This document shows, piece by piece, positions 1-64,000 of a stretch of DNA of 64,000 nt. The notes under the pieces are model-generated. The model had not been told where the DNA came from. It was given only the letters and a program-made list of their open reading frames with translations, and did no database searches. Position 1 is the first letter of the stretch, and every line of letters starts with the position of its first letter. The DNA is taken from NCBI GenBank assembly GCA_040756015.1, contig JBFMAC010000004.1:132278-196277 (forward strand). The letters run 5' to 3'. Both the position numbers and the translations under genes were made by a program. Source of the stretch: Pseudomonadota bacterium. GTDB taxonomy: Bacteria > Pseudomonadota > Gammaproteobacteria > Burkholderiales > JBFMAC01.

Positions 1-2
1 AA

Positions 3-1141
<1,139 letters not shown>

Positions 1142-1148
1142 TTTGCAG

Positions 1149-2306
1149 ATGCATTGGCGCGTCGTGGTGGGGTTGCTGTTTTTGTGCCTGACGCCGGTGG
1201 TGCATGCGGGGATGGTGGATGACTTCATAGAGGACTATCGCGAGGCCAACCGCAACAGCGACACGGCTTACCGCCTCGACCTGGAAAACGACCTCTTCTT
1301 CAAGACGGACAACAATTATACCGACGGCATCCGCTTCACGCGCAAGCTGATCAGCCGCAGCACTTACGTGCGTACCAAGGAGGGCAAGAGCTGGTTGCCC
1401 GGTTATGACCTGGAGCCTTATATCGGTTCGCCGCAGGCCGGCGAAACCTATTACAAGAAAACCTTTAATATCCATCTCGGCCAGAACATGTACACGCCGG
1501 ACAACATCTCGAAGCCGCCTGGCCCGCTCGGCCCCGCCGACCGTCCCTATGCGGCATGGCTGTACTTTGGCGTGTACCGCGAGGTATACAGTTCCGAGGA
1601 GAAATACTGGAAATACGGCGTCGACATCGGATGTCTCGGCCCGTGTGCGCAGGGCGAACGGACGCAGAAATTCATCCACCAGTACATCAGCAATTCACCG
1701 CAGCCGATGGGTTGGGACGGGCAGGTGCGCAACGAGTGGGGTGCGATCTTCCGCTTCGAGTACGTGGCGCACGTGCTGCACTACGGCGATACGCTGGATC
1801 TGATTCCGCGCGTGCGCGTGGCGTTCGGCAACATCGAGGATGCAGTCGGGCTGGAGGCGACGCTGCGCTGGGGGCGCTTCAACTCGTTGTACGACAGCCA
1901 CGGCGCCGATACCCAGACCATAGAATCAGTGGCGCAGGCGGCGGGAGAGGCGCGGAGCGACGTCGCTGCACCGCTGTGGGAAAACCCGGCGCAGCGCTCC
2001 GAGTTTTATTTCTTCGCGCGTGGCAAGGCCAACGCCGTGCTGTACAACGCCACCCTCCAGGGCGGCATGATCAACCACAGCAGTCCCTATACGGTGAACA
2101 ACCGTCCCGAAGTGTTCGAGGGCGAGCTGGGGGTGGTCTACAACGACCGCCGTGGCTGTCCGCTGTTCGACGCCTTTTTCCCGGGGATGAAATGCTCAGT
2201 CACCACCAGCTTTGTGCGGCGCAGTTCGGAAGTGCCGGGGCAGGCGCTGAGCCCGTACAAAGTGCATAAGTTTGGACGGCTGCAAATAGGCTTCGAATTT
2301 GATTAG
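1149..2306 (+). CDS. Outer-membrane LpxR-family (lipid A deacylase-like, DUF2219) protein
   Basis: Inner ATG of ORF 1077-2306. Signal peptide ending VVHA. LDLENDLFFKTDNNYTDGIRF motif typical of the LpxR family. Confidence 0.6.
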   Translation: MHWRVVVGLLFLCLTPVVHAGMVDDFIEDYREANRNSDTAYRLDLENDLFFKTDNNYTDGIRFTRKLISRSTYVRTKEGKSWLPGYDLEPYIGSPQAGETYYKKTFNIHLGQNMYTPDNISKPPGPLGPADRPYAAWLYFGVYREVYSSEEKYWKYGVDIGCLGPCAQGERTQKFIHQYISNSPQPMGWDGQVRNEWGAIFRFEYVAHVLHYGDTLDLIPRVRVAFGNIEDAVGLEATLRWGRFNSLYDSHGADTQTIESVAQAAGEARSDVAAPLWENPAQRSEFYFFARGKANAVLYNATLQGGMINHSSPYTVNNRPEVFEGELGVVYNDRRGCPLFDAFFPGMKCSVTTSFVRRSSEVPGQALSPYKVHKFGRLQIGFEFD

Positions 2307-2318
2307 CCGTCAATGCAG

Positions 2319-3980
2319 TCAATGCGTCTTGTCGAATTCGGCATTGCGATTGAAATAGGCGAAGCAGGCTTTCAGGCATTCCTGCTCGCTCGCCGATGGT
2401 TCGATGAACTGGATGCCATACAGGTATTCGTTGCGGTTCTGTTTGTAGTCGGACCAGGCGATGCGCCCCTTGAGGTGCAGCGGCTTCTGCTGCTTGAAGG
2501 TGTCCAGGTCGTCGGTGGGCAGGAAGATAGCGAGCGATACCGGCTGCGTGGCGTCGATCGCCTCCGACAGCCTGAGGCGCAGGCCGGTCAGGCTGAAGTC
2601 CTTGCTGATGCCTTCCAGTGTGGTGCTGCCTTGGGTGGCCTTGATCAGCAGGTTGTTCTGCGCGCGAGGATGGTGGCGCTTTTCGTGCTGTGCGGGTTCG
2701 ATGACCACCTGGTTCTCGAACTTGAAGCCGGCCATCAACTCGTTCAGCTTGCCGGTCACGCCGTAGAGATTCTCGCCGATCGCCGCGGTGGTCTCGACCT
2801 TGGTTGAGCTTTCGCTCAGCGTCATGAAAAGTTTGTCCAGCGTTTTCTGCAACAGGCGGAAATTTTCCAGTTGGTCTTTGCTGGCCTGGCAGATGCCGCG
2901 GTTGGCGATGGCGGTTTCCTCCACTTCAGTGACCATGCTTTTGATGGCATTCTCGGTTTCGCTTGCCACCGACTGGTTGGCGTGAACCTTGTTGACCACC
3001 GAGCTCATCGAACCGGTGACGAGTTGCATGCTTTGCGTGAGGTCGCCGATGATGGCGGAAACTTCGGTGGCGGATACAGTGGTGCGTTCGGCGAGCTTGC
3101 GCACTTCGTCGGCGACGACCGCGAAGCCGCGTCCCTGTTCTCCGGCGCGCGCCGCCTCGATCGCGGCGTTCAGCGCGAGCAGGTTGGTTTGTTCGGCGAT
3201 GGTCTTGATCACTGCGATGATGTCGTGGATTTTTTCGGCGGAGTGTTCGAGGTTGTTGATTTGCCCCGACGCGCGATTGACTTCCTGCACGGTCAATTCC
3301 ATTTCCGCGATGTTCCTCTGCACCGTTAGGATGCCCTGGCGCGCGCGTTCCTCGGTGCGCTTGGCGCGTTCCGTCGCCGATTCGGCATTCGACTGCACCG
3401 TTTCGGATATTTCCTGCAAGCGGTCGGTGGCGTTGCTGACCTCGTTGGAGCGGTTCTGCTCTGCCTTGCTGACTTCCGCGATTTCGTTGGAAATCTTGGC
3501 GATCTGGTAGGCCGATTGCCCCATGCGTTTGCCGCTGTCGTTGATCTCGCGCATGATGGTGTTAAGCTTGGCCAGCATGGCGTTGAAGCCTTTTTCCAGT
3601 TGTCCGATCTCGTCGTGGGAGGTGTTCTCCACCCCCTTGGTCAGGTCGCCATGCTCGACGGCGCGTAGCGCCTGGCATAGTGCCAGGATGGGTTTGACGA
3701 ACAGTGTCGCCAGGAAGCCGATGACGAAGAATTGCAGCACGAATTCGATGCCGGATTCCCAGAAGGAATTGAAGATGTAGGCGTTGTGGTTGGCTTCGAG
3801 CTGCTCGATGATTTGCGCGCTGGCGCCGCCAGTCTGGGCGATTTCCACCATTTTGGTCAGTTCGTGCGACGCCAGCATGCGGTTGTAAATGGTGGTGACC
3901 ATGGTGACCACCATGAAAGCGATCTGTAGTTTCCAGCGGATGCTCAATTCGTGAAAACGGCTGGCGATGGATGAAAACAT
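2319..3980 (-). CDS. Methyl-accepting chemotaxis protein with HAMP and C-terminal PilZ domain
   Basis: 553-aa ORF. Two N-terminal TM helices, HAMP, MCP hairpin signature [37 protein letters not shown]-terminal RHHPR...DFSLTG matches PilZ RxxxR/DxSxxG. Confidence 0.9.
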
Positions 3981-4048
3981 CGAACTGATCCCCCCAATGC
4001 CTTGTTGCGGAAAGGCGATTCCCGGTGAGCCCCCTGGCTACGTGAAAT

Positions 4049-4075
4049 ATTTCGGATACCGGCAAGGAAACTTTA
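4049..4075 (-). promoter_or_regulatory. Sigma-28 (FliA)-type promoter candidate for the MCP-PilZ gene
   Basis: Minus strand reads TAAAGTTT-N11-TCCGAAAT versus consensus TAAAGTTT-N11-GCCGATAA. Lies about 70 nt upstream of the ATG. Confidence 0.45.
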
Positions 4076-4244
4076 GGGTGGCAGAGGCGACGGATTTTGT
4101 GCTGTTTGTTAGCCGTAAGCATGGCCGGAAAATGTGCGGTGAGGGTGGCCGGGAAACATGCCTTGGCACATCATTCCCGGTGTGCGGATGTGCATGCGTG
4201 TTGACCGGCTGGGGACTAACCTTTAATATACGCACCTTCTCAAT

Positions 4245-4320
4245 TCCCCGATAGCTCAGTCGGTAGAGCGACGGACTGTTAATCCGCAGGTCCCTGGTTC
4301 GAGCCCAGGTCGGGGAGCCA
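4245..4320 (+). tRNA. tRNA-Asn (anticodon GTT), CCA encoded
   Basis: Cloverleaf read by eye: acceptor TCCCCGA/TCGGGGA, D arm GCTC..GAGC, anticodon loop CTGTTAA, T arm CCTGG-TTCGAGC-CCAGG. Confidence 0.95.
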
Positions 4321-4391
4321 GGATCATGAAGGGTTGGCGCGTCGCGCTAACCCTTTTGTTTTTGGCGGGGTGTCAATCTGGAATTCCACGA

Positions 4392-5771
4392 ATGAAGTGG
4401 CTGAAGCGGGTGCTGCTGGTTTTGCTGGCGCTGGTTGCGCTGTTGGCGGCGGTTCCCTATTTCCTGCCGCTCAGCACCTATATTCCCATCATCGAAGGGG
4501 CGCTTTCCCAGGAGTTCAAGCAGCCAGTGAAAATCGGCCGGCTCAAGGCCGCCGGCATGCCGTTGCCGCACCTGATCCTCGAAGAAGTCAGCGTCGGCGA
4601 GCCGGCCAAGGTGACGATCGCGGCCGTCAAGCTGGTACCGGAACTGCACTCCCTGCTCGACGACACCAAGGTATTGCGCCGCATCGAACTGGAGGGCGGG
4701 GCGGGTGACGAATGGGTGCTGGATGCTGTACCGCGCTGGCTGGCGGCGGGAACGTCACCAGCGGTGCGGGTGGAACGCATCAAGCTGGTCAATAGCGTGC
4801 TGAGAGTGAAAAAGTCCTTCATCGGCCCCTTCGATGCGGACGTGTTTTTGGATGCGGGAGGGGGTCTGAGCGGTGCCAGGGCGGATATGGCGGATGGCTC
4901 CCTGAGCCTCACCCTCAAGCCGGGCAAACAGGGCGGCTATCTTCTGGATGCCAGCGCCAACAATTGGAACCCGCCGTTGCAGCCCGCCCTGCACATCGAC
5001 GCCATGAAGTTGCAGGGCCGGCTCAATACCGGCGAACTGTTGGTGAACCGGCTCGATGCGCGCGTGTTCGGCGGCACTGCCGCCGGCAATGGCCGCCTTG
5101 CCTGGCGCAAGCAGTGGCAGCTTGCGGGCACGTTGAACGGCCAGGACATCGAAATCAGGCAGCTGGTCGCGCTGGTCCAGCCCAAGGTCGCGGTGAGCGG
5201 CAAGCTTAAGGTGCAGGCCCAATTCACCATGACCAGCAAGGAAGCGGCAAACCTGTTCGACAACCCCAGCGCGGACGCGGACTTCGAGGTGCGGCAGGGC
5301 GTGCTGCGCAACGTCGACATCGAAAAGGCGGCAAAGTCGGCGGGCAAGGGCGGGGTGCAGGGCGGTGAAACGCGTTTCGAGAATTTCACCGGCAAGCTGC
5401 ACGTGGAAAACCAGATGCACCAGTTGCGCGACCTGAACCTCGATTCCGGGATGCTCAACGCCAGCGGTGCGCTCAATATTGCGCCGGACAAGAAGCTGTC
5501 GGGCATGATACAGGTGCAGTTGAAGGGCAGCGCCAGCCTGGTGGGCATGCCGATGACGGTGGGCGGCACGCTGGATTCGCCAACGCTGCGCCCGACTACC
5601 GGCACCATGACCGGGGCTGCCGTCGGCACCTTGTTGCTCGGCCCGGGCATGGGTACTTCACTGGGTATGCGCGCCGGCCAGTGGATAGAGAAACTTTTTG
5701 GTACGAAGGACGTTAAGGACAACAAGGCTGCCGGGCAGGCGGCCCAACCCGGTGCCAAGCCGGCAAAATAG
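4392..5771 (+). CDS. AsmA-family outer-membrane biogenesis protein
   Basis: ORF 4326-5771. Start moved to MKWLKRVLLV because ATG 4326 is only 6 nt after the tRNA. N-terminal TM anchor plus an AsmA-like start (YIPIIEGALSQEFKQPVKIGRL). Confidence 0.7.
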   Translation: MKWLKRVLLVLLALVALLAAVPYFLPLSTYIPIIEGALSQEFKQPVKIGRLKAAGMPLPHLILEEVSVGEPAKVTIAAVKLVPELHSLLDDTKVLRRIELEGGAGDEWVLDAVPRWLAAGTSPAVRVERIKLVNSVLRVKKSFIGPFDADVFLDAGGGLSGARADMADGSLSLTLKPGKQGGYLLDASANNWNPPLQPALHIDAMKLQGRLNTGELLVNRLDARVFGGTAAGNGRLAWRKQWQLAGTLNGQDIEIRQLVALVQPKVAVSGKLKVQAQFTMTSKEAANLFDNPSADADFEVRQGVLRNVDIEKAAKSAGKGGVQGGETRFENFTGKLHVENQMHQLRDLNLDSGMLNASGALNIAPDKKLSGMIQVQLKGSASLVGMPMTVGGTLDSPTLRPTTGTMTGAAVGTLLLGPGMGTSLGMRAGQWIEKLFGTKDVKDNKAAGQAAQPGAKPAK

Positions 5772-5847
5772 TCAGTTTGTGGGTATTACGGGTATACGGG
5801 TACAATTCGCGCCGGGGGAGTTTGACTTGGATAATTCAGGAGCAATC

Positions 5848-6279
5848 ATGAGGAAAACGGTAATGGTGGGCGTGGCGCTGGTGGTACTGTCTGCGCCAGC
5901 GGTTTATGCAGGGCAGGTTGACACCAATGCGGTGGTCGGCGGTGCGATCGGCGGCGCAGTGGGCGCGGCAGTCGGTTCCGCCGTAGGTGGTAAGGACGGT
6001 GCCATCGTTGGCGCCGGGGTGGGCGGTGCTGCGGGTGCGGCGGTGGGTAGCTCCAAGAATCCCAAAGTCCAAGCGGCGGGCGCGGGTGTGGCTGCCGGCG
6101 CGGCAGTTGGTGTCATGGCCGGCCAAAGCGGTTCGGGTGGCGAGGTTGCGGCCAGCGATGACGAGGATTACAGCGAGCATCATGACCACGGCAAGCATCT
6201 GGGCCAGAAGAAGCACAAAAAAGACAAGCATGACGAAGGCCGCCGCAAGCATGGCCACGATCATGGGCATGACGACTGA
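5848..6279 (+). CDS. Secreted glycine-zipper protein with His/Lys/Asp-rich C-terminal tail
   Basis: Inner ATG preceded by cAGGAGcaatc. Signal peptide ...SAPAVYA. GxxxG-rich core. Tail is [33 protein letters not shown]. Confidence 0.6.
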
Positions 6280-6298
6280 GTCCTGAACGGCTCGGCGA

Positions 6299-6328
6299 AA
6301 AAGCCCGCAGCGCTGCGGGCTTTTTCGT
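6299..6328 (+). terminator. Rho-independent terminator
   Basis: AAAAGCCCGCAGCGCTGCGGGCTTTTTCGTTT: GC-rich hairpin plus T-run just after the stop at 6279. Confidence 0.8.
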
Positions 6329-6338
6329 TTGGCGAACC

Positions 6339-8504
6339 ATGATGCAGCCTACCCTACTCTTTTCCTACCGCCCCTATTGGGCCAAGCGCTTCGGCGTGGC
6401 GCCGGTACTGCCGATGTCGCGCGCCGAGATGGACGCGCTCGGGTGGGACGAATGCGATGTCATCCTGGTCACCGGCGACGCCTACATCGATCATCCCAGC
6501 TTCGGCATGGCGCTGGTCGGACGGCTGCTCGAAGCACAGGGTTTTCGCGTCGGCATCATCGCCCAGCCGGACTGGCGGTCGGCTGAGCCGTTCCGCGCAC
6601 TGGGCAAACCCAGACTGTTTTTCGGCGTGACCGCGGGCAACATGGATTCCATGGTCAACCGCTACACCGCCGACCGCAAGATACGCTCCGACGACGCTTA
6701 CACGCCCGGTGGCGAGGCGGGCAAACGCCCCGACCGTGCGCTGCTGGTTTATGCGGCGCGCTGCCGCGAAGCTTACCCCGATGTGGCATTGGTGGTGGGC
6801 GGCATCGAAGCCAGCCTGCGCCGCATCGCGCATTACGATTACTGGTCGGACAAAGTACGGCGTTCTGCGCTGGTGGACAGCAAGGCCGATCTGCTGCTGT
6901 ATGGCAACGCCGAGCGCGCCATCGTGGAGCTGGCGCACCGGCTGGGTAAGGGCGAGCGCATCGTTGATATCCGTGATTTGCGCGGCAGCGCCTTCCTGCG
7001 CGATGGATTGCCGGAAGGCTGGACAGAAATCGACTCGCGCAGCATGGACCGGCCCGGCAAAGTCGATGCCCATCCGCATCCTTATGCTATGACTTACCCC
7101 TCTCCCGCAAGCGGGAGAGGGGGAGAGGAAAAGGGTGGCAGTACGGCGATTCCGGCGCCGGCGGCTGTACTTAACTTCATCCGCCGCGTTGCTGCACATC
7201 CCGACCGTGCACACCAGGTGGTGCGCCTGCCCGCATACGAGGAAGTGTCTGCCGACCCAGTACTGTACGCGCACGCCTCGCGCGTGCTGCATCTCGAATC
7301 CAATCCCGGCAATGCGCGTGCCTTGGTGCAGCGCCACGGCCGCCACGACGTGTGGCTGAATCCGCCGCCGCTGCCGCTCACCACCAAGGAAATGGATTAC
7401 GTTTACGACCTGCCTTATGCGCGCCGCCCGCACCCGACTTATGGCGAGGCGCGCATCCCGGCGTGGGAAATGATCCGCTTCTCGGTCAACATCATGCGCG
7501 GCTGCTTCGGCGGTTGCACCTTCTGCTCGATCACCGAGCACGAAGGGCGCATCATCCAGAGCCGTTCGGAAGCCTCCATCCTGCATGAGGTCGAGGAAAT
7601 CCGCGACAAGGTGGCGGGCTTTACCGGCATCATTTCCGACCTGGGCGGGCCCACTGCCAACATGTACCGAATGGCATGCAAGTCGCGCGAGATCGAAGCC
7701 GCCTGCCGCAAGCTGTCCTGCGTGTATCCGGATATCTGCGACAACCTCATCACCGAGCACGCGCCGCTGATTGCGCTGTATCGCAAGGCGCGTGCGCTGC
7801 CGGGCATCAAGAAAATCCTGATCGGCTCGGGGCTGCGCTACGACCTGGCGGTGCGCTCGCCGGAATATGTGAAGGAGCTGGTGACACACCACGTCGGCGG
7901 CTATTTGAAAATCGCGCCCGAACACACCGAGGCCGGGCCGCTGTCGAAAATGATGAAGCCCGGCATGGGCAGCTATGAAAAATTCAAGGTGATGTTCGAG
8001 AAGTTTTCGCGCGAGGCGGGCAAGGAACAATACCTGATTCCATACTTCATTGCTGCGCATCCCGGCACTTCGGATGAAGACATGCTCAACCTGGCGTTGT
8101 GGCTGAAGAAGAACGGCTTCCGCCTCGACCAAGTGCAGACTTTCACGCCCACGCCGATGGCAATGGCGACTGCGATGTATCACAGCGGCAAGAACCCGTT
8201 GCGCAAGGTGACTGCCGACAGCGAAGCAGTGCGCGTGCCCAAGGGCGAACGCGTGCGGCGTTTGCACAAAGCGTTCCTGCGCTATCATGATCCCAACAAC
8301 TGGCCGATGCTGCGCGAGGCTTTGCAACACATGGGGCGTGCCGACCTGATCGGCAACGGCAGGCAGCACCTGATCCCCGCCTGGCAGCCGGCGGGCACTG
8401 GCGATGCCGGGGGCAGGCGGGGGGTGGAACGCAGCCCATCCAAAACGCGCACCCCGTTGCGGCGTGCGCAGTCTGCTCCGCGCAGGTCCGTCAGGCGACG
8501 CTGA
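6339..8504 (+). CDS. ygiQ: YgiQ-family radical SAM protein (UPF0313)
   Basis: 721-aa ORF. Conserved N-terminus ([16 protein letters not shown]). Radical-SAM cluster motif CFGGCTFC. Basic C-terminal tail. Confidence 0.9.
7097..7122. repeat. Perfect palindrome (12-bp stem, 2-nt centre) lying in frame inside ygiQ
   Basis: CCCCTCTCCCGC-AA-GCGGGAGAGGGG, encoding ...[11 protein letters not shown]... in a linker of YgiQ. Confidence 0.9.
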
Positions 8505-8558
8505 TTTTGTTTCTGACCTGTTGACAGCCACCCAGAATCGACCCATTTCAGGAGTAAT

Positions 8559-8672
8559 TTCCACCGTGCCTTCTGGCTGGTGGCCTATATGAGCCAAAGC
8601 CACGAAATGCTGCTCGATGCCCATGCCCGTGCCTTTGCCGCCTTGGGCGGTGTGCCGCGATGCGGCATCCTG
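8559..8672 (+). mobile_element. Short relic of an IS21-family transposase (IstA) gene
   Basis: Translation FWLVAYMSQSHEMLLDAHARAFAALGGVPRCGIL resembles the IstA core ...Q.L..LL..H..AFEALGGVPREILYD.... No start context, and the similarity is lost after about 35 codons. Confidence 0.4.
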
Positions 8673-8756
8673 CGCGGATTTTTGCGTCGGCCATCCGGAC
8701 TATCCTTACGCCAACAAGTCGGCTTGCAAGGACTGGTCCGCAGGTTGTGGCAAAAA

Positions 8757-8786
8757 GAAAAGGGGCGCATGAGTGCGCCCCTTTTG
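8757..8786 (-). terminator. Rho-independent terminator of the aminotransferase gene
   Basis: GGGGCGCA-TGAG-TGCGCCCC flanked by an A-run and a T-run. On the minus strand the hairpin is followed by TTTTCTTTTT, 20 nt after the stop. Confidence 0.8.
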
Positions 8787-8806
8787 CATGGGTGCAGCAG
8801 CCTGGG

Positions 8807-10000
8807 TCAGGCGATCGCCTTGTGCATGCGCTCCAGCGCGTTCTTCAGGTTATCCATCGAAGTGGCGAACGACAAGCGCGTGTAGCCGTCGGCGCCGAAC
8901 GCCGAGCCCGGCACCACGGCGACGCCGCCCTGTTCCAGCAGGTATTCGCTGAAGGCGATGTCATTGGCCTGCTGGATCTTGCCCTTGGCGGCCAGGTTCT
9001 TGATCGCCTCGCGGGTGTCGGGGAAGGCGTAGAACGCGCCGCCGGAAGGCACGCAGTGCACGCCAGGGATCTTGTTGAGTCCGGCCACTACGAATTCATG
9101 GCGCTCGCGGAACGCCTTGATCATCGGGGTGATGCAGCCTTGGTCGCCGTTCAGCGCCGCTTCCGCCGCCACCTGCGAAATCGAGGTCGGGTTGGAAGTG
9201 CTTTGCGACTGCACGTTCTCCATCGCGGTGATGATGTTCTCCGGCCCGGCGCAATAGCCGATGCGCCAGCCGGTCATCGAATAAGCTTTCGATACACCGT
9301 TCAGCACCATGGTGCGGGGGTACAGCTCCGGGCAGGCATCGAGGATGTTCACGAACTTGCTGTCGGTAAGCAGGATATGCTCGTACATGTCGTCGGTGGC
9401 GATGAGGATGTTGGGGTGCTTTTTCAGCACCGTGCCCAGCGCCTTGAGCTCGTCCAGCGTGTACACGCCGCCGGACGGGTTGCTCGGGCTGTTGATCACC
9501 ACCATCCGGGTTTTGGGAGTGATGGCTTTTTCCAGTTGCGCGGCGGTGATCTTGAAGCCCTGCTCGATGCCGGCATAGACGATCACCGGTTTGCCCTCGG
9601 CAATCAGCACGATGTCCGGGTAGGACACCCAGTACGGCGCCGGGATGATGACCTCGTCGCCGGGGTTGATGGTGGCCAGTGCCAAGTTGAAGAAGCTTTG
9701 CTTGCCGCCGCAGGAAACCAGTATCTGCTTGGCGGTGTAGTCCAGCTTGTTGTCGCGCTTGAACTTGGCGATCACGGCATTCTTCAATCCGGGCGTGCCG
9801 CCTACTGCGGTGTACTTGGTGAAGCCCTTGTTGATCGCGGCGATGGCCGCATCCTTGATGTGCTGCGGCGTGTCGAAATCCGGTTCGCCGGCGCCCAGGC
9901 CGATGATGTCCTTGCCTTCAGCTTTCAGTTTGGCGGCACGGGCGGTGACGGCGAGAGTGGGGGAGGGCTTGATCGCTTGCACGCGGTTGGAGAGAGTCAC
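8807..10000 (-). CDS. aspC: PLP-dependent aspartate/aromatic aminotransferase (class I)
   Basis: 397-aa ORF. GAGEPDFDTP motif. PLP-lysine motif NGVSKAYSMTGWRIGY. Confidence 0.9.
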   Translation of the reverse strand: MTLSNRVQAIKPSPTLAVTARAAKLKAEGKDIIGLGAGEPDFDTPQHIKDAAIAAINKGFTKYTAVGGTPGLKNAVIAKFKRDNKLDYTAKQILVSCGGKQSFFNLALATINPGDEVIIPAPYWVSYPDIVLIAEGKPVIVYAGIEQGFKITAAQLEKAITPKTRMVVINSPSNPSGGVYTLDELKALGTVLKKHPNILIATDDMYEHILLTDSKFVNILDACPELYPRTMVLNGVSKAYSMTGWRIGYCAGPENIITAMENVQSQSTSNPTSISQVAAEAALNGDQGCITPMIKAFRERHEFVVAGLNKIPGVHCVPSGGAFYAFPDTREAIKNLAAKGKIQQANDIAFSEYLLEQGGVAVVPGSAFGADGYTRLSFATSMDNLKNALERMHKAIA

Positions 10001-10045
10001 GGTTTTTCCTTTAGAACAAATGCGGCGCGGGAGGCGCTACGACGT

Positions 10046-10351
10046 TTACGGTTGGGGTTGAAAAAGCCGCCATTTTACCCGCGATTGCGGCAATTCCCAA
10101 TATCCCCGGCAGGGGTGCGCTTCCAGTTTTGGATAGGGTGGGGTAGGGGTATGTGGCCACTGCATTCGCGCCCGGATAGGATCGCCGACGAGCACGGCCG
10201 CCAGATACAACGCTTCTTCCTCCGTCTGCGCATGCAATGCCAATTGTTCGGTCAGCCGTCCATACTTCGTTGCATGCTCGGTATGAGCCGCAAGGCGGAG
10301 TTTTTCAACAGTCGCGCGAATGGCCTTGTGTTCCCCGATCATTCTGGGCAC
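10046..10351 (-). pseudogene. Hemerythrin-like (HHE cation-binding) domain fragment, probably N-terminally truncated
   Basis: MIGEHKAIRATVEKL...LALHAQTEEEALYLAAVL resembles the second half of hemerythrin-like proteins. The upstream frame has no ATG before a stop. The tail runs into the aspC promoter region. Confidence 0.3.
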
Positions 10352-10475
10352 TGCGATTTCGCGCCCCAGCCTAGGGCTTGAGGGTGTTTGGCGCTGGCGG
10401 TACCCACGTTTGCCTGTGTCTTCGTGCTTGGCTGTTTGGCAAACGCTACATTAGCCGTACAATGTCCGGCTTACC

Positions 10476-12506
10476 ATGAATGTCATCACCTTCCCCCATA
10501 GCCCGTTTCGTCTGCACCAGCCGTTCGATCCGGCGGGCGACCAACCCGAGGCGATCGCCAGGCTGGTCGAAGGCATCCACGACGGCTTGCAGTTCCAGAC
10601 ACTGCTCGGGGTGACTGGCTCGGGCAAGACTTACACCATGGCCAACGTGATCGCGCGGCTGGGGCGGCCGGCGATGGTGATGGCGCCTAACAAGACGCTG
10701 GCCGCGCAACTCTACGCCGAGTTCCGCGAATTCTTCCCGGAAAACGCGGTCGAGTATTTCGTTTCCTATTACGATTACTACCAACCGGAAGCCTACGTGC
10801 CGTCGCGCGATTTGTTCATCGAGAAGGATTCCTCGATCAACGAGCACATCGAGCAGATGCGTCTCTCCGCGACCAAGTCGCTGCTCGAGCGCGATGACAG
10901 CGTGATCGTCGCCACCGTGTCGGCGATCTACGGTATCGGCGATCCGGTGGATTATCACGGCATGATCCTGCACCTGCGCGCGGGCGAAAAAATGAGCCAG
11001 CGCGACGTGATCAAGCGCCTTACCGAAATGCAGTACGAGCGCAACGAAATCGAGTTCCGCCGCGGCACCTTCCGCGTGCGCGGCGACGTGCTCGACATCT
11101 TCCCGGCAGAAAGCGCGGAGACCGCTCTGCGCGTCTCCCTGTTCGACGACGAAGTGGAAAGCCTCACCCTGTTTGATCCACTCACCGGCCATATCCTGCA
11201 CAAGGTGCCGCGCTACACTGTATACCCGTCCAGTCACTACGTGACCCCGCGCTCCACCACGTTGCGCGCTATCGAGGCGATCAAGGCCGAACTACGAGAG
11301 CGCATTGAATTTTTTCAGCGCGAGAACAAATTGGTCGAATTGCAGCGCATCGAGCAGCGCACCCGCTTCGACCTGGAAATGCTCAACGAAATGGGTTTTT
11401 GCAAGGGCATCGAAAATTATTCGCGCCATCTGTCCGGGCGCAAGGCCGGCGAGCCTCCGCCGACCTTGATGGACTACCTGCCCAAGAATGCGCTCATGAT
11501 CATCGACGAATCGCACGTCACCATCCCGCAGATCGGCGGCATGTACAAGGGCGATCGCGCGCGCAAGGAGAACCTGGTCGATTACGGATTCCGCCTGCCT
11601 TCAGCACTGGACAACCGTCCGCTGCGCTTCGACGAATTCGAGAAAATCATGCCGCAGACCTTCTTCGTTTCTGCCACCCCGGCCGAATACGAGGCGCAGC
11701 ATGCCGGGCAGGTGGTGGAGCAGGTGGTGCGTCCCACCGGCCTGGTCGATCCGCACCTGGAAGTGCGCCCCGCATCATCCCAGGTGGATGACCTGCTTTC
11801 GGAAGTGAATGCGCGCGTGAAGCAGGGTGAGCGCGTTCTGGTGACCACGCTGACCAAACGCATGGCCGAAGATCTCACCGATTTCCTTGGCGAGCACGGC
11901 GTCAAGGTGCGCTACCTGCATTCCGACATCGACACCGTTGAGCGCGTCGAGATCATCCGAGATCTGCGTTTGGGGTTGTTCGACGTGCTGGTTGGCATCA
12001 ATCTGCTGCGCGAGGGGCTGGACATACCGGAAGTGTCGCTGGTGGCCATCCTCGATGCCGACAAGGAAGGTTTCTTGCGTTCGACGCGCTCGCTGATCCA
12101 GACCATAGGCCGAGCCGCGCGCCACTTGAATGGCGCTGCGATCCTTTATGCCGACGTGATGACAGACTCGATGAAGCGCGCCATCGAGGAAACAGAGCGT
12201 CGCCGTGCCAAGCAGGTCGCCTACAACCAGGCGCACGGCATCGCGCCGAGGAGCGTGAGCAAGCGTATCAAGGACATCATCGACGGCGTGTACGATGCCG
12301 AGGCGGCGCACGGCAAGCTCAAGGCGGCGCAGCAGGAGGCCGCTTACCGTGCGATGAACGAGAAGGAGCTAACGCGCGAAGTGAAGCGGGTGGAAAAGGA
12401 GATGCTGCGCGCTGCGCGGGATTTAGAGTTCGAACGTGCCGCGGAATTGCGCGACCAGCTCAAGGAATTGAAGAAGCGTTTGTTTGGAGTGGAGGAACAT
12501 GATTAA
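10476..12506 (+). CDS. uvrB: Excinuclease ABC subunit B
   Basis: 676-aa ORF. Walker A GVTGSGKT, helicase motifs, C-terminal UVR domain ([13 protein letters not shown]). Confidence 0.97.
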
Positions 12507-12978
12507 GGTGTTATTCGTGTGCATGGGGAATATCTGCCGCTCACCCACGGCCGAGGCGGTATTTCGTCACCAGGTCGAACTGGCCGGCCTGGACGGGCAT
12601 ATCCATATCGATTCCGCCGGTACCCACGATTACCACATCGGTGATCCGCCCGATGCGCGCGCGCAGCGCGCGGCGAAGAAACGCGGCTACGACATGAGCA
12701 GCCTGTGTGGGCGCCAGGTGGGGTGCGACGATTTCCAGCATTTCGACCTGATCCTGGCTATGGACCGACACAATCTGGATTTGCTGCAACGGCAATGCCC
12801 GCCCGAGTACGCCACCAAGCTGCGTTTATTCATGGAGTTCAGCGAAAACTACGATGAAATGGAAGTGCCGGACCCATACTATGGCGGTGGTGATGGTTTC
12901 GAGCGCGTGCTTGACTTGGTCGAGGATGCGGCACGCGGCCTGCTCGGCGAACTGGCCGCGCAGCGTGTTCAGAAATAA
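12499..12978 (+). CDS. Low-molecular-weight protein-tyrosine phosphatase
   Basis: [16 protein letters not shown] (CX5R-S P-loop) and DPYYG motif. ATG overlaps the uvrB stop. Confidence 0.9.
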
Positions 12979-13556
12979 AGGTAGGGTTTGAGCAAGTAAT
13001 TCAGCGTGACCGCCGTTTCGGGGTGGTCGGGCGAGTAGGCGGGCACCGAGATGGTCAGCTCATCGGGAGCAGACACGGTGTAGGTGGCGCTGGATGCGGG
13101 ATAAAACCCGGGCAGGCGCTTGACCGCCATGATGCCGGGCAGGAGGTCGCGCTCCTGTTGCACCGCGATGCCGCTGCTGTCGGCCAGGGCTATTCGATAC
13201 AGGCTGACCCGGTAGCCATGCGCCATCTGGATTTTGGCCACGACGGGCGTGTCTTCTGCGCCCAGGTTGTGGGCGATGCCATATCCCAGCATGGTGGTGT
13301 AGATGACGAATGGCAGGATCGTCAGGGTGAGGTATATCCTCGACATGACTTTTGCCTGCTGCAGCCAGAGCGGCACCAACGCCAGCCAGCCCAGGCCGAA
13401 GCCGAGCAGAGTGACAACGGCATTGGCGTCTTGCGAGTTGAAGCGCAACAGCGGGTGCAGCCAGTTGCTGGCGACGAGGAAATAGAGCGCCAGCAATATC
13501 GTGACCGTCGCCCTGCGCCGCCATAACGGCAGACGCGGGGCGTTGATGTCATTCAT
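12969..13556 (-). CDS. Hypothetical integral membrane protein
   Basis: 195-aa ORF with 3-4 predicted TM helices and no recognised motif. Its strand fits the neighbouring rne. Confidence 0.5.
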   Translation of the reverse strand: MNDINAPRLPLWRRRATVTILLALYFLVASNWLHPLLRFNSQDANAVVTLLGFGLGWLALVPLWLQQAKVMSRIYLTLTILPFVIYTTMLGYGIAHNLGAEDTPVVAKIQMAHGYRVSLYRIALADSSGIAVQQERDLLPGIMAVKRLPGFYPASSATYTVSAPDELTISVPAYSPDHPETAVTLNYLLKPYLYF

Positions 13557-13566
13557 CGTGCTTCAC

Positions 13567-16113
13567 TTACTTGTTAGTTTCAATCTGGACTAGCGGTTCG
13601 CTTTCTGCCGGCACAGGGGTTATTTTCGGACGTCGCGGGCGCGCTGGTGCCGGTGGGATTTCCATTTCGGCGCTGACTGCCTCTTTGATTTTGCTCGGGT
13701 CGGTTTCGACCTGGAACAGGTCCATCGGCATTTGCATGGGCATTTCCATAGGAGCCGGTCTGGGCATCGGTGGGGCGGCCTCGGCCACCGGCTTGACGGG
13801 AACCGGAGCCGGCTCGCTTGCCGGAGCGGGTGTCGGCGTTGGCGCGATGTCGGCGATGGGCGCGGACATGCTTTCTTCCGGCATCGAAGTCATCGCCATC
13901 TCAGGGGCTGATATGTCGGATGTGCCCGCTTCCAGCGTGGCTTCGGTCATGAAGCTTGCGCCGGATTGGTTGAATTCGTTGGCTTGCGCTTCCTGCCGGT
14001 GTTCGCCACGCTCCCCACGTTCGCTACGCTCGCCGTGACCACGCCCGCCGCGACGGCGACGGCGGCCACGCTGTTGTTCGCCTTCTTGGGGCGCAGTGGC
14101 CTGGTCGGCGCGCGCCAGTGCCGGGGTTTTTTCCTCCAGCACAGCTTCGATTTGCTTCGGTGCCTGTGCCTCGACCGGACGGCTTTCGGAGCGCGGACCG
14201 CGCGGGGGGCGCTGACGCGGTTCCTTGGGTTCCCTCGGTTCGCGTGCTTCCCGTGGTTCACGGGCCTCGCGCGGCGCTTTCGGTTCGCGCGGATCACGCT
14301 TTTCGGATGCACCGCGCCGTCCACGTTCCGCGCCACGCTCACGTCGTTCGCGCTGTTGCGAAGTTCCGTTGGCGGCGCGCTTGGCGACGGGCGTTGCTTC
14401 CACAGTTTCTTCTCCGCCGCCGGTCAGCCAGCCGAAGAAGCGCGCCATCAGGGAAGGCTTGGTGGCAGGCTGTGCCGGTTGGGATGCTTGCGGCACTGGT
14501 GCCGGCTGTTCCGGAGTGATGCCGCGTACCGCAGCCTGTGGCTTCGCCGCCTTGGCTTCGGCTGCTGCCTGCGGCGCGTACACTTCCTCAGGCGGCACTT
14601 CCATCATCTTGTAGCTCACCGGCAGCGGCTCGGCCTGGTTCAGTTCGTCGTGGCGCAGGCGTGCGATGGTGTAGTTGGGCGTTTCCAGGTGGATGTTGGG
14701 AATCAGCACCACGTTGACCTTGAAGCGCGTCTCGATGGCATGGATGTCGGTGCGCTTCTCGTTAAGCAGGAAGGTGGCGACATCGACCGGCACCTGCGCG
14801 TGCACGGCGGCACTGTTTTCCTTCATCGCTTCTTCCTGGATGATGCGCAGGATGTTGAGCGCGGAGGATTCGATGCCGCGGATGTGGCCGGTGCCGTGGC
14901 AGCGCGGGCAGGGGATGTGGCTGGTTTCGCCGAGCGAGGGGCGCAGGCGCTGGCGCGACAGTTCGAGCAGGCCGAAGCGGGAAATCTTGCTGGTCTGCAC
15001 ACGCGCACGGTCGTAATGCAGCGCGTCGCGCAGCCGGTTTTCTACTTCGCGCTGGTTGCGCGTGCTTTCCATGTCGATGAAGTCGATCACGATCAATCCG
15101 CCCAGGTCGCGCAGACGCAACTGGCGCGCGATTTCGTCGGCGGCTTCGAGATTGGTGCGGAACGCGGTTTCCTCGATGTCGGAGCCGCGCGTGGCACGCG
15201 CCGAGTTGACGTCGACCGCCACCAGTGCCTCGGTATGATCGATAACCACTGCGCCGCCGGAAGGCAGCGACACTTGGCGCGAATAGGCGGTTTCAATCTG
15301 GTGCTCGATCTGGAAGCGCGAGAACAGCGGCACGTCGTCCTTGTAGAGCTTCACGCGGCCCACGTTCTGCGGCATCACATGGCTCATGAACTGCTTGGCC
15401 TGTTCGTGGATTTCCTCCGTGTCGATCAGAATTTCGCCGATTTCCTGCTGGAAATAGTCGCGGATGGCACGGATCACCAGGCTGGATTCCTGGTAGATGA
15501 GGAAAGCGCCGCTCTGCTGCTGCGAGGCGCTTTCGATGGCGCGCCACAATTGCATCAGGTAATTCAGGTCCCATTGCAGCTCTTCCAGGGTGCGGCCGAT
15601 TCCGGCGGTGCGCGCGATCACACTCATGCCGCCCGGTACTTCGAGCTGGCCGATGAGGTCGCGCAGTTCGTCCCTGTCTTCTCCCTCGATACGGCGCGAC
15701 ACGCCGCCGCCGCGCGGGTTGTTGGGCATCAGCACCAGGTAACGGCCGGCCAGGCTGATGTAAGTGGTAAGCGCAGCGCCCTTGTTGCCGCGTTCGTCCT
15801 TTTCCACCTGGACGATGACTTCCTGGCCTTCGCGCATGGCATCCTGGATGCGCGCGCGCGACGGGTCTTCGCCGGATTTGAAATAGCTGCGGGAAATTTC
15901 CTTGAATGGCAGGAAACCGTGGCGATCGGCGCCGTAGTCGACGAATGCGGCTTCCAGGCTGGGTTCGATGCGGGTGATGACACCCTTGTAGATGTTGCCC
16001 TTGCGTTGCTCTTTGCTGGCCGATTCGATATCGAGGTCGATCAGTTTCTGACCATCCACGATTGCGACACGGAGTTCCTCGGCCTGTGTCGCATTGAATA
16101 ACATGCGTTTCAT
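13567..16113 (-). CDS. rne: Ribonuclease E
   Basis: [22 protein letters not shown]... S1/catalytic N-terminal half. CPRCHGTG zinc link. Arg/Pro/Glu-rich repetitive C-terminal scaffold. Confidence 0.95.
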
Positions 16114-16481
16114 TGTTTTCTCCCGCGCTCGGGTCACGGGAAAGGCAAACCGCGCGCCGCCGTCAGGGGCGCGGACACTTAATCAATCGAGCAATTTATT
16201 CATCGCGTTAAGTGACTGTACGTATTCCGGGTTTGCCTGTATCGCCCGCCCTGGGGGCAGTGCGTAAAAATCTACCGTGTGCTTTGAGCGCGTAAATCAA
16301 TTACCATCGCTGCTTTTGTTGGTGAGCGAGTTAACCATATTGCGGCTGGGGCGGTATGCCTGTGCAGATGCCCGGCTAGCCGGTCGCTTGTCTGAGCGCC
16401 CCGCAGTGATGGGGGCAATCCGCGAATTTCTCGGAAATTTCGCGGGCTCTGGTCGCAAGCGAAGCCGCAGTATAAGCAAAA
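16114..16481. promoter_or_regulatory. Divergent rne / rluC control region including the long rne 5-prime leader
   Basis: 368-bp non-coding gap between divergent rne and rluC. In E. coli the same arrangement carries a long autoregulatory rne leader, so the function here is an inference only. Confidence 0.3.
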
Positions 16482-17444
16482 ATGGCCGAGTTGAGTAAAA
16501 AATCTGTGTTGCACGAAGTGGTTGGCGAAGAACAGGCCGGACAGCGCATCGACAACTACCTGCTGAAAATCCTCAAAGGAGTGCCGAAAAGTCACGTCTA
16601 CCGCATCCTGCGCAGCGGCGAGGTGCGCGTCAACAGCAAGCGGGTGGAGGCAGATTACCGTTTGCAGGAAAATGACCAATTACGCATCCCGCCAGTGCGC
16701 ACTGCGCAGCCGGCCCCGACCGGGGTTGCGGCGGTCACGCCACGGCTGGCCGGGGCGGTGTTGTTCGAGGACGAATACCTCATCGCGCTGGCCAAGCCGG
16801 CCGGGATGGCGGTGCACGGTGGCAGCGGGGTGAGCTTCGGGGTGATCGAGCAGATGCGCCGCGAGCGGCCGCAGGCAAAATTCCTCGAACTGGTGCACCG
16901 CCTGGACCGGGAAACTTCCGGGGTGCTGCTGCTGGCTAAAAAGCGCAGCGCCCTCACTGCGTTGCATGGCCTGATCCGCTCCGGCAAGCTCGACAAGCGC
17001 TATTTGACCCTGGTGCGCGGCGAATGGCGCGAAAAGAAGCGCAGCGTGACCTTGTCGTTGCACAAATATGTCACCGCCGAAGGGGAGCGCCGCGTCAGCG
17101 TGGACGCGGAAGGTCAGGAGGCGCATACCATATTCCGCTTGCAGCAAAATTACCCTGGCTACAGCCTACTCGAAGCCGAACTGAAAACCGGGCGTACCCA
17201 CCAGATTCGTGTGCACTTGGCATATCTGGGCTATCCCATCGCCGGCGACGACAAGTACGGCGATTTCGCGCTCAATAAGGAGTTGGCCCGGCACGGCCTG
17301 AAGCGCATGTTCTTGCACGCCTGGAAGCTCGCCTTTCCGCATCCCGCCAGCGGCGAGACGCTGCGCCTGGAAGCGCCGTTGCCTGACGAATTGCAACGCT
17401 TCCTGCATGGTCTGAAAGACAGGGGGCGACATGAAACGCTATAA
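16482..17444 (+). CDS. rluC: 23S rRNA pseudouridine synthase, RluC/RluA family
   Basis: S4 domain at the N-terminus (HVYRILRSGEVRVN). Catalytic motif HRLDRETSGVLLLAK. Confidence 0.9.
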   Translation: MAELSKKSVLHEVVGEEQAGQRIDNYLLKILKGVPKSHVYRILRSGEVRVNSKRVEADYRLQENDQLRIPPVRTAQPAPTGVAAVTPRLAGAVLFEDEYLIALAKPAGMAVHGGSGVSFGVIEQMRRERPQAKFLELVHRLDRETSGVLLLAKKRSALTALHGLIRSGKLDKRYLTLVRGEWREKKRSVTLSLHKYVTAEGERRVSVDAEGQEAHTIFRLQQNYPGYSLLEAELKTGRTHQIRVHLAYLGYPIAGDDKYGDFALNKELARHGLKRMFLHAWKLAFPHPASGETLRLEAPLPDELQRFLHGLKDRGRHETL

Positions 17445-18084
17445 ATTGCTGGTGTTCGACTGGGACGGCACGCTTATGGATTCGGCTGCGGCCATCGTCG
17501 CATCGCTCAAGGCGGCGAGCCGCGACGTCGGCCTGCCCGAGCCGGACGACGCGCGCGCGCGCCATGTCATCGGCCTGGGCCTGGCCGAAGCGATGGCGGT
17601 GTTGCAGCCCGGCATAGACGCGCGCGGCGCCGATGCGCTGGTGGAGCGCTACCGCCGTCATTATCTTGCCTGCGACCATGAAATCGCGCTGTTTCCAGGA
17701 GCCGCCGAAACCGTGCGCGAATTGCACGCGCGCGGCCACATGCTGGGGGTAGCGACCGGCAAGAGCCGGCGTGGCTTGCAGAGGGTACTTGAAGCCACCG
17801 GCCTGGGCCCCTATTTTCATGCCACGCGCTGCGCCGACGAATGCTTTTCCAAGCCACACCCGGCGATGCTGGAAGAGCTGATGGATGAACTGGGCGCGGA
17901 TCGGGAGGAAACCCTGATGATAGGCGACACCACACATGACCTGCAGATGGCCAACAACGCCAGGGTGGCGGGGCTGGGCGCGGCCTACGGCGCGCACCCC
18001 AAGGCCGGGCTGCTCGAATGCCGGCCGCTTGCCTGCATCGATACTTTTGCGGAAATGCACTCATGGCTGATGCAAAACGCGTGA
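17431..18084 (+). CDS. HAD-superfamily hydrolase (phosphoglycolate phosphatase-like)
   Basis: LLVFDWDGTLMDS motif I, GVATGKSR motif, MIGDTTHD motif. Confidence 0.85.
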   Translation: MKRYKLLVFDWDGTLMDSAAAIVASLKAASRDVGLPEPDDARARHVIGLGLAEAMAVLQPGIDARGADALVERYRRHYLACDHEIALFPGAAETVRELHARGHMLGVATGKSRRGLQRVLEATGLGPYFHATRCADECFSKPHPAMLEELMDELGADREETLMIGDTTHDLQMANNARVAGLGAAYGAHPKAGLLECRPLACIDTFAEMHSWLMQNA

Positions 18085-18413
18085 TCTGCAGCAGCGCCGA
18101 CCTCGCCGAAAAGGGTAAGGGCGTGCGCTTTAGCGTGGAGCGCGATGGCAAAGCCGTGCCGGCTTTCGCGGTGCGCCACCACGGTAAGGCCTGTGCCTAC
18201 CTCAATCGCTGTGCGCATCTGGGGGTGGAACTGGACTGGGAGCCCGGTGAGTTTTTCGACAGTTTCGGGGTATACTTGATCTGCGCCACCCACGGCGCGG
18301 CTTATCGTCCCGATGACGGCTACTGCATCGGCGGGCCGTGCAAGGGCAAGAAGCTGGAAGCGCTCGCCATCGCCGAGAGCGACGGCGTCATCTATTTAAT
18401 GGAGTCTGTCTAA
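18063..18413 (+). CDS. Rieske [2Fe-2S] domain protein
   Basis: Inner ATG of ORF 18018-18413. CAHLG...CATHGAAY gives CxH...CxxH ligands. Confidence 0.8.
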   Translation: MADAKRVICSSADLAEKGKGVRFSVERDGKAVPAFAVRHHGKACAYLNRCAHLGVELDWEPGEFFDSFGVYLICATHGAAYRPDDGYCIGGPCKGKKLEALAIAESDGVIYLMESV

Positions 18414-18414
18414 C

Positions 18415-19356
18415 ATGGCCGATCAAGGCGGCGAAAACTGGGAACGCCAAGTGCTGGAAAAGCTCGCCAGCTCCGCTTTGCAGGAGCAGCGCCGCGCGCG
18501 CCACTGGGGGATTTTCTTCAAGTTGCTCGGCTTCACTTATTTGTTCTTGGTGTTGTTCATCCTGATGGGCTGGCTGGGTGGGAAAGAGACGCCGCTGCCC
18601 GGCAAGCACACCGCCCTGGTCGAGCTGCGCGGCGTGATCGCCGACGACAGCCCCGCCAGCGCCGAGCTGGTGATCCAGGGCCTGCAGGATGCCTTTTCCG
18701 ACAAGCACACGCAGGGTGTGGTGCTGCGCATCAACAGCCCGGGCGGTAGCCCGGTGCAGGCCGGGCAGATCAACGACGAAATCCGCCGGCAGCGTGTTCT
18801 TCATCCGGAAATCCCTCTGTATGCGGTGGTGGAGGACATCTGCGCGTCGGGCGGTTATTACGTGGCGGCGGCAGCGGACAAGATATATGTCGACAAGGCC
18901 AGCATCGTCGGTTCGATCGGCGTGCTGATGGACGGCTTCGGCTTCACAGGTGCAATGGAAAAACTGGGGGTGGAACGGCGCCTGCTCACTGCGGGCGAGA
19001 ACAAGGGCTTTCTCGACCCGTTCTCGCCGGAGGTACCGGAACAGAAGGCGCATGCGCAGAAGATGCTCGATGAAATTCACCACCAGTTCATCGACGTGGT
19101 GCGCAAGGGGCGCGGCAAGCGCCTCAAGGAAATCCCAGACATGTTCAGCGGCCTGGTGTGGAGCGGCTCGAAAAGCGTGGAACTCGGTCTGGCCGATTCG
19201 CTGGGCAGCGTGGAGTCGGTGGCGCGCGAAGTGGTCAAGGCGGAGGACATCGTCGATTTCACTCCGCGCGAAAATCTGGCCGAGCGTTTTGCGCGCAAGT
19301 TCGGCGCCGGCATGAGCGAGGCGATGCTGCATTTCGCCACCCCGGGCATGAAATAG
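18415..19356 (+). CDS. sppA: Signal peptide peptidase SppA, 36K type (S49 family)
   Basis: N-terminal TM helix. RINSPGGSPVQAG and ASGGYYVAAAADKIY motifs. Confidence 0.85.
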   Translation: MADQGGENWERQVLEKLASSALQEQRRARHWGIFFKLLGFTYLFLVLFILMGWLGGKETPLPGKHTALVELRGVIADDSPASAELVIQGLQDAFSDKHTQGVVLRINSPGGSPVQAGQINDEIRRQRVLHPEIPLYAVVEDICASGGYYVAAAADKIYVDKASIVGSIGVLMDGFGFTGAMEKLGVERRLLTAGENKGFLDPFSPEVPEQKAHAQKMLDEIHHQFIDVVRKGRGKRLKEIPDMFSGLVWSGSKSVELGLADSLGSVESVAREVVKAEDIVDFTPRENLAERFARKFGAGMSEAMLHFATPGMK

Positions 19357-19361
19357 GAGTG

Positions 19362-19766
19362 ATGCAGATGGAAATGCTGGCGCTTGCGATTCTTGCCGTG
19401 GCGGGCTGGTTCTGGTTCGACAGCATGCGCGCGCGCGAAGCTGCGGTGCGGCTGGGCAGGCAGACCTGTCAGCGCGAAGGCGTGCAGTTTCTCGATGACA
19501 CCGTTGCCCTGGCGAAATTTGCGCTCGGCCGCAACCGCAAAGGCCATGCCGCGCTGCAACGCACCTATCGCTTCGAATTCAGTCCGGCCGGCAACGAACG
19601 CCTGGCCGGCCAGGTGGTGCTGATCGGCGGCCAGGTGGAGGCCATCAATCTCGCGCCGCATCAAAAAGGCGCAGCCTATGCCGACCCGACCGGCAGCGTG
19701 AGTTGCTGCGGCGGCGGCTGTCACAGCAGTAGCGCGCCGGTGTGCGACGAACCGCGCTGCGGCTAA
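19362..19766 (+). CDS. DUF3301-like membrane-anchored protein with Cys-rich C-terminal tail
   Basis: Inner ATG after taGGAGtg. WFWFDSMRAREAAVRLGRQTCQREGVQFLDDTVAL pattern. Tail is SCCGGGCHSSSAPVCDEPRCG. Confidence 0.6.
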   Translation: MQMEMLALAILAVAGWFWFDSMRAREAAVRLGRQTCQREGVQFLDDTVALAKFALGRNRKGHAALQRTYRFEFSPAGNERLAGQVVLIGGQVEAINLAPHQKGAAYADPTGSVSCCGGGCHSSSAPVCDEPRCG

Positions 19767-19895
19767 AAACGACTGTGCTCGGCATTACTGTGTTGCGCAA
19801 GGACTCGGAATGCTCATTTACTGCTGTGTAAACTCCGCTTCCTCGCTCGCGCGCGTCTTGTGCTGCCATCGCTCGTTACGTTTTTCAATACCTTG

Positions 19896-20609
19896 CTAAC
19901 CCTTGAGTAGAAACAGCGTCGGCCGCTTGTGGATTTCCGGCAGCGCGCCGCGCCAGTCGGCGATACGCCGCGTGGCGATGGTTTCACTCCCCAGCGTGAG
20001 GTCGGTGGCGATGCCCAGCAGTGTGCCGGACTTGCAGCTCTTCAGCAGGCTTTCCAGCAATTGCTGGTTGCGGTAGGGTGCTTCGATGAAAATCTGCGTC
20101 ATGTCGCGCGCCTTCGATTCCTTTTCCAGTTCGGCGATCTTCTGCTCGCGCTCCTGCTGATTGGCCGGCAAGTAGCCGTGGAAGGCGAAGCGCTGGCCGT
20201 TGAGCCCCGAAGCCATCAGCGCGAGCAAAATCGACGACGGGCCGACCAGCGGCACCACGCGGATGTTATTTGCGTGGGCCAGCGCCACCAGGTTGGCGCC
20301 GGGATCGGCCACCGCCGGGCAGCCCGCTTCCGATAGCAAACCGACATCCTTGCCCGCCAGCAGCGGTTGCAGCAGTGCCGGCAGTGCGTTGGCCGGCGTG
20401 TGCTCGTTGAGCTCCTGCATCCCGATTTGCTGCAACGGCAGCGGATGTGCCAGCAGCTTCAGGAATTGCCGCGCGCTCTTGGCGTTTTCCACCACGAAGC
20501 GGTCTAGCCGATGTACCACGCTACGCGTCGCGTGCGGAATCAGCGCCGCATCCTCGCCGCCGAGCAGGGCGGGAATCAGGTAGAGCGTGCCGGAAGTGGT
20601 TTGCGTCAT
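19896..20609 (-). CDS. SAM-dependent methyltransferase, tetrapyrrole-methylase (RsmI-like) fold
   Basis: GTLYLIPALLG, LLSEAGCPAVADPG and PLVGPSSILLAL motifs. Start taken at MTQTTSG. Confidence 0.75.
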   Translation of the reverse strand: MTQTTSGTLYLIPALLGGEDAALIPHATRSVVHRLDRFVVENAKSARQFLKLLAHPLPLQQIGMQELNEHTPANALPALLQPLLAGKDVGLLSEAGCPAVADPGANLVALAHANNIRVVPLVGPSSILLALMASGLNGQRFAFHGYLPANQQEREQKIAELEKESKARDMTQIFIEAPYRNQQLLESLLKSCKSGTLLGIATDLTLGSETIATRRIADWRGALPEIHKRPTLFLLKG

Positions 20610-20788
20610 TGTGGAACCGGCAACTTGAGTATCTGGCTGAACATGCTGCATGATGCATTCACGACGGGCCTCCTTCGGTCGGGTACAGGTGGGTTTGGTG
20701 ATTCACCTATACCCTACACCTCCGGATGGCCCGTCGTCATAAGCTGTTTTGGACAAGAGTGATGAGACATCGAATTTGCTCCTTGGGG

Positions 20789-20831
20789 TTTCCTTTGCGT
20801 CCTCCGCGTCCTTTGCGGTGAAACGCTTTTT
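20789..20831. repeat. Intergenic repeat copy A (GCGTCCTTTGCGGTGAAACG + T-run family)
   Basis: TTTCCTTTGCGTCCTCCGCGTCCTTTGCGGTGAAACGCTTTTT immediately downstream of the maf stop. Related words occur at 24197-24292 and 25409-25435. Confidence 0.5.
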
Positions 20832-20832
20832 A

Positions 20833-21417
20833 CTAAACCACCGCGACGCCTTCATTCTGCAGCATGCCTACCAGCGCGATGAGCGGCAGGCCAATCAGCG
20901 CGTTGGGGTCGTCGCCCTGAATCGCCTCGATCAGCGCAATGCCCAGCCCTTCGCTTTTGGCGCTGCCGGCGCAGTGGTAGGGTTGTTCCTTGACCAGATA
21001 GTTCTCGATCTGCGTGTCGGAAAGTTGCCGGAAGCGCACCGTGGTCGGCACCACGGCCTGCTGGAGGTTGCCGCTGGCGCTGTTGTACAGACAAAGCGCG
21101 GTATGGAATATCACTGACCTGCCGCGCATCAGCTTGAGTTGCCTGACCGCGTTGTCGTGGGTGAGCGGCTTGCCGAGCTGCACGCCGTCCAGCACGGCGA
21201 CCTGGTCGGAGCCGATGATGAGGGCGTTCGGGTGGCTGGCGCCGACCTTGCGCGCCTTGGCTTCGGCCAGGCGCAGCGCGGTGGCTGGCGGCGTTTCGCC
21301 GGGCAGCGGGGTTTCATCGACGTCGGGGGCGGCGACGGCAAAGGGCAATTGCAGGCGGGCGAGCAGTTCGCGGCGGTAAACCGAGGTCGAGGCGAGCACC
21401 AGTTGCGGCGTTTTCAA
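20833..21417 (-). CDS. maf: Maf-like nucleoside triphosphate pyrophosphatase (YceF subfamily)
   Basis: [17 protein letters not shown] start. GSDQV and Y.CAGS motifs. Conserved position next to yceD-rpmF. Confidence 0.9.
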
Positions 21418-21478
21418 TGCGATCTTTCAATGAGTTATTTTTGACATCGGCGGCGGAAAATCATATCATGCGCGCCTT

Positions 21479-21970
21479 ATGTCGAGCCAGACGGTGATAG
21501 ATGGGCTGGAGTTTGCCCGCAATGGCGAGGCGCTACGCGGCAAAATCGCGGTCGCCGACATGGCCAGGCTGGGCGAAGCGCTGTTCGACGATGCGGGCGA
21601 GGTGGAATACAGGCTGGACGGCGAACTGAATGCGGACGGCAAGCCGCTGCTGCATTTGAGCGTGACTGGCGATTTGCACCTGGCCTGCCAGCGCTGCCTG
21701 GGCCTGCTGCCTTACCAGCTCGATATCGGCCACGACCTGATCCTGGCATCGAGCGAGGCCGAACTGGAAGAACTGTCCGACGACACCGATGAGGCCGATG
21801 CCATCCTGGGCAGCCGCGCAATGGATGTCGTAGCGCTGGTCGAGGATGAGATTATTTTGAGCCTTCCGCTTGCCGCCAAGCATGAGGAAGGAAAATGCGA
21901 CACACAGGGCAAGGGCGAAGCCGGCAAGGCATTGCCGTTTACCGCTCTGGCCGCGTTAAAAAAGCATTGA
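21479..21970 (+). CDS. yceD: YceD/DUF177 large-subunit ribosome-associated protein
   Basis: LACQRCLG...CxxC-type motif and acidic tail. Located directly upstream of rpmF. Confidence 0.85.
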   Translation: MSSQTVIDGLEFARNGEALRGKIAVADMARLGEALFDDAGEVEYRLDGELNADGKPLLHLSVTGDLHLACQRCLGLLPYQLDIGHDLILASSEAELEELSDDTDEADAILGSRAMDVVALVEDEIILSLPLAAKHEEGKCDTQGKGEAGKALPFTALAALKKH

Positions 21971-21982
21971 AAGGAGTGCAAC

Positions 21983-22162
21983 ATGGCAGTTCAGCAGAAC
22001 AAAAAATCCCCGTCGAAGCGTGGCATGCATCGCGCCCACGACTTTCTGACCAATCCGCCGCTGGCGGTGGAGCCGACCACGGGCGAGGCGCACCTGCGTC
22101 ATCACGTCAGCCCGAACGGTTACTATCGCGGCAAAAAGGTCGTCAAGACCAAAGGCGAGTAA
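21983..22162 (+). CDS. rpmF: 50S ribosomal protein L32
   Basis: 59-aa ORF not in the supplied track: [22 protein letters not shown]... preceded by AAGGAG. Confidence 0.95.
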
Positions 22163-22186
22163 TTCGCTGTTTCCCGTCCTTGCAAG

Positions 22187-22213
22187 CCCCGTGCATTTTC
22201 GGCGCGGGGTTTT
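22187..22213 (+). terminator. Hairpin plus T-run after rpmF (terminator/attenuator)
   Basis: CCCCGTGC-ATTTTCG-GCGCGGGG-TTTT between rpmF and plsX. Confidence 0.5.
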
Positions 22214-22219
22214 CACTGA

Positions 22220-23236
22220 ATGGATATAACTGTCGCCATTGACTGCATGGGGGGCGACCACGGCCCCCATGTCACGGTGCCGGCTGCGCTCAAGGTTTTG
22301 CGCAGCACTTCCGAAACCAATTTCGTGCTGGTCGGACTGCGCGATGCCATCGAGGCGGAGTTGCGCAAATGTAACGCCGAACCTGGCACCCGCCTGCGCG
22401 TGCACCACGCCAGCGAGGTGGTGGCGATGGACGAATCCCCCGCGCTGGCGCTGCGCAACAAGAAGGATTCCTCGATGCGGGTGGCGATCGACCTGGTGAA
22501 GAGCGGTGAGGCGCATGCCTGCGTTTCCGCCGGCAACACCGGCGCCCTGATGGCCACCGCACGTTTCGTGCTGAAGACCCTGCCCGGCATCGAGCGTCCG
22601 GCGATTGCTTCGGTGCTGCCGACCATGAAGGGGCGCACGCTGATGCTGGACCTCGGCGCCAACGTCGATTGCAGCGCCTTGCACCTGTTGCAGTTCGCCA
22701 TCATGGGCAGCGCGCTGGTGAGTTCCACCGAACACAAGGAGGCGCCGACGGTGGGACTGCTCAACATCGGCGAGGAAGAAATCAAGGGTAACGAGGTGGT
22801 GAAGGAGGCGGCGCACCTGCTGCGCGCCAGCAGCCTCAATTTCCACGGCAACGTCGAAGGCGACGACATCTACAGGGGTACCGTCGACGTGGTGGTGTGT
22901 GACGGCTTTGTCGGCAACGTCGCGCTGAAGACCACCGAGGGACTGGCGAAAATGCTGTCCACTTACCTGCGCGAGGAGTTTTCGCGCAACCCATTGCGCC
23001 GGTTGGCGGCGCTGATCGCGCGGCCGGCGCTCAAGGCGTTCAAGGATCGCGTCGATCCGCGCATATACAACGGTGCCACGCTGCTGGGCCTGCGCGGCAT
23101 CGTGATGAAGAGCCATGGTTCCGCCGACAGCTATTCTTTCGAACATGCCATCCAGCGTGCCATCGACGAGGTGGGTACTGGCGTGCTGCATCGCATCGGC
23201 GAACGCCTTACCCTGAATCAGGAGAGCGCAGCATGA
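22220..23236 (+). CDS. plsX: Phosphate acyltransferase PlsX
   Basis: [12 protein letters not shown] start and [10 protein letters not shown] motif. Confidence 0.95.
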
Positions 23237-24186
23237 CTTACTCCCGCGTCGCCGGCACCGGCAGCTATCTTCCCGAAAAAATCCTGACCAATGCCGACCT
23301 CGAGCGCATGGTGGAAACCTCGGACGAGTGGATCGTGGCGCGCACCGGTATCCGCGAGCGCCATATCGCCGCCGACGCTGAGGTGACCAGCGATCTCGCA
23401 ATGCATGCGTCGCGGCACGCCATCGAAGCGGCGGGGGTGAACGTCGCCGACGTTGATCTGATCATCGTTGCCACCACCACGCCGGACCTCATTTTCCCCA
23501 GTACCGCCTGCATTCTGCAGAACAAGCTGGGCATTGCCGGCTGTCCCGCCTTCGACGTGCAGGCGGTATGCAGCGGCTTCGTGTATGCACTGGCCACGGC
23601 CGACCAGTTCATCCGCGGCGGCAGCGCGCGCTGTGCCCTGGTAGTGGGAGCGGAAACCATTTCGCGCATCACCGATTGGAGCAACCGTACCAACTGTATC
23701 CTGTGGGGCGACGGCGCCGGTGCGGTGGTGCTGACGGCGAGCGATGCGCCGGGCATCATTTCCACCCATCTGCACGCCGATGGCAGCTATGCCGAATTGC
23801 TGAATGTGCCGTGCGGGGTATCGAAGAAGAATCATGATCCCTATATCCACATGGAAGGCAACGCGGTGTTCAAGGTCGCGGTGAACACGCTGGATGCCAT
23901 TGTCGACGAAACGCTGCAAGCCAACCGCATGCAGAAATCCGATATCGACTGGCTAGTGCCGCACCAAGCCAATACCCGCATTATCGAGGCGACGGCGAAG
24001 AAGCTCGGCATGGGCATGGAGCAGGTGGTGGTGACGATAGACCGCCACGGTAACACTTCGGCGGCGTCGATCCCGCTGGCGCTGGACGTGGCGGTACGTG
24101 ACGGCCGCATCAAGCGTGGCGAGGTGGTGCTGATGGAAGCATTCGGTGGCGGCTTTACCTGGGGCTCGGTGTTGTTGCGCTGGTGA
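23233..24186 (+). CDS. fabH: 3-oxoacyl-ACP synthase III
   Basis: Active-site context [17 protein letters not shown] and GGGFTWG motifs. Confidence 0.95.
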
Positions 24187-24196
24187 TTTGTTTGGC

Positions 24197-24292
24197 CGCG
24201 AAGGATGCAAAGGACGCGAAGGAATTCATGATGCTTGAGCCGCTTACGCGGAGTCGTTTTTACCTTGTGCCCTTGGCGGTGAAAGATTTTTT
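24197..24292. repeat. Intergenic repeat copy B with imperfect inverted arms
   Basis: Left arm CCGCGAAGGATGCAAAGGACGCGAAGGAA. Right arm CCTTGTGCCCTTGGCGGTGAAAGATTTTTT is partly its reverse complement. Lies between fabH and fabD. Confidence 0.5.
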
Positions 24293-24304
24293 GTCGGAAT
24301 GTAG

Positions 24305-25237
24305 ATGATGAAACTCGCATTCGTATTTCCCGGGCAGGGCTCGCAGTCGGTGGGCATGATGGCGGCTTACGCCGGCTTGTCGCAGATACGCGAAACCATG
24401 CAGGAAGCTTCGGAGGTGCTCGGCCAGGATTTGTGGCAGTTGATCGAGAACGGGCCGGCGGAAACGCTCAATCTCACCGCCAACACGCAGCCGGCGATGC
24501 TGGCCGTTGACATTGCGGTGTACCGCGCCTGGCTGGCGGCGGGCGGACGCAGGCCCGACGTGGTCGCCGGCCACAGCCTGGGTGAATACGCCGCATTGGT
24601 GGCGGCGGGGGCGATTGAGTTCAAGGAGGCGCTGCCGCTGGTGCGCTATCGCGCCGAGGTGATGCAGCAGGCGGTGCCGGAAGGCAGCGGTGGCATCGCC
24701 GCGATCCTCGGTCTCGACGATGACGCGGTGAAGGCGGTATGCGTGGAGGCCGCGCAGGGCGAGGTGGTGGAGGCGGTAAATTTCAATTCGCCAGGCCAGG
24801 TGGTGATCGCCGGGCATCGTAGCGCGGTCGAGCGCGGCATGGAACTGGCCAAGGCCAGGGGCGCGAAGCGCGCGCTCCTGCTGCCGATGAGCGTGCCGTC
24901 GCATTGCTCGCTGCTCAAGGACGCGGCGCAGAAGCTGGCGGCGCGACTTGCCGTCGTCACTGTGCGCAAACCCAATGTGCCGGTGCTGCACAATGCCGAC
25001 GTGGCAAGCCACGGCGAAGCGGGAGCGATCGGCGACGCGCTGGCGCGGCAGTTGCACAGCCCGGTGCGCTGGGTGGAAACAGTGCGGAAGTTCGCCGTTG
25101 ACGGTGTTACCCACGTGGTCGAGTGCGGCCCGGGCAAGGTGTTGATGGGGCTCGACAAGCGCATCGCCACGGATTTGCAGCACCTGACGCTGAGCGATGC
25201 CGAGGCCGTGAAGCAGGCGCTGGCGGCGTTGGCGTAA
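24305..25237 (+). CDS. fabD: Malonyl-CoA:ACP transacylase
   Basis: FVFPGQGSQ and GHSLGEY active-site motifs. Confidence 0.95.
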   Translation: MMKLAFVFPGQGSQSVGMMAAYAGLSQIRETMQEASEVLGQDLWQLIENGPAETLNLTANTQPAMLAVDIAVYRAWLAAGGRRPDVVAGHSLGEYAALVAAGAIEFKEALPLVRYRAEVMQQAVPEGSGGIAAILGLDDDAVKAVCVEAAQGEVVEAVNFNSPGQVVIAGHRSAVERGMELAKARGAKRALLLPMSVPSHCSLLKDAAQKLAARLAVVTVRKPNVPVLHNADVASHGEAGAIGDALARQLHSPVRWVETVRKFAVDGVTHVVECGPGKVLMGLDKRIATDLQHLTLSDAEAVKQALAALA

Positions 25238-25408
25238 AAGCTGTTGAACCGCGAGGGCCGAGAAGAGGTATCTTGGATCGTTGGCATCGCGTTGAATTTA
25301 TGAAGTTAACTGGCGTTGTTGCGTCCTGATTTTTGCCCCGGAGAGAGATGGGAAGCGAAGGCAGCGCTTGTACAAAATGAGACGGATTGCGCAAGGTTAA
25401 TCCTGTTT

Positions 25409-25435
25409 TTCTTGGCGTCCGGTGAACGCCATTTT
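25409..25435. repeat. Intergenic repeat copy C (short hairpin + T-run)
   Basis: TTCTTGGCGTCCGGTGAACGCCATTTT: GGCGT/ACGCC stem with the same GGTGAA core, upstream of fabG. Confidence 0.35.
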
Positions 25436-25451
25436 AGAATTGGGGAAAAAC

Positions 25452-26192
25452 ATGCTTACAGGAAAAATAGCATTGGTTACCGGTGCCAGCCGCGGCATCG
25501 GCCAGGCGATTGCGCTGGAACTGGCCAAGCAGGGTGCGACGGTGATCGGCACTGCGACCACCCAGCCCGGTGCCGATGCCATCGGCGCTTATCTGGCTGC
25601 GGCCGGCGTCAAAGGAGCCGGTATGGCGCTTAATGTGACCGACGCAGCGCAAGTGGAACAGGTTCTGGGCGAGGTGCAGAAACAGTTTGGCGACGTTGCC
25701 ATCCTGGTCAACAACGCCGGCATCACCCGCGACAACCTGCTGCTGCGCATGAAGGACGAGGAATGGGATGCGGTCATGGACACCAACCTGAAATCGGTAT
25801 TCCGTCTCTCCAAACTGGTGCTGCGCGGCATGATGAAGGCGCGTTTCGGCCGCATCGTCAACATCACTTCGGTGGTCGGTTTCATGGGCAATGCCGGTCA
25901 GGCCAACTATGCGGCGGCCAAGGCCGGCATCGTCGGTTTCAGCAAGTCGCTGGCGCGCGAGGTGGGGAGCCGCAACATCACGGTAAACTGCGTCGCGCCC
26001 GGCTTCATCGACACCGACATGACCCGTGCGCTGCCGGACGAACAGCGCCAGGCGCTGGTCGCACAGGTGCCGCTGGGACGGCTGGGCGAGGCGCAAGACA
26101 TCGCTGCGACGGTGGCGTTTCTGGCTTCACCGGGCGCCGGCTACATTACCGGCAGCACACTGCACGTCAACGGCGGCATGTTGATGGACTGA
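25452..26192 (+). CDS. fabG: 3-oxoacyl-ACP reductase
   Basis: TGASRGIG Rossmann motif, NNAG, YAAAKAG catalytic motif. Start taken at MLTGKIALV. Confidence 0.95.
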   Translation: MLTGKIALVTGASRGIGQAIALELAKQGATVIGTATTQPGADAIGAYLAAAGVKGAGMALNVTDAAQVEQVLGEVQKQFGDVAILVNNAGITRDNLLLRMKDEEWDAVMDTNLKSVFRLSKLVLRGMMKARFGRIVNITSVVGFMGNAGQANYAAAKAGIVGFSKSLAREVGSRNITVNCVAPGFIDTDMTRALPDEQRQALVAQVPLGRLGEAQDIAATVAFLASPGAGYITGSTLHVNGGMLMD

Positions 26193-26295
26193 TTTGCATC
26201 GAAAACCTCACGTTGCCCGCAGATTTTGGAATCGGGGCAAATTTGGTAAAATGCCGTTACTTTTTTGACCTTACAAATAAAGGAAGGGGAATCAG

Positions 26296-26532
26296 ATGGA
26301 AAATGTAGAAGCGCGCGTGAAGAAAATCGTTGCCGAGCAGTTGGGCGTCAACGAGGCGGACATCAAGAGCGATTCCTCTTTCGTCAACGACCTGGGCGCG
26401 GACTCCCTGGATACCGTCGAACTGGTGATGGCGCTGGAAGAGGAATTCGAGTGCGAAATCCCCGACGAGGAAGCGGAAAAGATCACCACGGTCAAGCAGG
26501 CGGTGGATTACATCAACGCCCATCTCGGCTAA
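26296..26532 (+). CDS. acpP: Acyl carrier protein
   Basis: 78 aa with [19 protein letters not shown] phosphopantetheine-attachment motif. Confidence 0.97.
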
Positions 26533-26550
26533 GTTGCCCGATCACAAAAA

Positions 26551-27783
26551 TTGTCCAAACGTAGAGTAGTCATCACCGGCCTGGGCAGCATCAGCCCGGT
26601 CGGCAATACCGTTGCCGAAACCTGGGAAGCCATCGTTGCCGGCAAGAGCGGCATTGGCACCATTACCCGTTTCGATGCCACGCTCCTCAAGTCGCAAATC
26701 GCCGGCGAGGTGAAAGGCTTCGACGTGGCCGCCTACCTGTCACCCAAGGAGGCGCGGCGCATGGATACCTTCATGCATTACGGGATGGCGGCCGGCATCC
26801 AGGCTTTCCGAGACTCCGGCTTGACAGTGACGCCGGAAAACGCCGAGCGTATCGGTGTCAACATCGGTTCCGGTATCGGCGGCCTGCAAATGATCGAGGA
26901 AACGCACGACGATTACCTCGGCGGCGGCCCGCGCAAGATTTCGCCCTTTTTCATTCCCGGCACCATCATCAACATGATCTCGGGCAATCTGTCGATCATG
27001 TTCGGCCTCAAGGGACCCAACCTTGCCGTGGTCACGGCCTGCACCACCGGTCTGCACGCCATTGGCACCAGCATGCGCATGATCCAGTACGGGGAGGCCG
27101 ATGCCATGGTGTGCGGCGGCGCCGAATCGGCGGTGACCCCGCTCGCGGTTGGTGGCTTTGCCTCGGCGCAGGCGCTGTCCACACGCAACGACGATCCGTC
27201 CACCGCCAGCCGTCCTTGGGACAAGGGGCGCGACGGCTTCGTGCTGGGCGAGGGCGCGGGCGTCATGGTGATCGAGGAATACGAGCACGCAAAGAAGCGC
27301 GGTGCCCGCATTTATGCGGAACTTGGCGGCTTCGGCATGAGCGGCGATGCTTACCACATGACCGCTCCGGATACCGACGGGCCGCGCCGCAGCATGGTCA
27401 ATGCGCTCAAGGATGCCGGCATCAATGCCGATGCCGTGCAGTATGTGAACGCGCATGGCACCTCGACTCCGCTCGGCGACAAGAACGAAACCGAGGCCAT
27501 TAAGCTCGCCTTCGGCGAAGCAGCGCGGAAGGTCGTGGTCAGCTCCACCAAGTCGATGACCGGACACCTGCTGGGTGGTGCCGGCGGCCTCGAATCTGTG
27601 CTGACGGCGCTCGCCATTCATCACCAGGTTGCGCCGCCGACCATCAATATCTTCGAGCAGGATCCTGAATGCGATCTAGACTACTGCGCCAACACGGCGC
27701 GGCAGATGAAAATCGACGTTGCGCTGAAGAACAATTTCGGTTTCGGTGGCACCAACGGCTCGCTGGTGTTCCGCAAGATCTGA
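26551..27783 (+). CDS. fabF: 3-oxoacyl-ACP synthase II
   Basis: TTG start, [11 protein letters not shown]. Active-site context [14 protein letters not shown] and GHLLGGAG motifs. Confidence 0.95.
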
Positions 27784-27813
27784 TCCCGGCCAACATCCCA
27801 CGCGAGCTTGCCG

Positions 27814-28605
27814 ATGATGCTCATCAACGGAATGGCAAGCAAATCCGTAGCGGCAAACGATCGCGGCCTGCAATATGGCGATGGCGTGTTCCGCACCCTG
27901 CTGGTGCGTGCTGGCACGCCGCTGCATTGGCAGCGCCACTATCGCAAGCTGGCCGCTGACTGTGCAGCATTGGGGTTGACCTGTCCAGATCAATCCATTC
28001 TTCATCGCGAACTACTGACACTCGCTGAACCACAGCCCGATGGTGTCGCCAAGATCATCGTCACGCGCGGCGTGAGCGGGCGTGGTTACGCTTACGCAAA
28101 TGTCCGGCCGACACGCATCGTCAGCCTGAGCAGCTTGCTGGAGTATCCACCAGAATACGCCAGCAGTGGGGTGAGGGTATGCGTGTGCGATCTGCGCCTG
28201 GGCGCGCAGCCGCGCCTGGCTGGGGTCAAGCACCTCAATCGCCTGGAGAACGTCCTGGCGCGCAGCGAGTGGAGCGACCCCCGCATCGCCGAAGGGCTGC
28301 TGCTCGACGCGGAAGGCAACGTCATCGAGGGCGTCATGAGCAATGTGTTTATCGTCGAGGACGGGACTTGGGCAACGCCGGAACTGAGTCGCTGCGGCGT
28401 CGCCGGCGTGCAGCGCGAGCGTTTGCTGGAGCGCGTGGCTTGTCGTGTCGAACCCATCCCGCTGGAACGCCTGTTGCGCGCCGATGAAGTGCTGCTGGTG
28501 AATAGCCTCATCGGTGTATGGCCGGTGCGCGAAATCGGTGAACGACACTGGCAGCCGGGACCGGCCAGCGTAGTGGCGCGGCGCTGGCTGGCAGAGGAGC
28601 AGTGA
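27814..28605 (+). CDS. pabC: Aminodeoxychorismate lyase (class IV aminotransferase fold)
   Basis: DRGLQYGDGVFRT motif. Conserved position between fabF and mltG. Start uncertain (27808, 27814 or 27817). Confidence 0.8.
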   Translation: MMLINGMASKSVAANDRGLQYGDGVFRTLLVRAGTPLHWQRHYRKLAADCAALGLTCPDQSILHRELLTLAEPQPDGVAKIIVTRGVSGRGYAYANVRPTRIVSLSSLLEYPPEYASSGVRVCVCDLRLGAQPRLAGVKHLNRLENVLARSEWSDPRIAEGLLLDAEGNVIEGVMSNVFIVEDGTWATPELSRCGVAGVQRERLLERVACRVEPIPLERLLRADEVLLVNSLIGVWPVREIGERHWQPGPASVVARRWLAEEQ

Positions 28606-29594
28606 TGCGCAAGCTGGTCAGCTTCCTGGTGGTGGCATTGCTCGTGGTGGCCGGCTTCTTTACCTATTACGCCAACAGCAGCCTGACGCTGCCCAGGGTG
28701 CCGCTGGCCTTCGACATCAAGCCGGGCAGCAGTTTGAAGAGCGCGGCGCGGCAGCTGGTCGAGTTGAAAGTGTTGCCGGATGCCTGGCGTTTCGTGTGGC
28801 TGGCGCGCTTGCTGGGCAAGGCAGGCAGCGTCAAGACTGGTAATTACGAGATTGAAGGCGATACTACCCCCTTCGAACTGATCACCATGATCACGCGCGG
28901 CAAGGTCAGCCAAGGTGAGATCGTGCTGATCGAGGGCTGGAATTTCCGCGAGGTGCGTGCCGCGCTCAATGCGCACCCCAATTTGCGCCATGACAGCGCG
29001 GCCCTGAGCGACGCGGAAATCCTGCAGCGCGTGGGCGCAGCCGAGAGCCATCCAGAGGGATTGTTTTTTCCCGACACCTATTACTTCGCCAAGGGCAGCA
29101 GCGACCTTGCCGTGCTGCGTCGCGCCTACCGCGTCATGCAAAACCGGCTATCGGATGCATGGGCGCAGCGCGCACCGGATGTGCCATTTGCGACGCCTTA
29201 TGAAGCGCTGATCATGGCCTCCATCGTGGAGAAGGAAACCGGCCAGGCGACCGAGCGGCCGATGATCGCGGCGGTGTTCGTCAACCGCCTCAGGCACGGC
29301 ATGCGGTTGCAAACCGACCCGACGGTGATATACGGGCTGAGCGAGAAATTCGATGGCAACTTGCGCCGCCGCGATCTGGAAACCGACACGCCTTACAATT
29401 CCTACACCCGCGCCGGGCTGCCGCCGACGCCGATCGCCATGCCGGGCATGGATGCGTTGCGCGCGACGCTGAATCCGGCGCAGAGCCGTGCGCTATATTT
29501 CGTCGCGCGCGGTGACGGCACTTCAAAATTTTCAGAATCGCTGGCCGAGCACAACCGCGCCGTGACCCAATACCAACTCAAGGGCGGCAAATGA
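28602..29594 (+). CDS. mltG: Endolytic murein transglycosylase MltG (YceG)
   Basis: N-terminal TM anchor. ASIVEKET catalytic Glu context. [14 protein letters not shown] motif. Confidence 0.9.
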
Positions 29595-30202
29595 TCGTGG
29601 GTAAATTCATTACACTCGAAGGCATAGACGGCGCCGGCAAGAGCACCCACCTCGCCTGGCTTGCCGAATATCTCCGGGGCAAGAGGCTGCCGGTGACGGT
29701 GACGCGCGAGCCGGGCGGCACCCCGCTCGGGGAGAAGCTGCGCGAATTGCTGCTGCACGAGGTGATGCATGCCGAGACCGAGGCGCTGCTGATGTTCGCC
29801 GCGCGCTGCGAGCACGTGCAGCAGGTGATCCGGCCCGCCTTGCAGCAGGGCGCCTGGGTGGTGTGCGATCGTTTCAGCGATGCCAGCTTCGCCTACCAGG
29901 GCGGCGGCAGGGGATTGCCCGCGGAGCGGCTGGAACTGCTGGAGCGCTGGGTGCACGCCGACCTGCAACCGCACCTGACCCTTTTGTTCGACGTGCCACT
30001 CGCGGTGAGCCAGGCGCGGCTCGCCAACAACACCAGCCTGGACCGTTTCGAGCAGGAGCGCGGCGCCTTCTTCGAGCGCGTGCGCGCTGCCTATCATGTG
30101 CGTGCGGCGCAGTTCCCACAGCGCTTCCGCGTAGTCGATTCGACACGCAGCATCGAGACCATTCGTGCCGAATTGCAAGCCATCGTGGATGCCTTGATAT
30201 GA
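29591..30202 (+). CDS. tmk: Thymidylate kinase
   Basis: [15 protein letters not shown]-loop, TREPGGT, DRF motifs. Confidence 0.93.
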
Positions 30203-31197
30203 GTCACCTGCCGTGGCATGAGGCTGCTTGGCGCGCGCTGCTGGCACAGAAGGGCACATTGCCGCATGCGCTGTTGTTCAAAGGCTCGAAGGGCATAGGC
30301 AAGCTCGTTTTTGCGCGCGCTTTTGCGCAGGCGTTGCTGTGCGAGACCCCGGACCCCGACGGTGACGCTTGCGACGGCTGCCCGTCCTGCCGCTGGTTCG
30401 CAACTGACAGTCATCCCGATTTCCGCTTGCTGGAGCCGCTCAAGGGTGAAGAGGGGGAAGATGAACTTGGCGAGTCCACCAAAAAGAAGGATGCCAAGGA
30501 AATCGTCATCAAGCAGATCCGTGCGCTGGAGGATTTCGTCGGCCTGTCGTCGCACCGTAACGGCGCCAAGGTGGTGCTGCTGTATCCAGCAGAAACGCTC
30601 AACACCAGCGCCGCCAATGCGCTGCTGAAAACGCTGGAGGAGCCGCCGCCGCGTACTTATTTCCTGCTGGTGTCGCACCGCTCGCGTCAGTTGTTGCCTA
30701 CCGTGTTGAGCCGCTGCCGCCAGGTGGCATTGCCGCCGCCGCGAGCGGAGCAGGCGCAGGACTGGCTCCGGCATCAGGGTATCGCCGATCCTCGACTGGG
30801 GCTGGCACAGGCCGGCTATGCGCCGTTGGCCGCGCTGGAACTGGAGCAGGGCGATTACTGGGAGGCGCGGCGCGTGCTGCTCGAACAATTGGCGCAGCAC
30901 CGCATTGACGCGCTAGCGCTGGCGGAGGGCAGCAAGGCGGAGGATCTGCCGCGCCTGCTGCTGTGGTTGCAGCAATGGACTTACGATTTGATTTTCTGCA
31001 AGTTTGCCGGGAAAATCCGTTACCATCTCGACTACGCCGAGGCGCTGGTTAGACTGGCGAAACGACTCGATGCCGTGATGCTGCTGCGCTTCCATCGCGA
31101 ACTGCTACGCCAACAGCGTATCGTGCAGCACCCGCTTAACCCGCGCCTGTTTGCCGAACAACTGTTGCTGTCTTATGTGAGACTGGTGGAAACATGA
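30199..31197 (+). CDS. holB: DNA polymerase III delta-prime subunit
   Basis: Inner ATG (ATGA overlap with the tmk stop). [13 protein letters not shown]. Zinc module [15 protein letters not shown] and SRC motifs. Confidence 0.85.
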
Positions 31198-31562
31198 GTG
31201 AAAATACAGGCGAAACTTCCGGTGTCAGGCATGGCGCCCTGTCGCTCAACATCAAGGAAAAGGCCACGCTCTATGCCGCCTATATGCCTTTCATCAAGGG
31301 TGGCGGGCTGTTCATTCCCACCACCAAGCGCTACCGCTTGGGTGATGAACTGTTCATGCTGCTGACGCTGATGGACGACCCCACGCGCCTGCCCGTGGCC
31401 GGCAAGGTGGTGTGGGTCACGCCCGACAGCATCCAGGGCGTCAAGCTGCAAGGCATAGGTGTGCAATTCTCCGACGACGAGGGCGGCAAAGCCGCGCGCG
31501 CCAAAATTGAAAACCTGCTGGGCGGAGTGAAGCAGTCGGCCAAGCCTACCCACACCATGTAG
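31194..31562 (+). CDS. pilZ: Type IV pilus assembly PilZ (non-canonical PilZ lacking RxxxR)
   Basis: LSLNIKEKATLYAAYMPFIKGGGLFIPT...LPVAGKVVWVTP...GIGVQF closely parallels Pseudomonas PilZ. Conserved position after holB. Confidence 0.85.
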   Translation: MSENTGETSGVRHGALSLNIKEKATLYAAYMPFIKGGGLFIPTTKRYRLGDELFMLLTLMDDPTRLPVAGKVVWVTPDSIQGVKLQGIGVQFSDDEGGKAARAKIENLLGGVKQSAKPTHTM

Positions 31563-31923
31563 TTTACCGGCGAGCATTCTTGCGTTTATTTCTTTGGCGG
31601 GCCGGCACCTTATGCGAGGGTCGTGCAGCACCGCCGCCGTGGCCGACAAGCGCGCCGATCCGCCCGCCAGCAGCAAGCCGCCATCACTGCTGAAGCGCCC
31701 CTGCAAATTCGCTTCAATAATGCGGCGTCCAAGTCACACAAACCCCATCTGTTCTGCGCTACGCTTTGGCATCGGCATACCTCCCTCTGAAATCTTCCCG
31801 CAAGCTGATTTTATGCGGGTCTCAAAGATATGCAGATGTCTTTCTTATGAAATATCCGGGTTGGCTTCCTGCGTATCGGCTTTCCCCGACTGTACACGCT
31901 TGTTACGGATTGGGTTTTGCCGG

Positions 31924-33021
31924 TTAATCCGGATGGTTTTCCCGGATGGCGAGGATCTGCGGCAGCATCTTGGAGAATATTGCGGTGATGGCGGGATCAA
32001 AATGCTGGCCGCTTTGTTCGTTGATGTAGTGGATGGCATCCTCGATCGGCCAGGCTTTCTTGTAGGGGCGCTCCGAGGTGAGGGCGTCGAACACGTCCGC
32101 CACCGTGACGATGCGCCCGACCAGGGGGATGGCTTCGCCCTGCAAGCCTGCCGGGTAGCCACTGCCATCCCATTTTTCGTGGTGACATAGCGCAATCAGG
32201 CGCGCCATTTCCATCAGTTCGGAAGCATGGCCAGAGAGGATTTCCGCGCCGATCTCGGCGTGGGTCTTCATCACTTCCCATTCTTCCGGGTCGAGCTTGC
32301 CCGGCTTGAGCAGGATACGGTCTGGGATGCCGATCTTGCCGATGTCGTGCATCGGGCTGGCGTTGAGCAGCAGCTCGCATTCATGCGCCGACATGCCTAT
32401 ACCTTCGCCGAGCAGGGCGGAGATCTTGCTCATCCTGATGATGTGCATGCCGGTTTCGTTGTCCCGATATTCGGCGGCGCGCCCCAGGCGGCGGATGATT
32501 TCCAAGCGTGTGTTGGACAGTTCTCTGGTGCGGTTGCGTACCCGCTCTTCGAGCAGGCGGTTTTGCTCGTGCACTTGGCTGTGCAGCATGCGCACTTCCA
32601 GCATGTTGCGAATGCGTGTCGTCATCTCCAGCAGGTCGAATGGCTTGTTGATGTAATCTTTGGCACCCGATCGGAGCGCACGCAGCCGCAGTGCATTGTC
32701 GTTGAGCGCCGTCACCACGATCACTGGCACGTAGCCCATCGGCTCGACGGCCTCCAGTCTGCGCATGACTTCGAAACCATCCACTTCGGGCATGTTGAGG
32801 TCGAGCAGGATCAGGTCGAAGCCCTGTGCGGCGTGCATCTCCGCCACCCGTTCCGGTCGATCGGTCGTGCTGATGCGGGAAAATCCTTCGCCGCGCAGGA
32901 TTTTCTCGAGCAGCATGATGTTGGCCGGCTGATCGTCGACGATCAGGATATGGGCCGAATGGATAAGTGGAGGTAAGGCCGTCAGGGCGTTCCAGGGCAA
33001 TGCTTGCGCGATGTTTTGCAT
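31924..33021 (-). CDS. Response regulator with HD-GYP c-di-GMP phosphodiesterase domain (RpfG-like)
   Basis: REC domain (ILIVDDQ...ILLDLNMPEVDG) followed by HDIGKIGIPD and HHEKWDGSGYP. Confidence 0.9.
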   Translation of the reverse strand: MQNIAQALPWNALTALPPLIHSAHILIVDDQPANIMLLEKILRGEGFSRISTTDRPERVAEMHAAQGFDLILLDLNMPEVDGFEVMRRLEAVEPMGYVPVIVVTALNDNALRLRALRSGAKDYINKPFDLLEMTTRIRNMLEVRMLHSQVHEQNRLLEERVRNRTRELSNTRLEIIRRLGRAAEYRDNETGMHIIRMSKISALLGEGIGMSAHECELLLNASPMHDIGKIGIPDRILLKPGKLDPEEWEVMKTHAEIGAEILSGHASELMEMARLIALCHHEKWDGSGYPAGLQGEAIPLVGRIVTVADVFDALTSERPYKKAWPIEDAIHYINEQSGQHFDPAITAIFSKMLPQILAIRENHPD

Positions 33022-33111
33022 ATGATGGTTGACGGTTTTGGGTGGACATTACAATTACGGCAGCTTCCACGACAGGTTTAGAGCCTCCATACAGGCAGTT
33101 CCTCCCTCGTC

Positions 33112-33138
33112 TAAAGTATGCTTGGCCGGCGTCGATAA
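33112..33138 (+). promoter_or_regulatory. Sigma-28 (FliA)-type promoter upstream of the STAS gene
   Basis: TAAAGTAT-N11-GTCGATAA versus consensus TAAAGTTT-N11-GCCGATAA (14 of 16 positions). Ends 37 nt before the ATG at 33175. Confidence 0.55.
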
Positions 33139-33174
33139 CCAGTAAACCTGTTTTTCCAACAATCGGAGCTTTTC

Positions 33175-33480
33175 ATGCAAATCAATGTCCAGACTATGAA
33201 TGACAAGGCGCGGATGAGCTTGCAGGGGCGTTTCGATTTCAACGCCCACCGCGAGTTCCGCCAATCCTACGAATCCTTGCTGGCGCCCACCGAGGTGAAG
33301 GAAATCGAGGTCGACCTGGGCGGGGTGGAGTACCTCGACAGCTCCGCACTGGGCATGTTGCTCATGCTGCGCGAGAAGGCCGGGGCCAGCCAGAAGCAAC
33401 TGGCATTGTCGAATTGCCACGGCACGGTGCGGCAGGTGCTGGACATCGCCAATTTCGACAAATTGTTCAGCATTCGCTGA
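33175..33480 (+). CDS. STAS-domain anti-sigma-factor antagonist (HsbA/SpoIIAA-like)
   Basis: 101 aa. VDLGGVEYLDSSALGMLLMLRE contains the conserved phosphorylatable Ser context (DSSALG). Confidence 0.85.
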   Translation: MQINVQTMNDKARMSLQGRFDFNAHREFRQSYESLLAPTEVKEIEVDLGGVEYLDSSALGMLLMLREKAGASQKQLALSNCHGTVRQVLDIANFDKLFSIR

Positions 33481-33493
33481 TCCTTACGCCACC

Positions 33494-35215
33494 ATGGTGC
33501 GCCCCCTGAAAATCCTGGTGGCCGACGACGTCGATCACGTGCGCCAGTTGGTGACCAAATTCCTCCAGCAGATCGGCCACAGCACGGTGTTTGCTGCGGA
33601 CGGCGTGCAGGCGGTGGAGATGTTTCGCCAGGAGCAGCCGGACATGGTCATCATGGATGTGATGATGCCCAATCTGGGCGGCTTCGAGGCGACCGAGCAT
33701 ATCCGCAGGTTGTGCGGCGACAAATGGGTGCCCATCATATTTCTCACCGCGCTGGACCAGACCGAATCGGTGGTGACGGGGCTGGAGGCCGGCGGCGACG
33801 ATTACCTGACCAAGCCGGTCAATTTGCAGGTACTTCGCGCCAAGATCGCCGCCATCCAGCGCAGCCTGGAATTCCAGCATCAGTCGCTGGAGCGCAAGGA
33901 TGAACTGGCAAGGTATTACGCTGCTTCCGAGGATGAGAAAAAACTGGCGCGGCACATCATGGAACGGCTGGTCAAGCGCGACAAGCTGCAAGACAAGATG
34001 CTGCACTACTGGGTGTTCCCGGCGCAGGATTTCAGCGGCGACGTGGTGGCGGCAGCGCGAACGCCGAGCGATATGTTGCACGTGCTGCTGGCCGACGGTG
34101 CCGGGCATGGTCTCAGCGCGGCGCTCAACGTGCTGCCGATCACCCAGCCGTTTTACGCCATGACCGAGAGCGGCTTCGGTATCGGCAGCATTGCCGCCGA
34201 ACTCAACAAGAAGGTGCGCCAGTTGCTGCCGGTGGACCGCTTTGTCGCGACCACGCTGGTGGCGGTCGATTTCAGCGAGCGCATCATCCAGGTGTGGAAC
34301 GGCGGCAACCCCGTTCCCTTGCTGCTGGATGAGGCTGGAAAGCTGCTCGATTTTCCGATCTCGCGCCACGTACCCCTGGGCATCCTGCCGCAAGCAGAAT
34401 TTGATGCCGCGGTGAACTCGCGCCCGTTCCAGGATGCCTGCCAGCTGGTGCTGTATTCGGATGGCGTGATCGAGGCCGAGAGTCGCGCCCGGGTACAGTT
34501 CGGCAAGGAGCGGTTGCTGGCCGCGCTCGCCGGCAATTCGCCAGCGCGGCGCGGCGAAGCGGTGGGGCATGCGTTGAGCGCGCACCTTGCCGGCGGCGCG
34601 ATTTCCGACGATACCACCCTGGTGCTGGTCGATTGCTTGCCGGACGTCGGCTGCACCATGTTTCCGGCACAGGCGCCGCCCCAGGTGGTGATCAACGACG
34701 GGAAGGCCGAATGGCAGTTCCGCGTCAAGCTGGGTGCCAACGAATTGGGTTATGTCGACGTGGTGCCGCAGCTGCTTAATTTTGTCGGTCAAATCGAAAT
34801 TGCCAAGCCGCACAACGCCAAGGTGTTCCTGATCCTGTCCGAGCTGTTCAACAATGCGCTCGATCACGGCATCCTGCGCCTCGATTCCGGGATCAAGCAG
34901 GAGCCGGACGGGTTTTCGCGTTACCTGGATATGCGCGCGCAACGCCTGGCCGAGCTGGGCGACGGGTACGTCATCATCGAACTGGAACAGGTGGTGGCGC
35001 AGGATGTGGCCCAGTTGCGCATCAGCGTCACCGACAGCGGCGCTGGTTTCGACTACCGCCGGTTCCAGGTGCAGGACTGGAATTCCGCCCATCCGCACGG
35101 GCGCGGCCTGGGCCTGATCAAGTCGCTGTGCTCCAACCTGGAGTTCCACGGCAACGGCAACCAGGTGGTTGCCTATTACGATTTGCGGCAGCCCGCGCAA
35201 GCGCTCGCCGCCTGA
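33494..35215 (+). CDS. Three-domain partner-switching regulator: REC + PP2C (SpoIIE) phosphatase + RsbW-type Ser kinase (HsbR-like)
   Basis: REC (ILVADDV...VIMDVMMPNLGG). PP2C (SGDVV...LLADGAGHG...LYSDGV). HATPase_c (ELFNNALDHG N-box, VTDSGAGFD G-box). Confidence 0.85.
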   Translation: MVRPLKILVADDVDHVRQLVTKFLQQIGHSTVFAADGVQAVEMFRQEQPDMVIMDVMMPNLGGFEATEHIRRLCGDKWVPIIFLTALDQTESVVTGLEAGGDDYLTKPVNLQVLRAKIAAIQRSLEFQHQSLERKDELARYYAASEDEKKLARHIMERLVKRDKLQDKMLHYWVFPAQDFSGDVVAAARTPSDMLHVLLADGAGHGLSAALNVLPITQPFYAMTESGFGIGSIAAELNKKVRQLLPVDRFVATTLVAVDFSERIIQVWNGGNPVPLLLDEAGKLLDFPISRHVPLGILPQAEFDAAVNSRPFQDACQLVLYSDGVIEAESRARVQFGKERLLAALAGNSPARRGEAVGHALSAHLAGGAISDDTTLVLVDCLPDVGCTMFPAQAPPQVVINDGKAEWQFRVKLGANELGYVDVVPQLLNFVGQIEIAKPHNAKVFLILSELFNNALDHGILRLDSGIKQEPDGFSRYLDMRAQRLAELGDGYVIIELEQVVAQDVAQLRISVTDSGAGFDYRRFQVQDWNSAHPHGRGLGLIKSLCSNLEFHGNGNQVVAYYDLRQPAQALAA

Positions 35216-35281
35216 ATTTGTTTGTACTGCCGGTGCAGGCCGGAAGTTTCTCCGGTCGATGCATGAGCGCATAATTGCTGC

Positions 35282-37462
35282 ATGAGCGACATCGCCACCC
35301 TTCCCGCAGCCAGCCAGATCCCGCCGCCCGAACGGTTGGCGGCGCTCGTCGCACGTTACGCACCCGGCGAGGCGGAAACGGTGCGCACCGCCTGGAGTCG
35401 TGCCGCAACCGTTTACGGGCAGCAGCGACTAGGCAGCGGCGAGCCGGCGCTGGCGCATGCCGTCGAGGTTGCCCTGCTGCTCGATGCGATGCGCATGGAT
35501 CACGAAACCGTGTCTGCCGCGCTGCTGGCGCACGTGCCCGATTTTGCGCCGGACAGCATGGAATGGCTGAGACTGCATTGCGGCGCGGCGGTCGCGCAAC
35601 TGGTCGAAGGGCTGGGGCGTATGGCGCAGATCCAGGCGCTGTCCGGCGCGCCGCGCGCGGCGGAAGACCAGCACGCGCAGCTGGAGGCGTTGCGCAAGAT
35701 GCTGCTCGCCATGGTGCAGGACATCCGCGTGGTGCTGATCAAGCTCGCCGACCAAGTGCAGACGCTGCGCTTCGTGGTGGGCGCGGCGGACGAGGTATTG
35801 CGCCGGCAGACGGCACGCGAAACGCTGGACCTGTTCGCACCGCTCGCCAACCGGCTCGGTGCCTGGCAGTTCAAGTGGGAGCTGGAGGATTTGTCGCTGC
35901 GCATCCTCGAGCCGGAAATCTACCAGCGCATCGCGCGCCTGCTCGACGAGAAGCGCGGCCAGCGCGAGCGCTACATCGGTGACGTGATCGCGCTGCTGCG
36001 CCGGGAAATGCAGCAAGCCGGCATCAATGCCGAAGTGAGCGGGCGTCCCAAACACATCTACAGCATCTATAAAAAAATGCGGCGCAAGGACGTCGACTTC
36101 ACCGAGCTGTACGACGTGCGCGCGGTGCGTGTGCTGGTCGGCGACGTGAAGGACTGCTACGCCGCGCTTGGCGTGGTGCACAACCTGTGGACGCCCATCC
36201 CCAGGGAATTCGACGACTATATCGCCAAGCCAAAGGCCAACAACTACCGTTCCCTGCACACCGCGGTGATCGGGCCGGAGGGTAAGGCGCTGGAAGTGCA
36301 GATCCGCACCCACGACATGCACCGCGAATCCGAATTGGGCGTGGCGGCGCACTGGCGCTACAAGGAAGGTGGCAGGGGCGATGCCCGGTTCGACGACCGC
36401 ATCGCCTGGCTGCGCCAGCTGCTGGCGTGGAAGGACGAGGTGCCGGATGCCGGCGAGCTGGCGCAGCGCTTCAAGACCGGGCTGTTCGAGGACACCATCT
36501 ATGTGTTGACGCCGCAGGGCCGCGTGGTGGCGCTGCCCAAGGATGCCACGCCGGTGGATTTCGCCTACCATGTGCACACCGACCTCGGCCACCGCTGCCG
36601 TGGCGCCAAGGTGGATGGTGTCATGGTGCCGCTCAATTCCGCCCTGCACAACGGCGAGCGCGTGGAAATCAGCGCGGCCAAGCAGGGCGGTCCGAGTCGC
36701 GACTGGCTCAACCCGGAGCTGGGCTACCTGAAAAGCCACCGCGCGCGCGCCAAGGTGCGGCAGTGGTTCAATAGCCAGCAACTAGAGGAGGCGCTGGCGC
36801 AGGGGCGCACCATCGTCGAGCGCGAATTGCAGCGCGCCGGCATGACCGCATTCGGCCTCGACAGGCTCGCCGCTCTACTGCATTTCGCCAAACCCGATGA
36901 ATTACTCGCCGCGGCGGGACGCGGCGAAATCACGCCGCGACAGATACAGGACGCACTGCGTGCCGAAAGCGTGCCGGCAGAGCGGCCGTCCGGCATGCCA
37001 TTGGTGCGCAAGGCTGGCGCTGCCCCCGCTTCCGGCGGCGTGCTGGTGGTGGGAGTGGACAAGCTGATGACGGTGCTGGCCAAGTGCTGCAAGCCGGCGC
37101 CGCCCGATTCCATCATCGGCTTCGTTACGCGTGGGCGCGGGGTGACGGTGCACCGGCGCAGTTGCTCCAACGTCGCGCACTTGCCGCAGGAGCGTCTGAT
37201 CTCCGCCGATTGGGGCACGGCTGCCGAGCGCAGGTTTTCGGTGGACATCGAAGTCGAGGCGCATGATCGCCAGGGCTTGCTGCGCGACATTTCCGAAGTG
37301 CTGTCGCGCGAGAAAATCAACGTCACTTCCGCCAACACGCAAAGCCGTGGTGACATCGCACGCATGTCGTTCACGCTGGAGGTGGGCGACGTGACGCAAT
37401 TGGGGCACGTGCTGACGCTGCTCGGGGAGGTGCAGGGAGTGCTGGGAGCGAGGCGCAAATAA
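35282..37462 (+). CDS. relA: GTP pyrophosphokinase, (p)ppGpp synthetase I
   Basis: RelA/SpoT synthetase motifs (GRPKHIYSIYKKM, YRSLHT). TGS and ACT domains. The hydrolase HD motif is degenerate (ALLAHV), which supports RelA over SpoT. Confidence 0.9.
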   Translation: MSDIATLPAASQIPPPERLAALVARYAPGEAETVRTAWSRAATVYGQQRLGSGEPALAHAVEVALLLDAMRMDHETVSAALLAHVPDFAPDSMEWLRLHCGAAVAQLVEGLGRMAQIQALSGAPRAAEDQHAQLEALRKMLLAMVQDIRVVLIKLADQVQTLRFVVGAADEVLRRQTARETLDLFAPLANRLGAWQFKWELEDLSLRILEPEIYQRIARLLDEKRGQRERYIGDVIALLRREMQQAGINAEVSGRPKHIYSIYKKMRRKDVDFTELYDVRAVRVLVGDVKDCYAALGVVHNLWTPIPREFDDYIAKPKANNYRSLHTAVIGPEGKALEVQIRTHDMHRESELGVAAHWRYKEGGRGDARFDDRIAWLRQLLAWKDEVPDAGELAQRFKTGLFEDTIYVLTPQGRVVALPKDATPVDFAYHVHTDLGHRCRGAKVDGVMVPLNSALHNGERVEISAAKQGGPSRDWLNPELGYLKSHRARAKVRQWFNSQQLEEALAQGRTIVERELQRAGMTAFGLDRLAALLHFAKPDELLAAAGRGEITPRQIQDALRAESVPAERPSGMPLVRKAGAAPASGGVLVVGVDKLMTVLAKCCKPAPPDSIIGFVTRGRGVTVHRRSCSNVAHLPQERLISADWGTAAERRFSVDIEVEAHDRQGLLRDISEVLSREKINVTSANTQSRGDIARMSFTLEVGDVTQLGHVLTLLGEVQGVLGARRK

Positions 37463-37487
37463 TCAAAAAATCAGCAACTTTTCGGGC

Positions 37488-37505
37488 AAATGTCGTAAAA
37501 TGTCG
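37488..37505 (+). promoter_or_regulatory. Tandem direct repeat AAATGTCG(N2)AAATGTCG in the operon leader
   Basis: AAATGTCGTAAAATGTCG, 10-bp phasing, 46 nt upstream of ATG 37551. Function unknown. Confidence 0.2.
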
Positions 37506-37550
37506 CAGCCTTAAGCGGTAACTCGCTAAAAAGAGGGGGGAAACTCAGGG

Positions 37551-40109
37551 ATGAAGCGGGGCGCATTCTGGAAGTCCGAGTGGCTCATCGGCTTGGGGCT
37601 GGCTTTGCTGATGCTGCTTGTGGCGGGTGGCGACCTGATGCAGAGCCTGGAGCGCAAGGCCTACGACCTCGGCGTGCTGGCCTCCAGCCGAACCCCCAGC
37701 GATCGCGTCGCCGTGATCGCCATCGACGACCAGAGTATCTCCAACATCGGCCGCTGGCCGTGGTCGCGCGAGGTACACGCCAAAATGATCGACCTCCTCG
37801 CGGGAGCGCAGGCCAAGGTGGTCGGCAACACCGTGTTTTTCTCCGAGCCTCAGTCCGACGCCGGACTCGCCTACATCAACAAACTCAACAAATTTTTCTC
37901 CGCGTCCCGGTTCAGGAACGCAATTGATCCGGCATTGCAGCAGGAGGCCGTGCAGCTTGCCGGTATGTTGCAGGAGGCCGAGCAAGACTTGAACGCCGAC
38001 CGCAAGCTGGCGCAAAGCATTGCCCAGGCCGGCAACGTGGTGCTGGCGATGGCGTTCCAGTTGGGCGAGCCGCGCGGCAATCCGGATCACCCCCTGCCCG
38101 ACTACCTGACGAAAAACGCGCTGCCCAATGTCGTCGATGCGGGGGGCGCGGCGGAGATGGGGCTGCTGCCGCTGTCCACGCTGTCGGCGGTGGTGCCGAT
38201 CGCTGAGCTTGGCATGCAGGCGGCTGCCATCGGCTACCTCAACCTGACTCCCGACCACGATGGCGGGGTGCGCTCCGAGCCCCTCGTGCTGCGCCATTAC
38301 GACCACTATTACCCGTCGCTGCCCTTGCTGCTGGCGGCGAAGAGCCTCAACCTGCAAGCTGCCGATGTCCAGGTGGTGCTGGGCGAGGGCGTAAGTCTGG
38401 GCAAGCTGCATATCGCCACCGATCCCGAATTGCGCATGAACACGTTTTTCTACAGGGACGCGGAGCGGCCGGCGTTCCAGGTGGATTCGTTTTACGACGT
38501 CTATAGCGGCAAAATTCCCGTGAGCAAATACGCCGGCAAGATTGTGCTGATCGGCGCCACCGCGCAGGGCGTGGGCGCGCCGCAGGTGACGCCAGTGTCA
38601 CCTGCGATGGCGCCGGTGCTGGTGCTGGCGCATTCGGTGTCGAGCATTCTGCAGGAGGACTTTTTCGTCGTGCCAGGCTGGGGTGTGTGGGCGGAGAAAG
38701 GCGTGTTCCTGCTTGTCGCGCTGTACCTGATGCTGGCGTTGCCGCGCCTCAAGGCAGGGCTGGCGGCGCTGTTTACCGCGCTGCTGTTCGTTGCCCTGCT
38801 GATCGCGCATTTCGCGCTGATGGTGGGGCAGTCGATGTGGCTGCAACTGATGACGCCGGCGGCGCTGTTGCTGATTGGCCATCTGCTGCTCACCACCAAG
38901 CGCTTCCTGGTGACCGAGCGCGGCAAGGAAAAATCCGAGGCAGAGTCGGCCGAGTCGAACCGCATGCTGGGCCTGGCGTTCCAGGGGCAGGGCCAGCTCG
39001 ATATGGCGTTCGACAAATTCCGCAAGCTGCCGATGGACGACGGTGTGATGGATCTTCTCTACAACCTGGCGCTCGATTTCGAGCGCAAGCGCCAGTTCAA
39101 CAAGGCCGAGGCGGTGTACCAGCACATGGCCGCCTACAACGCGAAATTCCGTGACCTCGAACAGAAGCTCAGCCGCGCCAAGGCGATGTCGGAAACCGTG
39201 ATCCTGGGCGGCGGCAGCGCCAGCGCGGCGATCAGTGGTACCGTGCTGATGGCGGGCGGTGGCGTGGAAAAGCCGATGCTGGGCCGCTACCAGGTGGAGA
39301 AGGAACTGGGTAAGGGCGCCATGGGTGTGGTCTACATGGGGCGCGACCCTAAGATCGGTCGCGTGGTGGCGATCAAGACAATGGCGTTGTCTCAGGAGTT
39401 CGAGGAAGACGAGTTGCAGGAGGTCAAGGAGCGTTTTTTCCGCGAGGCGGAAACGGCGGGACGGCTCAGCCATCCCAACATCGTCACCATCTATGATGCC
39501 GGCGAGGAGCACGACCTTGCCTATATCGCCATGGAACTGCTGAAAGGCAAGGACCTGGTACCCTATACCAAGCCAGATAACCTGTTGCCGCTGCCGAAAG
39601 TGCTGTCCGTCATCGCGCGCGTGGCCGATGCGCTGGGCTATGCGCATGCGCAGCATGTGGTGCATCGCGACATCAAGCCGGCTAATATTATGTATGAGCC
39701 GGAAGACGACATGGTAAAGGTGACCGATTTCGGCATCGCGCGCATCACCGATTCGAGCAAGACCAAGACCGGTATGGTGCTGGGCACGCCGTCGTACATG
39801 TCGCCGGAGCAGTTGGCGGGCAAGAAGATCGACGGGCATTCCGACCTCTTTTCGCTTGGGGTGACCTTGTACCAGTTGTGTTGCGGGCAACTGCCTTTTC
39901 AGGGTGACTCGATGGCGCAACTGATGTACAAGATCGCCAACGACCCGCCGCTGGATATCCGTACCCTGCGTCCCGATCTGCCGGTTGGCGTGGTGTTGGT
40001 GATCGCCAGGGCGATCGCCAAGCAGCCGGAGGCGCGTTACCAGACCGGCGAGGAAATGGCGCAGGCAATCCGCCAGTGTGCGGCGGCGATCAGCAACGAA
40101 GGAGCATGA
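37551..40109 (+). CDS. CHASE2-sensor transmembrane Ser/Thr protein kinase
   Basis: N-terminal CHASE2 (VAVIAIDDQSISNIGRWPWSR). TM cluster and TPR-like linker. Hanks kinase motifs GKGAMGVV, VAIK, HRDIKPAN, DFGIA, SPE. Confidence 0.9.
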   Translation: MKRGAFWKSEWLIGLGLALLMLLVAGGDLMQSLERKAYDLGVLASSRTPSDRVAVIAIDDQSISNIGRWPWSREVHAKMIDLLAGAQAKVVGNTVFFSEPQSDAGLAYINKLNKFFSASRFRNAIDPALQQEAVQLAGMLQEAEQDLNADRKLAQSIAQAGNVVLAMAFQLGEPRGNPDHPLPDYLTKNALPNVVDAGGAAEMGLLPLSTLSAVVPIAELGMQAAAIGYLNLTPDHDGGVRSEPLVLRHYDHYYPSLPLLLAAKSLNLQAADVQVVLGEGVSLGKLHIATDPELRMNTFFYRDAERPAFQVDSFYDVYSGKIPVSKYAGKIVLIGATAQGVGAPQVTPVSPAMAPVLVLAHSVSSILQEDFFVVPGWGVWAEKGVFLLVALYLMLALPRLKAGLAALFTALLFVALLIAHFALMVGQSMWLQLMTPAALLLIGHLLLTTKRFLVTERGKEKSEAESAESNRMLGLAFQGQGQLDMAFDKFRKLPMDDGVMDLLYNLALDFERKRQFNKAEAVYQHMAAYNAKFRDLEQKLSRAKAMSETVILGGGSASAAISGTVLMAGGGVEKPMLGRYQVEKELGKGAMGVVYMGRDPKIGRVVAIKTMALSQEFEEDELQEVKERFFREAETAGRLSHPNIVTIYDAGEEHDLAYIAMELLKGKDLVPYTKPDNLLPLPKVLSVIARVADALGYAHAQHVVHRDIKPANIMYEPEDDMVKVTDFGIARITDSSKTKTGMVLGTPSYMSPEQLAGKKIDGHSDLFSLGVTLYQLCCGQLPFQGDSMAQLMYKIANDPPLDIRTLRPDLPVGVVLVIARAIAKQPEARYQTGEEMAQAIRQCAAAISNEGA

Positions 40110-40933
40110 TGAGTTTGGTGAAGGTGTTGGAAATGGCAAGCGCGACCGATCCCGGCCTGGTGCGTTCGCATAACGAGGACAGCATTGCGGTCGATGCCGA
40201 CATCGGACTGGCGGTGCTGGCCGATGGCATGGGCGGTTACAACGCCGGCGAGGTGGCGAGTGGCATCGCGGTGTCGCTGATCATGAGCGAAATGCAACAG
40301 GCGCTGCCGTCGGTCGATCCGCACGCAGCGGGCGGCGTCAGCGGCGAGACCATCGGTGAGGTGCTGCTGCGTGACAAGATCGGGCGTGCCAATGCCTCGA
40401 TCTTCCAGGCTGCGATCAGCCAGCCGCAGTATGCCGGCATGGGCACCACGCTGGTGGCGGCGCTGTTTTACGATAACCGCGTCAGTGTCGGCCACATCGG
40501 CGATTCGCGCATGTACCGACTGCGCGCCGGGCAGTTCGAGCAGATCACGCGCGACCACTCGCTGTTACAGGAGCAGATCGACAGCGGCATGATCAGCAAG
40601 GAGATGGCGCGGCTGTCGCAGAACAAGAACCTGGTGACGCGCGCGGTGGGCATCGACCCCGACGTCGAGGCGGAAATCCATACGCATGCCGTGCAGGCGG
40701 GCGACATCTACCTGATTTGCTCCGACGGTCTCAACGACATGGTCGAGGACGAGGAGATCGGCGCCACGCTGGGCATGCTGGAAGCGAACCTGCCGCTGGC
40801 GGCGACACAGCTGGTGCAGATGGCCAACGACAACGGCGGGCGCGACAACATTTCAGTGATTCTGATAAAGGTGTTGAGCGAGTTTCCGGCGCAGGGTGGT
40901 TGGTTCGCAAAATTCCTATCGTGGTTTAAATAA
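40106..40933 (+). CDS. PP2C-family Ser/Thr phosphatase
   Basis: RSHNEDS, LADGMGG, GDSRMY and CSDGL motifs. ATGA overlap with the kinase stop. Confidence 0.9.
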   Translation: MMSLVKVLEMASATDPGLVRSHNEDSIAVDADIGLAVLADGMGGYNAGEVASGIAVSLIMSEMQQALPSVDPHAAGGVSGETIGEVLLRDKIGRANASIFQAAISQPQYAGMGTTLVAALFYDNRVSVGHIGDSRMYRLRAGQFEQITRDHSLLQEQIDSGMISKEMARLSQNKNLVTRAVGIDPDVEAEIHTHAVQAGDIYLICSDGLNDMVEDEEIGATLGMLEANLPLAATQLVQMANDNGGRDNISVILIKVLSEFPAQGGWFAKFLSWFK

Positions 40934-40945
40934 CGAGGTATTGCC

Positions 40946-41686
40946 ATGGCAAAGTTGATACTCAGTCTGGACGGTGCGGTGTTGCGCGAGATCGTGCTCA
41001 ACAAGGAGCGCACTACCATAGGCCGCAAGGAGCACAATGACGTCGTCATCGACAACCTGGCGGTGAGCGGCGATCACGCGCAGATCGTCAGCATCCTCAA
41101 CGACTCGTTCCTGGAAGACCTCGACAGCACCAACGGCACGCTGGTCAACGGCAACCCGATCAAGAAGCATTTCCTGCAGAACGGCGACGTTATCGAGATC
41201 GGCAAGTACAAGCTCAAGTATCTCAACGAAGGCGCGGCTGCCGGCCATGCGGCGGAAGAGTTCGAGAAGACCATGATCCTGCGGCCGTCCGCGCACACGC
41301 CTGCTGCGCCCGCGCCCAATCGTACCGGCGACGACACCCTGGTGAATACGCCGGCCTACTCGCCCGGGCGCGAAGAGGAAATGACCGCCAAGGTGGCGGC
41401 CATGCCGGCGGGCCATCTGCCGGTGGCCACGATCCAGTTGCTGAGCGGCCCGAATGCCGGCAGGGAACTGGAACTGGCCAAGACCCTGGTGACCATCGGA
41501 AAGCCGGGGGTGCAGGTGGCGGTGATCGCGCGCCGGCCGCACGGCTATTTCATCACCCATGTCGAAGGCGCTAATTTCCCGGTGCTGAACGGCAAGGTGC
41601 TTGATGCCCAGGCGCACCCGCTCAACGACCACGACGTGATCGAGCTGGCCGGCGTGAAAATGGAATTTTTCTTTAAAAGCGAGTAG
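40946..41686 (+). CDS. FHA-domain protein (canonical N-terminal FHA plus degenerate C-terminal FHA-like domain)
   Basis: TIGRKEHNDVVIDNLAVSGDHAQI...STNGTLVNG at the N-terminus. A Pro/Ala linker, then a second TIGKPG...VLNGKV module. Confidence 0.85.
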   Translation: MAKLILSLDGAVLREIVLNKERTTIGRKEHNDVVIDNLAVSGDHAQIVSILNDSFLEDLDSTNGTLVNGNPIKKHFLQNGDVIEIGKYKLKYLNEGAAAGHAAEEFEKTMILRPSAHTPAAPAPNRTGDDTLVNTPAYSPGREEEMTAKVAAMPAGHLPVATIQLLSGPNAGRELELAKTLVTIGKPGVQVAVIARRPHGYFITHVEGANFPVLNGKVLDAQAHPLNDHDVIELAGVKMEFFFKSE

Positions 41687-41726
41687 CGGCAAGGCAGCGG
41701 GACGCCCCATCCATTTACGGGACAGC

Positions 41727-43967
41727 ATGGAGAGACTCAAACAGAGTTGGGTGCGTATCGTTTTCGGGGTACTGCTCGTCCTGGTGTTTCTCGGCAACGC
41801 GATACACTTTTATTCCATCCCCTTCATCCAGCAGATCGAAGCGATCATTTACGATGCGCGCCTGCGCCTGACTATGTCGCGCAGCGTCGACGAGCGCATT
41901 GTCATCCTCGACATCGATGAGAAGAGCCTGGCCGCAGAGGGCCACTGGCCGTGGCCGCGCAACCGCATGGCCAGCCTGGTCGACAAGCTGTTCGACCGCT
42001 ACGGCATCGCCGTGCTCGGCTTTGACGTGGTGTGGGCGGAGAAGGACGAAAGCTCCGGCCTCAAGGTGCTAGACCAGCTTGCCGCGCGCGAACTGAAAGG
42101 CGATGGCGCCTACCAGGCGGTGTTGGCGCAGATACGTCCCAAGCTCGACTATGACGAATTGTTCGCCAGGTCGATCAAGGGCAGACGCGTGGTGCTGGGG
42201 TACTTCTTCTCCGGCGCGCTCGGCGACCAGGAGGCCACCACCACCGGCATGCTGCCCAAGCCGGCGCTGGTCGCCGGTACCTTCCAGGGCAGGAACATCC
42301 CCTTCATCGCCGCCACCGGCTACAGCGCCAACCTGCCGGTGTTGCAACAAAGCGCGGCGGGCGGGGGACATTTCACCCAGTTGCCGGACATCGATGGCGT
42401 GACCCGGCGCGTGCCGATGCTGATGGAGTACAAGGGCGCTTATTACGAAACCCTGTCGCTGGCGATGATGCGCGCCATGCTGGATTTCCCCGAGGTCGTT
42501 CCCGGCTATCCCGACGACGTATGGAGCAAAAGCTATCCGGGGCTGGAGTGGATCGAAGTGGGCGGCATGAAGATACCGGTGGACGAGAATGCACGTGCAT
42601 TGATTCCCTATCGCGGTCGCGCGGGCAGCTTCAAATACGTCTCCATCACCGATGTACTGCATGATCGCGTGCCGGCGGCGAGCCTCAAGGATAAGATCGT
42701 GATACTCGGCACCACCGCGCCGGGCCTGCTCGACTTGCGTTCCACGCCGGTGTCGCCGGTCTACCCCGGCGTCGAGGTGCACGCCAACCTGATTTCCGGC
42801 ATGCTCGACGGCGACATCAAGCAGAAACCTCCCTACGTGATGGGGGCAGAGTTCACCCTGCTGCTGGTTTCCGGCCTGCTGGTTGCGTTGCTGGTGCCGC
42901 TGCTCAGTCCGCTGCGCGCGACCCTGGTGACGCTGGCGGTGCTGGGCGCGGCGGTTGCGATCAACGTGGTGGTCTGGCATTACGGCAACCTGGTGCTGCC
43001 GTTGGCCTCCGGCTTGATGCTGATTTCGCTGATTTACGCGATGGACATGGCGTACGGCTTTTTTGTCGAGGCCCGCGCCAAGCGCCAGATCACCGGCCTG
43101 TTCGGGCAATACGTGCCGCCCGAACTGGTCGACGAGATGAGCAAGAACCCGGAGAACTTTTCGATGGCGGGTGAAAGCCGCGAAATGAGCGTGCTGTTCT
43201 CCGACGTGCGCGGTTTCACCAGCATCTCCGAGGGGCTGGACCCGAAGGAGCTGACGCAGTTGATGAACGAGTTCCTTACCCCTCTCACCAAGGTGATATA
43301 CAAGCACCGCGGTACCATCGACAAGTACATGGGCGATTGCATCATGGCGTTCTGGGGCGCCCCGCTCGACGATGCACAGCACGCGCGCCATGCCATCCTC
43401 GCCGGACTGGAGATGCAGAAGACGCTGCACGAATTGCAACCTTACTTCAAGCAGCGCGGCTGGCCGGCGATCGAGGTCGGCATAGGCGTCAACACCGGGC
43501 GCATGAGCGTGGGCAACATGGGTTCGGAGATCCGTCTGGCCTATACTGTGATGGGCGATGCGGTGAACCTCGCCTCGCGCCTGGAGGGCATCACCAAACA
43601 GTATGGCGTCGGCATGGTGGTGGGGGAGGCGACCAGGGAAAAGGTGCCGGATTTCGTGTTCCGCGAGCTGGATCGCGTGCGCGTGAAGGGCAAGGAGGCG
43701 CCGGTGGCGATCTATGAACCGCTTGGTCCTGCCGGGGAAGTTGCCCAAAGCGTGCTGGATGAGATTAAACTATTCCAGCAGGCGCTCAAATATTACCGCG
43801 CGCGGGATTGGGATCGCGCCGAGTTGCAGTTGCTCAACCTGCAAAAGACGGTGCCTGAAGGCTCGGAGTTCCATTTGTACCAGCTTTACCTTAAACGTAT
43901 TGCGCGTTACCGCGCCGAGCCGCCTGCCGGGGACTGGGACGGCGTGACGACATTCGAGACCAAGTGA
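41727..43967 (+). CDS. CHASE2-sensor class III adenylate/guanylate cyclase
   Basis: CHASE2 (IVILDIDEKSLAAEGHWPWPR) and TM cluster. Cyclase motifs VLFSDVRGFT, IDKYMGDCIMAFWG, MGDAVNLASRLE. Confidence 0.9.
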   Translation: MERLKQSWVRIVFGVLLVLVFLGNAIHFYSIPFIQQIEAIIYDARLRLTMSRSVDERIVILDIDEKSLAAEGHWPWPRNRMASLVDKLFDRYGIAVLGFDVVWAEKDESSGLKVLDQLAARELKGDGAYQAVLAQIRPKLDYDELFARSIKGRRVVLGYFFSGALGDQEATTTGMLPKPALVAGTFQGRNIPFIAATGYSANLPVLQQSAAGGGHFTQLPDIDGVTRRVPMLMEYKGAYYETLSLAMMRAMLDFPEVVPGYPDDVWSKSYPGLEWIEVGGMKIPVDENARALIPYRGRAGSFKYVSITDVLHDRVPAASLKDKIVILGTTAPGLLDLRSTPVSPVYPGVEVHANLISGMLDGDIKQKPPYVMGAEFTLLLVSGLLVALLVPLLSPLRATLVTLAVLGAAVAINVVVWHYGNLVLPLASGLMLISLIYAMDMAYGFFVEARAKRQITGLFGQYVPPELVDEMSKNPENFSMAGESREMSVLFSDVRGFTSISEGLDPKELTQLMNEFLTPLTKVIYKHRGTIDKYMGDCIMAFWGAPLDDAQHARHAILAGLEMQKTLHELQPYFKQRGWPAIEVGIGVNTGRMSVGNMGSEIRLAYTVMGDAVNLASRLEGITKQYGVGMVVGEATREKVPDFVFRELDRVRVKGKEAPVAIYEPLGPAGEVAQSVLDEIKLFQQALKYYRARDWDRAELQLLNLQKTVPEGSEFHLYQLYLKRIARYRAEPPAGDWDGVTTFETK

Positions 43968-44731
43968 TGAAACTGAGAGTGCTGGGATGCAGCGGGGGTA
44001 TAGGCGGGAAGTTGCGCACGACCTCGTTCCTGCTCGACAATGATGTGCTGATCGACGCTGGCAGTGGCGTCGGCGATTTGAGCATCGCCGAAATGGTGTT
44101 CATCGACCATATCTTCATCACCCATTCCCATCTTGACCATGTCGCCATGATTCCGCTGCTGGTGGATACCGTGGGCGGCATGCGCGACAGGCCGATCACG
44201 CTGCATGCCACGGAGGAGGTGCTGGATATCCTCAGGCAGCACATGTTCAACTGGAAGCTCTGGCCCGATTTCACCTGCATCCCCGATCCTGATCATCCAT
44301 TCCTGCGCTACCGCGCCATCGCCATGGGAGAGACAGTCACCTTGGATGGGCGCGCGATCACTGTGCTGCCCGCGGTGCACACCGTGCCGGCGGTGGGTTA
44401 CCAGATCGACAGCGGCAGCGCGAGTCTGGTGTTCACCGGCGACACCACAAGCCAGGAGGAGTTCTGGCGTATCGTCAACAGCATCGAGAACCTGCGTTAC
44501 CTGATCATCGAGACGGCCTTCTCCAACGCCGAGCGCGACCTGGCGATTGCTTCCAAGCATCTGTATCCGTTGTTGCTGGCGGAAGAGCTGGCCAAGTTCA
44601 AGCGCGAGGCGGAAATTTATATCACTCATTTGAAACCGGGCGAGATCGAACTGACGATGCAGGAAATCTACGATTGCGCGGCGCAATACCGACCGCATAT
44701 GCTTTACAACGGCAAGGTGTTCGATTTCTGA
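43964..44731 (+). CDS. Class-II 3',5'-cyclic-nucleotide phosphodiesterase (metallo-beta-lactamase fold)
   Basis: LRVLGCSGG start and THSHLDHVAMIPLL (HxHLDH signature). Start GTG 43964 or ATG 43967 overlaps the cyclase stop. Confidence 0.8.
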   Translation: MMKLRVLGCSGGIGGKLRTTSFLLDNDVLIDAGSGVGDLSIAEMVFIDHIFITHSHLDHVAMIPLLVDTVGGMRDRPITLHATEEVLDILRQHMFNWKLWPDFTCIPDPDHPFLRYRAIAMGETVTLDGRAITVLPAVHTVPAVGYQIDSGSASLVFTGDTTSQEEFWRIVNSIENLRYLIIETAFSNAERDLAIASKHLYPLLLAEELAKFKREAEIYITHLKPGEIELTMQEIYDCAAQYRPHMLYNGKVFDF

Positions 44732-44733
44732 TC

Positions 44734-45807
44734 ATGCCGCTGGATGCACAGACCTTGGCGCGGTTCGAGCCGTTTTCCTCCATGGCGGAAAAGACGGTGC
44801 GCCAGCTTGCCGCAGTGGGCGTGACGGTCAGGGCGCACCCAGGCGCCGATCCGTTTGCCGACAACGATTTCAGCCACCACTTGGTATACCTGATCCGGGG
44901 CGGGTTGCGCCTCGCTTACGGTGACAGCGAGGCCGAGGTGGTGGTGGCCGGCAGCGAGCAGGCACGCTATCCGCTGGGGCGCGACCGTCCCGGCCTGCTG
45001 GCGACACGCGCCATGGACGACGTCGAGCTCGCGCGCATGGACGAGGAGCTGGTCGAAACGGCGGTGGCGTGGGATCAGCTCACGCCGCCGGGGCAGGAAG
45101 CAGACGGCGAAGACCAGGCACGGCGCGCCGACCGCGTGGTCGACACCGGCATGTTCAGCGCGATGATGTTCAAATACGGTGTGCTGGCCATGTTGCCGCC
45201 GAAAAATGTCATCGACCTGATCGGCAAGATGCGCATGATGACGGTGCGGCGCGGCGATGTCGTCGTGCGCGAGGGAGACCCGGCCGATTGTTATTATATG
45301 ATCGAGAACGGCCAGGCACTGGTGACTCGTCAGGTTGGCGACCAGAATGTGGTGTTGGCCGAGCTGCGCAGCGGCGGGGCTTTCGGCGAGGACGCGCTGG
45401 TTTCCGGTGGTCAGCGCAACGCCACCGTGACGATGAAAAGCGACGGCATTTTGCTGACGCTGGAAAAAAGCGCCTTCCTGGATCTGATGCGCCGGCCGCT
45501 GCTCAACGAGCTGACCATGCCGGAAGCCGAGCAGCGGGTGGCAGCGGGGGCGGTGTGGCTTGACCTGCGTTACCCGCCGCAGTATCGGCGCGGCCGGCTG
45601 CCGGGGGCAGTCAACATCCCGCTCAGCGAATTGCGTACCGCGCTCAGTGTGCTCGACAAGAGCAAGGAATACGTGGTGTATTGCCATAACGGACGCAGCG
45701 GTGCCATTGCCGCTTTCGTCATGTCGGAGAACGGTTTCAAGGCTTATACCTTGAAGAACGGTTGGCAGCCGGAAGCGGCACCAATATCGCGCGAGGGATC
45801 GCTATGA
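44734..45807 (+). CDS. Tandem cyclic-nucleotide-binding domains fused to a rhodanese domain
   Basis: The second CNB has GDPADCYYMIENG...GGAFGEDALVSGGQRNATV (phosphate-binding-cassette-like). C-terminal rhodanese with VVYCHNGRSG. Start is 2 nt after the PDE stop. Confidence 0.8.
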   Translation: MPLDAQTLARFEPFSSMAEKTVRQLAAVGVTVRAHPGADPFADNDFSHHLVYLIRGGLRLAYGDSEAEVVVAGSEQARYPLGRDRPGLLATRAMDDVELARMDEELVETAVAWDQLTPPGQEADGEDQARRADRVVDTGMFSAMMFKYGVLAMLPPKNVIDLIGKMRMMTVRRGDVVVREGDPADCYYMIENGQALVTRQVGDQNVVLAELRSGGAFGEDALVSGGQRNATVTMKSDGILLTLEKSAFLDLMRRPLLNELTMPEAEQRVAAGAVWLDLRYPPQYRRGRLPGAVNIPLSELRTALSVLDKSKEYVVYCHNGRSGAIAAFVMSENGFKAYTLKNGWQPEAAPISREGSL

Positions 45808-48179
45808 ACACGATGTTCCAGAACAAGCCGGGCACGCAGGATAACCTGGCGGAGCGCCTGGGGTTTTCCAAGCAGTTGCAGGCGGTGACCAACAAGATCC
45901 ACTCCACCAGCAACATCGACGAGATCATGCTGGAAGTGAGCCAGGATATCTGCCAGTTGTTCAATGCCGACCGCCTGACCATCTATGCAGTGGCGGAGGA
46001 CAGATCGGCCATCGTTTCCAAGGTCAAGACCGGGCTCAATTCGTTCAAGGACCTGAAGCTGCCGATCAACGAGCAGAGCGTTGCCGGCTATGTCGCAGTG
46101 AACAAGGTGCCGGTCAACATCAAGGACGTTTACGACGATGTTGAGCTGCACTCGTTGAGTCCGCACCTGCATTTCCTGCAGGAAGTGGATCGCCGCACCG
46201 GTTACCGTACCAAGCAGATGCTGGTGGCGCCGGTGGTGGAATCGGCCAGCGGCGAACTGCTCGGCGTGGTGCAACTGATCAACAGCCGTACCGGGCAGCC
46301 GTTCCCGCAGATCGCGGAGGAGGGCGTGGGCACACTGGCCGAGACGCTGGCGATTGCCTTCAAGCAGCGGCAACGGATGAGCGGCACCTTGCGCGGCAAG
46401 TATGACGCGCTGGTGGCGAATGCGGTACTGTCGGCGGAGGAGCTGGAACTGGCCACGCGCTCGGCGCGGCGCAAGGGGATCAACATCGAGGACGTGCTGA
46501 TCGATGAATTCCAGGTCAAGGTCGGTGCCATCGGCGAGGCGCTGGCGGCCTTTTTCCAGGTGCCTTACGAGGGTTACCGCGCCGACCGCATCAAGCCGGT
46601 AGACCTGTTGAAGAACCTGAAGCGAGAATACGTGGAAAGCAGCGCTTGGTTGCCGGTGGACGACACCAAGGAGGGGCTGATCATCCTTACCACCGACCCG
46701 GAGCGGGTCAAGAGTTCGCGCATCGTCAACAACGTTTTCCCGAAAAGCAGGCTGGTCTACAAGGTCTGCACCCACCGGGAGTTCGTCAGCACGCTCGATT
46801 TGTTCTACGGTGGCGAGGCCACCATGGACGCCACTTCGATCGGCGATCTGCTGTCTACCATGAGCGATGAGGAATCCGAGGAGGCGATTGGTTCCAGCGA
46901 CGATATCTCCGCAGCCGCCGACAACGAACTGGTGAAGCTGGTCAACAAGATCATCGTCGATGCATATCACCAGGGTGCCTCGGACATCCATATCGAACCT
47001 TACCCGGGCAAATCCAAGACGGAAATCCGCTTCCGCAAGGACGGTACGCTGATGCCTTATATTTCCGTGCCGCCTTCCTATCGCAATGCGATTGCGGCGC
47101 GTATCAAGATCATGTGCGACCTGGACATCTCGGAAAAGCGCAAGCCGCAGGACGGCAAGATCAAGTTCAAGAAATTTGGCCCGCTCGACATCGAACTGCG
47201 TGTGGCGACCATACCATCGCAAGGCGGCGTCGAGGACATCGTGATGCGTATCCTCGCCGCCGGCGAGCCGATCCCGCTCGACAAGCTCGGCCTGAGCGAA
47301 TACAACCTGAAGACGGTGAAGGAAATCATCAGCAAGCCTTACGGCCTGTTTTTCGTGTGCGGCCCGACCGGTTCCGGCAAGACCACCACGCTGCACTCGG
47401 TGTTGGGGTATATCAATACACCGGAAACCAAGATATGGACAGCCGAAGACCCGGTTGAAATCACGCAGAAAGGCTTGCGCCAGGTGCAGATGAACCCCAA
47501 GGCGGGGCTGACCTTTGCGGTGGCAATGCGATCCTTTCTGCGTGCCGACCCGGACGTGATCATGGTGGGCGAGATGCGCGACAAGGAAACCACCGCAATC
47601 GGCATCGAAGCGTCGCTGACCGGCCACCTGGTGTTTGCCACCCTGCATACCAACAGCGCGCCGGAGTCCATCATCCGCCTGCTCGACATGGGTATGGACC
47701 CTTTCAACTTTGCTGACGCCATGCTGGGCATCCTGGCGCAGCGGCTGGCGAAGCGCCTGTGCGGCAAGTGCAAGCGGCCCTATCATCCCAGCGAGGATGA
47801 AATCCGTCTGCTGCTGGAGGAATATACCTTGGAGTTGCAGCACACCGCCAAGTGGAAAAAGGACCCGCAAGCGGCTTCCCAGGAAATTCTCGACGAATGG
47901 AAGAAGGGTTTCGGGGGGGGGGATGGGCAGTTCACGCTGTACCAGCCGGTGGGCTGCGAGGTGTGCAACAACACCGGCTACAAGGGGCGCGTCGGCCTGC
48001 ATGAATTACTGGTCGGCACCGATGCCGTCAAGAAGAACATCCAGGAACATGCGCGCGTGGCGGAGGTGCTGGCGACCGCGCTGGAAGACGGCATGCGGAC
48101 CCTGAAGCAGGATGGCATCGAAAAGGTGCTGTCGGGGATCACCGACATGAAGCAAGTGCGCGCAGTGTGCATCAAATAA
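45804..48179 (+). CDS. GAF + T2SSE_N + GspE/PilB-type hexameric secretion ATPase (orphan)
   Basis: 791 aa. N-terminal GAF (aa ~25-185), T2SSE_N-like region. Walker A GPTGSGKTT, Asp box EDPVE, Walker B VIMVGEMRD, His box GHLVFATLHTN. Tetracysteine CGKC...CEVC. ATGA overlap with the upstream gene. Confidence 0.9.
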   Translation: MNTMFQNKPGTQDNLAERLGFSKQLQAVTNKIHSTSNIDEIMLEVSQDICQLFNADRLTIYAVAEDRSAIVSKVKTGLNSFKDLKLPINEQSVAGYVAVNKVPVNIKDVYDDVELHSLSPHLHFLQEVDRRTGYRTKQMLVAPVVESASGELLGVVQLINSRTGQPFPQIAEEGVGTLAETLAIAFKQRQRMSGTLRGKYDALVANAVLSAEELELATRSARRKGINIEDVLIDEFQVKVGAIGEALAAFFQVPYEGYRADRIKPVDLLKNLKREYVESSAWLPVDDTKEGLIILTTDPERVKSSRIVNNVFPKSRLVYKVCTHREFVSTLDLFYGGEATMDATSIGDLLSTMSDEESEEAIGSSDDISAAADNELVKLVNKIIVDAYHQGASDIHIEPYPGKSKTEIRFRKDGTLMPYISVPPSYRNAIAARIKIMCDLDISEKRKPQDGKIKFKKFGPLDIELRVATIPSQGGVEDIVMRILAAGEPIPLDKLGLSEYNLKTVKEIISKPYGLFFVCGPTGSGKTTTLHSVLGYINTPETKIWTAEDPVEITQKGLRQVQMNPKAGLTFAVAMRSFLRADPDVIMVGEMRDKETTAIGIEASLTGHLVFATLHTNSAPESIIRLLDMGMDPFNFADAMLGILAQRLAKRLCGKCKRPYHPSEDEIRLLLEEYTLELQHTAKWKKDPQAASQEILDEWKKGFGGGDGQFTLYQPVGCEVCNNTGYKGRVGLHELLVGTDAVKKNIQEHARVAEVLATALEDGMRTLKQDGIEKVLSGITDMKQVRAVCIK
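47913..47922 (+). repeat. G10 homopolymer inside the GAF-GspE ATPase CDS
   Basis: GGGGGGGGGG encoding GGG(D). It is the longest mononucleotide run I noticed in the window. Confidence 0.9.
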
Positions 48180-48199
48180 TGCCGGCGGGGAGGTAAGCA

Positions 48200-49807
48200 A
48201 TGACCTTGCCCAATGCCGCTGATCTGCTGCGGCGGCTGGAGGAACTGAACCGTATCGGGGTGTCACTCTCCAAGGAGAAGGACATCGACCGTCTGCTGGA
48301 AGCCATCCTGCTCGCCGCCAAGACCATAGCTGGCGCGGATGGCGGCACGCTCTACCGCGTCCAAGACGGCAAGCTGCATTTTAAGATACTGCGCAACGAT
48401 ACCCTCAACATCGCCATGGGTGGTACCACCGGGGTGCCGATTCCCTTCGAACCGTTATCCATGTATGACGAGCAGGGCAGGCCGAACAATTCTATGGTGG
48501 TGGCCCATGCCGTGCTGCACGACGTCACCGTGAACATACCGGATGCGTATAGCGCGGAAGGCTTCGATTTTTCCGGCACGCGCCAGTTCGACAAGAAGAC
48601 CGGTTACCGCTCACAGTCGTTCCTGACCGTGCCGATGAAGGATCACGAGGAACAGATCATCGGCGTGCTGCAACTGATCAATGCCAAGCACCCCGTGAGC
48701 GGGGAAATCGTGCCGTTTGCCGAGGCAGACCAGCGCCTTGCCGAATCGCTGGCGTCGCAGGCCGCCATTGCGCTGACCAACCGCATGCTGATCAACCAGC
48801 TGGAAGTCCTGTTCGAATCTTTCATCAATTTGATCAACGCCGCGATCGACGACAAGTCGCCCTATACCGGCGGGCACTGCGCACGCGTGCCGGTGCTGAC
48901 CATGATGCTGGCCGAGGCGGTGAATAAAACTTCCGTCGGCCCGCTCAGGGATTTCCGCATGAGCGCGGCGGACTTTTATGAACTGAAGATCGCCGGCCTG
49001 TTGCACGATTGCGGCAAAGTGACCACGCCGGTGCATGTGGTGGACAAGGCGACCAAGCTGCAAACCATCTACGACCGCATCCACCTGATCGACACCCGCT
49101 TCGAGGTGGTCAAGCGCGACGCCGAGATAGCCATGCTGCGCAACGAGGCGGCCGATGGCGAAGGATCGCGTCGGCGCTGCCGTGAGGTGATGGAGCAGAT
49201 CAGCAGCGACCGCGAGTTCCTGCGCGCTTGCAACATAGGCAGTGAAAAAATGGACGAGGATGAGGTGCAGCGCGTCCACACTATTGCTGGGCGCTACCGT
49301 TGGCGCAATGAACGCGGCGAAGAAGTGCCTTTCCTCAGCGAAGACGAGGTGAAGAACCTAACCATTCGCAGCGGCACGCTCACGCCCGAGGAACGGCAGA
49401 TCATCAACCATCACATCGATGTGACCATCCAGATGCTGGAGGCGCTGCCCTGGCCAAAGCACCTGAAGAACGTGCCGGAATATGCCGGCGGTCATCACGA
49501 GCGCATGGACGGCAAAGGCTATCCGCGCGGGCTCACGCGCGAGCAGATGTCGGTGCAGGCGCGCATCATGGGTATCGCCGATATTTTTGAGGCGCTGACC
49601 GCACGTGACCGCCCATACAAGAAGGGCAAGACCCTCACCGAGGCGCTGCACATCCTCGGTAAATTCAAGCTGAACGGCCATATCGACCCCGACCTCTTCG
49701 ATGTACTCATCCGCGAAAAAGTCTACTTGAACTATGGCCACCACTTCCTGGAAGCGGAACAGGTGGATGAGGTCGACGAGCGCGCGATCCCCGGTTATGT
49801 GCCGTGA
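48200..49807 (+). CDS. GAF-domain HD-GYP phosphohydrolase (putative c-di-GMP phosphodiesterase)
   Basis: N-terminal GAF (TGYRSQSFLTVPM...IGVLQLINA). HD (LLHDCGK) and GGHHERMDGKGYP motifs. Confidence 0.9.
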   Translation: MTLPNAADLLRRLEELNRIGVSLSKEKDIDRLLEAILLAAKTIAGADGGTLYRVQDGKLHFKILRNDTLNIAMGGTTGVPIPFEPLSMYDEQGRPNNSMVVAHAVLHDVTVNIPDAYSAEGFDFSGTRQFDKKTGYRSQSFLTVPMKDHEEQIIGVLQLINAKHPVSGEIVPFAEADQRLAESLASQAAIALTNRMLINQLEVLFESFINLINAAIDDKSPYTGGHCARVPVLTMMLAEAVNKTSVGPLRDFRMSAADFYELKIAGLLHDCGKVTTPVHVVDKATKLQTIYDRIHLIDTRFEVVKRDAEIAMLRNEAADGEGSRRRCREVMEQISSDREFLRACNIGSEKMDEDEVQRVHTIAGRYRWRNERGEEVPFLSEDEVKNLTIRSGTLTPEERQIINHHIDVTIQMLEALPWPKHLKNVPEYAGGHHERMDGKGYPRGLTREQMSVQARIMGIADIFEALTARDRPYKKGKTLTEALHILGKFKLNGHIDPDLFDVLIREKVYLNYGHHFLEAEQVDEVDERAIPGYVP

Positions 49808-49819
49808 TCCCGGCTGTGC

Positions 49820-50146
49820 TTAATGCGCCAATGCCCACTCCACCAGGGTGTGGATGTCGGCTTCGTTGACGCGGCCCTTGTGCGGCGGCATGGCGACCTT
49901 GCCCCAGTTGCCGGAGCCGCCTTCCGTTACTTTCTTGGCCAGCGCTGCCGGCGCATCCTGGTTGCCCTTGTATTTTTGTGCGATCTCCTGGAACGAGGGT
50001 CCGAGGATTTTTTTGCTTTCGTCGTGGCAGTTCAGGCAGCCGCTTTTCCGCGCCAGCTTGAGGCCGGCTTCCATGTCTACCGCCGCGTGAACCTGGCTTG
50101 CAAACAGCAGGGCTGCGAAGGCAGCCGTCATCATCGAAGTTTTCAT
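49820..50146 (-). CDS. Periplasmic class I c-type cytochrome (c551/c552-like)
   Basis: Signal peptide MKTSMMTAAFAALLFASQVHA. Haem motif CLNCH. Distal Met in GKVAMPPH. Confidence 0.85.
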   Translation of the reverse strand: MKTSMMTAAFAALLFASQVHAAVDMEAGLKLARKSGCLNCHDESKKILGPSFQEIAQKYKGNQDAPAALAKKVTEGGSGNWGKVAMPPHKGRVNEADIHTLVEWALAH

Positions 50147-50237
50147 GTCGTCCTCCTTATTGTTGATTGGATAGTCCGTCATTATTTCCTACACCAGGGT
50201 AGGTGCAAGTAAAATGCACCAAATGCTCGTTGTGCGT

Positions 50238-50253
50238 TTTGATTTAAATCAAA
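50238..50253. promoter_or_regulatory. FNR/CRP-family operator (perfect TTGAT-N4-ATCAA)
   Basis: 16-bp perfect palindrome TTTGATTTAAATCAAA in the divergent cytochrome c / cysG-like intergenic region. Its centre is about 100 nt upstream of the cytochrome c ATG. Confidence 0.5.
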
Positions 50254-50275
50254 CGGCATGAGATCAGGAGCGGTG

Positions 50276-51247
50276 ATGGATTATCTTCCGATTTTCATGG
50301 ATGTGCGCGGCCGGTGCTGCGTGGTGGTGGGTGGAGGCGAGGTGGCGGCGCGCAAGGTGGCCATGCTGTTGCGCGCGGGCGCGCGCGTGACGGTGGTTTC
50401 GCCGCAACTGGTCGACGAATTGGAGCAGCGCAAACGTGGTGGTGAACTGGCCCACATCGATGCGACTTTTTCTCCCGCTTGCTTGGACGACGCAGTGCTG
50501 GTGATTGCCGCCACCGATGACAATGCCGCCAATCGGGCCGTCCATCAGGCTGCGCTGCAACGCCGCCTCCCGGTCAACGTCGTGGATGCACTGGAACTGT
50601 GTAGTTTCATCATGCCCTCGGTGCTGGATCGGTCACCGTTGTTGGTGGCGTTTTCCAGCGGCGGGCGCTTCCCCATGCTGACGCGCTGGCTGCGCGCCCG
50701 TCTCGAGACGCTGATTCCATCGGGTTATGGCAAGTTGGCACAGGTTGCCGGCGAATTGCGTGACGAGGTGCGCCGCCGCTTGCCGCAGCCGGAAAGCAGG
50801 CGGGCCTTCTGGCGCGAGGTACTGGAAGGCACCATCCCCGAGCGGGCGTCGTCCGACGATGCCGGGTCGGTAAGGTTGGCCATGCTCGACACACTGGAAA
50901 AAGCCGGCGGGGGGCAAAACACGGGCGAAGTCTGCTGGGTGGGGGTCGCTTCGCCGGAGCCGGATTTGCTGACTTTCCGCGCTTTGCGACTGATGCAGCG
51001 TGCTGACGTGGTTTTTTACGATCGCGCAGTAGGGAAGGGCGTGCTTGACTTGGTACGGCGCGATGCCGAGCAGCGTCCTGTTGCGGGGGGGGCGGTGGAT
51101 GATGTTATCGAGGCCATGCTTGCGCTGGCATGCGAGGGCAGGCATGTGTTGCGCCTGGCGGACGCCGAGGAGGGGGCGGAAAGGTTGCGCGAGCGCTGTA
51201 TCGCTGTAGGCATTCCTTGCCTAGTGTCGGGCATGCCCAAAAAATAA
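50276..51247 (+). CDS. Siroheme-synthase-like protein: precorrin-2 dehydrogenase/ferrochelatase domain plus truncated, degenerate methylase remnant
   Basis: MDYLPIFMDVRGRCCVVVGGGEVAARK (CysG N-terminal Rossmann). The C-terminal ~110 aa align to the start of the SUMT domain, but GAGPGD is replaced by GVASPEPD and the domain ends early. Confidence 0.75.
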   Translation: MDYLPIFMDVRGRCCVVVGGGEVAARKVAMLLRAGARVTVVSPQLVDELEQRKRGGELAHIDATFSPACLDDAVLVIAATDDNAANRAVHQAALQRRLPVNVVDALELCSFIMPSVLDRSPLLVAFSSGGRFPMLTRWLRARLETLIPSGYGKLAQVAGELRDEVRRRLPQPESRRAFWREVLEGTIPERASSDDAGSVRLAMLDTLEKAGGGQNTGEVCWVGVASPEPDLLTFRALRLMQRADVVFYDRAVGKGVLDLVRRDAEQRPVAGGAVDDVIEAMLALACEGRHVLRLADAEEGAERLRERCIAVGIPCLVSGMPKK

Positions 51248-51272
51248 GAGCGGCTCCGAAGAGCCGCTCTTA
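51238..51272 (-). terminator. Rho-independent terminator read on the minus strand
   Basis: TAAGAGCGGCTC-CGAA-GAGCCGCTCTTA, a 12-bp stem. On the minus strand it is followed by TTTTTT. It lies 58 nt downstream of the small ORF stop and directly after the cysG-like stop. Confidence 0.65.
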
Positions 51273-51329
51273 CCATGTCGAAGATGCAGAATAAGTTGCT
51301 AAGGCTGGGGGAGGCAGACCTTGAACGTC

Positions 51330-51464
51330 CTAGACGTGCATCTTCATCATGTAAGCACCCACGATAAACACATAAGTCGACACGACGCTGACCAAGGCAA
51401 CAAGCAGGGTCATCCCGGCGCCGGGGGTGCTTTTCTTGGGCCGCGAATTTCCAGTGTTTTTCAT
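51330..51464 (-). CDS. Small hydrophobic peptide (44 aa), unannotated in the ORF track
   Basis: GGAGAaacttgATG. MKNTGNSRPKKSTPGAGMTLLVALVSVVSTYVFIVGAYMMKMHV: a basic N-terminus plus one TM helix. Bracketed by a sigma-54 promoter match and a terminator. Confidence 0.4.
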   Translation of the reverse strand: MKNTGNSRPKKSTPGAGMTLLVALVSVVSTYVFIVGAYMMKMHV

Positions 51465-51527
51465 CAAGTTTCTCCTTGTCATTACTCGTACCAATCAACC
51501 TATGAGGTTGTGTCCGCACCTCTATAA

Positions 51528-51542
51528 GCAATGTATGTGCCA
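51528..51542 (-). promoter_or_regulatory. Sigma-54 (-24/-12) promoter candidate
   Basis: Minus strand reads CTGGCACATACATTGCTT, i.e. TGGCAC-N5-TTGC. It lies about 65 nt upstream of the small-ORF ATG. Confidence 0.55.
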
Positions 51543-51682
51543 GGATATAAATATCAATAAAAACAATGGATAAATCCGTGCCTAGGGAATGTTGAGGCGG
51601 TTGTACAAGACTATATCGTTGCCATTCGACGACAAACAAAGTCAGGCAAACTTTAACAAGCTGTATTTATTGGTTATTTTTG

Positions 51683-51700
51683 TGTCGTTATTTTGCGACA
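51683..51700. promoter_or_regulatory. Inverted repeat TGTCG-N8-CGACA, possible enhancer-binding-protein site
   Basis: TGTCGTTATTTTGCGACA about 150 bp upstream of the sigma-54 element in an AT-rich tract. The spacing does not match the NifA TGT-N10-ACA site. Confidence 0.25.
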
Positions 51701-51722
51701 GATTCACGCTGGTCGCGTTTGG

Positions 51723-52270
51723 TCACGCCTGCCGGACGGACGGAGGCTCTATCGTGTCGATGTGGAAAGGGTATCTGCCGGTTTTGCGGTCAACGTAATA
51801 GCGCCTGAGCGCCTGCCGTATACAGTTAAACGCGAGCTCATTCCAAGGAATGTCGACCTCCGCAAACAGTTTTACTTCCAGCGACTCCGTGCCGGGGCCG
51901 AAGTCCAGGTCAAGCAGCCTGCTGCGGAACAACATATACACTTGGTCGATATGGGGCAGGTTGTATAAGGCATACAAGTCCCCGATCTCGACGCGCGCGT
52001 GGGCTTCTTCCAGTGTTTCCCGCAGCGCGCCCTGGGTCACGGTTTCGCTGTTTTCCATGAAACCGGCCGGCACCGTCCATAAACCGTAGCGCGGTTCGAT
52101 GGCGCGCCGGCACAGGAGTATCTTGTCCTGCCATTCCGGGATGCAGCCGACGACGATCTTGGGGTTTTGGTAATGGATGGTGTGGCAGTATCGCAGACGT
52201 AACGCGGCAGAGAATCCCCTTCGGGTATTTTCAGCGTTACCGGGGCGCGGCAATGGCTGCAAAAATTCAT
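51723..52270 (-). pseudogene. Zinc-ribbon Nudix hydrolase interrupted by a 1-nt frameshift
   Basis: [28 protein letters not shown] (frame of ORF 52037-52282) continues as [15 protein letters not shown]...[21 protein letters not shown] (ORF 51723-52262). The shift falls near 52186-52192, inside the second CxxC pair. Confidence 0.7.
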
Positions 52271-52406
52271 GGGCAATTCCAAATTTGTACAGCCCTAATC
52301 ATAGTGGAACGGGAGCAATCAAAAAAGTGGTGATGATGTGGCAGGGTGCCTTGAGAAAAATTGCCGTCCACATTATGGTTACGCTTCTTGATGCAAAAGG
52401 AGCGGC

Positions 52407-52615
52407 ATGGAAGAACAACGCGTACATCCACGATTCCGGTTTCATGGCGGGCCGTGATCCAGCTGGCGCAAGGGGTGGCGGCGACACGGATCAGCGGGAT
52501 GATCAAGGTGTTTCCCTGGGCGGGGTCTGCTTCCTGTGACCTGTCCCCCATTTTCAGTACCAGTCTGAAGTCAGTAAAGTCCGCTTTTTGCGTGCACGGC
52601 GGAAATCTCTGAAAC
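52407..52615 (+). pseudogene. Possible decayed PilZ-domain gene (multiple frameshifts)
   Basis: AAGGAGcggcATG, then MEEQRVHPRFRFHGGP* (RxxxR). Neighbouring frames read AVIQLAQGVAATRISGMIK and then VSLGGVCFL (DxSxxG-like). Needs at least 3 single-base corrections, so this is speculative. Confidence 0.25.
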
Positions 52616-52821
52616 AATTCGGACGGGGACGTTGCGGCTGCCCGCTAACCTGGTGGGGCACGGGTCGGCAATGCTAACAGTGGTGCAAGTGATCCTTGTG
52701 GACGCGAAATCGCTGGCCAGGTATGCGAAGGCGTGGAAAATGGCGATGTCCCCATTACCGTTAAATTTCGATCCCGTTCGATGCGGTTATCATTGCAGCC
52801 ATTCCTTGTGAGGGGCTTGTC

Positions 52822-53589
52822 GTGCCTGTAGTCTTGCGCGGGTTCGTTGTCGCGGCGCTGGCCTGTTTTGGCCTGATTGGTTCTCCGTCATCCTGGGGGG
52901 GCGAGGTGCGCGCGGCGGTGGCGTCGAATTTCGCCGCTCCGGCGCGGCAGATCGCCGTGCTGTTCCATCAAGAAACCGGGCATACGGTAGAACTCAGCTT
53001 CGGTTCTAGCGGCAAGTTCTATGCGCAGATCAAGTCTGGCGCGCCGTTTGATGTGTTGCTCGCGGCAGATGAGAAGTATGCGATGCTGCTGGAGCAGGAG
53101 GGACTGGCGGTTGCCGGTTCGCGTTTGACCTATGCCGTGGGCAGGCTGGTGTTATGGAGCGCACGGAGAGGGGTCGTGGATGGCAAAGGCGAGGTATTGC
53201 GCAGTGGCGCTTATCGCAGGCTGGCCATTGCCGACCCCAGACTCGCGCCTTACGGCGTGGCCGCTCAAGAGGTGCTGGAACAGATGGGGTTGTGGAGTTC
53301 GGTGCGTGACAGGTTGGTGATGGGCGAAAATATCACGCAGGTCTACCAGTTTTCCGCGACTGGCAATGTCGAACTGGCTTTTGTCGCGCTGTCGCAGATC
53401 ACCAGGGGTGGCAAGATGACGGCAGGATCGGGATGGATCGTGCCCGCGCAGATGTATCATCCGATCAAACAAAGCGCAGTGCAGTTGACCGACGCAAAAG
53501 ACAAGGTGGCTGCGCAGGCATTCCTCGCTTTCTTGAAGAGCGCCAGTGCCGTCGCGATCATTCGCAATTTCGGATACGAATTGCCCTGA
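52822..53589 (+). CDS. modA: Molybdate ABC transporter periplasmic binding protein
   Basis: GTG start and signal peptide. FGSSGKFYAQIKSGAPFDVLLAAD motif. Confidence 0.9.
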   Translation: MPVVLRGFVVAALACFGLIGSPSSWGGEVRAAVASNFAAPARQIAVLFHQETGHTVELSFGSSGKFYAQIKSGAPFDVLLAADEKYAMLLEQEGLAVAGSRLTYAVGRLVLWSARRGVVDGKGEVLRSGAYRRLAIADPRLAPYGVAAQEVLEQMGLWSSVRDRLVMGENITQVYQFSATGNVELAFVALSQITRGGKMTAGSGWIVPAQMYHPIKQSAVQLTDAKDKVAAQAFLAFLKSASAVAIIRNFGYELP

Positions 53590-53595
53590 GCACGC

Positions 53596-54288
53596 ATGAA
53601 CGCACTTGACCCATCCGACCTGCAAGCCGTGTGGTTGACGCTCAAACTGGCGAGCGTGACCACGCTGCTGTTGTTACTGATCGCCACGCCGCTGGCGTGG
53701 TGGCTGGCGCACAGCAGTCGCTGGTACAGGCACATCATCGCGGCACTGGTCGCTTTGCCGCTGGTGTTACCGCCCACGGTACTGGGCTTCTATCTACTGC
53801 TGCTGCTCGGGCCACAAGGCATAGTAGGCGGGATTACCCAAGCCTTGAACCTCGGCACTTTGCCATTCACTTTTGCCGGTCTGTTGGTTGGTTCGGTGCT
53901 GTTTTCGTTGCCGTTCGCGGTGCAGCCTATCCAGAACGCATTCGAGGCGATGGGTAAACGTCCGCTGGAGGTTGCGGCGACCTTGCGCGCGAATGCTTGG
54001 GATCGTTTCGTCAGCGTGGCCTTGCCGCTGGCGCGGCCGGGCTTCCTTGCCGCGACTATCCTCGCTTTTGCGCACACGGTCGGCGAATTCGGCGTGGTGC
54101 TGATGCTGGGCGGCAACATTCCCGGCGAGACACGGGTGCTCTCGGTTGCCATTTACGGCCATGTCGAGGCGCTGGAATACGGCCCAGCACACTGGCTTGC
54201 GGGTGGCATGGTGCTGTTTTCCTTTCTCGTGCTGCTGGCGCTCTATCTTGCGGGGGGCAAACGGATGGTAAAGCCCCCGGGTTCATGA
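53596..54288 (+). CDS. modB: Molybdate ABC transporter permease
   Basis: Five or more TM helices. EAA-loop-like region ([25 protein letters not shown]). Confidence 0.92.
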
Positions 54289-54289
54289 A

Positions 54290-55360
54290 ATGAGCGGAAT
54301 CAGCGCACGCTTTTCCCTGCAACGCGAAGGCTTCTTGCTGGAAGCCACGTTTGCTGCGCCAGCCGCGGGCATCACCGCGCTGTTTGGTCCTTCCGGTTCC
54401 GGCAAGACCATGCTGCTGCGCTGCATTGCCGGGCTGGAGTGCGCGCATGGATCATTGCAGGTGAACGGTGAAACATGGCAGGACGACACGGTTTTCTTGC
54501 CTACGCATAAACGCCCCCTGGGCTATGTGTTCCAGGAGGCCAGCCTGTTCCCGCACCTTTCGGTGCGGGCCAATCTGGAATATGGTTACAAGCGTATCGC
54601 GGTATCCGAGCGCAAGGTCGAGTTGGAACAGGTGGTGGAGTGGCTGGGGTTGGCGCGCCTCATCGAGCGCGGTGACCCGATGCAGCTCTCCGGCGGAGAA
54701 CGCCAGCGTGTCGCCATCGGCCGCGCGTTGCTCGTCAGTCCGAAACTCCTGCTGATGGACGAACCGCTTTCCGCGCTCGATACCAGGAGTAAGCAGGACA
54801 TCCTGCCGTACCTGGAGCATCTGCATCGCGAGTTGAGCATTCCCGTGCTCTACGTCAGCCATGCGCTCGACGAAGTGGCGCGGCTGGCCGACCATCTGGT
54901 ATTGCTGGAGCAGGGCAAGGTCATTGTCAGCGGCGCCCTCGGCGAGACGCTGGCGCGGCTCGATCTGCCCACTGCGCACGTCGACGACGCCGGCGCAGTG
55001 GTCGAGGCGACGGTGGCGCAGCACGACGAAGCCTATCACCTTACGCGCGTGGATTTTTCCGGCGGCAGCCTGTGGGTGGGTAAAGTGGATCAGCCGTTCG
55101 GTACGCGCGTACGTGCCCGTGTGCTGGCGCGTGACGTGAGCATAGCCACGCAGGCGCCGCAGGGCAGCAGTATCAGCAATATTCTGAATGCGCGTATCGA
55201 AGAAATACGCGACGAGGGGCCGGACAAGGTGATCGTGCGCGTGCAGGTGGGCGATGCGCAGACGCTGTTGTCGCGTATCACGCGCCGCTCGCGCGATCAT
55301 CTTGGACTGACGGCAGGGATGCATGTATGTGCGCAGGTCAAGAGCGTGGCACTGATGTAG
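54290..55360 (+). CDS. modC: Molybdate ABC transporter ATPase with C-terminal TOBE domain
   Basis: GPSGSGKT, LSGGERQRVAIGRAL, LLLMDEP. C-terminal TOBE-like region (NILNARIEEI...VCAQVKSVAL). Confidence 0.92.
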   Translation: MSGISARFSLQREGFLLEATFAAPAAGITALFGPSGSGKTMLLRCIAGLECAHGSLQVNGETWQDDTVFLPTHKRPLGYVFQEASLFPHLSVRANLEYGYKRIAVSERKVELEQVVEWLGLARLIERGDPMQLSGGERQRVAIGRALLVSPKLLLMDEPLSALDTRSKQDILPYLEHLHRELSIPVLYVSHALDEVARLADHLVLLEQGKVIVSGALGETLARLDLPTAHVDDAGAVVEATVAQHDEAYHLTRVDFSGGSLWVGKVDQPFGTRVRARVLARDVSIATQAPQGSSISNILNARIEEIRDEGPDKVIVRVQVGDAQTLLSRITRRSRDHLGLTAGMHVCAQVKSVALM

Positions 55361-55569
55361 GTGTGCCGAGCACACGCCCCCGTCGTGGAAACGAGCACAA
55401 TGAAATTCCACGCTTGCGGCCAGGCCCGAGGATGGCTGCTCGATGGGGTGGTCAACATACCCAAGGACTATCGGCTTTTATGGGATTTGCAGGGTATGAT
55501 CGTGAGTATCACAATCATCATATTTTTGTGCGGCAGACTCTGAGTTTCTGGCAGGGACTGGTGAATTTC

Positions 55570-55644
55570 TGGCGTCCCGGACAGGAATCGAACCTGTAAC
55601 TGGGCCTTAGGAGGGCCCCGTTATATCCATTTAACTACCGGGAC
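55570..55644 (-). tRNA. tRNA-Arg (anticodon CCT), CCA encoded
   Basis: Reverse complement folds as acceptor GTCCCGG/CCGGGAC, anticodon stem GGGCC/GGCCC with loop CTCCTAA, T arm ACAGG-TTCGATT-CCTGT. Confidence 0.92.
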
Positions 55645-55710
55645 GGCGGGTGTTATTTTACCGTAAGCGTCGTGGCTGCGCGCGGCACGCGCAAAGTATT
55701 GAGGAGAACG

Positions 55711-56250
55711 ATGATGAAATGGGCGATACTTGCAACGGCATTGTGTGCCGTCGGCTTCATGGTGTGGAGCTACCGCGCTGGCGCGGGCGAGGTACCGGCG
55801 TCGGGTAGCGTTGCCCCGGATTTTTCGCTGCCGGACCAGAGTGGGCAGACTCATGCGCTGAGCGATTATCGTGGCAAGTGGCTGGTGCTGTATTTCTATC
55901 CCAAAGACGATACGCCGGGTTGCACGCAGGAAGCCTGCGCTTTTCGTGATGACTTACACAAGATCACCGCGCTGGGCGCGCAGGTGGTGGGCATCAGTGT
56001 GGACGACACCAACTCGCACGCCGAATTCGCCAGGAAGTACCACCTGCCGTTTCCCTTGCTGGCCGACCGCAGCACCGAGGTGGCTAAACAATACGGTGCG
56101 CTGATGAACCTTGGCTTCATCAAGGTGGCAAAGCGTTACACCTTCCTGATCGACCCGCAGGGGCGCATCGCCAAGGTCTACCTGAAAGTCGAGACTTCGC
56201 GCCATTCGCAGGAAATCATCGACGATCTGCAACAATTGACAGTGAAGTAG
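55711..56250 (+). CDS. bcp: Thiol peroxidase / peroxiredoxin (Bcp, AhpC/TSA family) with signal-anchor
   Basis: APDFSLPDQSG...LVLYFYPKDDTPGCTQEAC peroxidatic Cys motif. Confidence 0.88.
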   Translation: MMKWAILATALCAVGFMVWSYRAGAGEVPASGSVAPDFSLPDQSGQTHALSDYRGKWLVLYFYPKDDTPGCTQEACAFRDDLHKITALGAQVVGISVDDTNSHAEFARKYHLPFPLLADRSTEVAKQYGALMNLGFIKVAKRYTFLIDPQGRIAKVYLKVETSRHSQEIIDDLQQLTVK

Positions 56251-56252
56251 CC

Positions 56253-58166
56253 ATGCCGCTGTTGCAACTGGACCAGATTTCGCTCGCTTTTGGCCATGTT
56301 CCCCTGCTCGACCATGCCGATCTGGTGATCCAGGAAAATGAGCGCATCGGCCTGATCGGGCGCAACGGCACCGGCAAATCCAGCCTGCTCAAGATCATCG
56401 CCGGTAGCGTATACGCTGACGACGGTAAAGTGTGGCGCGCGCCGGAATTGCGCCTGGGATATGTGCCGCAGGAACCCGAGTTCGATCCCGGGCATACCGT
56501 GTTCGAGGCTGTAGCCGCCGGGCTGGGCCAGGTAACGGAATTCCTGCTTGACTACCACGCGGTGGCGCAGCAATTGGGTCATGCCGACGCCGACCACGAC
56601 ATGCTGTTGCGGCGTTTGCATGAGTTACAGGCGGCACTGGAAGTGCGCGACGGCTGGCGCCTCAATGACAAGGTCGAAGCGGTGATCCAGCGTCTGGGAC
56701 TGCCCGAAGATGCGAAGATTGGTAGTCTGTCCGGCGGGATGAAGAAGCGCGTTGCCCTGGCGCGTGCATTGGCGGCGGAGCCGCAACTGCTGTTGCTCGA
56801 TGAACCTACCAACCATCTCGACGTTGCCGGCATTGAGTGGCTGGAGCAATGGTTGAACGGTTTTTCCGGCAGCGTGCTGTTCATTACCCATGATCGCCGC
56901 TTTCTCGACAACGTTGCCACCCGTATCATCGAGCTCGACCGCGGCAGGCTGGCGAGTTTCCCCGGTAATTTTTCCGACTACCAGCGCGTGAAAGAAGAAA
57001 TGCTGCGCATGGAAGCGGTGGAGCAGCGTAAGTTCGACAAATTCCTGGCGCAGGAAGAGGTGTGGATACGCAAAGGTATCGAAGCGCGCCGCACCCGCAA
57101 CGAGGGCCGCGTGCGCCGCCTGGAAGCGCTGCGCCGCGAGCGTGCTGCGCGGCGCGAGCGCATAGGCAGCGTGCAACTCGCGGTGGGCGAGGGCGAGCGT
57201 TCCGGCAAGCTGGTTGCCGAGTTGCAGCATGTGCACAAAGCGTTTGGCAAGCACGTGGTGATCCGCGATTTTTCCTGCGTGGTGCAGCGCGGCGACAAAA
57301 TCGGCCTGATCGGTCCCAACGGCGTGGGCAAAAGCACGCTGCTCAAGCTCATCCTCGGCGAGCTGGAACCCGACAGCGGCACGGTGCGGCGCGGCACCAA
57401 GCTGGCGGTGGCTTATTTCGACCAGTTCCGCACCCAGCTTGACGAGGAAAGAGCTGTTGCCGACACCATCAGCCCGGGCTCGGATTATGTCGAGATTAAC
57501 GGCGAACGCAAGCACGTGATGAGCTACCTTGGTGACTTCCTGTTCGCGCCCGAACGTGCGCGTTCGCCAGTGAAGTCTTTGAGCGGTGGCGAGCGCAACC
57601 GCTTGCTGCTGGCGCGGCTGTTCGCGCGACCGGCCAACGTGATGGTGCTGGATGAACCCACCAACGATCTCGACATCGAAACCCTGGAGCTGCTGGAAGA
57701 ATTGTTGCAGGAATACAGTGGCACCGTGCTGCTGGCCAGCCACGACCGGGCTTTCCTCGACAACGTGGTGACGCAGGTGATCGCCTTCGAAGGCGACGGC
57801 AAGCTGGTGGAAAACGCCGGTGGCTACGCCGAATGGCAGCGCGTGAAATCATCCCATGCCGCGCCAGTGCTATCGGTTGCTGCGGCGCCCTCACCGTGCT
57901 CCACCGAGAAAACAGTACGCAGCGCGCGTCCGGCCAAGCTCAGCTACAAGGAAACGCGCGAACTGGAAACGCTGCCTGAAAAAATCAGTGCGCTGGAGCA
58001 GGAGCAGGCCGCCATCGCGCGGCAACTGGAAGATGCGACTCTGTACCGTGACAATCCGGAGCAGGTGAAGACCTTGCAGCAACGCTACGCCATGATCGAA
58101 GACGAAGTGCTGGCGCAGATGATGCGCTGGGAGGAGTTGGAAGAAAAGAGCAAGGTGGCCGGTTAA
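56253..58166 (+). CDS. uup: ABC-F family ATPase (Uup-like)
   Basis: Two ABC cassettes (GRNGTGKSS and GPNGVGKST, each with LSGG and LLLDEPTN/VMVLDEPTND). No TM domain. C-terminal coiled coil. Confidence 0.9.
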   Translation: MPLLQLDQISLAFGHVPLLDHADLVIQENERIGLIGRNGTGKSSLLKIIAGSVYADDGKVWRAPELRLGYVPQEPEFDPGHTVFEAVAAGLGQVTEFLLDYHAVAQQLGHADADHDMLLRRLHELQAALEVRDGWRLNDKVEAVIQRLGLPEDAKIGSLSGGMKKRVALARALAAEPQLLLLDEPTNHLDVAGIEWLEQWLNGFSGSVLFITHDRRFLDNVATRIIELDRGRLASFPGNFSDYQRVKEEMLRMEAVEQRKFDKFLAQEEVWIRKGIEARRTRNEGRVRRLEALRRERAARRERIGSVQLAVGEGERSGKLVAELQHVHKAFGKHVVIRDFSCVVQRGDKIGLIGPNGVGKSTLLKLILGELEPDSGTVRRGTKLAVAYFDQFRTQLDEERAVADTISPGSDYVEINGERKHVMSYLGDFLFAPERARSPVKSLSGGERNRLLLARLFARPANVMVLDEPTNDLDIETLELLEELLQEYSGTVLLASHDRAFLDNVVTQVIAFEGDGKLVENAGGYAEWQRVKSSHAAPVLSVAAAPSPCSTEKTVRSARPAKLSYKETRELETLPEKISALEQEQAAIARQLEDATLYRDNPEQVKTLQQRYAMIEDEVLAQMMRWEELEEKSKVAG

Positions 58167-58169
58167 GCG

Positions 58170-59435
58170 TTATACCAGCCCCTCCATCATCTGTACCTCG
58201 ACCATTTCGCTTGCCGCGACCTTCCCCTGTTCGGTGGGTAGGATGATGAAGCAGTCGGCTTGCGACATGGAACTCAAGATGCCGGAGCCTTGGTCGCCGG
58301 TGGCGCGCACGCTCCATTCGCCTTTTTCATTCTGCTCCAGGATGCCGCGCTGGAATTCGGTACGTCCCGGCGCTTTTTTCAGCGGCGTGGTGCAGGGCAC
58401 GCGGAAAGTCGGCAGCGGCAGCACCGGGTCTAGTCCCATCAATTTGAGCAGCGCCTCGCGCACGAACTGATAGAAGGTAGTCATCACTGCTACCGGGTTG
58501 CCGGGCAGGCCGAAGAAATGCGCATTGGCGATCTTGCCATAGGCGAGCGGACGGCCTGGCTTCATCGCAATTTTCCAGAACACCACGGTGCCGAGGCGGT
58601 TGAGCAGTTCCTTCACGTAATCTGCTTCGCCCACCGAGACGCCGCCGCTGCTGATTACCACATCGGCCTGCGCAGCGGCAGTCAGCAGCGTGCGCTCGAT
58701 CTGCGCCGGATCATCTGGTACCACGCCAAGGTCGATCGCTTCGACGTTGAGGCGTGTCAGCATGCCGTGCAGGGTATAGCGGTTGCTGTCGTAGATCTGC
58801 CCAGCTTCAAGTTCGCTGCCGATAGAACGTAGTTCGTCGCCGGTGGAAAAGAACGCCACGCGCAGCTTGCGATACACGCTGACTTGGCCGATGCCGAGCG
58901 AGGCGATCAGGCCGAGTTCGGCGGGGCGCAGGCGCTTGCCGCGCGCCAGCGCGACTGCACCCTGACGCAAATCTTCACCGGCGCGACGCAGGTTCTGCCC
59001 CGGGCGATGGCCTGGACCGATGCGCACGATGTTTCCGTTGACAGTGGCATGCTCCTGCATCACCACGGTGTCGGCACCGTCGGGGATCACCGCGCCGGTC
59101 ATGATGCGCACGCACTGGCCGGCGGCGACTGTGCCGGCAAACGGCTGGCCGGCGAAACTTGCGCCGATCAGCCTGAGCGCGCTTTCGTCCGTCTCCAGAT
59201 CGGCGTGGCGCAGCGCGTAGCCGTCCATCGCAGAATTATCGTGCGCCGGCACGTTGAGCGGCGAAACGATGTCCTGCGCCAGCACGCGTCCCAGCGCGTC
59301 CTTCAGCGTCAGTGTTTCGGTTGCAGCCAAGGGCTGCAAATAAGTGGCGATCAGCGCGCGCGCCTTGTCCACCGGCAGCGAATTGGGATCGTAGTCGTCG
59401 GCGCAGCTCAGGGCAGAGATATCCGGGTTGTTCAC
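58170..59435 (-). CDS. moeA: Molybdopterin molybdotransferase
   Basis: SPLNVPAHDNSAMDGYA, STGDEL, SGGVSVGEADY and PGNPVA motifs. Confidence 0.9.
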   Translation of the reverse strand: MNNPDISALSCADDYDPNSLPVDKARALIATYLQPLAATETLTLKDALGRVLAQDIVSPLNVPAHDNSAMDGYALRHADLETDESALRLIGASFAGQPFAGTVAAGQCVRIMTGAVIPDGADTVVMQEHATVNGNIVRIGPGHRPGQNLRRAGEDLRQGAVALARGKRLRPAELGLIASLGIGQVSVYRKLRVAFFSTGDELRSIGSELEAGQIYDSNRYTLHGMLTRLNVEAIDLGVVPDDPAQIERTLLTAAAQADVVISSGGVSVGEADYVKELLNRLGTVVFWKIAMKPGRPLAYGKIANAHFFGLPGNPVAVMTTFYQFVREALLKLMGLDPVLPLPTFRVPCTTPLKKAPGRTEFQRGILEQNEKGEWSVRATGDQGSGILSSMSQADCFIILPTEQGKVAASEMVEVQMMEGLV

Positions 59436-59542
59436 GGCAAAGGGCGCATAAAAAAACGAGGGGAACGGTTAACTCGATTCAATCGACTTCAATGTAGAAA
59501 TCATACTATATTGCACTGCCCGCTATGATGCGACTGGAGAGC

Positions 59543-60064
59543 ATGAAAGTTTTTGGTATCGCCGGCTATTCCGGCAACGGTAAGACCACGCTGATCGAGC
59601 GGCTGATCCCGGCCTTGAGCGCACATGGCTACACGGTGTCGCTGGTGAAGCATGCCCATCACGATTTCGACGTGGATTTGCCCGGCAAGGATTCACATCG
59701 CTACCGCCAGGCCGGCGCCAGCGAAGTGCTGGTGAGTTCGGCCAGGCGCTGGGCGCTGATGCACGAATTGCGCGGTGCGGCCGAGCTCGACCTGGACGCG
59801 GCACTGGCACGGCTGTCACCCTGCGACATCGTGCTGGTGGAAGGTTACAAGGTGGCGCCGATTCCCAAGCTGGAAGTGTACCGACCGGCGGCGGGCAAGC
59901 CGCGCCTGCCGGCGGACGCGCATATCGTTGCCGTGGCCAGCGATGAGGCCATCGACATCACGTTGCCGCTGCTGGATTTGAACGATGCGGAGGCGGTGGC
60001 GCGCTTCATCCTGAGTTATCTGCGCCTGGCGAATGTTGAGCGGACGGAGGAGAAAAGAGCATGA
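59543..60064 (+). CDS. mobB: Molybdopterin-guanine dinucleotide biosynthesis adapter protein
   Basis: MKVFGIAGYSGNGKTTL P-loop, VKHAHH and VLVEGYK motifs. Confidence 0.85.
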   Translation: MKVFGIAGYSGNGKTTLIERLIPALSAHGYTVSLVKHAHHDFDVDLPGKDSHRYRQAGASEVLVSSARRWALMHELRGAAELDLDAALARLSPCDIVLVEGYKVAPIPKLEVYRPAAGKPRLPADAHIVAVASDEAIDITLPLLDLNDAEAVARFILSYLRLANVERTEEKRA

Positions 60065-60315
60065 TCCGAGTGTTGTATTTCGCTGCATTGCGCGAAGCCG
60101 TGGGACGGGGCGAGGAGGCGCTAAAACTGCCGGAAGGTGTGGCCAATGTGGCCGCATTGCGCGCCTGGCTGCGCGCGCGCGGGGAGCCATGGAGCGCGGC
60201 GCTGGCCGAGGAGAGGCCGGTGCGCGCCGCGGTGAACCAGGATATGGCCGGTGCGGAGAGTGTAGTGCGCGATGGCGATGAAGTGGCGTTTTTTCCGCCG
60301 GTGACCGGAGGCTAG
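60061..60315 (+). CDS. moaD: Molybdopterin synthase sulfur-carrier subunit
   Basis: 84 aa with a ubiquitin-like pattern, ending in PPVTGG. Confidence 0.85.
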   Translation: MIRVLYFAALREAVGRGEEALKLPEGVANVAALRAWLRARGEPWSAALAEERPVRAAVNQDMAGAESVVRDGDEVAFFPPVTGG

Positions 60316-60316
60316 C

Positions 60317-60775
60317 ATGGGCGTGCGCGTGCAAAGCGAGGATTTCGATGTCGGGCAGGAGTTGGATCGGCTGCGCGCCGGTAATCCTAATGTTGGGGCG
60401 CTGGCGAGCTTCATCGGCCTGATGCGCGACATCAACGATGGCGAGGTGGTCAGCGCGATGACGCTGGAGCATTATCCCGGCATGACCGAGCGTGCGCTAG
60501 AAAAAATCGTCGCGCAAGCGCGGCAGCGCTGGGATGTGATTGATATTCTGGTGGTACATCGTGTCGGCCCGCTGCGCCCGCAGGACAGGATCGTGCTGGT
60601 GGCGGCGGCGGCAGTGCACCGCGAACCGGCTTTTCGGGCGTGTGAATTCGTTATCGATTACCTGAAGACGCAGGCGCCGTTCTGGAAAAAAGAGCAGACA
60701 CGAGACGGCGGCCGCTGGGTGGAAGCGCGCGACAGCGATGCGCAGGCGGCGGGGCGCTGGGCCGGTGACGACTAA
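60317..60775 (+). CDS. moaE: Molybdopterin synthase catalytic subunit
   Basis: GALASFIGLMRD, LEHYPGM and APFWKKE motifs. Confidence 0.9.
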   Translation: MGVRVQSEDFDVGQELDRLRAGNPNVGALASFIGLMRDINDGEVVSAMTLEHYPGMTERALEKIVAQARQRWDVIDILVVHRVGPLRPQDRIVLVAAAAVHREPAFRACEFVIDYLKTQAPFWKKEQTRDGGRWVEARDSDAQAAGRWAGDD

Positions 60776-60861
60776 GCTCTCCTTGTTAATTTCTCTTTTT
60801 TAATAGATAGATACAAGCGGCTTTACGGGGCAGACCCAACTCAAGCATACTATGCGGCGAC

Positions 60862-61656
60862 ATGAACGATATCGCCGTCCCGCCGCCCATCGCCAAGCTT
60901 TATGGCGAGCCTGTCCTGGAATTGCCGCAGGATCTCTACATTCCGCCCGACGCGCTGGAAGTGATCCTCGAAAATTTTGAAGGGCCGCTCGACCTGCTGC
61001 TGTATCTGATCCGTAAGCACAACATCGACGTACTCGACATTCCCATGGCCAGGCTGACCAAGCAATACCTTGATTATGTCGAGGCGATGCGTGCCAGCCA
61101 GCTGGAACTGGTTGCCGAATACCTGCTGATGGCGGCGATGCTGATCGAGATCAAGTCGCGCATGCTGTTGCCGCGCCCGGTCGAGGTCAGCGGCGAAGAG
61201 GCGGAAGACCCGCGCGCCGAGCTGGTGCGACGCCTGCTCGAATATGAGCAGATGAAGCTGGCCGCGAGCAAGCTGGACGAGTTGCCACAGGCGGGGCGCG
61301 ATTTCGGCTGGGTGCAGGTGTGGGTGGAGCAGTCCGCGGTGCAGCGCCTGCCCGAGGTTGATGCCAACGACCTGCTCGAAGCCTGGCGCGGCTTGCTGGC
61401 GCGTGCGCGCATGAATCGGCATCACAAGGTAACGCGCGAGGAACTGTCGGTGCGCGAGCACATGAGCCGCATTCTGCGCAGCTTGCAGGAAACGCAGTTT
61501 TCCGAATTTGCCTCCCTGTTCAACCCGCTGGCCGGCGTCGCCGAACTGGTGGTGACTTTCCTCGCCCTGCTCGAACTGGCTCGCGAGAGTCTGGTCGAGA
61601 TCAACCAGCAGGGCGTTTTTTCGACCATTTACGTGAAGCTCAAACATGCTGCCTGA
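60862..61656 (+). CDS. scpA: Segregation and condensation protein A
   Basis: [25 protein letters not shown] motif at the N-terminus. Confidence 0.88.
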
Positions 61657-62305
61657 ACTGGATCACATGAAACGGGTGCTGGAAGCCGCATTGCTCTCCA
61701 GCAGCGAGCCGCTGCCGGTCGCCGAACTGAAAAAACTGTTTGGAGAAGAGGTTGGCACCGACGTGTTGCGCAAGCTGCTCGACGAGATCGGCGCGGAGTG
61801 GGAGGGCAAGGGTGTCGAGCTCGTCAACCTGGCGAGCGGCTGGCGTTTCCGCACCAAGCCGGAGATTCAGATGTACCTGGATCGGCTCAGCCCGCAGAAG
61901 CCGTCCAAGTATTCGCGCGCGGTGCTGGAAACGCTTGCCATCATCGCCTACCGCCAGCCGGTGACGCGCGGCGACATCGAGGAAATCCGCGGTGTCACCG
62001 TGTCGAGCAACGTGTTGAAGGCGCTGGAAGGGCGCGGCTGGATCGACGTGATCGGCCATCGTGAAGTGCCCGGGCGGCCCGCGTTGTACGCCACCACCAA
62101 GACTTTCCTCAACGACCTCGGCTTGCGTTCGTTGCAGGAACTGCCGCCGCTGGAGGAAGTCGGCGCGCTGCTGGAGAGCGAAGCCCTCTTGCCGCCGGTT
62201 GCAACCGAAGAGCTGCCATTTGCCGAGTCGCCAGCTGAAGGTTTTGGCGAATCTGCCGCTCCTGTGGAGCAAGTTGTCGTTGAAGCGGCGGAGACGGTGG
62301 CATGA
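61646..62305 (+). CDS. scpB: Segregation and condensation protein B
   Basis: [36 protein letters not shown] and GRPALYATT motifs. Confidence 0.88.
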
Positions 62306-62925
62306 AAGCATTGCTGGTCGCCAACCCCAAGGGCGGGGCCGGCAAGACCACGATCTCCACCAACCTCGCTGCATTCCTTGCCGGCCAGAACGAAAGCACC
62401 CTGTTGTGGGATCTGGATCGGCAAAAATCCTCGCTCGAATGGCTGTCGTTGCGCCCGCCCGAATTGCCGCGCATCATCCGGCTCGACGATCAGGACGACG
62501 GCTACAAACATCACGACAAATCCTGGCTGGTGATCGACTCGCCGGCCGGCCTGCACGGCAAGAATCTGGGGCATGCGCTGAAGCCGGCGCACAAGGTGCT
62601 GGTGCCGGTGCAGCCTTCCCTGTTCGACATGGCGGCGACGCGCGATTTCCTGCACGTCCTCAACGAAGAAAAGGCGGTGCGCAAGCACAAGGCCTTCATC
62701 GGCATCGTCGGCATGCGCGTCGATGCGCGCACCAAGGCCGCAGCGACGCTGGAAGCCTTCCTGGCGCAATTCGACTTGCCGGTGCTGACTTATCTGCGTG
62801 ACACCCAGCTTTATCCCAACGCTGCGTTCACCGGGCGCAGCATCTTCGACCTGCCGCGCTACCAGAGCGAACGCGATGTGGAGTTGTGGCAGCCCATCCT
62901 CGAATGGGTATTGCAGGACGCCTGA
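62302..62925 (+). CDS. Small ParA/MinD-family ATPase
   Basis: Deviant Walker [11 protein letters not shown] and Walker B-like [13 protein letters not shown] overlap with the scpB stop. Confidence 0.8.
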
Positions 62926-62928
62926 TGC

Positions 62929-64000
62929 TTACTTCCCGCTTCCCCACACGGTGGCTGGCCTGTAAAGGGGCACGACACCGGTTTTGTTCCCGGGCGACGG
63001 TGCATTCCCTTTTTGCAGCCAGCCAGGCGCCGCAGGTTTGTTGTCAGCGGCAGGAAGCGGGGTTTGCGGCGATTCTGCGGCTAGTTTGCTGGGTGGTTGT
63101 GCCTGCGGTGTGAGTGTGGGGGCGGGTGCGGCGGGTTCCAATTCCTTGATGGGCGCCGCAACCTGCTTCACTTCGGTCGTCGCGGGAGCTTTCACGGCGG
63201 GCGGCGGGATGGACTCGGCGGGCATGCTGGAGAGCAGGTCCTCGTGGCGGGCGAGCAGCATGTCGGCGACTTCCTTGCGCCCCAGGCTGGCCGCCCAGCT
63301 CAGCGGCGTGTTGCCAAAATTGTCCGTGGCATGGATATTTCCACCCTTGGCCAGCAGCAGTTCCACCACATCGCGCTGGTTCAGACTGACCGCCAAATGC
63401 AGCGGTGTTCTGCCGTCCTTGTTTTGGGCGTTGACGTCTGCGCCGTGGGCGAGCAGCAATTCGACCATGTCGGACTGGCCGCGCGATGCCGCCCAGTGCA
63501 GCGGTGTCGTGCCGGCATTGCTAGTGGCGCGGACATCAGCACCCTTGGCCAGCAGCAATTCCGCTACTTCCTTGTTGCCCTTGGTCGCGGCCCAATTCAG
63601 CGGCGTGTTGCCATAATCATCCTTGGTCTGGATGTCGGCGCCCTGGGCCAGCAGCAGCGCCGTGACTTCCGGGTTGCCCCACGACGCCGCCTGGTGCAAC
63701 GGCGTGCCGCCGTAATTGTCGCGCGCCTGGATGCTGGCGCCTCTGGCCAGCAGCATCTTCGCAATTTCCTTGTAGCCCTTGGACGCTGCCTGATGGAGGG
63801 GCGTGAATCCAAAATTGTCCCTGGCCTGGACGTTGGCACCGCGCGAGAGCAGCAGTTCGGCGATCTCCAGGCTGCCTTGCGAAACCGCCCAGTGCAGCGG
63901 GGTGGCGCCTTCCCTGTTTTGGGCATGGACGTCGGCGCCTTTGCTCAACAGCGTTTCGACCGCTTCGCGGTTACCCGCGCCGACTGCCGCAAACAGATCA
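62929..64000 (-). CDS. Ankyrin-repeat protein with Pro/Ala-rich C-terminal tail (5-prime end beyond the window)
   Basis: At least 7 consecutive 33-aa repeats (G.TPLH.A...G..E...LLL..GA). The reading frame is still open at position 64000. The C-terminal ~100 aa are Pro/Ala-rich. Confidence 0.85.
   Translation of the reverse strand, partial: DLFAAVGAGNREAVETLLSKGADVHAQNREGATPLHWAVSQGSLEIAELLLSRGANVQARDNFGFTPLHQAASKGYKEIAKMLLARGASIQARDNYGGTPLHQAASWGNPEVTALLLAQGADIQTKDDYGNTPLNWAATKGNKEVAELLLAKGADVRATSNAGTTPLHWAASRGQSDMVELLLAHGADVNAQNKDGRTPLHLAVSLNQRDVVELLLAKGGNIHATDNFGNTPLSWAASLGRKEVADMLLARHEDLLSSMPAESIPPPAVKAPATTEVKQVAAPIKELEPAAPAPTLTPQAQPPSKLAAESPQTPLPAADNKPAAPGWLQKGNAPSPGNKTGVVPLYRPATVWGSGK

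Follow-up and report, generated by a model that had tools for sequence, protein, structure and literature searches.

Two cyclic nucleotide-type GAF domains at the end of a betaproteobacterial cyclase operon, with a working model for cAMP gating of an HD-GYP protein and a PilB-like ATPase

The locus and its conserved gene cluster

Two GAF domains, here called GAF1 and GAF2, are encoded side by side in two different output proteins, a PilB/GspE-like ATPase and an HD-GYP protein. The whole stretch of DNA that was analysed (the window, 64,000 nt) carries these two genes together with a set of upstream signaling genes, as follows.

37551-41686, + strand: CHASE2–Ser/Thr kinase, PP2C phosphatase and FHA protein, the upstream part of the cluster (Pfam)
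41727-43967, + strand: CHASE2–class III nucleotide cyclase, predicted adenylate cyclase (Pfam CHASE2 and Guanylate_cyc)
43964-44731, + strand: MBL-fold phosphodiesterase (PDE), class II cAMP PDE-like (Pfam Lactamase_B_2; PDEase_II 41.7 bits, cut-off 23.7)
44734-45807, + strand: cNMP-binding (CAP-type) and rhodanese protein (Pfam cNMP_binding 68.6 bits, Rhodanese 53 bits)
45804-48179, + strand: PilB/GspE-like ATPase of 791 aa with GAF, degenerate MshEN/N1E and T2SSE domains (Pfam T2SSE 387, GAF 46, MshEN 28.5 bits)
45915-46358, + strand: GAF1, the GAF domain of the ATPase (Pfam PF01590, 46.1 bits, ORF residues 52-199)
46185-46289, + strand: shared block in GAF1, VDRRTGYRTKQMLVAPVVESASGELLGVVQLINSR (translation)
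46554-46820, + strand: MshEN-like (N1E) domain without the c-di-GMP-binding motif (Pfam MshEN 28.5 bits, barely over the cut-off)
46917-48158, + strand: T2SSE ATPase core (Pfam PF00437, E 6.6e-116; catalytic motifs conserved)
48200-49807, + strand: GAF–HD-GYP phosphodiesterase of 535 aa with PmGH-type architecture (Pfam GAF, HD, HD_5)
48281-48775, + strand: GAF2, the GAF domain of the HD-GYP protein (Pfam PF01590, 53.4 bits, residues 28-192)
48587-48688, + strand: shared block in GAF2, FDKKTGYRSQSFLTVPMKDHEEQIIGVLQLINAK (translation)

The ATPase gene was taken to begin at position 45804 with an ATG that forms an ATGA overlap with the stop codon of the upstream gene; the HD-GYP gene starts 20 nt past the ATPase stop codon and has a Shine-Dalgarno sequence (GGGGAGG) ahead of it. 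Conservation of the cyclase–PDE–ATPase–HD-GYP cluster extends across Betaproteobacteria, among them Gallionella, Sideroxydans, Nitrosomonas, Rhodocyclaceae, Chitinimonas and others. Of 75 evaluable loci, 71 have the HD-GYP gene next to the ATPase gene; the MBL-fold PDE gene adjoins the ATPase gene in 69 of 80, and the cyclase is present at 60 of the 80. The CAP-type/rhodanese gene is an optional member (30/80 loci), and its product has a conserved phosphate-binding cassette (FGE...RNAT). Synteny further upstream is kept for the CHASE2–Ser/Thr kinase at 41, the PP2C phosphatase at 58 and the FHA protein at 55 of 80 loci, counts in which contig or flank ends account for many of the absences.

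The closest solved relatives of the CHASE2 cyclase are adenylate cyclases. Its specificity pair is Lys and Thr, each in 59 of 60 orthologues, and its metal-binding and transition-state residues are in place. Because the operon cyclase carries this adenylate-cyclase pair and the cluster is conserved, the genomic context points to cAMP as the nucleotide sensed; the presence in some genomes of a cluster without a cyclase gene counts against cAMP.

Like MshE, PilB and GspE, the ATPase carries a T2SSE core preceded by an N1E/MshEN-like domain, and its Walker A, Walker B and His-box motifs are intact in 81/81 orthologues. It differs from them in its added N-terminal GAF domain of the cNMP type and in its NCBIfam scores (PilB 491.9, GspE 453.2), which lie below both equivalog cut-offs. 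In addition, the 24-residue MshEN c-di-GMP motif (RLGxx..Q) was found in none of the 81 orthologues in either its strict form or the relaxed form of PMC5013675, and the 64,000 nt contain no pilin, pilus-platform or secretin gene, the lack of pilin and pilus-platform genes counting against the working model given below. In the HD-GYP protein, the HD, HHE and GYP motifs are found in 68-69 of 69 orthologues. The best PDB match of the whole protein is PmGH (4mcw, E 1.2e-29), followed by V-cGAP3 (5z7c). The Pfam matches to its HD-GYP domain are split (residues 225-310 and 383-499) because of an insertion of ~75 residues inside the domain.

Relationship of the two GAF domains

A preliminary description of this DNA had drawn attention to a peptide block common to the two domains, TGYR[TS]..L..P..GV.QLIN. 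The peptides that it quoted are indeed encoded, by the two intervals listed above, and they do occupy equivalent positions in two GAF domains, PF01590 being matched in both proteins. The AF2 model of GAF1 has the GAF fold (pLDDT 80.5), and that of GAF2 has a pLDDT of 91.1; both models end in a long C-terminal helix (residues 169-207 and 175-211, respectively). The top Foldseek matches were PDE5A, PmGH, CyaB2, PDE2A, PDE10A and Lcd1 for GAF1 and PmGH, PDE5A, CyaB2, PDE2A, PDE10A and Lcd1 for GAF2.

Direct comparison of GAF1 with GAF2 by BLASTP gave 31% identity over 106 aa (45 bits, E 6e-9), and profile-profile alignment of the orthologue families with hhalign gave 98.5% probability, an E-value of 3e-15 and 25% identity over 172 columns. 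By these scores the two domains are homologous, with a likeness well above chance, as expected of any two GAFs. In phmmer searches run under the same settings, GAF1 scored 57.1 bits with CyaB2 GAF-B, 43.0 with CyaB2 GAF-A, 35.5 with PDE5 GAF-A and 34.9 with PDE2 GAF-B versus 28.5 bits with GAF2, and GAF2 scored 43.5 bits with PDE5 GAF-A versus 28.0 bits with GAF1. Scaled to a library of 1.84 billion proteins, the GAF1–GAF2 E-value is 0.13. A search of that library with GAF1 returned 4300 cluster representatives at E <= 0.001, and the best 150 of them included no HD-GYP protein, all being PilB-like ATPases or multi-GAF proteins. These comparisons suggest that GAF1 and GAF2 belong to different sublineages of the cNMP-type GAF clade, which includes the GAFs of PDE2/5/6/10, CyaB1/2, Lcd1 and Tlr0485, and are not each other's closest relatives. 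The two were said to be of the same subtype, and this holds in that they fall in one recognisable broad cNMP class, but not in the narrower sense, since either domain has higher scores with characterised cNMP GAFs than with the other; their mutual similarity does not exceed their similarity to other members of the clade, although it does exceed that to GAFs at large.

Among solved structures, the two domains and the two family profiles had strong matches only to the cNMP-binding GAFs of CyaB2, PDE2/5/6/10 and Lcd1, plus the GAF of the HD-GYP protein PmGH. The best solved relative of the GAF1 family profile was CyaB2 (E 4e-32) and that of the GAF2 family profile was PDE5 (E 2e-25). The shared block has 13 identities, 11 of which recur in CyaB2 GAF-B and 11 in PDE5 GAF-A, so that it is not specific to this pair, as had been implied, but is the signature of the whole class of cNMP-binding PDE/CyaB-type GAFs. 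The class of ligand, which was thought to be unreadable from the sequence, can therefore be read from the block, and a cyclic mononucleotide is the best candidate class for both domains. The suggestion of a cyclic nucleotide thus has stronger support than was supposed.

We think it very improbable that the GAFs bind something other than a cyclic mononucleotide, for example, GDP (as in DcpA), haem or a gas (DosS) or a metabolite (NifA, PtsP), the cyclase neighbourhood being coincidental. GAF ligands are diverse (PMC4411481), and PtsP and phytochrome GAFs were among the Foldseek matches with E-values just slightly weaker. By sequence, however, haem, bilin and PtsP GAFs were marginal (E 0.01-0.5) next to the cNMP GAFs (1e-12 to 1e-32), and synteny with a cyclase and a PDE is maintained in different betaproteobacterial families.

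Pocket residues and the question of a common ligand

The block of GAF1 aligns with D356 and N359 of CyaB2 and with I266, L267, Q283, I285 and N286 of PDE5. The residues of CyaB2 GAF-B listed as contacting cAMP include R291, T293, D356 and N359 (PMC4411481). The R291 equivalent is Arg in 81/81 ATPase orthologues and Gly or Ala in 71/71 HD-GYP orthologues. Thr is kept at the T293 position in 79/81 and 71/71, respectively, as is Asp at the D356 position in 81/81 and 71/71. At the N359 position, Thr is found in 81/81 ATPase and 60/71 HD-GYP orthologues, as it is in CyaB2 GAF-A, PDE5 and PDE2. Both GAF families also conserve Q283 and I285 of the PDE5 site, as well as L267 and F295, an invariant pair.

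The NKFDE motif, which is said to distinguish cNMP-binding GAFs, is absent in the strict sense, as originally reported, each family keeping three of its five positions. N, F and E are retained in the ATPase family, in which the Lys is shifted by one residue ("INNK" in most orthologues) and the Asp is lost; the HD-GYP family has N, F and D, with Ala and Gln in place of Lys and Glu. Both families keep the TG[YF][RK]T motif, which the aligned segments of PDE5 GAF-B and PDE2 GAF-A lack. These two domains are not known to bind cNMP. GAF domains commonly dimerise, and one or both of GAF1 and GAF2 might be ligand-free dimerisation or scaffold modules, possibly pairing the ATPase with the HD-GYP protein, much as PDE2 GAF-A and PDE5 GAF-B have structural roles. 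The incomplete NKFDE motifs, the missing Lys-Asp pair of the ATPase family and the lack of a known ligand for the PmGH GAF would fit such a role, which we nevertheless regard as improbable: the pocket-lining residues are conserved far above the ~65-75% orthologue identity background, the Arg, Lys, Asp, Thr, Gln, Asn and Phe of the ATPase-family pocket each being found in 81/81 orthologues, and both families retain the motif that the two structural GAFs lack.

Six of 14 compared pocket positions are fixed differently between the families. With the ATPase family given first, these are the CyaB2 291 column (Arg versus Gly/Ala), the PDE2A F438 column (Lys versus Leu/Val/Met), the PDE2A D439 column (Thr versus Arg), the Y481 column (Leu versus Thr), the T492 column (Thr versus Ser) and the PDE5 I266 column (Met versus Phe). 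The likeness of the two domains, which was taken to imply one shared ligand, therefore does not imply identical specificity, and a single ligand common to GAF1 and GAF2 is plausible. Both domains might instead bind cyclic mononucleotides that differ in identity or selectivity, for example, with GAF1 binding cAMP in the manner of CyaB2 and GAF2 binding cGMP or being non-selective, a reading that we consider rather unlikely. It is favored by the nearness of GAF1 to the cAMP-binding CyaB2 GAFs, with equivalents of the adenine-contacting Arg291 and Thr293 kept, by the nearness of GAF2 to the cGMP-binding PDE5 GAF-A, with Arg replaced throughout its family, and by the different residues fixed in the two families at the columns of PDE2A F438 and D439, residues that influence the choice between cGMP and cAMP. 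Arg is also found at the 291 column of PDE5 GAF-A, however, and so this residue is no simple discriminator of cAMP and cGMP. Furthermore, the sole cyclase of the conserved cluster has an adenylate-cyclase signature, and the characterised GAF–HD-GYP protein Tlr0485 responds to cAMP. CyaB2 GAF-B in isolation binds both cAMP and cGMP (PMC4411481), which implies that selectivity within the cNMP GAF clade is subtle.

Known relatives and a cAMP-gating model

The best solved relative of GAF1 is CyaB2 of Anabaena, which has tandem cAMP-binding GAFs (PDB 1YKD). GAF1 shares with it the segments ADR-x-T, D-x-x-T/N-G-Y-R-T and GV-x-Q-L-[IV]-N, and the equivalents of R291, T293 and D356 are identical. It differs in its altered NKFDE motif and in lying singly, ahead of a PilB-like ATPase, whereas CyaB2 has a tandem pair and a cyclase output. 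GAF2 is closest among solved domains to the mammalian cGMP-binding PDE5A GAF-A, with which it has in common the block TGY[RK][TS]-x-S-[IF]-L-x-x-P-[IM]-K-[ND]-H and the N..F..D of NKFDE. Unlike PDE5A GAF-A and the likewise mammalian and cGMP-binding PDE2A GAF-B, it is bacterial, has an HD-GYP output and an extra beta2-beta3 insertion, carries Gly/Ala for the Arg of ADR, and has Ala and Gln for the Lys and Glu of NKFDE.

PmGH (PDB 4MCW), which has the same GAF–HD-GYP architecture, heads both the structural matches of GAF2 and the sequence matches of the whole protein; no ligand has ever been identified for its GAF. Tlr0485 of Thermosynechococcus also has this architecture, and it requires cAMP for c-di-GMP hydrolysis, the binding of cAMP to its GAF switching the activity on. 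The protein described here is set apart by its HD-GYP insertion and by sharing an operon with genes for a cyclase, a PDE and a GAF-ATPase. Lcd1, a cAMP-activated GAF–GGDEF diguanylate cyclase of Leptospira (PDB 5W10), matches both GAF models structurally, although its sequence likeness is weaker (E 5e-6 for GAF1 and 0.9 for GAF2). Its GAF binds cAMP and provides a precedent for cAMP-to-c-di-GMP crosstalk via a GAF, with the opposite effect, synthesis of c-di-GMP as against degradation by an HD-GYP protein. Wang et al. 2016 catalogue the GAF–MshEN–T2SSE architecture in their Supplementary Table 4, where the example given is Geobacter lovleyi Glov_1971, to which no reference is attached. A characterised cAMP-activated precedent exists for GAF–HD-GYP proteins, and the GAF–PilB-like ATPase architecture is catalogued and uncharacterised.

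As a working model, which we consider reasonably probable, both cNMP-type GAFs at the end of the operon would serve to gate their outputs in response to cAMP. The shared block would be the core of the clade, made up of nucleotide-pocket strands and a loop together with the NKFDE remnants. cAMP would be made by the cyclase and removed by the PDE; each GAF would bind this same nucleotide, its pocket would close, and the long C-terminal GAF helix would relay the change to the output domain. In the HD-GYP protein, hydrolysis of c-di-GMP (or a related dinucleotide) would presumably be switched on, as in Tlr0485. In the ATPase, cAMP may gate a PilB-like motor, possibly one linked to type IV pili, in which the usual c-di-GMP-binding MshEN motif has been lost.

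Gene content and conservation of the cluster

The genes for the ATPase and the HD-GYP protein are the last two in a run of genes at positions 37551-49807 of the window, which lie on one strand throughout and were assigned from the window annotation and Pfam:

37551-40109, plus strand: CHASE2–Ser/Thr kinase
ending at 40933, plus strand: PP2C phosphatase
40946-41686, plus strand: FHA protein
41727-43967, plus strand: CHASE2–class III cyclase
43964-44731, plus strand: MBL-fold, predicted class-II-like cAMP phosphodiesterase (MBL-PDE)
44734-45807, plus strand: cNMP-binding (CNB) and rhodanese protein
45804-48179, plus strand: GAF–MshEN-like–T2SSE ATPase, 791 aa
48200-49807, plus strand: GAF–HD-GYP protein

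The NCBI product names of the last two are generic (“ATPase, T2SS/T4P/T4SS family” and “HD domain-containing phosphohydrolase”, respectively). The GAF-ATPase is present in at least 593 species-level genomes. We retrieved 80 related loci with the ATPase as the query (L001-L080), at 67-75% identity over the full length and nearly all of them labeled as Betaproteobacteria or betaproteobacterial orders; the cultured species Chitinimonas viridis and Parachitinimonas caeni are among the carriers (L038 and L048). We found that the HD-GYP gene adjoins the ATPase gene in 71 of the 75 loci that could be evaluated. The other cluster genes were found in 69 (MBL-PDE), 60 (cyclase), 58 (PP2C), 55 (FHA), 41 (kinase), and 30 (CNB–rhodanese) of the 80 loci. 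Literature searches for a GAF–PilB protein or a cAMP system in Betaproteobacteria returned only a listing of the GAF–MshEN–T2SSE architecture, to which no reference was attached (Wang et al. 2016), and no paper describing the betaproteobacterial operon itself was found.

Several loci depart from this arrangement. In L042, L064, and L070 (the first two from Noviherbaspirillum), homologues of the HD-GYP, PDE, and cyclase genes lie upstream of the ATPase gene on the opposite strand, divergent from it, and are less identical (59%, 42%, and 46%, respectively). No HD-GYP gene adjoins the ATPase gene in L035, L057, L060, and L068 despite ample downstream sequence, and L060, from a member of the Methylophilaceae, carries the GAF-ATPase without any cluster gene beside it. 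For most of the 80 loci, tblastn with the 791-aa ATPase as the query gave a match of ~3.0 kb, not 2.4 kb. Our reading is that the GAF domain of the query also aligned to that of the downstream HD-GYP gene and that the pieces were joined, which would independently indicate that the adjacency of the two GAF domains is conserved.

Relationship between the two GAF domains

The GAF domain of the ATPase (GAF1, 45915-46358) and that of the HD-GYP protein (GAF2, 48281-48775) share a block of sequence, from which the preliminary description had concluded that they belong to one subtype and bind one ligand. The peptides that it quoted are exact translations of 46185-46289 and 48587-48688. The similarity is real and above chance, as shown by a BLASTP comparison of GAF1 with GAF2 (31% identity over 106 residues, E 6e-9) and by aligning the profiles of the ATPase and HD-GYP orthologue families with each other (98.5% probability, 25% identity over 172 columns). 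To place this similarity on a common scale, we compared GAF1 and GAF2 with each other and with the sequences of solved cNMP-binding GAF domains by using phmmer at a single database size (Z = 1.84e9). With GAF1 as the query, CyaB2 GAF-B scored 57.1 bits, CyaB2 GAF-A 43.0, PDE5 GAF-A 35.5, and PDE2 GAF-B 34.9, and GAF2 scored 28.5 bits (E 0.13). With GAF2 as the query, PDE5 GAF-A scored 43.5 bits, PDE2 GAF-B 30.0, CyaB2 GAF-B 29.9, and GAF1 28.0; CyaB2 GAF-A was not listed. Recent duplication of one GAF domain inside the operon was considered and rejected, since by these scores each domain is closer to GAF domains elsewhere than to its neighbor.

When 1.84 billion cluster representatives were searched exhaustively with GAF1, 4,300 proteins matched at E <= 0.001, 1,065 of them at E <= 1e-10; all 4,300 outscore GAF2, which would fall outside the list. 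Among the best 150 of these 4,300 matches, those of at least 330 aa are mostly GAF–MshEN–T2SSE or GAF–GAF–MshEN–T2SSE ATPases, the remaining long matches combine several GAF domains with Sel1, Mrr, AAA_35, PAS, or class-I PDE domains, and none has an HD-GYP domain. Thus, because each domain scores higher with characterized cNMP-binding GAF domains than with its neighbor, and because so many better-scoring representatives include no HD-GYP protein in their top 150, GAF1 and GAF2 do not form a private subtype, nor does their similarity strengthen the case for one common ligand. The motif common to the two neighbors is the signature of a large clade and therefore does not show a special relation between them, a lesson of method.

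In many relatives of the ATPase (P0241, P0242, P0254, P0262, P0283, P0362, and others), MshEN–T2SSE is preceded by two or three GAF1-like domains in tandem, and other close relatives of GAF1 are multi-GAF proteins of up to 2,922 aa fused to Sel1, Mrr_cat, AAA_35, PAS, or class-I cNMP phosphodiesterase domains. Each GAF domain alone was also searched against a collection of 5.8 billion proteins, and the 120 matches listed per query were used for the alignments of the ATPase family (A1, 81 orthologues) and the HD-GYP family (A2, 71 orthologues). All of these listed matches were fragmentary orthologues (64-75% identity), with no cross-architecture relatives among the 120 per query.

Ligand class and pocket positions

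Both domains have the GAF fold, with Pfam PF01590 scores of 46.1 (GAF1) and 53.4 bits (GAF2) against a cut-off of 22.4. Their AF2 models (pLDDT 80.5 and 91.1, respectively) have GAF topology and only GAF domains as Foldseek matches, and the neighbors of both models are PDE5A, PmGH, CyaB2, PDE2A, PDE10A, and cAMP-bound Lcd1. In the PDB, the two family profiles matched CyaB2, PDE2, PDE5, PDE6, and PDE10 at E values of 1e-9 to 4e-32; the best matches were CyaB2 (4e-32) and PDE2, PDE6, and PDE10 (~1e-13) for the A1 profile and PDE5 (2e-25), PmGH (1e-20), and CyaB2 (1e-14) for the A2 profile. GAF domains with other ligands, the heme and bilin classes included, were marginal to both profiles (DevS, CBCR, PtsP, and NifA, E 0.009-0.4), so that in profile searches both families are closer in sequence to characterized cNMP-binding GAF domains than to these. 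The preliminary description had held that the ligand cannot be read from the sequence; its class can, because the strong PDB matches are only to cNMP-type GAF domains and the Foldseek neighbors are the same. Its suggestion of a cyclic nucleotide as the candidate ligand is strengthened, as both domains are of the cNMP type.

Of the 13 identities in the shared block, 11 recur in CyaB2 GAF-B and 11 in PDE5 GAF-A. In their aligned segments, PDE5 GAF-B and PDE2 GAF-A, which are not known to bind cNMPs, lack the TG[YF][RK]T motif. In the alignment of the 81 and 71 orthologues, the block spans CyaB2 D356 and N359, which contact cAMP through water (PMC4411481), and PDE5 I266, L267, Q283, I285, N286, and F295. 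I266, Q283, and I285 of PDE5 lie inside the cGMP site, L267 and F295 have been reported to be invariant in human cNMP-binding PDE GAF domains, and N286 is the N of the NKFDE motif. This motif makes no contact with the ligand, yet it is required for binding in PDE2 and PDE5. It was said earlier not to be seen in its classical form, and it is indeed incomplete in both families, with three of the five positions kept in each. What remains in the ATPase family is N (81/81), F (81/81), and E (68/81); its Lys is displaced by one residue, and A, V, or M stands in place of the Asp. In the HD-GYP family, N (71/71), F (71/71), and D (67/71) remain, and Lys and Glu have given way to Ala and Gln, respectively.

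The 81 ATPase and 71 HD-GYP orthologues were then aligned to reference positions in CyaB2, PDE5, and PDE2A, for the last of which we take the pocket to be S424, F438, D439, I458, A459, Y481, D485, T488, T492, and E512, a list whose residue identities match 1mc0. Common to both families are Thr, Asp, and Thr at CyaB2 293, 356, and 359 and Leu, Gln, Ile, Asn, and Phe at PDE5 267, 283, 285, 286, and 295. The positions that differ are as follows.

Pocket positions that differ between the two families (reference position: ATPase family; HD-GYP family)
CyaB2 R291: Arg 81/81; Gly/Ala 71/71
PDE2A F438 column: Lys 81/81; Leu/Val/Met
PDE2A D439 column: Thr 78/81; Arg 57/71
PDE2A Y481 column: Leu 79/81; Thr 68/71
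PDE2A T492: Thr 75/81; Ser 71/71
PDE5 I266: Met 76/81; Phe 70/71

At the nucleotide-contact positions of the solved complexes (CyaB2 R291, T293, I308, D356, and N359 and PDE5 I266, Q283, and I285), the ATPase family has, in that order, R, T, V, D, T, M, Q, and I, each in at least 76 of the 81 orthologues; the corresponding series in the HD-GYP family is G/A, T, I, D, T, F, Q, and I. The two families agree at the positions on the ribose and phosphate side, whereas those on the base side differ. Judging from these alignments, each pocket is under strong purifying selection for what would be its own geometry, and the pattern is compatible with either one ligand read in two ways or different selectivities.

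A predicted cAMP source and two output proteins

In the cyclase, the two metal-binding Asp residues, the Lys and Thr that set specificity, and the transition-state Asn and Arg are all in place (D, K, D, T, N, and R), and this set is kept in 59-60 of 60 orthologues. Its nearest solved structures are adenylate cyclases. It has Lys, like the engineered adenylate-cyclase variant 6fht, at a position where the guanylate cyclase Cya2 (2w01) has Glu. The intact catalytic set, the Lys/Thr pair, and the nearest structures together suggest that cAMP is the nucleotide most likely made locally; cAMP is also the ligand that we favor for the GAF domains. Pycsar-like antiphage defense, in which a PycC cyclase adjoins a cNMP-activated TM or TIR effector on a mobile defense island, was considered as an alternative because the cyclase (41727-43967) matches the PADLOC Pycsar PycC models (up to 109.7 bits); the CNB domain (44734-45807) weakly matches the PycTIR and Effector models. 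We judge both homologies to be generic. The former is limited to the class III catalytic domain, effector models gave nothing beyond a marginal E of 2.6e-5 confined to the CNB domain, and the cluster, syntenic across ~600 species genomes, looks vertically inherited; we therefore rejected this alternative.

The ATPase has an intact T2SSE core (Pfam, 387 bits). All 81 orthologues carry the Walker A, Asp/Walker B, and His-box motifs, and a strict regular expression for CxxC...CxxC matches 41/81. It scores below the NCBIfam equivalog cut-offs for both PilB (TIGR02538, 491.9 versus 675.65) and GspE (TIGR02533, 453.2 versus 630.25) and thus belongs to a distinct paralogous family. We also considered whether its MshEN-like domain, by sensing c-di-GMP, could tie the ATPase to the HD-GYP protein. 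The c-di-GMP motif of MshE is a tandem 24-residue element, RLGxx(L/V/I)(L/V/I)xxG(L/V/I)(L/V/I)xxxxLxxxLxxQ, for which a relaxed regular expression is available (PMC5013675). In the MshEN-like domain (46554-46820), the window sequence reads GKYDALVANAVLSAEELELATRSA, and the motif is missing from 81/81 orthologues in its strict and relaxed forms alike, so that this link was discarded. The putative GAF-gated PilB-like ATPase is uncharacterized, and it is mainly here that the interest of the system lies.

The HD-GYP protein matches Pfam GAF, HD, and HD_5 and contains the motifs LLHDCGK and GGHHERMDGKGYP; the HD, HHE, and GYP motifs are present in 68-69 of 69 orthologues. Its best PDB match is PmGH (E 1.2e-29), and it has the N-terminal GAF plus HD-GYP architecture of the PmGH family, in which one member, Tlr0485, is cAMP activated and no ligand has been reported for PmGH itself. 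Half of the loci (40 of 80) have one or two genes for type IVa pilins directly 3′ of the HD-GYP gene on the same strand, for example:

L014, 14231-14701 and 14744-15415: pilin genes
L001, 14360-14878: pilin gene
L008, 14401-14847 and 14973-15419: pilin genes

These genes suggest that the ATPase/HD-GYP pair is linked to type IV pili. No pilus or secretion partner gene was found in the window, including at the pilin position after the HD-GYP gene, where a 120-aa ORF with a CxxCH motif, a putative c-type cytochrome, lies on the minus strand (49820-50182).

cAMP is known to control type IV pili mainly through transcription, by Vfr/CRP-type regulators, and the nucleotide known to control the PilB/MshE motors themselves is c-di-GMP, via MshEN. 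The following scheme is proposed for this cluster. The CHASE2 cyclase would make cAMP and the MBL-PDE would remove it; cAMP would bind and close the GAF pockets, and the signal would be relayed by the long helix at the C terminus of each GAF domain (residues 169-207 and 175-211 in the models). The HD-GYP protein would be activated, as for Tlr0485, and the PilB-like ATPase would be gated by its cAMP-bound GAF domain, with pili as the presumed target. This is the working model that we favor. A more far-reaching reading, which we think rather unlikely, is a PilB-type motor gated directly by cAMP, its GAF domain functionally replacing a lost MshEN site, encoded in the same operon as a cAMP-activated, c-di-GMP-lowering HD-GYP protein and, in half of the genomes, the pilin that it polymerizes. 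If it were true, one cAMP pulse, from a CHASE2 cyclase itself under Ser/Thr-kinase/PP2C/FHA control, would switch on pilus assembly posttranslationally while clearing c-di-GMP. If the working model holds, the GAF-ATPase family would connect cAMP directly to a motor, and with the neighboring GAF–HD-GYP protein the crosstalk from cAMP to c-di-GMP would no longer be confined to cyanobacteria and Leptospira. The PilB-like family with a cNMP-type GAF domain and without a c-di-GMP site is widespread, with iron oxidizers, nitrifiers, and denitrifiers among the at least 593 species genomes.

Three further signaling genes lie directly upstream of the kinase gene:

31924-33021, minus strand: RpfG-like REC–HD-GYP response regulator
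33494-35215, plus strand: REC–SpoIIE(PP2C)–HATPase_c_2 protein
35282-37462, plus strand: RelA/SpoT (p)ppGpp enzyme

The region is thus dense in second-messenger genes; none of these three is conserved beside the cluster in the 80 related loci. Elsewhere in the window, a predicted 573-aa ORF (8660-10381, plus strand) has no Pfam match at E <= 1e-4. A methyl-accepting chemotaxis protein with HAMP and MCPsignal domains and a C-terminal PilZ domain (2319-3980, minus strand) is a possible candidate for a c-di-GMP-responsive chemoreceptor, and a 339-aa protein (62929-63948, minus strand) consists almost throughout of ankyrin repeats (Pfam Ank, 231 bits).

Follow-up and report, generated by a model that had tools for sequence, protein, structure and literature searches.

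Results

Organisation of the locus and its counterpart in a diverged contig

Within the window, the 64-kb stretch of DNA that was analysed, the minus strand carries a unit in which an inverted repeat, a sigma-54-type promoter element, a leader with a small hairpin, a Shine-Dalgarno sequence, a 44-codon ORF and an intrinsic terminator follow one another (features below are on the minus strand unless otherwise indicated). All of these elements had been listed in an initial annotation, and we recovered every one in the order given there, with coordinates agreeing within ~2 nt. The unit directly adjoins the point at which a cysG gene on the plus strand is broken off; this truncated gene stops at 51247, and its methylase domain is degenerate. 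On the same strand as the unit, a NUDIX gene ends 258 nt upstream of the ORF with no terminator in between, and this gene is frameshifted in the window while the unit is intact. The NUDIX and CysG proteins were closest to proteins from Betaproteobacteria. The 10 kb to the right of the window held only a type I restriction system, and the context of the unit is that of a housekeeping chromosomal region. A remnant of the missing 3′ third of cysG could have lain beneath the unit or antisense to it, but tblastn with five full-length CysG proteins gave no match past residue ~327. In agreement with the initial annotation, we saw no gene for an enhancer-binding protein in the window: neither a GAFTGA-type motif (six frames of the window) nor a Sigma54_activat domain (larger ORFs scanned and called genes of the window and the 10 kb rightward) was detected.

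One diverged relative of the locus was found, an orthologous JGI metagenome contig (L163) with 89% nucleotide identity. Neutral sites of the two lineages, taken from third codon positions and unconstrained DNA, differ by 15-28%, and the unconstrained intergenic DNA between the elements is 71-72% identical. The unit was the best-conserved segment of the locus, and its conservation followed a pattern specific to each element. This element-by-element recurrence in an independent, diverged contig supports the original contention that the arrangement is unlikely to be accidental. Because there are two sequences in all, the conservation statistics given below are modest, as is each argument taken alone.

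A predicted sigma-54 promoter with conserved upstream islands

A sigma-54-type -24/-12 element, TGGCAC-ATACA-TTGCT, was located at 51527-51542 within CTGGCACATACATTGCTT, with a predicted start near 51516. The element carries GG at -24 and GC at -12 at the fixed spacing and matches TGGCAC-N5-TTGCW exactly. This was the sole exact match in the 64 kb when both strands were searched (128 kb read), where about 0.06 would be expected by chance, as estimated from base composition (61.4% GC). Conservation of the promoter in orthologous regions had been proposed as a check, and the comparison with L163 came out in its favour: the site there reads TGGCAC-GCACA-TTGCT, with the specified bases conserved at 11/11 positions and both changes confined to the spacer. 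The chance of retaining the complete core is about 0.04-0.11 (0.75^11 to 0.82^11) in this one comparison. Sigma-54-type promoters ahead of small ORFs have been reported earlier.

A weak sigma-70-like promoter, TTGATA-16-TACATT (51557-51530), overlaps the sigma-54 element, with its -35 hexamer (TTGATA) in an AT-rich tract. The spacer change in L163 brings the sigma-54 site nearer to the consensus TGGCACG, whereas both sigma-70-like hexamers become worse (TTGATG and CACATT). Other routes of transcription into the ORF therefore exist besides the -24/-12 element, namely this overlapping promoter and the NUDIX gene, which is not followed by a terminator.

Further upstream, a perfect inverted repeat, TGTCG-CAAAATAA-CGACA (TGTCG-N8-CGACA, equivalent to TGTC-N10-GACA), occupies 51683-51700, about -184 to -167 relative to the predicted start, and is a candidate enhancer, that is, an activator-binding site. 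In L163 its arms are identical at 10/10 positions, two spacer bases differ and its position is the same within 1 nt; arms kept while the spacer changes is the pattern expected of a protein-binding site. NifA sites have the consensus TGT-N10-ACA and NtrC sites the consensus TGCACC-N5-GGTGCA, and the repeat fits neither. It does fit, as one perfect site, the published GlrR/QseF enhancer consensus TGTC-N10-GACA (PMC3045617). This motif occurs twice in the window where 0.67 occurrences are expected, and the repeat by itself is unremarkable. A second conserved island, TGTCGTCGAATGGCAACGATA, lies at 51614-51634 (-118 to -98) and resembles an imperfect copy of the repeat, matching 8/10 arm positions. 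It is 20/21 identical in L163, whereas the flanking intergenic DNA is 71-72% identical. Both islands lie at enhancer distances, and their positions are conserved within 1 nt in L163. Between them and the promoter, an AT-rich tract at 51543-51582 (-27 to -66; GC 0.39-0.43; 82% identical in L163) may be a DNA-bending region; no IHF consensus within one mismatch was found.

Coding signatures of the 44-codon ORF

The leader contains a small hairpin, CAACC-TCATA-GGTTG (51496-51510; -5.8 kcal/mol), whose stem is kept in L163 while the loop is altered and shortened from TCATA to CCAT. It is followed by a Shine-Dalgarno sequence, AAGGAGA (51471-51477), which stands 6 nt ahead of the ATG at 51464 and is identical in L163. 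In the predicted ensembles its bases are unpaired with a probability of about 0.97 for the window transcript, and of 0.35-0.78 for that of L163. The ORF, MKNTGNSRPKKSTPGAGMTLLVALVSVVSTYVFIVGAYMMKMHV, runs from this ATG to a TAG stop (51330-51464). Its predicted product has a basic N-terminal tail, a single transmembrane helix at about residues 17-40 and a 4-residue C-terminal tail, and the hydrophobic span is clear (Kyte-Doolittle maximum 2.26).

Several properties indicate that the frame is protein-coding. The annotated frame was the best of six by codon usage, and its GC3 was 0.73, against 0.78 in neighbouring genes, though the ORF is only 53% GC. An intact frame in relatives had been suggested as a check, and the ORF held up in L163: 130/135 nucleotides were identical, the differences were distributed 1/0/4 over the three codon positions, and they amounted to four synonymous third-position changes and one amino-acid change, K2E. 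The probability of at least 4 of 5 changes being synonymous was 0.013-0.038, from a small sample and one sequence pair. The ORF carried no indels, whereas the leader and the 3′UTR did. Between the two contigs, identity is 98% for the peptide and 88% for the flanking cysG-like product. The intact frame, the excess of synonymous changes and the genome-typical composition by codon position, small as the sample is, together place the ORF among protein-coding sequences.

The claim that this unit had been missed by the ORF track holds only under a 60-aa length cut-off. Our own ORF listing begins it from an upstream TTG, giving 54 aa, and the 44-aa product is already annotated as a hypothetical protein in NCBI (MEW6313305.1 and MFZ5529924.1) and in IMG, so that public annotation had not missed it.

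We also considered whether the peptide could be a prepilin, given the sequence GAG↓MTLLV and a nearby MshE-like ATPase gene. The class III signal of type IV pilins and Flp prepilins is G↓(F/M)TL(I/L)E, with Glu at +5. The peptide has Val at this position, cleavage would leave just 27 residues, neither Pfam nor NCBIfam matched at E up to 1, and genes for pilus assembly are absent nearby. The prepilin reading was rejected.

A near-invariant 3′ domain and an intrinsic terminator

A stable 3′ domain was predicted at 51275-51352 (-25.2 kcal/mol, z = -4.1), where the final codons of the ORF are paired with the tail of the 3′UTR. Its inner hairpin exposes a 7-nt C-rich apical loop, CCUCCCC (51314-51308), with an unpaired probability of about 1, and the fold was predicted alike in the window sequence and in L163. 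The 3′UTR (51273-51329) was 56/57 identical to that of L163, apart from one 3-nt indel; by a binomial estimate, 57 nt would show one mismatch or none with a probability of ~1e-3 if divergence is 15%, and of ~1e-7 if it is 28%. Read-through of the TAG could have explained a conserved, frame-preserving 3′UTR. We rejected it because the in-frame continuation is not coding-like: a manual count gave G or C at 6/19 third positions (GC3 about 0.32), while coding DNA has 0.73-0.78. A purely protein-coding gene does not account for this near-invariant 3′UTR, and the unexplained constraint makes the unit a candidate dual-function RNA.

The unit ends at an intrinsic terminator (51239-51274) with a 12-bp core stem plus two G-U pairs, a UUCG loop and a U6 tract. 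Its fold has a predicted energy of -24 kcal/mol (z = -6.1), and it is identical to its L163 counterpart at 35/35 positions. A simple terminator scanner did not list it. On the plus strand, the complement of this U-tract supplies the two final Lys codons of the truncated cysG.

A peptide family of two members

Among about 15 billion predicted proteins, no homologue of the peptide was detected beyond the L163 relative. A word-index search of 5.8 billion protein clusters returned only the peptide's own cluster, with two members, and a full phmmer search of 1.84 billion representatives returned only that cluster. Pfam, NCBIfam and PHROGs gave no family match at permissive E-values, and no homology to any characterised small protein was found. 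With Rfam, at the gathering score and at E up to 10, the only matches were sub-threshold and driven by the terminator hairpin; homology to GlmY or GlmZ was not among them. Viral contigs searched with the two-peptide alignment and plasmids searched with the 493-nt unit gave nothing, and in the window plus the adjacent 10 kb the unit occurred just once. We then inspected loci anchored on the NUDIX gene, 80 from GTDB genomes and 80 from JGI metagenomes. None showed similarity to the promoter, the peptide or the DNA of the unit; none had the cysG, cytochrome c or modA neighbourhood, and the NUDIX proteins reached at most 76% identity, which makes the set uninformative. A third NUDIX protein search found no further close relative.

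Discussion

The element sequences and their order, their selective conservation against one diverged relative and the coding-type substitution and composition patterns bring us to the view that the minus-strand unit is most likely a genuine and self-contained gene that encodes a single-pass membrane peptide of 44 residues and has a predicted sigma-54 promoter. In the best explanation, to which we give a probability of roughly 0.55, it is a monocistronic gene of ~277 nt, transcribed from the sigma-54 promoter and encoding a 44-residue single-pass inner-membrane protein. As read from the sequence, an activator-dependent gene for a small inner-membrane protein is the most likely identity. It is most likely an orphan example of an already known kind of gene, kept in one related uncultured bacterium.

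Dependence on sigma-54 and an activator is suggested by the exact core and the two upstream islands. The activator would be an NtrC-family enhancer-binding protein whose gene lies elsewhere in the genome; it would bind the palindrome TGTCG-N8-CGACA at about -175 and probably the imperfect copy near -108 as well. AT-rich DNA on the way from these sites to the promoter would allow it to reach the closed sigma-54 holoenzyme complex at TGGCAC-N5-TTGCT, and its ATP hydrolysis would open the promoter. Transcription would start near 51516 and stop at the strong terminator (51274-51239), and the strong, accessible Shine-Dalgarno sequence would drive translation of the peptide. Its membrane insertion and topology are deduced from the residue pattern: the basic N-terminus would stay cytoplasmic and a 23-residue helix would span the membrane. 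Most speculatively, the peptide may modulate a larger membrane protein, for example a transporter or a sensor kinase, as other small membrane proteins do.

The regulatory region resembles that of glmY of Enterobacteriaceae, which shares the exact TGGCAC-N5-TTGCW core, a TGTC-N10-GACA palindrome more than 100 bp upstream and a short transcript that stands alone and is ended by an intrinsic terminator. In E. coli glmY a weak sigma-70-like promoter overlaps the sigma-54 element, as it does here (PMC3045617). Unlike glmY, which has three activator sites, the unit has one perfect and one imperfect site, no IHF consensus was found, and the transcript carries a well-supported ORF. The host differs too: it is an uncultured bacterium, and its NUDIX and CysG proteins have their nearest counterparts in Betaproteobacteria. 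As for the product, enterobacteria have small single-pass inner-membrane regulators such as MgrB, MgtS, AcrZ, KdpF and PmrR. Like these, the peptide is shorter than 50 aa, with a single transmembrane helix, a charged cytoplasmic end, a narrow phylogenetic range and a gene predicted to be an inducible stand-alone or tail-end one. In contrast to them, it has sequence similarity to none of the five, hardly any extramembrane C-terminal part, and predicted control by sigma-54 instead of sigma-70.

The near-invariant 3′UTR raises the question of whether the 3′ domain acts as a base-pairing or protein-binding RNA beside or instead of the peptide. Some small RNAs have a dual function and also encode a small protein, among them SgrS/SgrT, RNAIII/hld, SR1/SR1P and AzuCR, and the ~280-nt transcript, with a short ORF and a separately constrained, structured non-coding part beside the terminator, is built like them. 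One mismatch and one 3-nt indel where 15-28% divergence is seen elsewhere, the non-coding GC3 and a shared stable fold with an always-unpaired CCUCCCC loop all favour such a role. Unlike in those systems, no base-pairing target was identified here, and the constraint comes from a single pairwise comparison. The domain matches no Rfam family and shows no compensatory changes, because almost nothing varies between the two sequences; its conservation could instead reflect mRNA stability or structure, and the ORF itself has coding-type substitutions and GC3 periodicity. A dual-function or mainly regulatory RNA seems unlikely to us. A bolder version, in which the peptide mRNA, under sigma-54 and activator control, also carries the 3′ domain (C-rich-loop hairpin and terminator) as an independent riboregulator, acting for example on G-rich ribosome-binding sites, and arose lineage-specifically at the decaying cysG breakpoint, would be a long shot. 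A toxin in the manner of the type I peptides Hok, TisB, Ldr and Fst, depolarising or permeabilising the membrane and checked by an antisense RNA, possibly cysG read-through, is likewise doubtful. With 44 aa, one helix and charged ends, the peptide resembles these toxins in size and shape; like them it is lineage-restricted, and its mRNA is highly structured (z = -4.3). On the plus strand the terminator hairpin lacks a U-run, so that convergent transcription from cysG could run antisense into the ORF and reach a weak terminator-like site at 51411-51431. Yet the plus strand of the unit showed no promoter-like site from which a dedicated antisense RNA could start, the Shine-Dalgarno sequence is not robustly sequestered, and the unit is present as a single copy in the window and the extra 10 kb. 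Its surroundings are housekeeping chromosomal DNA, and no relatives of it turned up on plasmids or phages. To our knowledge, no type I toxin is driven by sigma-54.

It is improbable, in our judgement, that the ORF instead lies distally on a NUDIX-ORF44 transcript or is run by the sigma-70-like promoter, with the sigma-54 match and the palindrome not used for activation. The co-directional NUDIX gene without a terminator, the overlap of TTGATA-16-TACATT with the -24/-12 element and the only moderately improbable conservation of 11 core bases in one comparison are what this account can draw on. It has to contend with a sigma-54 match that is exact and unique in 128 kb, with an L163 site closer to TGGCACG while its sigma-70-like hexamers are worse, with two upstream islands conserved at enhancer distances, and with a unit that stays intact beside a frameshifted NUDIX gene. 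Less credible still is the idea that the rearrangement truncating cysG left the unit behind as a non-functional by-product, its ORF and motifs arising by chance. The unit does end exactly at the breakpoint, decay is visible in the cysG methylase domain and the NUDIX frameshift, and the ORF is an orphan; a by-product would hardly be the best-conserved segment of a locus whose neutral sites differ by 15-28%, nor carry element-specific conservation and coding signatures.

The significance of the small membrane protein gene is limited by a family of two known members, both metagenomic, with no pointer to a specific physiological role. If confirmed, this orphan would join the short list of small proteins under sigma-54 and activator control. 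With its enhancer, promoter, ORF and terminator clearly delimited within ~480 bp, the unit would be a handy reporter for finding the signal and the activator in this uncultured lineage.

Organization of the ORF44 unit

By reading the sequence directly, we located the ORF44 unit on the minus strand between the NUDIX gene (51723-52262, minus strand) and a convergent cysG-like gene (50258-51247, plus strand). Read along that strand, a perfect inverted repeat, TGTCG-CAAAATAA-CGACA (51700-51683), comes first, followed by an AT-rich tract (GC 0.39-0.43) and the putative sigma-54 element CTGGCACATACATTGCTT, whose core TGGCAC-N5-TTGCT spans 51542-51527. Next, a small leader hairpin, CAACC-TCATA-GGTTG (51510-51496, -5.8 kcal/mol), precedes AAGGAGA, which is separated by 6 nt from the ATG at 51464. 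The 44-codon ORF (51464-51330, TAG stop) is followed by a 57-nt 3′UTR (51273-51329) and by a terminator whose GC-rich stem is capped by a UUCG loop and runs into U6 (51274-51239; -24 kcal/mol, z = -6.1). Placing +1 at about 51516, 12 nt past the GC element, predicts an RNA of about 277 nt. All elements described in the initial annotation were thus present, in the same order and within about 2 nt of where it had placed them. The unit is single-copy, with no second copy in the window and the adjacent 10 kb.

ORF44 probably encodes a small membrane peptide

Using a codon table built from 16 genes called around ORF44, we found that the annotated frame ranked top of the six frames. Its score of 0.28 is among the lowest 10% for 42-codon pieces cut from real genes, still inside their range, and exceeds all 5,000 sampled off-frame pieces. 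GC at codon positions 1/2/3 was 0.45/0.41/0.73 in ORF44 (53% GC overall) versus 0.65/0.42/0.78 in the genes. The adjacent cysG-like, NUDIX, modA and modB genes (50258-54288) also scored low, at 0.27-0.34 versus mostly 0.45-0.70 for most window genes, which hints at a segment with a distinct history or expression level. The ORF had been described as missed by the ORF track; this holds for its length, which is under the 60-aa threshold, but NCBI and IMG already list the product as a 44-aa hypothetical protein.

In the predicted peptide, MKNTGNSRPKKSTPGAGMTLLVALVSVVSTYVFIVGAYMMKMHV, a basic N-terminal tail precedes a single hydrophobic span (Kyte-Doolittle 19-residue maximum of 2.26 at residues 17-36) and a tail of four residues. 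Small membrane proteins with one helix form a well-known class. We rejected GAG|MTLLV as a prepilin-like site because it lacks Glu at +5, matches no model and would leave too short a product once cleaved.

The unit is selectively conserved in a diverged relative

Against 5.8 billion protein clusters (word-indexed search) and 1.84 billion representatives (full phmmer), the peptide retrieved only itself, and its 90% identity cluster holds two sequences among about 15 billion proteins. Neither the peptide nor the unit matched Pfam, NCBIfam, PHROGs, Rfam, viral contigs or plasmids. The identical peptide is recorded on three contigs, and the two whose DNA was fetched are uninformative, since they show 100% identity with the window across 20 kb and 5.7 kb. 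Among 160 NUDIX-anchored loci from GTDB genomes and JGI metagenomes (protein identity at most 76%), neither the gene order nor the unit was present. A search with the cysG-like protein led to P0003 (88% identity) on L163, a 2-kb JGI metagenome contig, 89% identical to the window overall, which carries the 3′ end of the cysG-like gene, a called 44-aa ORF and an intact NUDIX gene arranged as in the window.

All conservation results come from the single pairwise comparison of the window with L163, in which unconstrained intergenic segments are 71-72% identical and third codon positions differ by 15% in the cysG-like gene and 14% in NUDIX. ORF44 (135 nt) showed five differences and no indels, distributed 1/0/4 over the codon positions as K2E and four synonymous transitions; the probability of at least four of five random substitutions being synonymous is 0.013, or 0.038 for transitions only. 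The peptide is 98% conserved, versus 88% for the flanking cysG-like protein. The -24/-12 core is identical (11/11), with two differences in its spacer, one of which gives TGGCACG in L163, nearer to the consensus. Both the ORF and the sigma-54 match, whose loss in relatives had been proposed as grounds for rejection, are therefore retained in this one comparison. The Shine-Dalgarno sequence is the same, the terminator is identical (35/35), and the leader hairpin keeps its stem with a loop change from TCATA to CCAT.

Promoter and upstream sites

The sigma-54 core is the sole exact match to TGGCAC-N5-TTGCW on both strands of the 64 kb, against about 0.06 expected from base composition (61.4% GC). 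The only other near-match, TGGCGCGGCAGTTGCA (25041-25056, plus strand; one mismatch), sits within an acyltransferase (fabD-like) ORF (24305-25237) and is probably a chance match. There are reports of sigma-54-type promoters ahead of small ORFs and small RNAs, one example being Bradyrhizobium japonicum (PMC5082802).

The inverted repeat also fits TGTC-N10-GACA, published as the motif recognised by GlrR (QseF), a sigma-54 activator that binds at three of these sites over 100 bp upstream of glmY (PMC3045617). This motif occurs twice in the window versus 0.67 expected, so the palindrome by itself is not rare. Its arms are identical in L163 (10/10), with two spacer bases changed. A second island, TGTCGTCGRATGGCAACGATA (-118 to -98), is 20/21 identical and is an 8/10 copy of the palindrome arms, and the distance of both from the promoter is constant within 1 nt. 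The unit thus has one perfect and one imperfect candidate site, whereas glmY has three, and its RNA lacks similarity to the sRNAs GlmY and GlmZ. No IHF consensus was found at the unit. The initial annotation saw no enhancer-binding protein gene in the window, and our searches agree: its six frames contain no GAFTGA-type motif, and scans for the Sigma54_activat domain were negative for 20 larger ORFs, for the called genes of the 41-62 kb interval and for 10 kb past the right window edge.

Genomic context and the cysG remnant

The cysG-like gene is degenerate and truncated, matching the CysG profile at positions 1-300 of 450 only and TP_methylase at 4-84 of 212. Its N-terminal dehydrogenase/ferrochelatase part is intact, the methyltransferase domain lacks the GxGxGD and GGDPFIFGRGGEE motifs, and the protein ends at about residue 327 of about 463; nearly all other listed homologues are about 460 aa. 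No remnant of the missing third was detected. The gene ends in KK and a stop, codons complementary to the terminator U-tract and stem base. The new stop codon sits inside the terminator, and the ORF44 unit therefore starts precisely where cysG is broken off. Window (50258-51247) and L163 (3-683) share this truncation, which is therefore older than the split of the two lineages.

In the window, one nucleotide is missing from the zinc-ribbon motif of the NUDIX gene (about 52185-52205, minus strand, within 51723-52282; GCGATA-CTGCC versus GCGATGCCTGCC in L163). This deletion, absent from L163, splits off the N-terminal zinc ribbon (MNFCSHC...CD) from the rest of the protein, the NUDIX domain. NCBI gives no product for this gene, consistent with the deletion, and two other fetched assemblies match the window exactly across the locus; the gene is either a pseudogene or affected by a consensus error.

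The surroundings at large are those of an ordinary chromosome (uvrB, rne, plsX-fab genes, relA/spoT, molybdenum cofactor and mod genes). A dense signalling cluster at 37551-49807 encodes a CHASE2-Ser/Thr kinase, a PP2C phosphatase, an FHA protein, a CHASE2-nucleotide cyclase, a metallo-beta-lactamase/class II phosphodiesterase-like protein, a cNMP-binding-rhodanese protein, a GAF-MshEN-T2SSE ATPase and a GAF-HD-GYP protein. Just past the right window edge (L164, 12263-20624), a ParA-like gene is followed by a type I restriction-modification locus with an HsdR-like helicase, RhuM, specificity-subunit fragments and an AAA_14/DUF4143 ATPase.

Interpretation of the ORF44 unit

What the sequences show is the set of elements, the order in which they stand and how selectively they are conserved. 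The reading with the best support is a monocistronic gene, controlled by sigma-54 and an activator, whose product would be a small single-pass protein of the inner membrane in N-in orientation; the sigma-54 dependence and the membrane topology are inferred. By analogy, the peptide might modulate a larger membrane protein. We ranked the alternatives by weight as a dual-function RNA, a type I toxin-like peptide, expression without sigma-54 and a by-product. The transcript is predicted to be strongly structured (z = -4.3, 286 nt), and the predicted fold of its 3′ third is common to the window and L163: the final ORF44 codons would pair with the 3′UTR end (78 nt, -25.2 kcal/mol, z = -4.1), enclosing an inner hairpin with a 7-nt loop, CCUCCCC in the window and UCUCCCC in L163, that never pairs in the prediction, with the terminator directly after. 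The 3′UTR differs by one substitution and one 3-nt indel, far fewer changes than at neutral sites (binomial estimate for at most one mismatch in 57 nt, about 1e-3 at 15% divergence and 1e-7 at 28%). The indel keeps the reading frame, but read-through coding is unlikely because GC3 past the TAG, counted from the sequence, is only about 0.32. Only this constraint goes beyond what a model of a simple protein gene explains, and it keeps in play a dual-function RNA, a peptide mRNA with a separately acting RNA part; no compensatory changes in the fold are present between the two sequences, and we give this reading an outside chance. A type I toxin-like peptide is unlikely, a reading weakened in that no antitoxin gene was found and the Shine-Dalgarno is not clearly sequestered. 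Unlike in the translationally inert mRNAs of type I toxins, the Shine-Dalgarno bases are predicted to be largely unpaired in the window transcript (p about 0.97) and only partly paired in L163.

Expression without sigma-54 could draw on a weak sigma-70-like TTGATA-16-TACATT overlapping the sigma-54 element, or on read-through from NUDIX, which is possible because no terminator-like element lies between them; the hexamers are worse in L163 than in the window, and we regard this route as quite unlikely. That the unit is a non-functional by-product of the rearrangement at cysG is highly improbable. Since sigma-54 promoters of small ORFs and single-helix membrane proteins are already known, ORF44 under the preferred reading of a membrane-protein gene is an orphan of a familiar kind, and its main appeal is a clean, compact unit with a conserved 3′ domain that is not accounted for.
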